54,798 nucleotides of DNA, taken from Macrostomum lignano. Its lineage: Eukaryota. Where the stretch lies: positions 1 through 54,798 of the forward strand of contig NIVC01004213.1 of assembly GCA_002269645.1 (NCBI GenBank), written 5' to 3'. Position 1 is the stretch's first letter. Every line of letters begins with the position of its first letter. This document shows, in pieces, positions 1 to 54,798 of the stretch. The notes below the pieces were generated by a model. It was given only the letters and a program-made list of their open reading frames with translations, searched no databases and had not been told where the DNA came from. The position numbers and the translations under genes were made by a program.

Positions 1-679
1 GAGCCTGATTCAGGATGGAAGCTGCGATTTCCGAGTTGGAAGCGCTCAGGCAGAGAAGGCCAGTAGCAGACAGCAAAGCCGAATGTTATGTAAAAAGCTA
101 AACACGTTCATGGATGAACATCCCGAGGTTAGTTGCTTTGAAAGTCAGATTTCCTGTGGTTTCAGCTAATCTTCGTATTATACATGCTTTGAATTCAGAT
201 TTTCTAGGTCTTTTCGTCAATGCTTGTATTGCTTTTGAACGTCGTAACTTTTTAGGCATCGGCTTCACAAGTGACAGTCAATTTGCATGGACCATTTAAT
301 GGTTGCACGTTCAATACTGGAAAGTAAGTAGACGTTTGACTTTTAGACGATGAAAGTGTTTGAGCATTCGTTTGAGCATAATTAACAGGTTGTTTTGTTG
401 TTTCATCAATTCGAAGTATATTCCTGCGATGTATTGCTTTTGTCATGCTATGTGGAACTGGGGAAATCGAAAACGGAACGGCCCATAGGGTTCTATGGCC
501 CAGCACTTGAATCAACTCGAGACAGCAAGCCTTAGACAACTTAATTTGTCATACAATATGGTGCGGTGAGCCAAAATAGAAGGAACGATTTGAGCTTTTC
601 ACAGAGACAAGACGCTTTTATTTTCTAACGATTCGTCGAGCTAAGTTACGTTTGTATAAATGGCACCGCAAATTTCACG

Positions 680-1116
680 TCTGACAGCAAGTCCGAAGAA
701 AGACGAGAAGAGAGACGAAGACTTGTAAGGGTTCTCACGCCGAAAAACTCCCTCATGGAAAAAAAGTTTCCATGACTCCCTCTCTCTGATTGGCTGCCGG
801 AGAAATGACGTCAGAATAAGTCATGATGAGAAATATGAGAACGCCATGGCAACATGAGAAATGGGAAAATTGCGCATTCCGGCGAAAAACAGGCCAAAAA
901 AGACAAAAAGATGGAAGCAGGAGAAGCGGGTGAGGGGCAAAAGAAAAGGGGGCTCCAGAAAGGCACCTGTGGCGGAGTGGGAGACGGAGACGAGACAGTA
1001 GGAGGATGCAACAGAGCGGGAGTCAGCTGGCCTGGTCCAATGACCACTAGGAACACTTCGAAACTTTTGAAAAATTTCCCTCACCAGATCGCCGCGACCA
1101 GAGTGTGGTTACATAA
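680..1116 (-). mobile_element. Partial diverged copy of the LTR-like element at 1996-6832
   Basis: Reverse complement starts TATGTAACCACACTCTGGTCGCGG, versus TGATGTAACCACGCTCTGGTCGCGG at 1996. 770-890 matches the reverse complement of about 2785-2900, and 680-760 matches about 2940-3005. Confidence 0.55.
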
Positions 1117-1860
1117 AAATAAACTAAGCTGTAATTATAGATATTTATCCACTATTTTACTCGTAATTGGTCGTTTAGTTTGATTATATAAAAACTCCGG
1201 CCTGCAGGGATAACACACAGATTGTTTTAAAAAGTACTATATGGTATACAGCATTTTGCCAGCTAATCAAGTCTAAGAGCAAAAGCAGTTTCACCATCAA
1301 ATCTAAGCAGTTACCATTGATAACAGCGCACTCGGTGACATCGCCCAGCAACCATACAGCCAACCAACCAGTTGAGGCAATTCTACTCATTCCACCGAAT
1401 CCTGAGCACATACACAGGGCGTACAGCGGCCCTTACTACTTTCTACTCTTCAGGTTTGTACACTCTCTGTGCCTTTGGGGAGTTGGCCCTCCCGATGAAA
1501 ACGGTACCCAGGCCAAGAAGCGTCCCAGAGTCACTTGCGTCGCACCAGAGTCTAAACGACTCTAAAACGACGAGATGTCACGGTACAAACTGCCAAAAAA
1601 TTGTCAAAAGTCGCTCAAGAATCACTTTTGAAGCGTTTAATATCCTGCGACTCTGAAAACGACTCTGGGCACCTTAGGGCTCTTGTCACAATCTACAAGT
1701 CGCCAAAAAGTCTAGTGTACTTGTGTTAGGAGACATTTAAGCGCTAGTAGAACGACTCTTGGACCACTTTTAGCGACTTTTCTATTTTAGGCAATGAATC
1801 TTTAGCGATTCCTGTTACGGTAACGTTTTCAACAGGTTTACCAGTAGGCTGCTCTGCCCC
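1117..1860. repeat. Interspersed repeat, copy A (unclassified)
   Basis: Colinear with 25571-26468 from AAATAAACTAAGCTGTAATTATAG to CTCTGCCCC; many CGACTCT/GTCGC motifs. Confidence 0.85.
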
Positions 1861-3439
1861 ACTCTGCCCAATTCAATGATCATTCTATTTCAAGCAGATT
1901 ACAAATAGAATACAAGTGTACCCTTTTACCTAGTATTTTGAAACTCTGCTTAATTCAAATAACTCTTCAGTATTATCAGTCTCAGTTCTTGCTATTGATG
2001 TAACCACGCTCTGGTCGCGGGATAGGGCATGGGAACTTTTTCGAAAGTGCCTCCTATCCCGTGCACCCCCTGCACAGAGCTGTCGGGACTCGGCCAGGTC
2101 TCCGACCAGGCCTGGAGACTCCTGCTCTGCTGCACCCCCCCCTGCTGTCTTGGTTCCGTTTCCCCTGCCGCCACACCTGCCTTTCCGAAGCTCCCTATCC
2201 CTCTCTGTACCTCCCCTCTCCCCTATCTCTTCTGTTTTCCGCCCTAGTCTTCTTGTACTTTCCCTATCCCCCCTCTTTTTGTCTCTCTCTGCACTCTTTT
2301 CCTGCGCTGTCCCCTCTTTTTCTGTGTCTACTTACAGTATTTTGTGTGCTCACCGTCTCCCCATCCCCTCTCAAACTCCCAAACGGTGACGCAAGTCGTG
2401 TGACCCCTTCTCCCCCTCGGTGACTCATCGATGACTCACCCCCCTCTCTTGCGCAACCTTTTCTCATGCTATTGTTCTCCTCCGCAAATTTCTCATGCGA
2501 CACCCACCCCACCTCCGCTTCTATTGTTCTCGTTTTTTATTCTTTTGTTCTCTTTACCCCCACCAATTATCACATTTTCTCCGATTTTCTCTTTCTTTTG
2601 TTCTCTTTTTCGCACCTAATCATCACCTTTTCTCCAATGTTTACTTTTCTATTGTTCTCGATTCTCCCCAATTATCCCCGATTTCCAATTCCTTTGTTCT
2701 CGACCCCAGCCCCATTGTTCTAAATGTTTGCTTGCGCAACACTTTCGCGACATCCCGCTGCGCCAATTATCCCCCACCCCACCTCCGGATTGCGCAATTC
2801 TCCCATTTCTCATGTTGCTATGCCGGTCTCATGCTTCTCATCATGACTCATTCTGACGTCATTCTGCCGGCAGCCAATCAGAGAGAGGGAGTCATGGAAA
2901 CGACCTTGGAGCGGCGGCTGGGAAGGCTATAAAAGGAAGCGATTTCGGCATGAGAATCCTCAGACTGTTCGTCTCCTCGTCCTTCTTTGGACTTGCGGTC
3001 AGACATTGGTCTGACTTTCCCGTCTATAAGACGAACCCCTGCCGGTCCGCGGTCTGTTACCGCCAAGTTATCTTCAGCTCTCCAAGTGAGCTCGCCTATC
3101 GGCCAGCGGTCTGATACCGCCCAGCATCATCAGCATCGCCTGATCTACATCAGCGCCTCGTCGCTTCAGCGCATCGCCGCTTCACTGTCTGCCTGACTGC
3201 AGCCTACAGCCGCCCTCGGTCACACTCCGCCTCTCTCTCTCTCTGTGCAGCTGCCGGTAAGTTCCTATTACTAATTTGTGCTCTGATCGCCTTTGCTTAT
3301 CCGGGGTTTGCCTATTTTCCATTGCTTGATTAGAGAGCTGAGCCAATTGTGATACTGTAACTTTTTGCTGTATTTTACTCAATAGTGAAGCCGCCTAATT
3401 GCCTGAGTATTTGCCTAAGGGCCTAATTATTAACTATTA

Positions 3440-6400
3440 ACTAACCTCATCATTATCCACTCTTTCACCATCTTTTCACTCATGGCTTGCTAAGCCTTTC
3501 TCCCGGGGTGGCAAAGCATAAGGAAGTTTGGGTAAGCTAATGGCCTCTCCCCGTGCAAAGCCCGCCTGTGAGTGCGTGCTGCGGGGCCGTGTGTGCGTGC
3601 AGTAGAGGGATTAGCGAGTCTTGGCACAGAATGGCAGCAGGGAGGTTGCAACCCCATGCTGACGCGTCCCTTCGCCCTGAGCAATCTAAACCATAGACAG
3701 TACATGTTCGCCTCATACTACTCTTAGTAATCAAAGTCGCAAGTTAGCCTCGCTCACAGCCACAAAGGATCCCCTGCTGAGAAATCCTCCAGATTGAGCC
3801 CAGAGTTCCCGATCATGCCCCAAGCAGAGTCCCTGTACTCGGCTGCATGTGTCTCCCCTGTTAGCCTAAATCTCCTGGTAACCATCCCAGGCGGGGCTCT
3901 AGCCTCGAGAGGTCTGGTAGTGAGATCCAGGTGTGCCAGGTCACATAGAGTGGTGGCAGCCACTCGGTCATACTATGACTTACTTGACTTAGCTGCAGGG
4001 CTGTCCCGAAGGGGACACAGCGGGAAGGCGCGGGCGCCCATTCCGCTAGTCCCTGAACGGCCGACGCGTCGCTATGGACGGAGGGTTGGCGCCGCCCAGG
4101 GAGGTCCCCCAGTGTCGCCAGCAGCTATGGTGCTCTCTGGAAAGGAGAGTTCAGCCCTGCGGGTGGCCCGAAGGTAGCGCATGAGCTGATTAAAGTTTTC
4201 GGGTTTGCACGCTTCAGTAATAGATGTGTGTGGCCCGAGGTAAGTGAGTCTGGCCCGCGTGAAGGCGGGACAGATGCTGACGAAATGCTCAGCGGTTTCG
4301 TCACCTGAGTTGCAGAAGCTACAGGTGGCGTTGGTGGCGTTGCCCTGCAGTTACTGGTGCCTGGAGAAGCAGCCGTGACCAGAGAGGGTCATGGTGGCAG
4401 CCCGGATGTCTCTGCGCGAGAGGCGCAAGAGGAGCTTCCGGAGCTGGTGAGAGGGCTGAGGGACAGCGCCTCTGGATTGCCTGCAGTTCGTGCGGTTCGC
4501 CCAAGTCGAGCGGTGCTGAGTCCTGATCCACGCTTTGATGCGCGAGTCGATGACACAGCCAGGAATCGGGACAAGAGGTTCGGGGCCGAGAGAGGAGCCG
4601 GAGGCACCAACTTTTGCAAGGGTGTCAGCCAACTCATTTCCTCGGATCCCCACATGCCCCGGAACCCACTTAAGGGTAATTTTGTTGGCGGAACCCAACA
4701 TGTTGAGGAGTTTGATACAGTCGAGGACTGTAGCAGAGTTGGTGCTGCAGCCACTGATGGCGTGCAAGGCAGCTTGGCTGTCCGAATGGAAAATGATGTT
4801 CTTACCAGTAACGCCAGTGGCGAGAAGCTCTGCAGTGCAGGAGCTGATGGCCAGAACTTCATTTTGGAAAACACTGGAGTTGACCCCAGTGTATTGAGCG
4901 TGGGTAGCGATGACCCTCCCGTTCAGAAAGATTCCAACACCAAAGCCGGTGTTGGCTGACTGCTTAGAACCGTCGGTGTAGCAATGAAGCTCACCAGGGT
5001 TCCATTGGTCATTGATGTTATCGCGCGAGTCGATAGCTACGGAGTAGCGCTGTCTCAGGTTGAGCGTTGAGGCAATGCCATCGGTGAAGACGCGATTGGC
5101 CTGACACTCGTTGAGAAAGTTGAGGCACAGATCGCTATGCGGGACAAGGTTCCGCTTAGCAGGTGCTCTCATGTAAATGAATTTGACGCCGGCATCAATT
5201 AGACGCCGCGTCGTTCTAGCCGCCTCACCCCTGATGAAGAGGTCAAGAGGCGGAAGATTAAGGAAGGCCCCCATGCCAGCAAAGGGCGTGGACCTGGTGG
5301 CGTTGCAGATGAGCCTACACGCTCTGCCTTGGATCGTGTTGAGCAGGTCTGCATGGCTTTTGACCTGGGTAGCGCTAACCCAGACAACAGAGGCGTACGT
5401 AATGGCAGGTCTAACTACGGAAGTATAGATCCACCAAAGCCGCTTTGGGGATAGACCCCAAGAAGTGCCAAGTGCTCGTCGGAGCTGGGCCAGGATGGCT
5501 GAGGCACGCTTGGCTTTTGCTTTCACGTGGGAGGACCAGTTGAGCCGGTGGTCAAGTATGACCCGAGACATCTGGTCTGGTGCGCGAAGGCAATATCTCT
5601 GCCGTAGAGCTGCAGAGGACGTATGTTCCAGCGTAGTCTGCTGGTAAACATAATGGCAACGGTTTTGGGCTCAGAGAGTTCCAGACCATTGTCATTGGCC
5701 CAGGATTCTGCTTTGCGGATAAAGCTCTGCATCAGATCCCTGAGCGTGCTGGGAGACGGTCCTGCCACAATGGCCGTGACGTCATCAGCATACCCGACTT
5801 TGAAGACGGGGTCGGGTCGGGAGTCACTCAAAAGAGCGTCCATGACCAGGTTCCAGAGCGTCGGGGTGAGGACTCCGCCTTGGGGTCCACCCTTACAGAC
5901 TCTGGTGGAGGCAGTTTGCCCAAGAAGTTGGGCAGTGACCGTACGGTTGGAGATCATGTACATGATCCACCGTATGAGGGTAGCATGAGCTTTGCGATTT
6001 TGAAGGGCCCTCTGAAACGCTTCAAAGATAACGTTGTCGAAGGCGCCAACAATGTCAAGAAAGAGAGCCAGAGCGTAACCGTCACCCAGTACCGCCCTTT
6101 CAATCTTCTCGACAATCGCATGCAAGGCGCTGTCAGTCGACCTCCCGGTACGGAAGGCGTGCTGATTATTGCTGAGGGGCATCGCTGTCAGCTCGCAGGA
6201 CAGCAGCCGCCAGAGAATAAGCCTCTCAGTGAGCTTAAGCATTGCTGACGTTAAGCTAATAGGCCGGAAGGTTTGGGAATAAAGACTACCCGAGCTTCAG
6301 TCCAGCATTTGGGAACGTATCCCAGCTGGATAGAGGCCCGCATAAGATTGCGGGTGAGTCTCAGGAACGAGGGTATCTTGGCTGCTTCACGAAGGAGAAC

Positions 6401-6600
6401 AGGGTAGATACCATCAGGTCCAGGAGATTTGAAGGGTTTGAAGGTTCTGACCGCACGAGCGATTAGGTCTTCAGTGACAATGCCCGCCGCTAGGGTGGCT
6501 CCATCCATCGAATGGTTGGGCTCCGGTCTAGCAGTAGGTACCCTCGGGAAGAATGTGCTAAGCATATGCTGAAGCACTTCTTCAGGGTCTTTAGGGTCAT
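3440..6600 (-). mobile_element. 5'-truncated non-LTR retrotransposon with RNase H (LOA/Lian-like)
   Basis: RT, RNase H and CCHC motifs at 4072-6590, with a probable 3' UTR down to about 3440. Boundaries approximate; no TSD found. Confidence 0.85.
4072..6590 (-). pseudogene. Disrupted RT-RNase H-zinc knuckle ORF of the LINE
   Basis: Motifs SPGPDGI, FIPKP, FRPISLTS, FLDIVGAFD, GGPQGGVL, YADD, YTDGSK, SDSQAAL, WVPGHVGIRGNELAD and CSFCNSGDETAEHFVSIC. Lesions: deletion/frameshift near 6270, 1-nt loss at 5562-5564, premature TAA at 4351-4353. The frame then runs to TAG at 4072. Confidence 0.92.
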
Positions 6601-7485
6601 ACTATGACCGAGTGACCAACTATTGCACCTTGGCTACAGGTGGGGTCCATGTGGGTCCTTGGCCCTCTGGTCACAAAGCGCTACCAAAGCTATCAATCAT
6701 GTGGGCGGGACAGTCTGGTGCTGGAGGTCCGTCAGGCCATTGCCCGGTCATAGGCAGCCTACGGTCATTGCCCCCTCTAGTCATGCGTTCGTCTCCCTAC
6801 GGAGCGGACAGGCGACAAGGGCGGTTACATCACTATTAATTTATTAAAATTTCCACTGACTGTTACATGTCGTTTGAGTTTCTTATTAAGAGAAACACAG
6901 AGATTACTTAGGGAGAAGCTGGTGAATGAGCTCGCAGATTTTATTGGTTTTGACTATGCGCATTGAAATACAAATAAAGTACCATTTGCAGACACAGAGC
7001 TATTGAGCTACGTTAGGAAAAGAGCTCAATTACTTGTACATACTTGCTAGCTTGAAATTTGAGTTCAACTGAAAAGAGCAATAGGTTGAGCTACAATATA
7101 TCAAATTTGATAAAAATACGAGTACTCGTAATGCCACTGCTTGGAAAGAATTCCTAAGCTACAGGTAAGAAACTGAAAAATTAGCTGGCTTACAAAATGC
7201 ATCATGCTTAAAACACGTGCCTACAGTATGAAAATGAATCCTACAGTAATCACACTGAGCTAAATTCCATTGAAAATGTTTGCTAGAAAATCAAAGAGCC
7301 GAGACGCTGTCAGTTCGCTATGGGTCACCTGCCGGATTCTGTGCAGCACCGGACCGCTCCATCGAACCTCGGAGCAGCTGTGTCAGTCGTCTGAAATTTG
7401 TCACGAAGGGTAACTAGATGTTCAGTTAGTCGAGGAATAGGTGTAGAAGTCAAGGGAATGCGGAGTGCATATCTGCACACAGGTT

Positions 7486-7745
7486 GGGGAACTGTAGACA
7501 GCTGGGGAATTGTAGACAGCTGGGAAATCGTTGACAGCTGAGGAATTGAAGAAATCTGGGGAATTTTAGACAGCTGGGGAATTGTAGACAGCTGGGGGAA
7601 TTGTAGACAGCTGGGGGAATTGTAGACAGCTGAGGGAATTGTAGACAGCTGAGGAATCGTAGACAGCTGGGGAATTGTAGAAATCTGGGGAATTTTAGAC
7701 AGCTGGGGGAATTATAGAAATCTGGGAATTCTGTAGAAAATTGTA
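7486..7745. repeat. 18-19 bp satellite (GGGGAATTGTAGACAGCT)n
   Basis: Direct tandem copies visible. Confidence 0.9.
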
Positions 7746-8039
7746 GAATTCTGTATTGAACTTACTGTCAGGTTATTTCAGACTGTTGGGTGAATGTCAG
7801 TACCTGACCTGAGTGATATTGTCAGCTGAGAGCTTGGGGGAATGGAAAATGGCAGAGGGCATTATAGAGATAGCTCGTACTTAGGGAATTTTCATAGGCA
7901 GGTAAATCATGAGCATGCGGTGAATTAGGGCTGATCGATTGAGAATTGGCAAACGGCTTTTAACGGAAAAGAATCAAATTGGTTTGCATTCGAGTCAGCA
8001 CCAGATCATGCACGGGCGGTGACGTGACCGAACACTTGC

Positions 8040-8345
8040 CTGATTCCGGAGGAGTATTCGTGATTTCCAGTTTAAAATACACAATTTCCGAGGAGCCACC
8101 GCATGACTGCTTGTCATTTCGCGGACATCGATATGAACAAGTTTTGTTGAGTTCTCTTTTATACATCGCCGGAGGTAGTTCCGATTCGCAAAAGCAGCGG
8201 TCACCGTTAGCGATGGCGAAATATTTGAATCTGCCGTAGAGATCACGCTTCACACACTCGGTAGCGCAAATGAGGTGTGACATCTCATTCGATGTGAGGC
8301 TTACTATTCCCGTACCATAATATTGGTAGCATTGAATTGGAAAAT
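8040..8345 (-). CDS. WSC exon 7 (306 nt)
   Basis: TTTCAG acceptor; FPIQCY...MSHLICATECV...RCFC...CSYRC...SCGG; GCAAGT donor at 8039. Confidence 0.85.
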
Positions 8346-11300
8346 CTGAAACAGTTAAAATCAAAAGCATGGCAGGTAAAAACAAGTGCACAAGCAAGTG
8401 TTTGTGGTTGATAAAAACATGCAGAAATATTAAACTGCAGAACGTGAATCAGAATAGACTCAAATAGTAAACTCACTAGGAATAGCTGGATAGACCTTCG
8501 CTCCCTGCTTCTTTTCATCTGAAGAGGTGACGTTGTGGGTGAACTCAATAGAGAACATTTTACAACAGCTCGATCAGATTTTCAGGTCAAATGGAAATGA
8601 AACCAGGGAGAAAAGCTGGATGCTCTTAGCAGTTCTGACTAAGACTAAACATCCTCATTGCATAGTAACTGTAGACAGCTGGGGCAATTTTATACTGCTG
8701 GGTGAATATCAGATAGCTGGGCGAATATCTTAAGAGAGCTGGGTGAGTCGATGGCTGAGGGCATTGTAGATGCTTGGGAGAATTTTAGGCAGGTAAATGA
8801 CAGTGTTGGGCACAATTCCGATACTCCGATACTATGATACTTTCGGCGATACCTTTTGGGTATCGGAGTATCGGAAGTCGATACTTTTTTGACGGTATCG
8901 GACTTCGGTAACTTCCGATACAATTTTTTAATTTTCCCGATAGTCCGATAGTCCGATACTTTTAAAATTTTGAGTATGCAAACAATAAAATTTTTGTTAA
9001 AATGAATGAAATTGTTGCGTAATTTTACAGAAAGTAATGATAAATACTTCACTTTTTAGGTCAATGAAGCTGAAATAATTTATACTTTCGATCCTAAAGC
9101 AAGTTATTAGAACTTTTAACATAGCCTGCGCTCATACATACTTTTTTAATTAGCTTATAGTAATTAGTAATTATCATTAAAATGATATTATTTAGTCAAT
9201 TATCATGCTGCAAGTTTGCCGATCGATTCTACAATTTCTACAATAGCAAATACACTAGTGCTACGCTAGTAACTCAAGCAATCTAGTGAACGATGCGTAC
9301 ATATACAAACATACGTGCATGCGTACATGCATACAGCAATAAATAAATAAATCCACTATTTTGGAAGCATTTATTGGAAGGACAAGTTGAGTAAAGGGAA
9401 GAGAAGTGACGCGATTTACTTAGGTTTACATGTATAGAGAGCGGAGGGGCGATGTGTTGTCCAATCAGAGGTAAGGCTTTATAGTCTCTACCTCGGCTTA
9501 AAGCATTCGGTCTGGCTGAGTACATGTGTACATGTAAGTGCGCTCAACCCAAAAAACAAGGCTGAGGTTAAGCCTACTTCAAGGCTAAGCTTGCTTCATG
9601 TGCCTGAACAATCTAGGAGAAGGTCTGAGAGGCTTAAATTATCATCATCATCATCATCACAATCATTATCACATCATCATTCACATTCACAATCACATCA
9701 CAATCACAATATACTTATACTAAATCTCTAAGGTCTGTCTGACCGGTATTCCAGTCTACAGCCTGAATTCTTGAACCGATTTTTTCAAACTTTCTTTATT
9801 CAATTGCCAATGGGAAGTTGGTTAAATATTCGAAAAACGAGTTTTTTTAATGCTTTCAATGGAAAGCTAGAAAAGGTCAAAATCTCACTAACTGAATTTC
9901 AATTCCAATTAAGATTGCGCCACAACTTTTCTCTGTTCACTGTGTACGCCTCAATACTGGCTGCAATAAGGGCCGGAGAGGAAAATAATGCTCAGTGGCT
10001 TGCGTGTTTACATTCTGACCCTGGCTGACTGGCGGACTGCATTGACAATTGCTATTTATAGATTTCACTCAACTGTGTATTGGCTCTGCCTGCATACAAC
10101 ATGTGCACACTGAGCAGCCTATCAGTGCTATGTATTTGACTGCAGTGCCAAAGCATATATGGCTGATTTTTGCGCCCTCCGATCAGTAGGCGGAGTAGCC
10201 GCAGTGTAGGCACTAGGACTAGGTATAGGCTAGGCGTAAGGTCCAAGGTTCGAGTCTGCCTCTTCGGCAAATGATTAAAATTAAATTAATTTATTCATTT
10301 AAAGCTTGTGCCTCAACTAATTGGAATATTTTTGTTTAATTCCCAAGGCACACTTAATGAATAATTTTTGCCATACAAAATTATTTAAGTTCACTAAGAG
10401 AAAAGTTGATTTGTAAAAAACTGCTTCGAGTATTACTCATCGCATTAATGGGTATTGCCTAGCTCCATGAAAGTATGAAAATGCTAAGCTGCTAAATTTA
10501 TTGTTAAAATGAAGGCTGAATTGTGAAATTGTGTATCGAAAATTGATTAGTGAACCGTAATAAATGCTGAGAAAAAATTAGATTCTTGAAAGAATCCTTT
10601 ATTTCAGCTGAGGATACTGAGGAGCCGGCTGAGAGGAGAACTGCAGACTGCTGAGGGGAACTGCAGATTGGCGAAAAGATCATTCATGCAGACTGCAAAG
10701 GGGATAAACTGCTGAAGTAATTCCTCTAGCCTTATAAGCGTATAGCTGAAAACTGCTGAGAGGGACTACAGTTTAAGTGATTAAGTGCAGGTTGTTTAGG
10801 GGATTACTGTGGACTGCTGAGTGAATTATTGTGGTTTGCTGAGGGGACAGTTCTAGGCTGCAGAGGGGATAAATGCTTAATGTGGTAAAAGTTATAAATT
10901 CTGCAAATGGGATAACTCCAGGCTGCTAAGATAATGACTGCAGTCTGTTTTGTGGGATTAGAAGGGATAATTTCAGGTTGTTGTGGGGGATATCTCAGGA
11001 ATTGCTGAGATGTCATGGCTTTTTGGGGCAATTTGGGGCAGGATATGATCTTTGCTCCAGACTTATGAACGTATGGCTGCAAACTGCTGAAGTGGTAACT
11101 GTGGACTACTGTGGACTGCGAAGTAAATTTTTGTTTGCTGTGGGGTCAATTCTATGCCGCTAGAGTATGACTGCAGTCTGTTTTTTGGGATTTGAAGGGA
11201 TAATTTCAGGTTGTTGTGGAGACATCTCAGGAATTGCTGAGATGTCATGGCTTATTGAGAGAATTGCTGAGATGTCAAGGCTTATTGGGAGAATTGCTGA

Positions 11301-14300
11301 GATGTGATAGCTTTTTGAGGTAATTTCTGAGATTTCAAGGCTCACGGGAAATTGCTCAGATGTCAAGGCTTACTGAGGGAATTCTTGAGATGTCAAGGCT
11401 TACTGAGGGAATTACTGACATTTTAAGGCTTACTGGGGGAATTGCTGAGATGTCAAGGCTTACTGGCCTGGGAGAATTGCGTAAATGTCAAGGTTCGAGT
11501 TTAATTGCTGCGATGTCGATGCTTACTGAGGGAATTGCTGAGATATCAAGGCTCATGGGGATGGCTGAATTGTTGGGGGAGGGGGTTAGGTTGTTGAGCG
11601 ATTGTAAGATGGTCAAGTACTTGTAGCTCATTTAATTCAGATAATAATGAAATAGTACACACAAGTGATGCTGAATTCTGCTGATAGGAAATACCAGCGT
11701 ATTTATTAAGGTTTGATTCTTTGAGTTAGGCTAATAAAGAGGGGGTTCAACTAGCCTGCGGACCAGAATTGGCCAGGCCAATGACGATATGCACTAAGAG
11801 TTCGTGCTTGAAAGGATAAGCACTATTTACTGATTGAAGGGTGTTGGGCTGATAAAGGAAACTTTTTTGCTGGGGAAAGTTTTGATTCATGGCAATTTAT
11901 TTTTGTTAAAAATAAGAAAAATTAAATTTCTGATTAATGGAAATGGAAAGTAATGGTTACTCTTGGGCCAAAATGGCAAAGCGGGGGGCTGAATGGCTAG
12001 TATGCATCTATATTCGGTAAGCATTGTTTTTGCAAACACTGGGTATCGGAATAGAGTATCGGAATTAGGGTATCGCCGATGCTCAAATTTGGGTATCAGA
12101 CTTTCAGGTATCGGCGATATTTTTTTCAGAAAGGGTATCAGAGTATCGGTTTTCACAGATACTTTTTTTGAGTATCGTGCCCAACACTGGTAAATCATGA
12201 GCATGCGGTGAATTGGGGCTGATCGATTAAGAATTGGCAAACGCATTCGAGTCAGCACCAGCTCATGCACAGGCGGTGAGGTGACCGAACACTTGTCTGA
12301 TTCCGGAGGAGTATTCGTGATTTCCAGTTTAAAATACACAATTCCCCAGGGACTACCGCATGACTGCTTGTCATTTTGCTGACATCGATATGAACAAGTT
12401 TTGTTGAGTTGTGCCTTATCGGTCGCCGGAGGTAGTTCCGATTTACAAAAGCAACGGTCACCGTTAGCGATGGCGAAATATTTGAATCTGCCGTAGAGAT
12501 CACGCTTCACACACTCGGTAGCGCAAATGAGGTGTGACATCTCATTCGATGTGAGGCTTACTATTCCCGTACCATCATATTTGTAGCATTGAATTGGAGA
12601 ATCTAAAACAGTTGAAATCAAAAGCATGGCAGGTAAAAACAAGTGCACAAGCAAGTGTTTGTGGTTGATAAAAACATTCAGAAATATTAAACTGCACAAG
12701 ATGAATCAGAATAGACTGAAATAGTAAACTCACTAGGAATAGCTGGATAGACCTTCGCTCCCTGCTTCTTTTTATCTGAAGAGGTGACATTGTGGATGAA
12801 CTCAATAGAGAACACTTTAAATCAGCTCGAACAGATTTTCAAGTCAGGTGGAAATGAAACCAGGGAAAAAAGCTGGATGCTCTTAGCAGTTCTGACTAAG
12901 ACCAAACATCCTCATTGCATAGATAACTGTAGACAGCTGGGGCAGTTTTATACTGCTGGGTGAATATCAGATAGCTGGGCGAATATCTTAGGAGAGCTGG
13001 GTGAATCGATGGCTGAGGGCATTGTAGATGCTTGGGAGAATTGTAGGCAGGTAAATCATGAGCATGCGGTGAATTGGGGCTGATCGATTGAGAATTGGCA
13101 AACGGCTTTTAACAGAAAGAATCAAATTGGTTTGCATTCGAGTCAGCACTAGCTCATGCACAGGCCGTGAGGTGACCGAACACTTGCCTGATTCCGGAGG
13201 AGTATTCGTGATTTCCAGTTTAAAATACACAATTCCCCAGGGACTACCGCATGACTGCTTGTCATTTTGCTGACATCGATATGAACAAGTTTTGTTGAGT
13301 TGTGCCTTATCGGTCGCCGGAGGTAGTTCCGATTTACAAAAGCAGCGGTCACCGTTAGCGATGGCGAAATATTTGAATCTGGCATAGACATTCTTCACAC
13401 ACTCGGTTGCGCAAATGAGATGTGACATCTTTTTAGATGTCAGTTGAAGATTCATTACATTAGAAATTTTGAAATTGTAGCATGCAAATGGCAAGTCTAA
13501 AACAGTTGAAATCAAATGCATTGCAGGTGAGAACAAGTGTACAAGCAAGCGGTTGTGTTACAAAAAAGCAGAAATATTAAACTGCACAAGATGAATCAGA
13601 ATGAACTCAAATAGTTAACTCACCTGGAATAGCTGGATAGACCTTCGCTCCCTGCTCGTATTTATCTGAAAAGACAAAGTTGTGGGTGAACTCAGAAGAG
13701 AACATTTTACATCAGCTCAAATATATTTTAAGGTCAGGTGGAAATGAAATTAGGGAGAAAAGCTGGAAGCTCTTGGCAGTTCTGACAAAGACCAAAACGT
13801 CTCCATAGTAACTGTAGCAGTCGGTATAATTTTATACTGTTGAGTGAACGTCAAATAGCTGGGCGAATATCGTATAAGAGCGGGGTGAATGGAAGATGGC
13901 TGAGGCACACTTGCTGTTTCCGGAGGAGTATTTGATGTGGTCAGATTTGAATACACGATTCCTATTGGGCTACCGCATGATTGCTTGTCATTTTGTTGAC
14001 ATCGATACCAGCAAACATGTTCGCCATCATATTTATAAATCGCTGGAGGTAGTTCCGATCTACAGTAGCACCGGCTACCGTTAGTGATGGCGAAATATTT
14101 GTACATGTCGTTGACAGTACGCCTCACACACTCGGTAGCGCAAATAAGGTGTGACATCTTATTAGATTTTAGTACTGGATGATCATTCCGGTAATCGTTC
14201 TTATTAAAGAAGTAGCATGCAACTGAAGAATCTAAAACAGTTAAAATTAAACACACAGCAGGTGAGAACAAGTGCACAAGCCAGCGTTTTTGGTTTATAG

Positions 14301-17300
14301 TAACTCACCCACTTAAACTCAAACTCACCCGAAATAGCTGGATAGACCTTCGCTCCCTGCTTCTTTTTATCTAAAATGCAAAATCGTTATTCAATTGTTA
14401 TAGAAAGCAGGGCAATTAAAAGACAAGTGGGGAATTGCAGACAGCAGGGGAATTGTAGATAGCTGGGGAATTGTAGACAGCTGAGGAATCGTAGACAGCA
14501 GCGCAATTAAAGACAGCCGGGGAATTGTAGACAGCTGGGGAATTGTAGACAGCTGAGGAATCGTAGACAGCAGCGCAATTAAAGACAGCAGGGCAATTAA
14601 AGACAGCCTTGGAATTGTAGACAGCTGGGGAAATTTAGACAGCAAGGCATTGTAGACGCAGGAGATGATACGTATCTCGCTAAAACTACCGGATCACTTA
14701 TGACACAAAGGCAAGATAAGTGATTTCATAATGACAGATCACAGACCAGGGTGAAGTTGCTCTACTGAAGTAAGAAATTTGTAATTCAACTCAAAATCTG
14801 ACTGGTGTCTCACCTGGATCTTCCGAAGTGCTTTTGCCTTTCGAAGTCTCCTGGCTAGTCGGAGCTGCATTAGTCCCAGCTGAAAAGTGGCAGTTATATC
14901 TTGACTGCAGCTTAGTTAGCACAAGTTAAAGTGCAAAGTCTTTTGGAGTGAATGTTTGTACACAATTTGGGAAACGGTAGAAAGTTGGAGGGATTGTAGA
15001 GAGTTGGGGAATTGTAAACAGCTGTTGAATTTTAAACAGGTGGGGAATTGTAGACAGGTGGGGAATTGTAGACAGGTGGGGAATTGTACACAGCTGGGGA
15101 ATTGTAGACAGCAGGGCAATTAAAGACAGCTGGGGAATTGTAGACAGTTGCGGAATTGTAGACAGCTGGGGGAATTGTAGACAGCTGGGGAGTTGTAGAA
15201 AGCAGGGTAAGTAAAGACAGCTGGGGAATTGTAGACAGCTGAGGAATGGTAGACAGCAGCGCAAATAAAGACAGCCGGGGAATTGTAGACAGTTGGGGAA
15301 TTGTAGACAGCTGGGGAACTGTAGACAGCTGGGCAATTAAAGACAGCTGGGGAATTGTAGACAGTTGGGAAATTGTACACAGCAGGGCAATTAAAGACAG
15401 CTGGGGAATTGTAGACAGTTGGGGAATTGAAGACAGGTGGGGAATTGTACACAGCTGGGGAATTGTAGACAGCAAGGCAATTAAAGACAGTTGGGGAATT
15501 GTAGACAGCTGGGAAATTGTAGAGAGCAGGGCAATTAAAGACAGGTGGAGAATTGTAGACAGTTGGGAAATTGAAGACAGCTGGGGAGTTGTAGACAGCT
15601 GAGGAATTGTAGACAGCAGCGCAATTAAAGACAGCTGGGGAATTGTAGACAGCTGAGGAATTGTAGACAGCAGCGCAATTAAAGACAGCCGGGGAATTGT
15701 AGACAGTTGGGGAATTGTAGACAGCTGAGGAATCGTAGACAGCAGCGCAATTAAAGACAGCCGGGGAATTGTAGACAGTTGGGGAATTGTAGACAGCTGA
15801 GGAATCGTAGACAGCAGCGCAAATAAAGACAGCCGGGGAATTGTAGACAGTTGGGGAATTGTAGACAGCTGGGGAACTGTAGACAGCTGGGCAATTAAAG
15901 ACAGGTGGGGAATTGTACACAGCTGGGGAATTGTAGACAGCAGGGCAATTAAAGACAGTTGGGGAATTGTAGACAGCTGGGGAATTGTAGACAGCTGGGA
16001 AATTGTAGAGAGCAGGGCAATTAAAGACAGGTGGAGAATTGTAGACAGTTGGGGAATTGAAGACAGCAGGGCAATTAAAGACAGCTGGGGAATTGTAGAC
16101 AGCTGGGAAATTGAAGACAGCAGGGCAATTAAAGACAGGTGGGGAATTGTAGACAGCAGGGCAATAAAAGACAGCCGGGGAATTGTAGACAGTTGGGGAA
16201 TTGAAGACAGCAGGGCAATTAAAGACAGCTGGGGAATTGTAGACAGTTGGGGAATTGAAGACAGCAGGGCAATTAAAGACAGGTGGGGAATTGTAGACAG
16301 CAGGGCAATAAAAGACAGCCGGGGAATTGTAGACAGTTGGGAAATTGAAGACAACAGGGTAATCAAAAACAGCTGGGAAATTTTAGACAGCAGGGTAATT
16401 AAAGACAGGTGGTGAATTGTAGACAGCTGTAAGGATTGTAGACAACTGGGGAAATTGTAGACAGCTGGGAAATTGTAGACAGGTGGGGAATTGTAGACTG
16501 CTGGGCAGTTAAAGACAGCTGAAAAATTGTAGACAGCAGAGCAATTATAGACAGCTGAGGAATTGTAGACAGCAGGGCAATTAATGACAGCTGGGGAATT
16601 GTAGACAGCTGGGGAATTGTAGACAGCTGGGGGAATTGTAGACAGTTGGGGAATCGTAGACAGCAGGGCAATTAAAGACAGGTGGGGAATTATAGACAGC
16701 AGGGCAAATAAAGACAGCCGGGGAATTGTAGACAGTTGGGGAATTGTAGACAGCTGGAGAATTGTAGACAGCTGAGGAAGTGCAAACAACTGGGAAATTG
16801 TAAACAGCTGGGGAATTGTAAACAGCTGGGGAATTTTAAACAGCTGGGGAAGTGAAAACGTTTTTGGGAATGGTAGATATCTGGGGAATTGTAGACAGTT
16901 GGGAAATTTTAGCTAGCTATGGAATTGTAGACAGCTGGGGAATTGTAGACAGTTGGGGAATTGTAGACAGTTGGGGAATTGTAGACAGCTGGGGAATTGT
17001 AGACAGCTGAGGAAGTGCAAACAACTGGGAAATTGTAAACAGCTGGGGAATTGTAAACAGCTGGGGAATTTTAAACAGCTGGGGAAGTGAAAACGTTTTT
17101 GGGAATGGTAGATATCTGGGGAATTGTAGACAGTTGGGAAATTTTAGCTAGCTATGGAATTGTAGACAGCTGGGGAATTGTAGACAGTTGGGGAATTGTA
17201 GACAGTTGGGGAATTGTAGACAGCTGGAGAATTGTAGACAGCTGAGGAAGTGCAAACAACTGGGAAATTGTAAACAGCTGGGGAATTGTAAACAGCTGGG

Positions 17301-20300
17301 GAATTTTAAACAGCTGGGGAAGTGAAAACGTTTTTGGGAATGGTAGATATCTGGGGAATTGTAGACAGTTGGGAAATTTTAGCTAGCTATGGAATTGTAG
17401 ACAGCTGGGGAATTGTAGACAGCTGGGGAATTGTAGACAGTTGGGGAATTGTAGACAGCTGGGGAAGTGAAAACAGTTGGGGAATTTTAGACAGCTAGGG
17501 AAGTGTAAACAGCTGGGGAATTGTAAACTGTTTGGGAATTGTAGACAGCTGGGGGAATTAGCTCGTTTATTTTCTACATGGATACTGGCAAACGGAGTAA
17601 ATTATTTAGTACAAGTATTAGACTTAGTACTGTGCTGCAGCAAAATGCTTATCAAAAGGCAGCGCTATCACCGAATACTTGCATGGCTTTCGTCGAGTGA
17701 ATTCGAAATACGCGTGCCACTTGTAGCCTACGCAAAGTTTGCCTTGACAAGACTGTTTGCAGTCAGTGTCATTTATTTTATGCTGCTCTGCAGGTATTCC
17801 CGATGAACAGTAGCACTTTCTAGCATTCTCAATGGCGATGTATTTATATTTGTCGTAGAGATCGTCATCGATACACGCTTGAGCGCAAGCCTTGTAGGAC
17901 ATAGGTTTACTAGGGTACATATAAGTGACATCTACATGTGATTCATCATAAAAGCATCCTGTCAATCGAAAGTTGTCTAAAACGGTTAAAACAAATCAAT
18001 TTAAATAAGAGCAGGTCAAACAGCCGAATTATCTCAGACGGAAACTCACCTGGAGTGACCGTCGCTCCCTGCTCGTATTTGTCTGAATAATGGAATTATT
18101 TTGGGTTGTATTCAACAGGCAATCAGTTCTTGAGCAATTAATAATAGATGCAGCTCAAGAGGCAGTGACTAAAGAGTCACCACAGAGAAGGTAAGAGACG
18201 GCAAAAGAGTTGAGATAAATAAAATAGAGCTGAAGTGACGGCAAGATTATGGAAATTATATTCATATTTCCATTAGAATCAAAACTGGCACTTGCAAGGA
18301 AGTAGGATGACAAAGTACTTGCCTGGCTTGGGAGAAGAGAGTGTTGTGCGCAGGTTGAAATACGATATTGCACCATTGTAACCACACGATTGCCTGTGAT
18401 TTCCAGGGCATCGACTTGAGCATTTCTCAATTTTAGTAGCCATATCTCGATCAGGTAATTCCGATGCACAATAGCATTTGTTACCGCTGTCAATGCCGAA
18501 GTATTTGAACTTTTCGTAGAAATTACGCCTCACACACTCGGTTGCGCAAACAAGGTGTGACATCCCTCTTCCTTTTGCCAGTACAATTGGTACATGAGCC
18601 GGTATATTGTTTTTTAATTGGCATCGGATCGGGCGAGACTCTGAAACAAGTGACCACAAGTAGATAAGCTGCTATCGATGGTTTCGTAATGACATACGAA
18701 ACAGTGGGAGGAAAAACGTTAAGACCGCCCCAAGACCGACAACCACCCGAAGACCGACGAAAAACACAACTCACGTGACTACAAAAGACTGACTGAGATG
18801 CACGAGGGACAGAGCGAGAGAGACGGTCGCTTAATGGATAATTCACGGGCGATTGAGTCAGATTTGTTAGGGATGTCCAGCGGCTGTTTGGATGTGGGAA
18901 GAATGTAGATCGTCCTCAAACCGCCATTATCTCATACACCGAGACCATATGAGAGACAACCAACGCAGGCAGATACAACCACTTGCAGTGAAACGGATGA
19001 CACGACTGAAAGAACTTAACTGGAAACTCACCTGGAATAACTGGATAGACCTTCGCTCCCTGCTCGAATTTATCTAAAAAGGTAAAGTTTTGGTAGAACT
19101 CAGTTAAGAACAGATTACATTATTTTGAGCTGATTTTGAGCAATGTAGAAAATACTTAATAGTTAAAAATCATATATCATCGAAAATTAAAAGAAATAGC
19201 ACAAGTGAAGTAGGCTTCTTTTGGGCTTATTTGGCCACTGGATTTTACATTCGGAACTGTATTTTTATACATGTGCTAACCTTTGCCATTAGTAACCTTT
19301 GCTCTGTGTTAATCTAATTGGTAAAAATTTGACCGTTTGTTTACCTTTCTTTGTAGAAGACAGTACTGCGCTCAGGTTGAAATACGCTACTGCCATATCC
19401 CCACCGCAGGATTGCCGGTGATTTCCTGGGCAACGATGCGAGCAATGTACTTCAGGGTCAAGTTCTGTTGGCAACATCCGAGATTCAAGTTCCGATTCAC
19501 ACAGGCAGGTGTCACCATAGGCGAGCCCGAAGGATTGGGATTTCTTTGGACTTTTCCCAGCACACTCGAGAGCGCAAATGCGCGGCGACATTTTCTTCAG
19601 CTCAGCTCTAGGACCGATTCCGTAAACTCGATAGCATCCACCTGAATCAGTTGGAAACAGATAGCAAAGTCGTCAGTTGCAGTGTGGATGAGAAGCATTT
19701 ATACTGCTAATACGAATTTGAACTGTTCTGAAATGCTGTTCTGACATGCTGAGAGAACCGTTCTGGCATGCTGAGAGAACCGTTCTGGCATGCTGAGAGA
19801 ACCGTTCTGGCATGCTGAGAGAACCGTTCTGGCATGCTGAGAGAACCGTTCTGACATGCTGAGAGAACCGTTCTGGCATGCTGATTGGTACTGTTCTGAC
19901 ATGCTGAGAGAACCGTTCTGGCATGCTGATTGGTGCTGTTCTGACATGCTGAGAGAACCGTTCTGGCATGCTGGTTGGTACTGTTCTGACATGCTGAGGG
20001 ACTTCTTCTGACATGCTGAATAGAATGGAGTGCTAATCTGAGCCAGTTATTTTTGTCTTTACTTTTAGCATCCTTTTTAGCATACCTTTAGCATCTTTTA
20101 GCATTTTAGCATTTAGTCGTTTTCTCGTCTCGTTTTCGTTTTCGCCCCCTCTGAAAGGTATGTCCCAGCAAAGTACGAGCTCACATCAAAATATGCTTTT
20201 TCGGAGTTTTAGTTTTTGTGTAGCTTAACTTAGCTGACATGCCCTTCGCTGCTAGAATTGCAGGCATTTCTTTTTCATGGTCAGTGAGGCCACTCCAGAG

Positions 20301-21138
20301 CAAATTTTCTCCCAGAGGAAATTGGAGGAAATGGAGGAAACCTAGAGGCTTGGAGGAAATTCTGGAAGGACAAAACTTCCTCCAAATATTTTTACAAGAT
20401 TTAAATTCAGGTGAACTTAAACATAATGTACAGAGGGACACCGATTGAATTTTTATGCAAAGCCTTGCATGCTGTTCCCACTGTATAGTCCTACATAGTC
20501 CACTATTTTACTTTCAGAGGTGGACGAAAAGGAACACAAGACGAAAACGACTTTGTCTATGGCAACCCTGAAGTTTTTGAGGGTTGCCGGAGCTGCAGTA
20601 GTTCCACCTGTTATACCCTGAATGCAGCTGAGCATGAGCACTAGCTAAAGTGCAAATATTTCTGGAGTGAATATGTGCACACATACAGTATTCGGGAATT
20701 GTAGACAGCTGGGGGAATTGTAGACAGCTGGGGAATTGTAGACATGTTAATATGCTGAGGGAACTGTTCTGACATGCTGAGGGTACTTTTTGACATGATG
20801 ACAGATGAGAAAAATGTATTTATTAAAGTGGAATCAATCATGACAGGAAGGCAGGAAGTCATTCGATAGTGACAGTTCACAGACCAGGGTGAAGTTGATT
20901 TTCTGAAGGCGAATCGCTCTGGTCTTTCGGCGAATCCTCCTTGGTTTCCGGAGCTGCATCAGGCTCAGCTGAAAAGTGGCAGGATTATCCTGAATGCAGC
21001 TGAGCATAGGCACAAGCAAGCTAAAGCACAAATCAAAGGAAGGAAATGCTACTCACATTTTTTCTTTGAGGACGGGCAGCTCAAAGCACCGTAGATGGCT
21101 GCGCTAATGCAGAAAAGAAGCAGAACCGTTCGGAACAT
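8040..21138 (-). CDS. Multi-exon, signal-peptide-bearing protein with seven WSC-like domains; 3' end not resolved
   Basis: Signal-peptide exon followed by phase 1-1 exons whose lengths are multiples of 3, except WSC4 (1 nt short). Each large exon has the 8-Cys WSC spacing (C, CxxxC, CxC, CxxxC, C). About 910 codons if all exons are joined. Confidence 0.8.
8477..8518 (-). CDS. 42-nt linker exon (DEKKQGAKVYPAIP)
   Basis: CTTCAG acceptor, GTGAGT donor, phase 1-1; paralogous to five other linker exons. Confidence 0.75.
9641..9712. repeat. (CAT)n/(CACAAT)-type microsatellite
   Basis: Direct reading. Confidence 0.75.
11190..11565. repeat. Degenerate ~30-bp tandem repeat (TTACTGAGGGAATTGCTGAGATGTCAAGGC)
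   Basis: About 12 copies. Partly overlaps a larger duplication, 10915-11050 versus 11150-11290. Confidence 0.8.
12297..12602 (-). CDS. WSC exon 6 (306 nt), chimeric, donor mutated to AC
   Basis: 5' half nearly identical to WSC7 and 3' half nearly identical to WSC5; donor ACAAGT instead of GCAAGT. Confidence 0.75.
12734..12775 (-). CDS. 42-nt linker exon (DKKKQGAKVYPAIP)
   Basis: TTCAG acceptor, GTGAGT donor. Confidence 0.75.
13188..13496 (-). CDS. WSC exon 5 (309 nt)
   Basis: TTTTAG acceptor, 8 Cys, GCAAGT donor. Confidence 0.85.
13624..13665 (-). CDS. 42-nt linker exon (DKYEQGAKVYPAIP)
   Basis: TTTTCAG acceptor, GTGAGT donor. Confidence 0.78.
13914..14231 (-). CDS. WSC exon 4 (318 nt), donor one G short
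   Basis: 8 Cys; ends ACAGCAAGT where paralogues have TCAGGCAAGT. Confidence 0.75.
14329..14370 (-). CDS. 42-nt linker exon (DKKKQGAKVYPAIS)
   Basis: TTTTAG acceptor, GTGAGT donor. Confidence 0.75.
14405..14650. repeat. 18-bp satellite block
   Basis: GGGGAATTGTAGACAGCT and GCAGGGCAATTAAAGACA units. Confidence 0.9.
14747..14764 (-). CDS. 18-nt microexon (VEQLHP)
   Basis: CTTCAG acceptor, GTCTGT donor; matches the last 6 codons of the 84-nt exon at 20885. Confidence 0.55.
14814..14879 (-). CDS. 66-nt Ser/Thr/Pro-rich exon (AGTNAAPTSQETSKGKSTSEDP)
   Basis: CTTTTCAG acceptor, GTGAGA donor, phase 1-1; paralogous to 20885-20968. Confidence 0.65.
14975..17560. repeat. Large 18-bp satellite array with a 235-bp higher-order repeat
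   Basis: Roughly 140 units of two variants; higher-order repeat starts at 16771, 17006 and 17241. Confidence 0.95.
17683..17976 (-). CDS. WSC exon 3 (294 nt)
   Basis: LTGCFY...CAQAC...KCYC...CKQSC...C; GCAAGT donor. Confidence 0.82.
18050..18082 (-). CDS. 33-nt linker exon (DKYEQGATVTP)
   Basis: In-frame 9-nt deletion relative to the 42-nt linkers; TTCAG acceptor, GTGAGT donor. Confidence 0.75.
18323..18640 (-). CDS. WSC exon 2 (318 nt)
   Basis: TTTCAG acceptor, 8 Cys, GCAAGT donor. Confidence 0.85.
19032..19073 (-). CDS. 42-nt linker exon (DKFEQGAKVYPVIP)
   Basis: TTTTTAG acceptor, GTGAGT donor. Confidence 0.78.
19345..19641 (-). CDS. WSC exon 1 (297 nt)
   Basis: GGCY...CALEC...CLC...CSHRC...SCGG; canonical GTAAAC donor. 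Confidence 0.85.
19735..20015. repeat. 22-bp tandem repeat (GCTGAGAGAACCGTTCTGGCAT)n
   Basis: About 12 copies, with a GCTGATTGGTACTGTTCTGACAT variant. Confidence 0.92.
20512..20607 (-). CDS. Possible 96-nt phase 1-1 exon (GGTTAAPATL...)
   Basis: AACAG acceptor, GTAAAA donor, open frame; 5' part homologous to the 66- and 84-nt exons (GCAGCTCCG core). Confidence 0.4.
20690..20795. repeat. Short 18-bp satellite block grading into 22-bp-type units
   Basis: GGGAATTGTAGACAGCT three times, then GCTGAGGGAACTGTTCTGACAT. Confidence 0.75.
20885..20968 (-). CDS. 84-nt acidic linker exon (EPDAAPETKEDSPKDQSDSPSENQLHP)
   Basis: CTTTTCAG acceptor, GTCTGT donor, phase 1-1. Confidence 0.65.
21057..21138 (-). 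CDS. First coding exon with signal peptide (MFRTVLLLFCISAAIYGALSCPSSKKK)
   Basis: ATG at 21138, n/h/c-region pattern, phase-1 GTGAGT donor compatible with all downstream exons. Confidence 0.72.
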
Positions 21139-21601
21139 GCTCAGGTCGAAGCGAGTTAGATCAGCTGATCCGCGCAAATTGTTGTTGAACTTTTAAAAGG
21201 AAGGTGTCTTGTTTCTCTTAGTTGCTGTCTTGTGAAAAGTGCAAATTCAGCTTATCGATAGCAGAAATTCTGAGAGCATTTGGGCTCGGGATCAGCACTA
21301 TAAAATGGTCCGAGTCGCTCGGTTCAGCCACAGACGCAACTGTGCATTTTAGTCAGCGGGCTCTGGCCATAGACAGTTTGCATTTGCGGGAATTCAGTTG
21401 TGTAATAAAGAAAGGCTAAGAGTGCACAAATTCTTTTTAGAAGGGTCATGGAAATTGATTTTGTGACTTCTGTACTGAAAAGTACATGTTACTACGGATT
21501 GAAAACACGAAATTTGGTTTGTGGTAAAAGTTTCATTAAGTGTTTGGGCCGAAGCAAAGTAAGTACGATTTTATAATTAGCTTATTGAGCTAAGAGGTTA
21601 T

Positions 21602-21960
21602 ACACTCAGCAACATTGAAAAGTTTCCACCCTTGCACCAAGGGTCCATGGGCAACGCGATCGATGGTTTTACCGCTTGGTTTTTGGCCATAGACTAATGA
21701 GAAAAATGGGCATGAAGGGAATTAAAGTTCGATATCTGGTGTCACAAGGAGAAGCACCTGTGTGTACGGGAGACGACAACAATTTGGTCCGCCGAATGAC
21801 TGATCTAGACCGAGCAAGTGCGGTTGGCATGCTCAACGCGCGGGATCGTCCATTCGTTCAGTTGCTCGCCGATTTGAACGATCGCATACCACGATACGCA
21901 AGCTGCATATGAAGTTGAGAGAAACCGGAAGTGTGGAACACGCGACGCGAGGCATCCAGC
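21602..21960 (+). pseudogene. Tc1/mariner-like transposase N-terminal (HTH) remnant
   Basis: MTDLDRASAVGMLNA, then a frameshift, then RSVARRFERSHTTIRKLHMKLRETGSVEHATRG; TA-CACTCAGC TIR-like start. Other end not found. Confidence 0.55.
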
Positions 21961-22288
21961 TCATCTACATGTACATGCGAAGCACGACTGAAAAGGCAGA
22001 TCGGCGATTGCTGCGATCTTGGTGAAATACCAACACTGCTGGTCACCTTACTTCGTCTGATATGGGGTGAAAGAAACCGCGAAGGTTGCACGCTTGTGGT
22101 TGCTATGCCCGGTACTGACTGTGCTTTGAACATGTATGAGTACACAGCGTGGACATGGGCATGGACTACTTGTTTTGCTGTTCATTCTTTATTGTCAAAT
22201 AGATCAAGCCTACTGGCAACGCTTCTGATTGTCACCATGGATGAATAATATAACTGGATCGCCAGAAGCTCGATTTTTTTGGTCCTAG

Positions 22289-23351
22289 CCATAGACAAGC
22301 ACCAGCATCACAAGAAGCTCAGAATGCCGTACTTTCACCCTGCATATATTGCGAGCATGTGCTCGGACATAAAATAGAATACTTATAAATAAAGGTTTGC
22401 AGCTTCTGCAGCGGCTATTCGTCTGTGTGAAAGTACAACATTTCGTACTGGTCGTACTGCTTCCCGTACAATCGAGCTTGTTTGGGATTGAAACGCTTGG
22501 CTCGTGTCGGCTCGGCGCTTTGGTTTTTTGTCGGCAGCATTGGCAACTCGTAATACGGCTTACCATCACTGTCGGTCTTTTCAATAAGACTGTCTCTACG
22601 GCGCAGCTGCTTCATACGCTCTTGTCCTCTTTCACCCAATACATACATGTACATCAGCGTGAAGAGTACCTCATCCTGTAATCGTTCACCATTGGATCGA
22701 TCAAAGTACACAAATATTTTCTTGAGGTCAGTTTCCTCAATCGGTTCGAAGCGCTTCACACTTCCACCTGCAGCATGATATTCTCGAACTTTCATTTGCA
22801 GCATACGGTTAGCGCTGCCGAATTCAGGTGCATCAGTGATGTTGATTTGTCGCTTAATGGTGTAGTTAAAAAAGCGCTGGATGCCAGCCCTTATGCAAAC
22901 CAGACTTGATGCGGAGTACTTTTCGCCACTCGGCTTCGCCGAGAACGCTGAAGAAAGCGTTGTAGCTCTATCTTCACTATGATCTTATCGACTCAGTTCG
23001 GTAACCAGAGCCAATTCGCTTGATGTAACGCCATCGAGGGACTCTACTTGTAAATGCTTCCAGTTGATCATCTTTCTCCAGTGTCAAATAAGCTAGCAAT
23101 GTGTTTGTATTCGCAAAGGCTTCGAACTGCGCTTCTGTCCTCCTTCTGCCCAACAAAAGACTCGCTTTTTGTTGCAGCTACTTCTATGGTTCAAACCAGA
23201 CCCTTCTGTCCTCTCTCTGCCCAACAAAAGGCTCGCTTTTTGTTGCAGCTACTTATGTCTATGGTTCAAACCAGACCCTTCTGTCCTCTCTCTGCCCAAC
23301 AAAAGGCTCGCTTTTTGTTGCAGTTACTTATGTCAATGGTTCAAACCAGAC
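22289..23351 (-). mobile_element. Crypton-like (DUF3504-type tyrosine recombinase) deleted element
   Basis: KPSGEKYSASSLVCIRAGIQRFF...LQDEVLF...RGQE...DSDGKPYY...TKN. CCTAG direct repeats at 22284-22288 and 23352-23356. Catalytic C-terminus not seen. Confidence 0.65.
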
Positions 23352-23353
23352 CC
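23132..23353. repeat. 75-bp tandem triplication at the element end
   Basis: CCCTTCTGTCC at 23201 and 23276, CCCTAG at 23351; each unit has a CAACAAAA..TTTTGTTG hairpin. Confidence 0.9.
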
Positions 23354-24491
23354 TAGGCGTCTAGTTTTAGAAATGCATTGCCACATATGTAGCAATGCAT
23401 GATTGTCACACGCTTCGTGAGTGGCTTGATCAATAGGACAATTGTAGAGATCTCCAAATAAGATACAAAGTAGACTACTATAAGTAGCAACATGAAGATG
23501 CGAAAAACTCGAATGTTACAAAAACTGCAAATTGTCATACTCTATTTTTAAAGACCACGAAAACAACAAGTGACCATCTTTTGCAACATTTAAAATTAGA
23601 ACTCCGAATATGGTATCGGCGCTCAAAGCTAATGTATTCCATAGGGGTCAAATTTCCAAAGCGCGAAACTGTCACCTACTAAAAATAAGCTGTTTCTCAA
23701 CAATTTTTCCTATAAATACAAGCCAAAATCTGAGCTAAATATCTCAGACTCGGAGCAGCCTCTAAAGATCTTGGAGTTTGCTGGAACAGCTAAGCGAGGC
23801 TACATCTCTGAGAGAGAGATAAACCAATTGGTGAGCCGTTGCTCGAGCCTTTGTTATTGATTTTGAGAGCGATTTATTGCCGGCCGCTACTATCCAGTCG
23901 TTTGGACTGAGTTCATTGAATTTGAGGCCTCCCATTTTCCTAAGGGATTGGATAGGATCGGCGGACCGATTCCGATACCCTTAGAGGATTATCGATTGAT
24001 TGATTTTGGTTATCCTAGATTAACCGATAGGAGCACACGACTCCGATTCCGTTAGATCTAGAAGAAGACGCCCCTCTTGGAGGTCCTCGTGATTATTACA
24101 GAAAGTTGATTTTATTACAAGGGCGCATCGTTGATATTGATTACTGAGCTTAAGGCCTATATTGATTTGCATTCGAGAAATACTGCGACGTCGCCTGATT
24201 TGATCGTCACGCTCTCATTCGGCCGATTCGAGACTTCAAGAAGATTCCTCCGGAGAAGAAGAAGATTAGAAGAAACGAGCTCGGAGAACCTGCACTACAC
24301 AGAAGAGGAGCCCGCAAAAGTAAGTGATCACTTTATTTTGTTCCCAGGCTTAAGTGTCTGGAAGTGGGAGTTTTCGGGAGACTGATCACCTCCCGAATCA
24401 ACTCTTCACAATTAATAATATTATCTATATGATTCATTCCGTAGACAACTAACCATTGCTTTTTCGATAGGATGAGAAACTAGTACTAAAA

Positions 24492-24607
24492 ATCTGGGAG
24501 GCTGACCCAGCAACTGAGGATCTGGGAGGCTGACCCAGCAACTGAGGATCTGGGAGGCTGGCCCAGCAACTGAGGATCTGGGAGGCTGGCCCAGCAACTG
24601 AGGATCT
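24492..24607. repeat. 28-bp tandem repeat x4 (ATCTGGGAGGCTGRCCCAGCAACTGAGG)
   Basis: Direct reading. Confidence 0.92.
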
Positions 24608-25570
24608 ACTGTTATCTACTAATTATATTAATAATCTGTTATCGTGCTATATTCTCATTCTCGACTATGTGTGGTTATCCAAAGTGATGCAAGTAAATAC
24701 TGCAATTCATGATTTTTTCAAACCTTCGGTTGCAAAAAGCTTCTAGAATGTGCTTGAATGTCAGATGCTCAGTATCCGAAAGTTAATTTAATTAGATAAA
24801 CAAAAACAGCATGGGAAGATAAACCAATTTTAAGCTTGTATTATAGAGAAAAGCTTTTTTAATGTATTTTTTTAATTATACGGAATGCGCACAGCATAGG
24901 CTTACAAGTAGTTAGATTTAGTACTGGTTGGTCTTGTAATGGATAAGAAAGTAGAAACATGCAACTGAGTCGCTAATTTTACTTAAAACCACAGATTCTA
25001 AAATAACTAGATGGGCCACTCAGGCATATATACGAAAGAAAAACAGTCTTCTACTTTCAGTTCAGCAGCAAAGAACACATAAGCTATTACTATATTAGCA
25101 GGCGTAAACAACTTGCTAATTGGTTCAGCAATAATGTACGAGCGTACAATAGCCAGTCCAGCTTTAGGCTGGAATTCCGAGAAAGGCAATCAAAATTGGG
25201 GTGGGGTGTGGAAAGACGCGGTCTAAGCGGGGGGTAAGAGCCAATAAATGAGCCTTGGCTTTAAAATACATTGAAACGCCTCTGTTTAATTTACTACTGA
25301 ACTGAAAGTAGCTTACACGCAAATGTGCTAAGTGGCGTATCTACCTTAGTAGTTATTCTAGTATCTGTGCTTGAAACTAAAAATAGCAATTTATAGCGAT
25401 AACGGCACAATTAGATTGATGGAATGAATTAACAAGGACCAGCCCTGGCAGCCAAGACTACAGACGGTCAAGCATGCACAGGAAAAAAGGTGATTAATTA
25501 ATTATGACAGTAATCGTTTTCGGACGGATAAATTTTTATTCAGATAAAAAATATGCCGTATAAATTGGAA

Positions 25571-26468
25571 AAATAAACTAAGCTGTAATTATAGATATTT
25601 CTCTACTACTTAAATTGGTCGTTTAGTTTGATTACATAAAAAACTCCGGCCTGCAGGGATAACACGAAAATTGTTGTTTTTTAAAAGTACTCCAGTATAC
25701 AGCATTTTGCCAGCTAATCGAGTCTAAGAGCAATCAATTTCTCAATCAAATCTAAGCAGTTACCATTGATAACAGCGCTTTCGGCGACATTGCCCAGCAA
25801 CCAGACAGCCTTGAGGCAATTCTACTCATTCCACCGAATCCTGAGCAGGGTGTATAGCGGCCCTGACTTTCTACTCATCAGATTTGTACACTCTCTGTGC
25901 CTTTGGGGAGTTGGCCCTCCCGATGAAAACGGTACCCAGGCCAAGAAGCGTCCCAGAGTCACTTGCGTCGCACCAGAGTCTAAACGACTCTAAAACGACG
26001 AGATGTCACGGTACAAGCTGCCAAAAAATTGTCAAAGAGTCGCTCAAGAATCACTTTTGAAGCGTTTAATATCCTACGACTCTGAAAATGACTCTGAGCA
26101 CCTCAGACCACTTGGCACAATCTACAAGTCGCCAAAAAGTTGCCGAAGAGTCTATTTGAGGCGTTTCATTGTCTGCGACTTTCAAACGACTCTGGGGCGA
26201 CGCAAGTGATTCTGGGGCCGTAGAGTCGTATCTGGTGTATGCCAGAGTCGCTGTAGAATCACGGAATTGCATCTAAAGTGCATCTGCGTCACTGTATGAA
26301 TTTGAATCGCATTTTGCATTTTAAAAAAAACTACATCTAGTCTACTAGTGTTAGGAGAGATTTAAGCGCTGGTAGAACGACTCTTGGACGGCTTTTAGCA
26401 ATGACGCTTTCAAGCGATTCTGGTCACGGTAATGTTTTTAACAGGTTTACTGCTGACTGCTCTGCCCC
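25571..26468. repeat. Interspersed repeat, copy B
   Basis: Homologous to 1117-1860, with about 200 extra bp at 26140-26335. Confidence 0.85.
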
Positions 26469-26650
26469 CTCCCAGAGGAAGACAATATTAATAGTAGATT
26501 GCTGTAAGTCGTTGTAACTAATAGTTAAATATCTGCGCCTTACTTATTCGATTTTTTAACATTCTTCCATAGTTTTTTACTATATTTTAAACAAAAAACT
26601 TGCTTTGCTCGTATCGTTTAGTTCGCAAAATGCATTATACTATCAGATAA

Positions 26651-29600
26651 TCATTTATCTTGTTCGTGTTGCTTTTGCTGCTTCTGCAATTGTTGCTTAC
26701 GTCTAGCCTGTTCCCGCATTCGCTTATTGAACTCTTTCGCCTTCTCGATATTCTCTCGCCGTTCCTGGAGCCGCTCGTCTGCTAATCGGCGACGCTGAAC
26801 CTCTTCGAGATTTTGATAAAGCCGACGGCTGTGCTCAACGGCGTTTAGTTCTTGAGCCTTGCGCTGCTCAGAGTCTTTAGTCACTACTGTCGTAGTCTTA
26901 GTATTAGTAGTAGTAGCAACGGCGCCTCTATTAGTAATATTCGCTGTTGAACTATTAGCAACTCTAGCGGCTTTCCAAGATTCTAAAGCAGTTTGAAGAC
27001 GTTCAATATCGCGTTGTATATCGCTAGTTGAAGACAAATTTGACTTGTCGGAATGCTTCTTCTCACTAATCTGCTGCTTTTGCTGCTTGTTCTGCTGTTT
27101 CGCTTCGGCTCGTTTTCGAACAGCTTCCGTGGCCGAACGAACAGTTGCCAGGCTCGTAGCTGTACCTAGCAACGGGTCAGCTTGATTGCTAGCAGCTGAC
27201 AGAGCGGCTGACGACGGCGACCCGGCACTGCAGGCTGACATCACTTCTAATTCGTGTCGACGAAACGATGCAAGAGAAGCGGATGGCGACCCGGATGAAA
27301 GATCCTGCGTAGCACTAGTTGAACCGTTGGCACCGCCGTTGCTTTGGCTAATTGGATGCTGACTAATTGACGAACTACCGGCTGCTGTAGTAGAACTTTT
27401 ACCTGCCAACGGTATAGTGACAGCGCCAGATGAATTTTGAGCAACTGTTATTAGAGAGGATGAAGCAGAAACTGACGATAACGGATGCTGAGAAATTCCA
27501 TCGAGACTGCCACCGACAATTTGATGAGCAGTTGCGGATGAAGAGTCCGCTAACGGATGCTGGGTAACAGCTCCGATTCCAGAGGATGCAGAGCCAGCAG
27601 CAGCAGCAGTCAGTTCGCTGCCACAAGGTTTAACAGTCGATGCAGCAGTGGTATCGGCCAGAGGTACCTGGGTAATCAGACCCGCAGTGTCTAATTCACC
27701 CGTAGATTTCGAAGAACGCGGTGCAATGCCGAAATCGCCAACTACGGTATTACCATTACCACTATTGTTAGTAAGAGTTGTAAGCGAGCCAGACAGTGGT
27801 ACCTGGGTAAGAGTGCTGGCAGACTTTGCCGTGACCGTTGCAGCACCAGCCGGTAAAGTGTCTGAATCTGGCAAAGGCAGCTGGGAAAAAATTGCAACCT
27901 CAGAAGCGCCAGTAGCAGCACCAGCTGCAATGTAATCAATTGGTCGAATTGTAAAATCTAGCGAAGATGTTGACGAGTCGGGCAGTGGCGCCTGCGAAAC
28001 AGCGCCTGGAACGCCTAGCGTTGACTCTGCCACATTTATTGCAACCGTCTCAGTTGTCTTTGTTTCAACTGACGTAGTCGCAAGAGGTAGCGTATAGGTT
28101 GGACTGGCCTCAACATTTGGCGCATGATAATCTGCGTCATCATCAGCCACTTCATCCGTTGAGATGGTGCTCTCATCATTGCTGTCATTATCATCAACGC
28201 CTAGCGTTGCAGATTCGCTTCGATTCTGTTCGTCAGTGTCTTCAACCGCAGTTGATAGCGGCCTCTGCGATATGCCCGATGCGTCAACACCGCTGCTACT
28301 GCTGCTGCTTCTTCTGCTGGCACAGGCATCATCGGCTGACACCGATCGCAGCTCGGCTAATCGATGCGAATTAGCTGAGAAATATTCTCGCAATAGGCGA
28401 ATCTTCTGCGCCTGAATGTGCAACTGCGACGTGGCGGCTGCTGCGCCGCTACCACCGGCAATTTCGATACCGTCCGGGCACGGACAGCAAGAGTCGGCGT
28501 CGTCACTGTCGTACGCTTCGCCTCGGCCGTCGCCAAACGCTTCGGCAATAATATCGTCGGCATAGTCGGTACTACTACTATTAGTAATAGTACTCTGCTG
28601 CATTTGCTGCTTCTGACGCTGATTCGGTCGCAGGGTGGAAGAAAACGCGGCGCCAGTAATAGTGGTAGCCGTCGGAGTGTCCACTTCGGCAATCGTGCTC
28701 AACTCGTGCTGCTGCTCAACGGCCAAATTTGGATGCCGAATAGCCACAGCCGGCGGCGGAGGCCTACGGCCGGCATCGAAAATAAGAAAGAAGTCGGTCA
28801 GGCCTGTTGAATCGCGATTGTCTTCGCCAGCCGCCTGCTGCCACGCTGGCGCGGTGGCTGCTATGGGCAAAAACTCAGGCAAATAGGAAGAGGGTGTGGC
28901 GGAGGAATTAGCAGCCGATTCCGAGAAGGAAGCCGCCGCCTCAGGCTGGGCAATTAAACCCGAGAAGGATCCGGCAGTGTTATCATCAACTGGAAGCGCT
29001 TCAATGGTTGCACTACGAATGGCTTGATCAGTGCGATGATTTGGTAACGGTTCTACAGGCGCTCCGAGGCCTTCGTCTCTTGTTGCTGGGCTAAGCTGAC
29101 CTTCCTGATGCTGTTGCTGGGTGTCATCAACGATTGTATCATCCGCTGTTGCCTTAGCAACGAATGGCACCGCTTCGTCCTCCCCAGGCGTGTTGAATTT
29201 AACAGATTCACTATTAGCATCCCTATGAGCAACGGGGACAGGTACGCTCTCATTTTCTTCGTACTCATAGTCCGTCTCAATGCTAGTTGAACTTTCATCC
29301 ACGCAACTGCAACTAGCGGTAGCGAATTCCGCTTCCGCCGCAGCAACGGCAGCTGCAGCTACTGGCAACTGAGTTGGATAAGACGGTTGCTGCTGTTCCA
29401 CATTAGAATTAGAAGCGGCCGCTGCGGCAGCGGCGGCTGCAGCAGCTGCAGCAGTCGTACTACCGAGACTAGCCACTAGATTATCTAACTGCGCGCGTTG
29501 CTCTTGAAGCAATCTCAATCTAAGAAATTGTTGCATTAGGTCTTCTTTTTCGCGCTCGATTTCTAATTGTCGTTTAGCCGATCGAAGCTTGGCGGCTACA

Positions 29601-32600
29601 GCGGCGCTCGGCGAAGATGCGGCAGCCGATGAGCTGCCCTGTTTACGACGTTCAACAACAACGCGATGTTCGAAGGGTCGACTTCTGCGACTGAGTCGAC
29701 GGTCAGGATGTCGAGGACACGAAACTATTGAAGATCGTCCAGATTCAACAGAGTCGTTATCGTATTCGTCGTCGCCGCAGCTGCTGCAACTGCAACTTGG
29801 CGCCTGCAGTAAACTGGCACTATGACGGTCGGGACCAGCGGAAGATCTAGCAGTTTGAACACCAACGGACGCTGCCGGAGCAGCTGCGGGTGCAATGGAA
29901 GCAGCCGGTCCTCCGCCAGCGCTACTGACAGTTTGTGTCGAGCCAAGTCGCTGCAAAGCTCGACGCTGAAATTCTCTAACACGCTCGTTTAAAGTTGAAG
30001 CAGTCGAACTAGCAACGGAATCGCGGCGCTGATTGTTGCTAGCTAGAAACGGAGCCGAATTGGCCGTTTTAACAGTGATAGCATCGGCTTGCTTTTCAGC
30101 AACAGGCTGCCTGTCGCTATCGTTATAATCGCGATAAGTCAAATCTTCGGCTCCGCTATCATTGCCTGCAGCAGCAGCAGCAGATTCATCTTGAACGCAG
30201 TCCAGCTCGCCGCCTGTTTCTCCGTGCAACTTTGCTAGCCTCTCCTCCAATATAGCGTATTCATTCTCTAAGCGCTGCAATTCGGTTTGCTCTTCAGTTA
30301 AGGGTTCCAATCTAGTTGACAATTGTTGATGCTGCTGCTGTCGCGTACGATCGCTAGATAGCGTAGCAGCCGCAGTTCTAGCTGTACTAAATCCCGAATC
30401 AGGATTTGTAACAGTGTCCCGATCGGTAGCGGCTGTCGGCTCGCCAAGGAATCGTTCCCGTTCGGCAATGTCCCGTTCAAGCGAGCGCAACCTCTCGTGC
30501 ACCTGGCTGCGAATTTGGCCAGCTTCAACTAAACGCGACAAATCTAAACGCGTATCAACAGTTGATTGTTGAGTTCCATTAATTAGCTTTTTCTGTCGAT
30601 TGATTCGATCAAGCAACGGCTTTAACTGTGCGGCAGGTTTCTCCGTTTTTACCGCATTCTCGCTGCCTTGATGATCCGGCTCATTCTCATTGTCAGGCGT
30701 TGGTTTCTGCGGCGATGTCTCAGTTGGTAGAGGAATCCCCGGCCTAGGTTTCGTGTCCCCTTCATCGTCTTCATCAAGATGGTCTCGCAGTTGCATTTCA
30801 CTAACGGCCGGATCCGACTGCAGTAAAAATCGTTGCTCAAATACTCGCTCAGCTTGACTGCGACCAATGGACCCATTGTACAGTGTTCTACGCTGCTGCA
30901 GTTGATGGTTATCTCTAGGCAACTGGCCAAACTGTAGCTGACGATTGTGCAACTCGGCCCTGTGCAAACCGGCCAGATCTGTCAGCATCTGTTGGTAGGC
31001 CTGCTGTACGAATTCTCTACGCATTGCTGTCTGGCCGCGAACTGCCGCTCGTTCAGTGTTGACTTCGGCCTGCCGCTCAGCGGCCTCTGCCGACGCCTGC
31101 GGTTGCGTGGAATTTTAGGGTTATAATTTATTGTTTTGTCACGTGACTGCATTAGAAAGAAACAGGTAATCTGTGACGTGGCGTGAGTTGGCCGAATTTG
31201 GACAGAGGTTTTATCGTGCGAGCCTAGTGGTTTCTGATGTGCCAGCGGCCCAGGCTCGATGCCAAGTGCAGCCTCATTAATTTGTGGCTAAATTGGAATC
31301 TCGGCTTGGCTCTGCTCGTGCAATCAACGTCCAGCTTGAGGGCCAACCCCCAAGGCACAGTGAAGTGTACATGCCTAACAATAAACAAAATTAGGGCCGC
31401 TGTACACTCCTGTGTGAGTGTGTGCCTGTGCGTATGACTGCGTACGTATCCGCGCGCTTGTGTGCCTGCTCAGGGGGTTTGGCGGAATGGGGGCAGTAAT
31501 GCCTCTCGCCGGTTGTGTGACAATGTCGCTTAAAGTGCGCCAAAGGGTGCACACAGCCCCCTGCCTCTAAAAAGGACGCAGAGGTTGTATTTTATATACA
31601 CCTCCTAAAGTTGAAAAAGTCAGAGAAAGTGAATCAGGGGTCACAGACGGCTGAGGATCGGCTGTCGCATGTATTCGTACGTGACAAGAAGCTTGATAGA
31701 GTGTTTTCCAGCTACAGATTGAAGCGAACTTATTGAAGATTAGCCTGGTAATAAACCATTAGTATTAATTCATAAAATACTCGTTGATAAATTCTCACCT
31801 GACACCGCGCAGTCTCAGCCAAAGCCGCATCAGCAGCCGTCTCAACTTGCTCACAATTGTTCTCTTTATCGGACAGCGCCGCCGCTTTAGCGACCTCGTA
31901 ACTGTCTGGCGGGGCGCCGTAGAATCTCGTGTCCATAGCGTCGCCGTCGCAATGGGCCACCAGAGGCGTCGGCGCTGGCGGCACCGCGTATGGCGGAGGC
32001 GGCGGCGGTGGCAGGGCGGCAATCTTAGCGGACCGTTCGCGCTCAACAACTAGAGCGGCTTCGCGCTGGCTGGCGGCCTGTCGTTTGCGCTCGTTAGCGT
32101 TGGCGCGCGATTCGCGCAGAACGTCCAAAGCAACGGTGTGACGCTGTTCGGCGGCCGCTTGATTCGCCGCCAACTCGGCCGCCGTCTCCACCGCCGGATC
32201 TGGCAATGCGTCGGCGGCGCGGTGACTCTGGCCCAGGCTGGCCAACGCGGCCGCGTAGGCGGACGCGAGCTCGTCGGCTTCGGCCAGCCGGTCGGCGGCT
32301 TCTTCGGCTCGTTCAGCCGAAACTATTCGGCGAGCTTCGCGGGACTCGGCCTGTCGGCATCGGCGTCGAACTCGGGCTGACCAATCGCTGGATTGTTGGC
32401 GCACCTGGTGGCATTTTATAGGGGGGGGGGGGCATCAAATTGGATCATGGGGGCCGCCAAATTAGATCATAGGGGGGGTACCGAATTGGACCATAGAGGG
32501 CATCAAATTGGATCATGGGGAATCAAATTGGATCATGGGGCACCAAATTGGATCATGGGCCATCAAATTGGATCATGGGGCAACAAATTGGATCATGGGG

Positions 32601-33487
32601 CATCAAATTGGATCATGGGGCACCAAATTGGATCATGGGGCATCAAATTGGATCATGGGGCAACAAATTGGATCATGGGGCATCAAATTGGATCATGGGG
32701 CACCAAATTGGATCATGGGGCATCAAATTGGATCATGGGGCATCAAATTGGATCATGGGGCAACAAATTGGATCATGGGGCATCAAATTGGATTATGGGG
32801 CACCAAATTGGATCATGGGGCACCAAATTGGATCATGGGGCATCAAATTGGATCATGGGGCAACAAATTGGATCATGGGGCATCAAATTGGATCATGGGG
32901 CAACAAATTGGATAATGGGGCATCAAATTGGATCATGGGGGCACCAAATTGGATCATGGGGGCCGCCAAATTGGATCATAGGCGGGCACCAAATTGGATC
33001 ATGGGGCATCAAATTGGATCATGGGGCATCAAATTGGATCATGGGGCACCAAATTGGATCATGGGGCATTAAATCGGATAATGGGGCATCAAATTGGATC
33101 ATGGGGCACCAAATTGGATCATGGGGCATTAAATCGGATAATGGGGCATCAAATTGGATCATGGGGGCACCAAATTGGATCATGGGGGCCGCCAAATTGG
33201 ATCATAGGCGGGCATCGAATTGGATAATGGGGGCACCAAATTGGGTCATAGGGGGCACCAAATTGGATCATAGGGAGCGCTAAAGTAGAACATAGGGCGC
33301 CAAAATCGCAATAATGATCCTCAATTGCAGTTTGCACTAAATAAATGAACCAAGCTTCAATCTGACCCACCTGACTCAAGCGCAATAGTCGTCTTCTCTG
33401 AGCTTCTAACCTAGCCGCCAATTCCAGTTCATTTGGCGATAGATGAAATTCGCCAGCTCGCAGGGTGACTGGTTTCTGTGAGTACAT
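26651..33487 (-). CDS. CEP295: CEP295/Ana1-like centriolar protein, 3 exons (33487-33371, 32404-31799, 31096-26651), about 1722 aa
   Basis: N-terminal LSPNE...RRRLLRLSQ|VRQQ and LGQSHRAA motifs; C-terminal ALMS-like motif (SRRLYQNLEEV...NIEKAKEFNKR); all junctions GT-AG phase 0; 4.4-kb open exon. Confidence 0.8.
32433..33275. repeat. 20-21 bp minisatellite (CATCAAATTGGATCATGGGG)n in CEP295 intron 1
   Basis: About 40 copies. Confidence 0.95.
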
Positions 33488-36059
33488 GCTCACTAGATTT
33501 GATCTGGGGATAACAGAAACCAACCAGATTTGTTTTAAACCTGGAAAAGATATATACAGGAGGTAGAATTATGTAATAATAACAGCTCATCTTCCTTACA
33601 AAATTTATTCAGGCCTTTAGACTAGACTCATAAGTGTTTTAGTAGATTTTGGACAATAATGAGTTTGTTATAAAATAAGCTTATGATCTTAATGCTTGAT
33701 ATACCATCTTATACATTTAACATGCTGTCACTTCTGCAATAGAAAGGCATGGCACATTTGGCATTATGCACCAACACTTTCTAAAGTGTGCTGGATAGCT
33801 ATCCATGAAAAGTCAGTTTTCTAATATGGCTATAGACCTAGTTTAAAGTAATAAAGACATGCCAAATTATAGCCAGTCTCAATTTTTTCAAATATTGTAT
33901 ATAGTAAATTTGGTAGAAACATATTATTGCTTAGTCTTGCACTTATAGGACATCTAATATATTATATAGTATAAAAAGCATTATGCATAATATAGTATCT
34001 GTATACTTAAAATGTTTTGTTCATAGATATGTGATAGATTACAGAAAAAATTATATATTATCTAGTATCTAATAGATTATAAAATTGCATATTATACATA
34101 TATATATATAGACATAGTGCAACAATGCAAAAAAGGCAAATGCCTAGCACTGTAACTTTAAAGAACCTAATAATAATATGGCAAAGCACAATAAGCAGTG
34201 CAAAGTCCCTCTAGTGGGCTTAGCCTTAGTTGTCAACATTTAAAAATACTAAGGTGTGACAAAGCAGGCCTAGCCTAATATAGGTTATATATGGGATACA
34301 ATCATTTTGTCTACTATGACATTTTTTAAATTTCTTAATTTTCTAACAGACAAAACAATTATTCAATTATTCAATTTATTTATATAAAGTTGAAATTTAA
34401 ATTAAAAATTTAATTTAATAAACTCAAATAAATAATAGAATGGCTAGGCAGCTTTGTATCATTGGCATTGAATAGGCCCTAATTGTTAAGCATTATTTAA
34501 CTGTTTAGCTTCAGGTCTAATTTTAAAAGTTCTTTAAAATCCCTAATAGAGCCCAACTGAGACCAGATTTTGTTTTCAAGTAAGATTAAGCAAGAAATTT
34601 ATAAAAATCAAAGATCAAGAATAAGTCAATTGAGAATTGGAGATCAGGCTACAATTGTAAATTTGTAAAAAAAGAATAGTATGAGGGGTGTCCCAAAAGT
34701 CAATGCACTTTTTCACTACAGCCTTTTTTGACCAATCAGAAATATTAAGTCTGTTGCAGTTGAAAAAAGAATTATCTGCCTATTAAAATGACTTTCTGTT
34801 TATTTCTATATCTGCTAGCATTTTTGAGATATGAGCACTTTTTTGCCTTACCCCCTGTGCTACTTTTACAAATTGCCATAGACCAAAGCTTTATATCAGA
34901 TGGCCCATTCCATATAAGATGGACATATTTGGAAAATAGAAAAAAGTCAATATTTTTGCTTGTCATTGCCTTATTAGCCAATTTTTTTACCAAATATTTT
35001 TTATATGTAATGCATACAATCTAAGAATAAGAAAATGATAAAATGTTGGATTAGTATGTTATCAATTGGCAAAAAGTTATTTTTGTAAAAAAATTGGACA
35101 TTTTCTAAGCAAAAGACATCATTAAGTTTATGTACCTTTTAAAAAAAATATAAAGCTTTAGAAGGTTAAAATAAACTATATATAAAATTATAGTACTTGC
35201 ATCGTCAGATAAAAACATTAGCAACCATATAATCTATTATATTTTTAATATATTAGTACCTCAAAGTTATTGAATAGACAGAAAAAAATATGTTACAACC
35301 ATAATGTTACGACCATAAGGCTGCCTTTTCTTTTGTATCTTTGTTGCCTTTTTGAGTTTATATATTCTAATAAAAGAGTATGACTTCAAAAGATGTTCTT
35401 AGTCAAATTTAAAAAAACTATTGCAAAATATCAAAAATGAAAAATGTTATAAGACTTTTACCTTTTAGTTTCTATATGTCAAAAATCCTGTTGTTACGAC
35501 CATAAGTGCCAATCAAGGTTTAATAGCATCTATACTAATGATGATATGAAACTTTATAAACATATTCTTGACAAAATAATCTTTCATTCAAAATATTGGT
35601 TTAGTATATTCTATTATAAGATTTCATTTTATAAGTAAAAATAGTGTTACGACCATAATTGTATAGAATGGCCCAGATGGCCAGATGCATGAAACAATGA
35701 AACATTCAACAAATCAACAAAACATCTGCAACATGACCAGGTTGCGGATGGTATGCATGTACGCCGGAAAAGTTCCGGCATACAAAACGGCCACCCTAAG
35801 TCCTTGGCGTACACAATCGGCGTACACAAACCCTGGCGCACTTTGTTGGCGTACACTATTGGCGTACACAAGTAATACAGCCACGTATACTTTTTTGGCA
35901 TACAAATTTTGGTGAATAAATTCATGCCGTGCATGAGAATTGTAATGTAAATTAATGTTTTTACGTAAAGTAAAGGAAAATTTCTATCGTCAGTGATAAA
36001 CATTTTGCTTCTTTTAAGTTAAAAATAAATAAAATTAGTGTAAAATTTTGCTGGAAGTA

Positions 36060-38345
36060 TTAATTTTGCATGATATTTTTTGTAGTTATGGCGCGCTTCA
36101 AAGCTTGGGCGCGAACAAAAGCCGCACCGCCGGCAGAGTCCGGGGCGCCGGCGTCAGCCAGCAGACAGTCGACGTAGCGCCGAGTCTTCGCCTGTCCCCG
36201 CCGGTAGGGTGCCTGCAACGTAAGTAGCAGCACCTCCTGCACCGGCTCCGGACAGTAGGCCTCGGCGCGGATGACGTGGCCTGCCAGCTGGAGTCGCCGA
36301 CGGCGCAGCAGATCGCTAGGACGGGCCAGGCCGGCGCGATGATAGAGCGCCGTGTTGGTGACTCGCTCGTTGCCGATCTTGAAGGCGGCGCGCAGCAGGC
36401 CAGCGTGCGCCGCGTCGACTTGAGCCTCGAGCGAGTCTGTCAGCGTCCAGGTCTCGGCGTTGTATAACAGGACGGTCTCGATCACCGCCTGGAACAGCGC
36501 CGCCCTCTGGCGGTCCGGTAGGGCCTCGGACTGCAGGACTGACCTTATAGAACGAAAGGCAGCCCAAGCAAGTCCTCGGCGACGCCGCAGATCCTCGCGG
36601 ACGTCGGGAACCAGACCGCCGAGGTAGACGAACTGCTGACATCTTGGAAGCTCACTCGCCTGTTCGTCAGCGCCTCGGCAGAAGATTGCAGCCTCGGTGT
36701 CGTCCGGCACGCATAGCACGACGGTCTTCTGCGTGTTGACCACCAGGCCGACGCTCGCCGCAACGGCAACCAGCCTATCCAGCTGTCGTTGGGCGCCCTC
36801 GACGGTCGAGGACAGCAGGGCGAGGTCATCGGCGTAGCCAAGCACGCTGAGCCGTCTCTCCGGTTGGCGTCGACCCACGCGTCGCCGCAGCAGGAAGCCG
36901 TCGTCGTTGGAAGGCAGAGCAGTCCGTAGCACCCAGTCAAGCACCAGAATAAATAGGAACGGCGCTAGCGTATCTCCCTGGAGCACCCCGGAGGATGTCT
37001 CGAAGAAATCCGATAGGCCGTCCGGTGTTGAGACAGCAGCCGTCGTGCCGTGGTACAGCGCCATGACAGCAGAAATCAGCAGCTCTGGCACGTTGTACGC
37101 ACGGAGCACCTCTGGGAGCGCGTCCCTCACGACCGAGTCGAAAGCCTTCCTGAAATCGACGAAGATCAGGATCAGGGTCAACTGGCGGATGCGCGCCTCC
37201 TCGATGACTCGTCGAAGAGCCAGGATCTGCGTCACTGTGCCGCGATGGGGCCGGAATCCGTTCTGCTCAGGTCGCAGGTACGGGTCCAGCACAGGCTGTA
37301 ACCGCGATAGCAGCATGCGGTTGAACAGCTTCGCGGCGCAGGACTGTAGGCAGATGCCTCGATGCTCCTCGAGCTTGGTGGTGCCCGGCTTCTTTGGAAT
37401 GGCGACGATGTGCGCCGTGGTCCATTCGTTTGGCGCCACCTCACCGAAAAGCACGCGGTTCATCACTCTGGCGACCTCAGTGGCCACGCAGTGGATCCGC
37501 AGCGCCTCGGTGGGCACCTCGTCCGGACCAAGCGCTTTGCCGCCCGGCGACTGCCGAGCGAACTTCACAACGTCGGCTGTGCTGACTGGGGCAACATTGA
37601 AGCTCTCCTCCGCCGGCAACGGCGTCTCCGGCGGCAGCCTCAGATTTTCTGGAAGCGGAGGGGGCGGCGCGTTGACAATGGCGGCGAAGAACTCGCGCAG
37701 CTCGTTCCTGCGCTCATCCGGAGTGTCGCCTGCCAGGTTGAGCGCGATGCGCCGCTTTCGCCCCGTCAGACTCAGAGTGTTGATGGCGGACCAGGCCACG
37801 CGCCCTCTGGCATCGGGCCCTGCGGCAGAGACGGCTTGGATGGCGTCATCGACAGCGGACTGCTGCCGCTGCAGGTAGACAGCCGCCAGAGCCTCCTCCG
37901 CCTCGCGAGTTGGCCGCCCACTTAGTCGGAGCCTCTCCAGATCTTCCCTCGCTTCGTCGATCGCGGGGTCGTCCTGCCAGACCGGCTGCCCGCGCTGGGC
38001 CGGTCGCATCAGCGGGACTGCTTGCTCCGCCGCGGCTCGAACTGCAGCGCTCACCTCCGCGTACTCGGCTCCTCCACGCTTGTCGCCCAGCGCAGTGACA
38101 AAGGCACCGGCAAAGCGACGTCGCGTCTCGGCGTCCCTGAGCGCGCGGTAGTAGCGCCGCGGTGGCTGCTTTGGCGGACGGTAGAGCGGGTCCCGAAGCC
38201 GAAGGTCGCAGATGAGCAGCCGATGGTCGGACCGCAGAGCCAGCGGCGCAATGGTGTGGCAGTTGGTGACGCGGCGGCGCTCACGAAAGCGCACAAGCAC
38301 GTGGTCGAGCTGTGCCAGCTTCCGCGTAGCGTTCCGGCCGCGCAT
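36060..38345 (-). CDS. RTE endonuclease C-terminus plus reverse transcriptase (761-aa open segment)
   Basis: QLDHVL, IVAIPKK, EQNGFR, FVDFRKAFDSV, GVLQGDTLAPFLF, YADD; frameshift to the upstream endonuclease near 38345. Confidence 0.9.
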   Translation of the reverse strand: MRGRNATRKLAQLDHVLVRFRERRRVTNCHTIAPLALRSDHRLLICDLRLRDPLYRPPKQPPRRYYRALRDAETRRRFAGAFVTALGDKRGGAEYAEVSAAVRAAAEQAVPLMRPAQRGQPVWQDDPAIDEAREDLERLRLSGRPTREAEEALAAVYLQRQQSAVDDAIQAVSAAGPDARGRVAWSAINTLSLTGRKRRIALNLAGDTPDERRNELREFFAAIVNAPPPPLPENLRLPPETPLPAEESFNVAPVSTADVVKFARQSPGGKALGPDEVPTEALRIHCVATEVARVMNRVLFGEVAPNEWTTAHIVAIPKKPGTTKLEEHRGICLQSCAAKLFNRMLLSRLQPVLDPYLRPEQNGFRPHRGTVTQILALRRVIEEARIRQLTLILIFVDFRKAFDSVVRDALPEVLRAYNVPELLISAVMALYHGTTAAVSTPDGLSDFFETSSGVLQGDTLAPFLFILVLDWVLRTALPSNDDGFLLRRRVGRRQPERRLSVLGYADDLALLSSTVEGAQRQLDRLVAVAASVGLVVNTQKTVVLCVPDDTEAAIFCRGADEQASELPRCQQFVYLGGLVPDVREDLRRRRGLAWAAFRSIRSVLQSEALPDRQRAALFQAVIETVLLYNAETWTLTDSLEAQVDAAHAGLLRAAFKIGNERVTNTALYHRAGLARPSDLLRRRRLQLAGHVIRAEAYCPEPVQEVLLLTLQAPYRRGQAKTRRYVDCLLADAGAPDSAGGAAFVRAQALKRAITTKNIMQN

Positions 38346-38752
38346 TCTGCCGCCTCCGCTTGCAGCCCACGAAGGTCGCGAGCCAGCCCAGTGACTTGCG
38401 GAATCTGGTGTTGGCCGACACCATGTCCTGTCTCTCCAGGAAGTCTTCTAGCGCTCCGGTGTTGCCGTTCTCGCGCGCTGTCACAAACAGCGATTGCTCG
38501 GACCTACGCAGAACTGCGTTCAGGTCTCCGAGAATGTAATATTCCTGCACGAAAACGAGTGCGTCAATGGCAAAAGCACGAGTGCGCGAAGCGCACGAGT
38601 GCATTTTGCCATAGACGCACGAGTTTGCGTGTAGGAAAATCATTGTCTTTTGACCATAGACAAAGTCATTCCTGCACGGTTTTCGAGAAACGTTAAGAAG
38701 AGATGAAAATTGAGTGGAGAGTTTATAGAAAAGTGTATAAAGCTTATTGACC

Positions 38753-39343
38753 ATGGCGTCTGTAATCGACTCGGCTCTGAATCCTCCATTAATTGATTTT
38801 CGCTACGCTACGGTGTCTGGATTAAGTGGCGACGAAATGTTTATTGAAAGTGTGTCCAGCAACTTTGAGAGGACGGGCGACGATTTGACTGCACTGATAG
38901 CGGATTGCACGTTCAGCGAGGAATTAGGGAAACTTTTCAGCTCGGATCCGGAAACCTTGTGTAACCTTGACGAATTGGAAAGTCTGGCCGCTCAACTGGA
39001 ACGCGACAACGAATGTCATTCGGCTGTCTCTAAGGAGAAAGCTGTGATCAACCGCTTGACGGCCTGGTTGGCGGAGAATAATTTAAAAGTGGATTACGCG
39101 ACTGCTTCGGTGGAAGAAATTGCCAAATGGGTCCGCTACTTCTATGCGACTCAGCGTAAGTCAGACGGCAGCTTCTATTCGCCGAATACAATCGTAGGAA
39201 TTCGAGCCGCACTGTTCAGGTACTTTATGAAATTACGTGGCCTCAATATCATCGCTCACGAGGCTTTTCATAGCGCGAATTTGATGGCGAAGAATGTTTG
39301 CAATGTGTATTTGAGGTCTATAGACTCATTAACTGTTTCCTAG
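38753..39343 (+). pseudogene. N-terminal half of a DUF3504/CryptonA-like tyrosine recombinase
   Basis: VRYFYATQRKSDGSFYSPNTIVGIRAALFRYF...F..AN; stops before the catalytic domain. Confidence 0.72.
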
Positions 39344-39420
39344 TTCCACTTATTATCCTTTTTGTTCTTCCATATTGTTATTGATTACATATTCAGTTGC
39401 TTCTAAAAATAAATTGTTAA

Positions 39421-39452
39421 ATCGTGCAGGAATGAAGTCATTCCTGCACGAT
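39421..39452. other. Perfect 15-bp-arm hairpin ATCGTGCAGGAATGA-AG-TCATTCCTGCACGAT
   Basis: Direct reading. Confidence 0.9.
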
Positions 39453-41246
39453 AAGCTAACGTATGTCAAGTGATTTCTACCATAGACACAGACATTCCTG
39501 CACGATAATAAATCGAAAAAATCATTCCTGCACGCTGTGGTCAAACGACAATGACCACTGTGTCACTTTGCGCCATCTCCTCCACCCGCACCGAGAGTTG
39601 CTCGAAGAAGGCCTTAGAGTTTTCTTAGAAAACTCTACTCGTGAAAACTGAATGACCTTTTTTAGGACTTTTTGGTGTACATTTTAGTGCAACTTTTTGT
39701 TTTTGGCGTACACTGGCGTACAAAGTCCTTGATGCCCGAATTTTTTCCGGCGTACACGGGTACATGATCCGCACACTGGCAACATGAAAGCTGAAGAAAG
39801 AACAGTCAAAAGTTAATCACCAACATTGTTCTAAGGCTTCTCTACATAGTCATCACTGCGCTTTCTTTATAACATTTTACACTTTCTGTATTCAATTTAA
39901 TCTTGCTCAACTATTTTTAAGTTCTACTAGGCCTATTTTCAAAATTGTAAGAATTTTATGAAATAAATTTTTAAATTGTCAAGTCTTAAAATTTCAATAT
40001 TAAGATTGAGATCTTAGTTGGAATCTAACATTTAGGTCTATTAAGCACCTAAGCTACATTCTAAATTATGAATAGGCCTATGCCCAAAAATTAGGTTAAG
40101 GTAGGTCTATGTATTGGCCTTATATGCCAAAAGTTAGATTTGCATAATTGGTGCCCATTATTTGTAAGAAAATAGTATATGTATATACCTGGTATATACT
40201 TTATAGAATCATGCAGAAGAGCTATCATTAAGTGGAAAAAAATGAAAATAATTTTAAGCTCTCTAGTTTTTAAGCTTATATTTATAATACACATTTTAAC
40301 AAATGTTTGTACATATTGATTTTCCACTGTAAATAGTATAGGCAACTTAAGGCAAGAAAGATAAATAATTAGCCCAATCATTAGCCAAAAAAGGTCCTTT
40401 ATGCAATTCAAAAAAGTAATTACTTATTGAAACACAAACAAAGCCAAAGCCCAAAGGTCATTTATTATTGCAACACTAAAATGAAATATTAATTTAATTT
40501 ACTGGAAATATGAAATAGGCCTAGTATAACTAAATAAGAGCCAATAATCAATAATTATTTACACTTACAAGCTTACAAGGACAACTCAACAATTAGGCAT
40601 CCTACAATGAAAAAGGCATCCTACAATGAAGTTTCATTAGCCTAGCCTACAAGAAAACGAAAAAATGTTAAACTATTTTAAATTTTGACATTTAATGACA
40701 CAACTATGACACAAAATACCTAGACTACAACCAAAAGTTGAGTTTTAGCATGTTTAGAGGGAAAACGACTCGGCTGTGAGCCGTACCAAACACTGAGAAG
40801 TGCCTAGACTTATTTTATGAAATATTTTTTATATGACCAACTAAAAATCTAAGAAAAATTAGATTTTAAAACACCGCTTAGAGAAACTTAAAACAAGTAG
40901 TTAAGCAAATTTTTAACGACATGCTTTTAATAAGCCTATGCAATTAGATTCTAGAATGTTATTTGCAAATTATAACTCTGTTATAAGGTTTTTTGAGAAT
41001 TAGTTCAGTAAACTTGAAGAATATTCTTCTAAGAACTCTATAAAATAGTATCTCTATAAACAGACAAAAAAATTTCGTCTTAATTAATTATTGTTGCTCC
41101 TCTGAAGCCTTTCGCAAGATATTTCGTTACCCTTATCTCAAACCTGTTAGCCAACATTTTTAATAAATATTCAGTATTCAACTGAAAATTGCTGCAACCT
41201 GTTGTTCGTGCACAGAGTGCAATAAAACATAAGGTTTAGATTGTGA

Positions 41247-44200
41247 ATGATGTCAGACATTTCCAGTACAATAATGGAAGTCTCAAAGACTTTGCAACGC
41301 GTCAATATGTATCCGTTCTTTGACGCTGCTCATTATATTTTAATGTGCTCCATTGTAAAGGAAGACACAGCACAGTCTGCAGGTACTATAATATAAAATC
41401 AATGCAACAATAATATAGCTTAGCTAACTATCAATATTAGCATTAGGCCTCTACAAATACTGAAATAATCCTATATCTATAATGGCTATAATAATATTAT
41501 TACATTTTTTAATATTTAGAAGTTGCTAAATAAGGCTTTTTAAACTTTGATTTTTATCATTCCTTTATGGTTTATTGGTTTATAGAATATGGGTTAAATA
41601 GGACTCCTAGGAGTAAAAATACACAAGGCCAACTCCTCTACCATAGTCCAGATCATGCTGGGTGCATGCTTGAACAATAATTGAGTAATTAGGGCCTACA
41701 AATGCACGCTGAAAAAAAATTGAGTCTATGCCTAGCATTCTCAAAACTGTGTCAGTATTACAACATGTGTTGTTTTTTGTTTGATGTGTTGCTAAGTTGC
41801 TTACAACTAATTGAAAAATGTAGAACAAGGTGAAGTTACATTACCTTTTTCATTCATTTTTTATTAAGGATCATCATACATGAGCAACCTCCAAAATTTG
41901 GTCGGCCATGCGACTTAGTTTTAACAAAAATGTGACGTAGTTTTTGGCCAAAAATGCAACTGACATGTAAAAAAACCCTAAAGCAAAATTAACGCAACTT
42001 TGGGTAAACGGCAGGAGTAACTATGACTGTCTTATTAAGCCAAAATGCCTCGTCAGCTACTTAGTACTACTACTTGGTTATTTTTTCGGGTGGGCATTTT
42101 TGCGACTTCCTTGGTTGGCCGCCAGATCAGTCAGCCGACTGTTGCGCATGTATATGCCAGTAGCATTGGAAAACTGCGACTAGCTAAAATGCATGCAACA
42201 CAAAGAAGACCTGTTTATGAAGATAAAATTATCATTGATAACTCATTAGCTGAAATTATTAGGAACAATGTGCATGACATGATCATCTATGCACGAAGTA
42301 CACAAAATAACAGGTGCACATTTTTTGAGTCCATTTATCGTAGGCTAAGAGACAAGCCCAACTACATCTTAAAGCCAGCAAGAGAATGGGATGAACTTGG
42401 TCATGAGGACTATTCAATAAACCGGTGCCCTGAATCCAGCAGTGAGTTACGAAAGCCTTTGCTTTTTACAAGGTGGAAACTTGGACAGTTGACTCCAGGT
42501 AGAGAAAATGACTGCTCAGGTGCTCATTGGATTTTAGAGGACAATATTGAAGCCATCATAAATACACCTTCAAGAGAAGCAGGTACATTGGCAGACTTAG
42601 CATTAGCATCTGCTTCATCAGCAACAGAAAGAATCGAAATGCAACTAGCTCCTGCTCCAGCTCCATGTTCTGAAAGCTCACACCGTAGTGAATTGGCCAG
42701 GTCCTATGAATTTTCAGAGCAAATAGCAGCTAATCGAGATCATGCTGTTCAAACTGCTGCTGCAGAAACTTCTAATTTTTGCTCTGCTGCAAATGTACAG
42801 GAAAGAAGAGAGTTGTTGGAGAATGACCAGCAAACAAGCAAACTACAAGTGGAAATTATTAGGCAAGTAAATATTCAAAGACAATCAACGAAACGATCAC
42901 TTTGCCAAAGTCCTATTGTTGATTTAGATTCGAGCGACTCAAGGGGTTCAGGTGATGTTGAAATAGTACAAGTAAATACTGCAGAAGCAGGGCCATCGCA
43001 AAAAAAATACCATGCATAAGCACATCTGCAGATGCATGTCTAGCCACTTCAGCATCAAAGCCCTCGTCTTCCTCTATGATGGGTGAAAATATTGAAGTTT
43101 TCCCTAAAAAGGACTGGGAGGATACATCTGGTTTTCAAGAGGAGTGGTTACATTCTTTGGAGATGCACCAGTCACAGTAAGTAAATGGAAACTGACGAAC
43201 TGTAAATTAATGTATAGTGTATTGTGTATTGCACTTATTAGCATATTGCTTTTAGATACTCACAAATAGTCCAAATCCCAAAATATTCTCTAATTTGACC
43301 ATTGCAGATCATTTTCAAGAAAATTTGTGTCACGAGAAATGAAGACATGGTTTCAATATGTTCAAAACACCGAAGATCTATCAAGATCTGGAATACAATG
43401 TCGGATCTGCAGAAAATTTTTGAATGCACATAAGAAAAAGGAGACAAATCTAGAGAGCCAACGTAAGTTAACTTTTGCAACAGAACAAGGCTACATTCCC
43501 AAAGGTCATGCAAAAGATAGCGTACGAAGAAAACTACAGGAACATTCATCAAATACACTTCACAGTGACGCCATAAAGTGGATGAAGGAAAAACATACTT
43601 CAGTTCTTGCAAAGCAACTCAAACAGATGAATGAGGCCGCTAGACTAGCTAAAACTAAACGAGATGAAATAACAGCCCGAGTTTTGACAACAGTTTATGC
43701 CGAAGTCAAATCTAATATTCCATTTAGTGCTCATCCAAATATGATTGATTTACAAGTAAAAAATGGGTTGGATATGGGGAGCCATCATAAGCATCGCAAA
43801 AGTGCCGCAGCAATGGTGGAATCAATCAGTAATACCATGCATCGGACATTTGTGAATTACATTAAAAGTGCTGACAATCTTCCGATTTCTATTGTACTAG
43901 ATACAATGTCTGATATTCATTCAAACAGCTACGTCATGATATACTTCAGAGTTCTTGAAAACAGCCAACCTTTGATGTTTTTTTATCGGTTTAAACGTCT
44001 GACTGAAGTAGAGACTGGACGAAGCATTTATGAACTTCTCATCCATTTATTTTCGGATGACAAGCTAGAAGATGAAATCAAACGAAGGCTATGGGGGGTG
44101 ACAACTGATGGTGCATCCGTAATGACAGGAAGTCGAGTGGGATTAATAAGTCCACTGAGGCCTTGGGCTAGCAAACAATTTTTTCAGCACCATTGTGCAC

Positions 44201-47200
44201 CGCATAAGTTAGAACTTTCAATCTATCATGCCTTTGAAATCTTCCCATTTATGCAACATCTCGATAAGAATATAAATTCTCTACACAAATTTTATATGAG
44301 CCACGCTGTTAAACATAAGGCATCTTTGGCACAAACTTCGGAAGCACTCAACTTGGTTTTCTATGAATTAAAAAGAATATATCGCATCAGGTGGGTTGCA
44401 TCGGAAGTGTCTGCTCTTGATGTAATTCGAAAGTCGTACTACTTGCTTCTGACAAATTTAGAAAATATCAAATCACCTTCTTCAGGCTTTGATGACGAAA
44501 GTAAAGCAACTGCCTCTGGATTATTGAAAACATTGCAAAATGTCCGGTATTATTCATTACATCTATTTCTCATGGACATTCTAAAATTACTGGAATTTGA
44601 GTCCTTGCAGTTTCAAAGAGCCAAGGGTACATTTATTGGCTTGCAAGAACGCCACACTAACCTTATCCATTCACTAGAAACCTTAAAAACAAACAATGGT
44701 CCTCGCATTGTGGACTTTTTGGCTTCCTGCAAGTGTTGTCGAGTTTTGGGAACTGCAGATGGATATCCGCAGCTGGAATACCATTCAGGATGTCACACAA
44801 GAGACCTATCTTATTCTAACTTTGCTTGTCCTTCTGGCCCTGGAAGCAGCGATCCAACAGAGAGGTTTGAGTTGAAGCAACCAGGTTCTGCTGCAGACAG
44901 ATCTCTAAGAAATAGATTATTTGATGCTAGTGGACGTGGCAGTGTTGTTGACATGGGAGCTTATCCAGCACTGGATGAGATTCGCAGTCGAATCATTGAT
45001 AGCATAATTGATCAGCTGCATAATTATTTTCCTGAGGATGACTACTCAATATTTAATGTGCTCAACCCAGTGTTATTGCCTAATGCTGAAACATTACATA
45101 CTGTCTTTACATACAGTTCGAGAATCATACCTCTTGCTAGACGGTTTGGAATGGAAGATGACAGCTCTGAATCTGAAACAGAGGACCATCTTTCTGATTC
45201 AGACTCTAGAGATGCAGATGCTTCAGAACGCGCTACAGAAAGGACAATCTCTGGTCAGTTCGGTCTACTCCTAAAAAGTTTGATCACTTCGCATAGTGTT
45301 GACTTCTGTGCCTACAAAGGCAAAGGTCCGGTGAAATTTTGGAGTCACTTTCTAGAGACAAGAACTGTTGAATGGCTGCCCAGAATAAAGAATCTAATTA
45401 TGGTTGTGTTAACTTTGCCAATATCATCAGCTGAGGCTGAAAGAGGGTTTTCTATCTATAAGCACATTGCCTATGACAGGAGAACACGCTTGGCACCAAA
45501 AACATTGGAGCATCTACTACGGATTCGAATAAATGGGCCTCCGCTGATGAAATTTAAGCCGGATATTTATGTCAATGATTGGCTGAAAAAACACTGGCGT
45601 TCTGATGCTCCTGGAAGTCAACAGCAAAAAGAATCCAACGTAGACAAGGAAAATAAAGATTCTGATTCTGATTTGCTAAGTGGACTATTTTGAAAGTTTT
45701 TTATCAGTTTTAATCTGCTACAATTTTAATCAATTATTACAATGGTACATGCATAATCATTAATACTACAGTTCTTCTAAGTTCATATATAAGACCGTTA
45801 GAATCTTGCAGTTTTAATTTGCTAATTAAATATTATTAAAAGTATGATTTGCAATTGTAATAGGGCTGAAAAATTACTGCTTATAAGTTATTCTATCCCT
45901 ATTTCTATTCCTTAGCCATTTCTGGCTTCGTAATTCTTAATTTTTCAAATTGATGCGTTAATGCACACGTAGCCTACACCCTAGTAAGTGATACATTAAA
46001 TTCATCCTAAACTAATCCTATCCTAATAATCCTAAAGATGCTCTGCAACTTAACTCAGTCCTGCTGCGACTTACTCGGTCCTGCTGCGACTTAGCTCGCC
46101 CTCAGTGCGACTTAGCTCTCGCTCGGTGCGACTTAGCTCGCCCTCGGTGCGACTTAGCTCAGTCCTGCTGCGACTTAGTGCGACTTAAGCTCTCGCTCGG
46201 TGCGACTTAATTCGCCCTCGGTGCGACTTAGCTCGGTCCTGCTGCGACTTAGCTCGCCCTCAGTGCGACTTAGCTCTCGCTCGGTGCGACTTAGCTCGGT
46301 CCTGCTGCGACTTAGTGCGACTTAGCTCTCGCTCGGTGCGACTTAGTTCGCCCTCGGTGCGACTTAGCTCGGTCCTACTGCGACTTAGCTCGCCCTCAGT
46401 GCGACTTAGCTCTCGCTCGGTGCGACTTAGCTCGGTCCTGCTGCGACTTAGTGCGACTTAGCTCTCGCTCGGTGCGACTTAGTTCGCCCTCGGTGCAACT
46501 TAGCTCGGTCCTGCTGCGACTTAGCTCGCCCTCGGTGCGACTTAGCTCGGTCCTGCTGCGACTTAGCTTGCCCTCGGTGCGACTTAGCTCGCCCTCGGTG
46601 CGACTTACCTTGTCTTCAGTGCTGCAACTTACAGCACTTACAACTCTTTTTGTGTTTTTCTCTTTCTCTTTGCTCCCTTTTTCTCGTTTTTTCCTTTTCC
46701 TTTCCCCCTTTTCGTCTTTTGTTTTTTCGTTTTTTTGGCGGTTAATCAATTTTGCGACTTACTTGGTTGGCCGCCAAATCGGTCGGCCGGATCGGCCGAC
46801 TCGGCCGACTGTTGCGCATGTATGAGGATCATATAAAAATATAATAAAAATGAACAAAATTTGGGGTTGTAGGATGAAAGAATGTCATAGTTTCAATTAG
46901 ATAGCCAATCTAATTGGCAATTGCACAAGTTTATGGGTTGAATGGCTTTTGTTGCAGATGATCTAAGCAGGAACTGCAATGGACTTTTATAGCACATTTA
47001 GTTTATAAATGAATTGGGCATAATATAGTTCAAGACTCAAGATTTAGGCACATTTTGAAGATAATTTTAAAGCCCTAAAAGGGAATTATAGATATGGCTA
47101 TTTCCACAAGTGTGATGGTCGAAGGTGTAGCCTACTTTAATTTTACAAAAAATATATGAAAAAAAGGTTTTGCAACCTTTTTTCATAAAAAAATAATAAC

Positions 47201-50200
47201 CTTAAACTAGATCTTTTGAACTTTTTGACTTGTGACACAGAACTTCAGAAGTTTTTGATTCTTAATTAATTTAGCTTATTGTGCATATGACAGTTGAAGT
47301 TGAAGAACTCAAGTGTAAAGGGGAGTGAATTGTTTTTTGTGTTTTCTTTGGTCTTTGTGATCCTAGAGCGATAAAAATCAACACACAAACTGGAAATTAG
47401 CCATACTATACTTAGTAATACAAAATATTAAATGCATACAAACAAGCATAAAAAAGTTTTGACACTTTTCTCTTATGATGGTCAAAGGTACTAACTGTGA
47501 ACTGTAATCTATGAAATGCATATTGATCTTACCTGCAGTAGTCGGTGAATAAAAACTGTACCTGTAACCTTAGAATAGTCTCATATGTTGCTGATGATAG
47601 CCATCATTTTTTGGGGATGGTGTGTTCAAAGAATAAACAACAACAGTGAAAATTGTTACTTGGTTTTGACACCAGTAAGCAGACTAGATGGCATCCTGAT
47701 ATGCACATGAATAATTCTCTCTGTAGTTGAAATGTATGATTAGCTCATTTTCTTTTAGATTTTCCTGCAGGTTATGGAATGCCAAGGCCTGTTGTTGCCT
47801 GGTCAGTTTATGCACAATAAACTTGGGAAGACTGTCAAGAAGCCACTGTCACCCTTGCTAGACTGACATTGCAGCTGTGCACTGTTTGACTCGCTGACTA
47901 TAGTCATTATGCTCCCAGATGCGAAAGCTTATGGCAGCCTCATTGTCATCAGCTGCTGGGATGCAATGTTGCTCCAAGTTATTGCATAGCGCACATTTGC
48001 CAATCTCACACTGTGGTGTTAGGGGCTTGCAAAGCACCACTTCATTCAACCAATCTGATGAATATGGTAGCCCAGGCAGCTTGCCACTCAAAGCATTGCA
48101 GATACTAAAACATTAGTGAACAAAAAACAATCAAGTCAGTGTTGAGCTAATTTATATTCCCTACTAAAATGTAAATACTAACACTAGCTAAAATTATTAC
48201 CTTCGAAAGTTCTCATGCTCAGTGCAGCAGCAGGCAATCAGCGGAGTATTTCCAAATGGCACAACATGCACTGGTCGGAGCTCACAAAATGCAGCCCAAG
48301 ACAACTTGAAGCAGTCGAACTCTCGCAGAAAAAGTGCATGAGCTTCCTTTAAGCTCATAAGTAGATACCACTTCTGCACTTTCTCGCCTTGAACCTTGAT
48401 GAATTCGCAGCAACCAGGTGACCACTGAGAAATATCTTCTCGCAGGAAAAAAGCCAATACAGCATTGACAGTTTCTTGTGATAAACAAGGCCTCAAGATC
48501 ACAGGCTTTGCTATAACAACACCATGCTCAGCAAAGAGCTTTGCCAAGACAGCCTGTCTACGATTTGGTGTTTCAGGCAGTGCAGCACAAACTCTGTTGG
48601 TATTGGTAGTTGTCACAAAGTTATTTAAGAAAGTTATGTAGCACATATTACAGTATGTTTTACTGAGAATGCCAAAACTTGAAACTGTACCTGTTAACAG
48701 CGCAAGATTCGGCCTGTCTATTGGCATAAGCAGATGATGTACTCTGGATCGTATTGGCAGCTTTTTCAAGGGCAATGGCAGAGTTATTTTGATATCGCAC
48801 TAGGGCCTGTGCCTTGGCCTTGGCCTTTTGCTCATCAGAGCTAAGTAGATGACAAAGTTTGTGCTCTTTTTCCTTAGTTTTTAACTTATCAGCATTTCTA
48901 GCCCGATACTCCCTACTACATTGGGCACTAGACTTAGGTTAGGCACTAAAATTTGTCTGGGCACTATCGGAATTCATTATCTATTGGAATATATGCAATA
49001 TGCGCCAGCTATCCAGAAAGTAGTGAGAATGTATTTAAAAAACCAGTCAGAACTATCAAAAAACACAATAACTATACTAGTTGGTAATGTAATCTCCCCT
49101 TGCATTGATTATAGCTTGGCAATGGTCAACAAGTTGCTGAATGGTCATACAAATTGAAGTCTAGGCTATAAGGACTCTGAAACACCAGCTGAACTCCATG
49201 GGACTCCATGTACTGCTGCACAGAATGAGCCACATGAGGTCATGCATTGTCCCACTGCCAAAGAAAATCCAACAGATAAATTGGCCTTGACCTGAGAGTA
49301 TGCCATAGGTCTCCGGTGTGCTGAATGAACTCAACTATGCCATTTGCATCAACAGTTTGCTTTGGGGCTGTGGATTCAATGGAGAAGCACTTGTTTGGAG
49401 TAAAAACAACCAGAAGCATTGTCTTTGCATTGCTAAGAAATTTTTATATAAATAAATTTTTAATAAATTTATTTTTAATAAATTTTTATATACTAATAAA
49501 TATTTTATTATGTAGGAAAGAGACAAAGTCAATTGTGTTTGTCACAGGCCACATGAGGCACTATATAGACTAGAGCTTTATTTAAATAATATGTGCAATG
49601 AATTTGATATTAGCCAACAGAAACTAAAAGTATATATATATTTGTGCATTCAAAAACATTAAAAATGAAGAAAATATTATAATAAAAAAATGAACCCATG
49701 TGTGACACACTCGTGGAATGAGCCATATATATATATATAACTACATGTTAAAGGAGTATCTATTAAAATTTTCAAAGCTTCAAGGCACTATATTATAATT
49801 TTTGCAGATATACAAGGTTGTATAAGTCTAGGATCTATCATGGTTGGTCCATTTAACTAACTATATCTTTGAACCTATAAATCCAAAAGAAATTTGAGTT
49901 TAAGTTTTTATAGCACTGCCAAATATGTAGGTCTGCAAGTTTTATTATCAATTAACTACAAATAAAAGTTATTCTACTTTCTAAACACCCCTTGTATTTT
50001 AATGTGCATTAAAGTTGTCATAGTCACTTTTAAGCAATGTATTTGGTTTTATTGGTACATATATATTATGTGATTAGCCCAGCAACTGTGAAGTTAAAAC
50101 AATTTATATTTTGTTAATGCAGGAACATCTGCATTTTCTCGTCGGCATCCATTTGCTTGTTGGCTGGCCAGCATGCTAATGTGCTTCTCTGGTTCTATTC

Positions 50201-53200
50201 TGGGCAATCTGCTGATTGGCGAACCACTAGTGACACCATTTAAGCACCATAGGGATATTCTGCTGGCTACTGCTATCTGGTATGCTCTGCTTTAATGCAA
50301 TTGACAATTACATTCGTTTATTTGTGCACTTTTCGAGCTAAAATATTTATGGCTTCAATATTATCCCGCGACTACTTTCATGGTCACTTTGATTGTGTCA
50401 CTACTGTTATAAGTAGGATGTATCATCACAAAGCCTAAGTTTATTGATAAAGGGCATACATGTGCACCCCCCCCCCGATTTACACTGGCCATGCGACACT
50501 TTTTGACCAAAATTGTGACTTACTTGTGAAAGAAAGCAGAAATTTAATTAACGCAGTTTTGGATAAACGGCAGAAGTAACTATGACTACATACATGCGCA
50601 ACCTAGGGATTCACCAGGCCGTTTCTATTGGCAACACACACATGTAAGTCGCTATTGGCTGAGAGCAGTCACGTGACTACTATTCTGTCCAATAGCGACT
50701 TACATGTGTGTTGCCAATAGAAATGGCCGGGTGAATCCCTAGGTTGCGCCCAAGCATGTATGACTATCTTATTAAGGATAATGCCTCGTCATCTAATTAG
50801 TGCGTGTATTTTTCGGATGGGCATTTTTGCAACTATCTTGGCCGGGTTGGTCGGTGTTGCGCATGTATGATTGGGGGCCATATGAGGGCCAATCCCCAAG
50901 ACACAGAGAGTGTACAAGCCTGACGATTAGACTACACTCAGGGCTGTTGTACACCCTGTGTGAGCGTGTGTATGAGTGCGTGCCTGCATACAATATTGCC
51001 GCACTTGTATGCTGCTCTGGGGTCAGTGGAATTGGCGGAATTGCCTCAACGTGCTGGCTGTGAGACATTGACTTTGCAAAATTACGTCAGCATTAATCAA
51101 AAATTGCATATAATATGATCCCTAATACACGTAGTTTCTAAATTTACATCAGTAAAAAATAATGATCCAAGGTTTCTTTACTATTTGTGGTCCTTTTACT
51201 TTCTTAAAAAGTCCTAGAAAATAAAATAAGTAGCTGAACTAATAGTTTTTTGTCATTTTAGTTTTTTCATTTAGTTTTTTTGCCATACAATACAGGTACG
51301 TGATCAACTATTTCCCGTTTGATTTGGCCTACAAAGTGGCCAAATTCGCTCCCGTGCACCTAGTCGTGTGCATTGTCAAAGAGGTGCACAGGACGCGTAA
51401 AATCTACGACGGTGTTGGTGTTGCTTATAAATTGTATCCGAATGCCTATCTGATTGTGATTGCTATCGGCGTTTTTAAAGGTGAGTTTTTTTGCTTTGCT
51501 TCCGACTGTTATTGCTAGATTGTAGTTGCGTTTTTTTTTTAACTGATCAATTGACCCAGGGGTCGGCAAAAGCTCCGTCCCTCGGTCCTTTGAAACTTCA
51601 CAGTATAGCAATCCGGCTCGCTGAAGGTTGGTGTCTCTTTCAGATCTTTTCTCCTCTCCTCTCTCCTCTCCTTTCCTCTCTCTCCTATCCTCTCGTCTCT
51701 CCTCTTCTCTCCTCCCCTCTCTCTCCTCTCTATCCTCTCCTCTCTTCTCTCCTCCCCTCTTTCCTCTCTTCTTATCTTCTCTCCTCTCTTCTGTCTTCTC
51801 TCTTCTCCTCTCCTCTCGTCTCTCCTCTCTATCATCTCCCCTCTCTCCTCTCTCTTCTTCTCCTCTCTCCTCTCCTCTCTCTTTTCCTTTCCTCTTTCCT
51901 CTCCTCTCTCCTCTCCTCCCCTCTCTCTTCTTCTCTCTCCTCCTCTCTCCTCTCTTTCCTCTCTCTCTCCTCCTCTCCTCCTCTCCCCTCTCCTCCTCTC
52001 CTCTCCTTTCTATCTTCTCCTTTCTTCTCTCCTCCCTCTCTTCTCTCCTTTCTACCCTCTCCTCTTCTCTCTTCTCCTTTCCTCTCTCTTCTCCTCTCCC
52101 TCTCGTCTCTCCTTTCCTTTCCTCTCCTCTCCTCCTCTCCCCTCTTTCCTCTCTTCTCTCCTCCCCTCTCTCCTCTCCTCTCTCTTCTCTCTCCTCTCCT
52201 CTCCTCCCTCTTTCTCTCTCTCTCTCTCCTGTCTCTACTTCTCTTCCTTCTTTTCTCTCCAGTCCTCTATTTTCTCTTCCATCTCCAAGCTCCACTTCTC
52301 TGACCCACATTCATGCGCTAGGTTCTCCCTTTGGCGCTGGAGATAGGAGTTTGTCAACCCCTGAATTAACCAGTGAATATTTTGTTTGTAATTGGACAAT
52401 CACACAGACGCAAAGAACGTACATGTCTGTCGATTAAATAGCCTGGACCGCTGTACACATTATGTGAGCGTGTGTATGAGTGCCTGTCTGCGTACAGTAT
52501 GTGCTGTGCTGTACCAAATATTAGATTTTCAAATGCAGGCACAAATGAGCCTACTATAAAATATTTTTTACAAAAAATAATTAAAAATCAAGGTTCCGGC
52601 TACCTGGAGATGAGGCTATTCGAACGTCTAATTAGAGGAATATGGATTCCGGCTAGCAACGAGTTTTTGCAGCCATCTTTGTAAGATAATCTGTATTTTA
52701 TTTTTTCTATATTTTGTAGTTAATCTTTAAAAAACAACATAAAAAGTCATTTTTCTTTTATTTTTTCAGCGCTACCAAGGCTAGCGTTTTCATTTCGTTG
52801 GCTTTTCTATTAGAGAAGATTGGAAACGTTCCGTCTACGCACGAGAACATCTTCCTTGGCGCAATTATGTTTTTAGTGTATTTCAAGTGAGAGAACTGCA
52901 GCAGTTTCTTTATCGCAATCATCTCCTGTTTGTAACCTGTTTCACATTTATCTGGAATCCCGAACCCTGAAGTCAAAAAACCCCAACCTGGACGAGCTTA
53001 CATAACTGAGTCAGGAGGTCAAGCACCATTGACATCTTATATCTTATTGCTTCTTATAGCTCTAGAGTTAGTTCCGTGTTAATTTTTTTTCTACGTACAA
53101 ATTGTACATGTCCTGTGCCTAAAACCATTAAAATGGGATGGCTTGGCTCATTGATTTTATAAATCTATGATTTTACCATTCTTAGCTGACTGTGTAACAA

Positions 53201-53703
53201 TGTCTAACAGAGATGATAAAATAGATTCATAAAATTATGAGTCGAGCTGTGCCAGGCATTCTTATGATTTTAAGGCACAAGACGTGTACGTAGAATATAA
53301 AATTAACATACAATCCTAATTTTCTGAATAAAAAGCTTTACAAATATCAAATAGAGCTGTAAGAACGGCAAGACATATCGGAAGATGAAATTAAGTCTGC
53401 CTCTCATCAAAAACATGAACAATTTTTGTACTGAAAGAATAAAAATCTTCTATCTTTGTAATACTTGATTAACATCCAAATAACGCACTCGATTCGTTCT
53501 CCAGATTATCGTCAATGATAATCGGCATACACGATCCGTTCCTACCGTTTGAGAACATTTTCTGCTCGCTGTTTCTCGGCGGCTTGGCCGATGCCCTGAA
53601 ACGGGCTACGACTAGCGGTAAACCGATCCAAGCCAGCGCCGCACCCAACAACAATGGGTCGTCGTCAACTGCCGGCAAGACCAAAGAAAAGAAGAACGAA
53701 TGA
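41247..53703 (+). CDS. TMEM38: Trimeric intracellular cation channel (TRIC), 6 exons: 41247-41382, 50123-50279, 51296-51480, 52593-52680, 52770-52886, 53505-53703; 293 aa
   Basis: MYPFFDAAHY, SRRHPFACWLASML, GEPL, KEVHRTRKI, KG|SG, RLIRGIW, TK, DPFLPFE; all junctions GT-AG and phase-compatible; total 882 nt. Confidence 0.93.
42189..45693 (+). CDS. hAT transposase (ZNF862/KIAA1586-like group); main exon 43308-45693, probable intron 43177-43307, frame break at A8 43000-43007
   Basis: SIVLDT, TTDGASVM, HCAPHKLEL, RW and PISSAEAERGFS; GTAAGT donor and TTGCAG acceptor are both phase 2. Confidence 0.85.
46035..46620. repeat. Subterminal ~21-bp repeat array built on GCGACTTAG
   Basis: Roughly 30 copies of GCGACTTA(G) with three alternating spacers. 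Confidence 0.92.
47560..48780 (-). pseudogene. Degenerate intron-containing DDE transposase (Sola2-like, tentative)
   Basis: FCELRP...CCCTEHENF|RSICNAL...C..C..C and IHFNYRENY...QDAI*SAYW..NQVTIF; stops and frameshifts. Family assigned from recalled motifs. Confidence 0.55.
50455..50869. mobile_element. MITE of the same hAT family, in TMEM38 intron 2
   Basis: CATACATG...GTTGCGCATGTATG ends; colinear with 41875-42153; TSD degraded (5/8). Confidence 0.8.
50589..50762. mobile_element. Palindromic MITE nested in the previous MITE
   Basis: About 60-bp near-perfect inverted arms starting CATACATGCGCAACC; TATGACTA repeated at both junctions. Confidence 0.8.
50880..51070 (+). repeat. Short interspersed repeat (also at 31390-31530 and 52445-52510, and inverted inside 1320-1500 and 25770-25930)
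   Basis: Shared GGGCYGYTGTACACYCYTGTGTGAG and GAATTGCCTC segments. Confidence 0.6.
51557..52363. mobile_element. hAT-type MITE carrying a long pyrimidine tract, in TMEM38 intron 3
   Basis: TIR CAGGGGTCGGCAA / TTGTCAACCCCTG; TSD AATTGACC / AATTAACC. Confidence 0.8.
51646..52300. repeat. Polypyrimidine/polypurine (CTCTC-like) tract
   Basis: About 650 bp almost free of purines on the plus strand. Confidence 0.95.
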
Positions 53704-54798
53704 ATTGCGCAAGTTTCAAATTATTAGCGTTCAAATATTGACGCGTTCGTTTAGTCTAACCTGATAATAAACGCATAGTAGAAATTATGAGTTATGAATA
53801 ACAAAATTTATCCATGTTTGGAATGCAATAAATATAAATTATTTATGCGCAACTTATATATTCATATATTGCATATGCACCGCTTATAAACAATTATAGT
53901 AGTCTTATTGGTTTAATAGCCTAACAGCGTAATTGTGCCCTAGTCAATCGATTTAAAAAAGATAATAATAGAATCATTAAAAATGCTACTAATGCAGTAT
54001 GACATAGTTTGGATTCTTTTTTAATCGATTAACTAGACATTATGTTTACACTATAAACAGTTATATTACTACTCTATGCTCAGCTCATCATAATATAATA
54101 TTCAGAATTTGTGTTGTCAACTCTAATAATACGTACTTTTATTTATCCACTTATCTTATTATCTAGTCAATTGTTTATTTATCTGAGTATTCCTATCCAC
54201 TTATTAATTTCCTGTTTTTATTAATGAATTTAATTAATTCTTTTTGGCAATATGCTTCAGTATTCATTATATAAGAAGTGACATTTTATTTCATTTCTTT
54301 CTCTTAGCACAATTGAATCATTTAACGTTCAGAAGCAGCTTAACTTAGTGTTGAATATCTGTGCAACCCAACAACCGTCTGTCCAGTTTATCGTAAACAT
54401 TTTCTATCGATTTTTTCGCGTTATAACTGCACACGGTTGCGCTTGCTGAATATATAAAAAGAAAAAAAAATTAACGGTTTTTACCGTCCGTTTTTTGCAC
54501 CACAGTTGCTGTGTGTTGTTTTTTTACTTCACGAGTATATCGAACAAAATTAGCTCTTTAGCATTAGTTTTCAGTCGCAAATCATATATTAAGCTCGTGT
54601 TTCAAGCATCCTTTTCTGTTTATATGTTTTTCTGTGTTAATTTACTAATGGAGCTCCGGTTTTGTCTTGTATTGTTACAAGACTTCAGCCATACAGTCTC
54701 GCTTCCGTGGTACAGGGTTTCACTTTGCTCAACAGTCTCCGGTAGAGGCAGACCGCTCGTCTCAGCAGTACGTAGATCAGCACAGAGCTTATTGCTGC

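Follow-up and report, generated by a model that had tools for sequence, protein, structure and literature searches.

Organisation of the locus

The window (the whole stretch of 54,798 nucleotides analysed, Macrostomum lignano contig NIVC01004213.1) probably carries a single minus-strand gene for a secreted protein with seven WSC domains. Judged from its sequence, the product would be a soluble, lectin-like and weakly constrained member of an M. lignano multi-WSC family. The best exon-intron model has 17 exons (Table 1) and a coding sequence of 2634 nt, which translates into 877 aa without internal stop or frameshift. The internal exons are seven WSC exons, six linker exons of 42 or 33 nt and two short Ser/Thr/Pro-rich exons. 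The earlier note on this DNA had described one signal-peptide exon joined to seven WSC exons, with all internal exons in phase 1-1. Both statements hold: the exons lie on the minus strand downstream of the ATG at 21138, and 15/15 internal exons are phase 1-1 with a length divisible by 3. The phases are not 15 independent observations because the exons descend from a few ancestral exon types. Since every exon is symmetric, cassettes can be gained, lost or skipped without a shift of the reading frame.

Table 1. Features of the multi-WSC locus in the order of transcription; a slash in a splice donor marks the exon end.
Feature	Position	Strand	Remarks
Exon 1, start codon 21138 and signal peptide MFRTVLLLFCISAAIYGALSCPSSKKK	21057..21138	-	82 nt, ends in phase 1, donor GTGAGT
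Acidic Ser/Pro-rich exon SEPDAAPETKEDSPKDQSDSPSENQLHP	20885..20968	-	84 nt, phase 1-1; in P0155 spliced to exon 1 and WSC1
Decayed copy of the 66-nt "AGTN" exon	20564..20605	-	acceptor tract deleted, length not divisible by 3
WSC exon 1	19345..19641	-	297 nt, 8 Cys; donor AAG/GTAAAC; upstream junction matched by P0155
Linker exon L1 DKFEQGAKVYPVIP	19032..19073	-	42 nt; 100% identity to P0001 linker La
WSC exon 2	18323..18640	-	318 nt; GC donor CAG/GCAAGT
Linker exon L2, DKYEQGATVTP	18050..18082	-	shortened, 33 nt; paralogous linker Lb has 42 nt
WSC exon 3	17683..17976	-	294 nt; weakened GC donor CAT/GCAAGT, T at -1
18-nt satellite GTAGACAGCTGGGGAATT	14977..17559	.	intronic, ~143 copies, non-coding
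Ser/Thr/Pro-rich "AGTN" exon GTNAAPTSQETSKGKSTSEDP	14814..14879	-	66 nt; strong splice sites; between two satellite blocks
Linker exon L3	14329..14370	-	42 nt
WSC exon 4	13911..14231	-	321 nt; weak replacement donor CAA/GTGTGC, phase 1 kept
Linker exon L4	13624..13665	-	42 nt
WSC exon 5	13188..13496	-	309 nt; GC donor
Linker exon L5	12734..12775	-	42 nt
WSC exon 6	12297..12602	-	306 nt, ORF intact; donor mutated to CAG/ACAAGT
hAT-like non-autonomous transposon	8801..12189	.	in the intron after WSC6
Linker exon L6	8477..8518	-	42 nt
WSC exon 7	8040..8345	-	306 nt; GC donor
Terminal coding micro-exon ACGACTGA	7383..7390	-	adds D, D and stop; acceptor aaatttcag; found by homology
Probable 3' UTR	6940..7382	-	to AATAAA at ~6945; extent inferred

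The limits of 21138 and 8040 given earlier are both exact exon boundaries, but the coding sequence runs on to the micro-exon at 7390-7383. The surrounding block (7250-7480) has 95% identity to the 3' end of the gene encoding paralogue P0001, which reads ACAACTGA (DN and stop), and the C-terminus of P0166 is ...PEPDD. Such a terminal micro-exon, D-x-stop, is common to the window gene and both paralogues checked, and the first ~130 nt of the 3' UTR are nearly identical to the paralogue. The "about ten short exons" counted before correspond to eight internal short exons and the terminal micro-exon, while the remaining one is the decayed "AGTN" copy, which is probably not an exon. The intact 66-nt "AGTN" exon is taken to be part of the mRNA; a homologous exon is used in P0001. 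One linker was indeed shortened by exactly 9 nt (L2, 33 nt against 42 nt at the same position of the paralogue). Reading this as selection on frame is weak: in a near-identical second copy of the locus, a frameshift of +13 nt leads to a stop within WSC6, so that not every indel preserves the frame. Further WSC exons were not found elsewhere in the window, and neither was a second signal-peptide or start exon anywhere in it.

The splice donors are unusual. GC donors follow WSC2, WSC3, WSC5 and WSC7, and GC-AG introns make up 4-5 of the 16. Splicing in phase 2 at the GT two bases 3' of the GC donors was considered and rejected, as it hits a stop in the next WSC exon. Three WSC exons of the window copy have disabled or weakened splice signals. 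The WSC6 donor (ACAAGT) carries G>A at +1 and is dead; the original GC donor of WSC4 was lost in a ~150-nt deletion, its weak replacement keeping phase 1; and the WSC3 donor differs from its P0001 counterpart, CAG/GCAAGT. WSC6 is probably skipped or mis-spliced, and WSC3 and WSC4 may likewise not be spliced in efficiently. The coding exons themselves hold no stops or frameshifts in the window copy, and the loss of single cassettes would leave the protein capable of function because the exons are symmetric.

Smaller blocks of the 18-nt satellite occur at 14429-14662, 7485-7730 and 20694-20744. A 585-aa ORF on the gene strand of the satellite was tried as a mucin-like coding exon and discarded: the frames contain 6-22 stops each and the register drifts, and homologous arrays fall in introns of the P0001 model. 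The hAT-like transposon is bounded by 13-bp perfect terminal inverted repeats CAGTGTTGGGCAC and an 8-bp target duplication (TGATTTAC/TCATTTAC, one mismatch). Its start and its WSC6-side end are found in the second copy too. A LINE lies just downstream of the gene.

Only a small part of the gene is present in the databases. GenBank has at the locus a 57-aa stub alone (BOX15_Mlig010459; P0154), whose model stops after the 84-nt exon by reading GL and a stop into the intron, which weighs against the spliced model. UniProt entry P0155, with 100% identity to the window, joins exon 1, the 84-nt exon and WSC1 as in the model. Exon 1 is identical to P0154 and P0155 and has 96% identity to exon 1 of P0001. 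Other UniProt fragments of the locus (A0A1I8J878, A0A1I8J9M0) bear the automatic name "WSC domain-containing protein", and the 5' fragment is automatically named "Secreted protein". The remark that this is not a named gene was thus correct, with fragments of the locus already in UniProt under automatic names. The 57-aa-only annotation probably results from the GC-AG introns and repeats, and under-annotation of this origin is likely throughout the family.

The protein and its family

The mature protein would have a mass of ~96 kDa and a pI of ~8.7. In the full-length product, the signal peptide and a short acidic spacer lead into three WSC domains, which a Ser/Thr/Pro spacer separates from the other four and the two-residue tail. 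In the Pfam profile search, 7/7 exon ORFs matched PF01822 with 35.4-45.6 bits (E 1e-8 to 1e-11), all above the gathering score of 27.8 bits, which bears out the profile check proposed earlier. Each of the seven domains has eight cysteines, and all 56 are kept; in the domain alignment seven Cys columns are invariant and the eighth is misaligned in WSC3 only. The linker exons, which sit 5' of WSC exons, encode 14 residues (once 11) with the motif QGAxV. A profile built from the seven domains gave the WSC domain of Kremen1 (PDB 5FWW/5FWS) as the best solved-structure match over the full domain (E = 6e-8). The AlphaFold2 model of one domain, made from the 7-sequence alignment, was poor (pLDDT 55). 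No other Pfam domains, such as the Kringle/CUB, PKD/REJ/TM or sulfotransferase domains that accompany WSC in Kremen, polycystin-1 and the WSCD sulfotransferases, were found, WSC being the only one in the exon ORFs and family proteins.

The sole hydrophobic 19-mer window falls within residues 1-23, the signal peptide. The protein ends ...TNTPPESDD, with neither a transmembrane nor a GPI-type C-terminus. Of the proposed secreted or surface lectin-like protein, the secreted WSC part therefore stands; "receptor" is unsupported because there is no transmembrane segment, and a surface receptor is unlikely. Carbohydrate binding is predicted only from membership of the domain family. The product could be secreted by some gland as a soluble, lectin-like protein that binds glycans multivalently.

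By homology, the gene is a member of an M. lignano family of predicted secreted multi-WSC proteins with three to eight domains, seen so far in this species alone among the databases searched. Its homologues include P0001 (BOX15_Mlig015297g1, 8 WSC), P0003, P0004, P0005 and P0006; the paralogue gene ids are Mlig000913, Mlig000975, Mlig010030, Mlig008847 and Mlig031420. The signal-peptide exon, the linker motif and GC-AG introns after most WSC exons are common to the family. GC donors follow W2, 3, 5, 6, 7 and 8 in P0001, and G/GC donors stand after WSC exons in P0003 and P0004 too. Exon junctions of the model recur in annotated M. lignano proteins, P0001 reading ...PPES/DKKKQGAKVYPAIP/NSP....

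P0001 shares with the window gene the signal-peptide exon (26/27 residues), and its family has the 84-nt and 66-nt spacer exons, the QGAKVYP linker exon, one phase 1-1 exon per WSC and G/GCAAGT donors after WSC exons. The terminal micro-exon and 3' UTR of P0001 also match, and the flanks show 87-92% identity; good conservation relative to this functional-looking paralogue is seen in the promoter, in exon 1 and in the terminal exon with the 3' UTR. Cassette number and order differ, with 7 WSC in the window gene and 8, 6, 5 or 3 in the paralogues. The 66-nt exon lies between WSC3 and WSC4 in the window gene, whereas in P0001 it forms an N-terminal array of ~11 copies. WSC1-3 have 30-64% identity to their positional counterparts in P0001. 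The splice-site lesions and the 57-aa-only GenBank annotation are found at the window locus, unlike P0001.

Cassette turnover and rival readings

Cassette 6 matches cassette 7 by 98-100% on its 5' side and cassette 5 by 98-100% on its 3' side, with the breakpoint at 12491-12445, inside the WSC exon. One breakpoint explains 109/121 informative sites, and 0/20,000 permutations were as good. An unequal crossover of cassettes 7 and 5 has produced the hybrid cassette 6, and the family is thereby shown to alter its domain number through unequal crossing-over between cassettes. The earlier suggestion that the domain set varies by duplication and recombination is borne out by this mosaic and by paralogues with 3, 5, 6, 7 or 8 WSC. 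The dN/dS between cassettes ranges from 0.34 to 1.33 (0.74-1.3 for the closest pairs). Together with the G>A change in the WSC6 donor, this makes the window copy appear to be under weak constraint.

The second copy, L005, has 99.5-99.8% identity to the window copy, and its cassette lesions are different: the WSC1 acceptor is changed from AG to GG, a conserved Cys of WSC3 is replaced by Phe, and WSC6 bears the frameshift mentioned above. L005 ends inside the transposon, and the comparison covers the part of the gene 5' of that point, short of cassette 7 and the terminal exon. Within this scope, the exons of the two copies show 7 nonsynonymous and 7 synonymous differences. The exons differ more than the introns (14/1972 against 4/1944, Fisher p = 0.03).

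Lesions of this kind could also mean that the locus is a decaying, largely non-functional paralogue, maybe transcribed from a promoter that is still live and then mis-spliced or truncated, with ORFs left intact by a young duplication. This reading is possible and somewhat unlikely. The GenBank models of both copies keep the intron that follows the second exon and yield the 57-aa product, while P0155 correctly splices exon 1, the 84-nt exon and WSC1 of exactly the window sequence. Decay would fit the dead WSC6 donor, the deleted WSC4 donor and the T at -1 in the GC donor of WSC3, as well as the three lesions of L005; with symmetric exons, however, losing a single cassette does not disable the protein. 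Decay would also fit dN/dS near 1 in recent cassette pairs and the equal numbers of nonsynonymous and synonymous differences between the copies; a high dN/dS is, however, also expected of fast-evolving secreted reproductive or recognition proteins. A transposon sits inside the gene and the LINE close by, but the window copy retains 877 open codons and 56/56 cysteines, and conservation extends to its promoter, exon 1, terminal exon and 3' UTR. It is very improbable indeed that the WSC exons are divided among at least two genes, such as a three-WSC and a four-WSC gene split by the satellite-filled 2.8-kb intron. The long satellite-rich gap (17682-14880) between WSC3 and the later exons and the weakened WSC3 donor would be compatible with such a split. 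The window, however, offers no second signal-peptide or start exon, and P0001 and P0003 have the arrangement [3 WSC]-spacer-[n WSC] in one protein, across similar satellite-bearing introns. The single gene assumed by the earlier note agrees with the one signal-peptide exon, the collinear in-frame exons in one phase, the shared terminal exon and the matching layout of annotated paralogues.

GC donors are enriched among alternatively spliced introns of other animals. Weak GC donors and symmetric exons could serve a regulated diversification, in which combinatorial exon skipping yields many lectin isoforms, as the earlier note suggested with alternative splicing; we regard this as improbable. All internal exons are in phase 1-1 and the GC-AG introns are conserved in paralogues, as such a mechanism would have it. 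In the paralogue L001, the 66-nt exon has ~11 genomic copies against 3+1 in the protein model, yet a mismatch of 3 versus 11 is expected from short-read assembly of identical repeats. In the UniProt model P0009, two linkers follow each other directly and lead into a WSC7-type exon, but P0009 and P0165 are automatic models that misread GC donors and run into introns. Moreover, where the two copies differ in their domains, genetic lesions are responsible and not a regulated choice. A broader version is just as speculative and has a low probability: multivalent lectins of the Mlig010459/015297 family might form a polymorphic repertoire that diversifies rapidly through cassette exchange (unequal crossing-over, conversion), through splice sites gained or lost in particular haplotypes and through exon skipping that depends on GC donors. 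The higher exon than intron divergence between the two copies fits this repertoire. If it were true, each worm would secrete different domain combinations, for sexual conflict (seminal fluid) or microbial recognition.

A tentative and rather improbable proposal is that the window protein is made in the prostate glands, passed on with the seminal fluid at mating and quickly evolving under sexual selection. It is secreted, lineage-restricted, fast-evolving and variable in copy number. About 20 prostate-limited M. lignano candidate transcripts have best matches of the WSC type (PMC5977470 Table S1); in situ hybridisation showed RNA815_80.4, which has two WSC domains, to be prostate-specific (PMC4490696); and Mlig-pro46 resembles WSCD2 (PMC6953679). 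Against this, Mlig010459, 015297, 000913, 000975, 010030, 008847 and 031420 account for 0/18 of the candidates with mapped Mlig_3_7 gene ids, the set compared, beside which ~58 further candidates are listed. The Mlig-pro46 primers are absent from the window, and RNA815_80.4 differs in its domain sequence and has a signal peptide unrelated to that of the window protein. A link to these published candidates was rejected, RNA815_80.4 being a different gene. Nor has the family any closer kin than the WSC proteins of oysters and fungi, to which its identity is <=33%. The family gene ids were not found in the full-text literature searched, and a literature search combining WSC domain with flatworm found no papers. 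A reproductive (prostate or seminal-fluid) role would be just one candidate, by analogy with other M. lignano WSC proteins, and the immune, mucus or adhesion role proposed in the earlier note is likewise hypothetical.

A special diversifying recognition system is not evidenced by the locus; the gene is real but under-annotated. Its value for annotation is an 877-aa seven-WSC gene on a 54.8-kb contig where GenBank has a 57-aa product. For evolution it provides a clean example of domain gain by unequal crossing-over in a symmetric exon, with the parent cassettes retained, and illustrates that a gene built of symmetric exons can put up with lesions in single cassettes. The WSC expansion known among the secretory and seminal-fluid candidates of M. 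lignano gains a separate, multi-domain branch, and the family, with dN/dS of about 0.5-1.3, is a reasonable target for studying fast-evolving secreted proteins. No new mechanism or new class of system is opened by the locus.

Comparison with other WSC and modular proteins

The prostate-limited WSC candidates, such as RNA815_80.4 (Mlig-pro5) and Mlig-pro46, resemble the window gene in being secreted WSC proteins of M. lignano. Their gene copies are numerous, and rapid evolution is described for them (PMC4490696, PMC5977470, PMC6953679). Even so, they and the window gene form separate families, which differ in gene ids and whose signal peptides are unrelated, and the prostate candidate transcript described has two domains in ~1 kb whereas the window gene has seven.

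Outside M. lignano, the all-against-all HMM search placed tandem multi-WSC proteins closest, for example those of oysters (K1QKY9 = P0012, "putative fungistatic metabolite"; Saccostrea XP_062621142 = P0014) and fungi (Tilletia, Mytilinidion). Like the window protein, they combine a signal peptide with tandem 8-Cys WSC domains and no other domain. They differ from the window family in identity (at most ~33%) and are without the QGAKVYP linker and the shared N- and C-terminal exons. Some fungal multi-WSC lectins are reported to bind beta-glucan; we know of no comparable binding for the flatworm family. Kremen1 differs in being a Wnt co-receptor that spans the membrane and carries Kringle and CUB domains, features absent from the window protein. 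The membrane anchor or receptor architecture of isoform-diversifying receptors of the Dscam type was not found in the window protein, which has no hydrophobic segment beyond the signal peptide.

In classical animal extracellular module genes, each domain is encoded by one symmetric phase 1-1 exon, which is known as the exon-shuffling rule. These genes share with the window gene the tandem exon duplication via unequal crossing-over. The window gene differs in that the crossover product can be read directly, with the parental cassettes adjacent to it, and in that at least a quarter of its introns have GC donors.

Exon structure, annotation and surroundings of the WSC gene

The WSC gene of the window is genuine, though mis-annotated, and belongs to a lineage-restricted family of secreted multi-WSC proteins in Macrostomum lignano. 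The window is eukaryotic in structure, and every feature of the gene lies on the minus strand. The exon model was obtained by sequence reading and in silico splicing, two further short exons being added by homology searches that used exons from a related protein. Seven ORFs, from window 19591 to 7960, exceed the gathering score of Pfam WSC (PF01822), the check suggested in an earlier note made from the sequence alone. These matches and the splicing model bear out the signal-peptide exon, seven WSC exons and short exons described there, as well as the uniform phase 1-1 (15 of 15 internal exons in the spliced model) and the one linker shorter by 9 nt (33 nt versus 42 nt in its paralogous counterpart). 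The limits then given, 21138 and 8040, coincide exactly with exon boundaries. The anatomy read from raw sequence is correct.

Features of the WSC gene and of the surrounding window
Feature	Position	Strand	Description
Exon 1	start codon at 21138	minus	typical signal peptide
Short exon, 84 nt	20968-20885	minus	acidic, Ser/Pro-rich; homology search with a related protein's exons
Decayed copy of 66-nt exon	20605-20564	minus	same homology search
Seven WSC exons (WSC1-WSC7)		minus	294-321 nt each; in silico splicing
Six linker exons		minus	five of 42 nt, one of 33 nt; one ahead of each of WSC2 to WSC7
Short exon, 66 nt	14879-14814	minus	Ser/Thr/Pro-rich; same homology search
Terminal coding exon	7390-7383	minus	ag/ACGACTGA (…DD-stop), by alignment with paralogue
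22/45-nt tandem repeat	19738-20019		intron ahead of WSC1
18-nt satellite (GTAGACAGCTGGGGAATT)	14977-17559, 14429-14662, 7485-7730, 20694-20744		fills several introns of the WSC gene
hAT-like non-autonomous transposon, 3.4 kb	8801-12189		intron after WSC6; 13-bp perfect terminal inverted repeats
788-aa ORF	43327-45693	plus	hAT C-terminal dimerisation domain
Non-LTR retrotransposon remains	4351-6577	minus	reverse transcriptase and RNase H ORFs, just downstream of the WSC gene
Non-LTR retrotransposon remains	36060-38345	minus	second reverse transcriptase ORF, 761 aa, further upstream
1457-aa uninterrupted ORF	26651-31024	minus	hits nothing in Pfam; in GenBank, a 1737-aa product
Tandem repeats unrelated to the WSC gene	32429-33275, 46043-46622, 51650-52284, 23132-23354		20-nt unit (41 copies), 21/42-nt units, CT-rich simple repeat, 75-nt unit (three copies)

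The terminal exon, still to be found at the time of the earlier note, was located by homology. Sequence 3' to WSC7 could be aligned, at 95%, to the 3' end of a paralogue whose last coding exon is ag/ACAACTGA (…DN-stop), and the first ~130 nt of the 3' UTR after this exon are almost identical between the two loci. The resulting CDS comprises 2634 nt and encodes 877 aa without an internal stop. Since the signal peptide is the sole hydrophobic segment, the product is a soluble secreted protein of ~96 kDa with seven 8-Cys WSC domains and no membrane anchor. The seven-domain profile matches the Kremen1 WSC domain in PDB (E = 6e-8), and multivalent carbohydrate binding would be expected from the domain family.

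The GenBank annotation at the locus consists of only a 57-aa product (BOX15_Mlig010459g1/g2) formed by exon 1, the 84-nt exon and 'GL' plus a stop from the intron; within window 10877-31138, GenBank places no gene across the WSC exons. UniProt models from an older assembly span pieces of the gene sequence. In A0A1I8J9M0, the junctions linking exon 1, the 84-nt exon and WSC1 agree exactly with the spliced model, and A0A1I8J878 strings together WSC4 to WSC7, entering introns by read-through of GC donors. GT-only automatic models of the family likewise run through GC donors into introns, and these donors probably explain the faulty models. The model of a paralogue, A0A1I8G2L4, translates the counterpart of the 22/45-nt repeat ('ACQNSSIQHVR…'), which looks like an annotation artefact.

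The hAT-like element has an 8-bp target duplication with one mismatch and includes a 30-nt tandem repeat (11230-11553). The 788-aa ORF is probably a hAT transposase; the 13-bp terminal motif is absent near it. On the gene strand, the 18-nt satellite yields spurious long ORFs that reach 585 aa. At the paralogous locus L001 (10585-32700), ~1.8 kb matching this satellite lies between successive copies (~11) of the 66-nt exon.

Recombination and constraint among the cassettes

Cassettes 4-7 (linker exon plus WSC exon) were aligned, each taken from its own linker exon to the next one. In cassette 6, the part up to the middle of the WSC exon shows 98-100% identity with cassette 7, and the remainder shows 98-100% identity with cassette 5. 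Placing a single breakpoint at window 12491-12445 accounts for 109 of the 121 informative sites, and none of 20,000 permutations matched this fit. The order 5 - (7/5 hybrid) - 7 is the outcome expected of a single unequal crossover in which cassettes 7 and 5 were misaligned. Duplication and recombination of domains, as proposed in the earlier note, thereby receive direct support on an evolutionary time scale. The same process is shown by the paralogue P0004 with its five near-identical cassettes of 716-bp period. The multi-WSC family evolves as exon cassettes are duplicated and lost.

The window copy is probably under relaxed constraint. The dN/dS between its cassettes is 0.34-1.33 (0.74-1.3 for the closest pairs), and the cysteines are unchanged throughout. 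The variable loops of the domains follow Cys1 and lie between Cys5 and Cys6. The WSC6 donor, CAG/ACAAGT, is unusable; the WSC4 donor was lost to a ~150-nt deletion, a weak GT three bases beyond happening to maintain phase 1; and at WSC3, position -1 of the GC donor is T. The mRNA of this copy may omit some of the seven WSC domains.

The whole locus exists in a second copy (L005, contig NIVC01000467.1), which corresponds to window 11231-31138, with flanks 99.5-99.8% identical, and may be an allele or a duplicated segment. The lesions of L005 differ from those of the window copy: the WSC1 acceptor is changed from AG to GG, a conserved Cys is replaced by Phe in WSC3, and WSC6, with its GC donor intact, carries a +13-nt insertion causing a frameshift with a stop. 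Because of this insertion, in-frame preservation is no rule, and the case for selection on frame, made earlier from the shortened linker, is weak. The youngest of the cassettes, cassette 6, carries damage in each copy, and the lesions differ. Differences between the copies are more frequent in exons (14/1972; seven nonsynonymous, seven synonymous) than in introns (4/1944; Fisher p = 0.03), a pattern that selection, chance or conversion from other cassettes could explain. L005 also contains the gene of the 1457-aa ORF and, at its WSC6-side end, the same hAT-like insertion; its 18-nt satellite array is ~1 kb shorter.

Splicing diversity and candidate functions

GC donors are linked to alternative splicing in other animals, and in the window gene symmetric exons together with GC donors make exon skipping easy. 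In the genome, the paralogue P0001 (BOX15_Mlig015297g1) has the 66-nt exon ~11 times, versus 3+1 times in its protein model. This contrast is also expected from short-read assembly of identical repeats, and the odd UniProt models of the family are explained by GT-only gene prediction. The reading as a diversifying glycan-recognition system, put forward in the earlier note, is speculative and quite improbable.

WSC proteins are numerous among the prostate-limited seminal-fluid candidates of M. lignano (PMC5977470, Table S1), Mlig-pro46 (PMC6953679) included, and RNA815_80.4, with two WSC domains, is prostate-specific (PMC4490696). These candidates, however, belong to gene families other than that of the window gene: not one among the 18 candidate seminal-fluid proteins with mapped gene ids falls in its family, the Mlig-pro46 primers have no match in the window, and the RNA815_80.4 sequence differs from that of the window gene. 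By analogy, a role in reproduction may reasonably be guessed at; roles in immunity, mucus or adhesion are no more than candidates either.

The multi-WSC family, its GC-AG introns and its relatives

Common to the family are the signal-peptide exon and the QGAKVYP linker, and each WSC exon in its members encodes a single domain. Eight WSC domains are found in P0001, six in P0003, five in P0004 and three each in P0006 and its relatives. The D-N-stop tail also ends P0001 and P0003, its exon being mapped for P0001 only. When P0001, P0003 and P0004 were mapped onto their loci, the intron after most WSC exons began with GC (G/GCAAGT, G/GCAAGA, G/GCGAGT). The window gene has GC donors at WSC2, 3, 5 and 7 (positions 18322, 17682, 13187, 8039), GC-AG introns making up a quarter or more of its introns. 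Such introns are conserved across paralogues 38-56% identical (loci L001, L002 and L004). As the window shows the same feature as P0001, P0003 and P0004, GC-AG introns are ancestral in the family.

Protein searches gave no close relatives beyond M. lignano proteins. Among other organisms, oysters, fungi and a diplonemid have the nearest relatives, tandem multi-WSC proteins with no more than 33% identity. Given these relatives, secreted tandem-WSC proteins represent a widespread known kind, of which the M. lignano branch is lineage-restricted in the databases searched.
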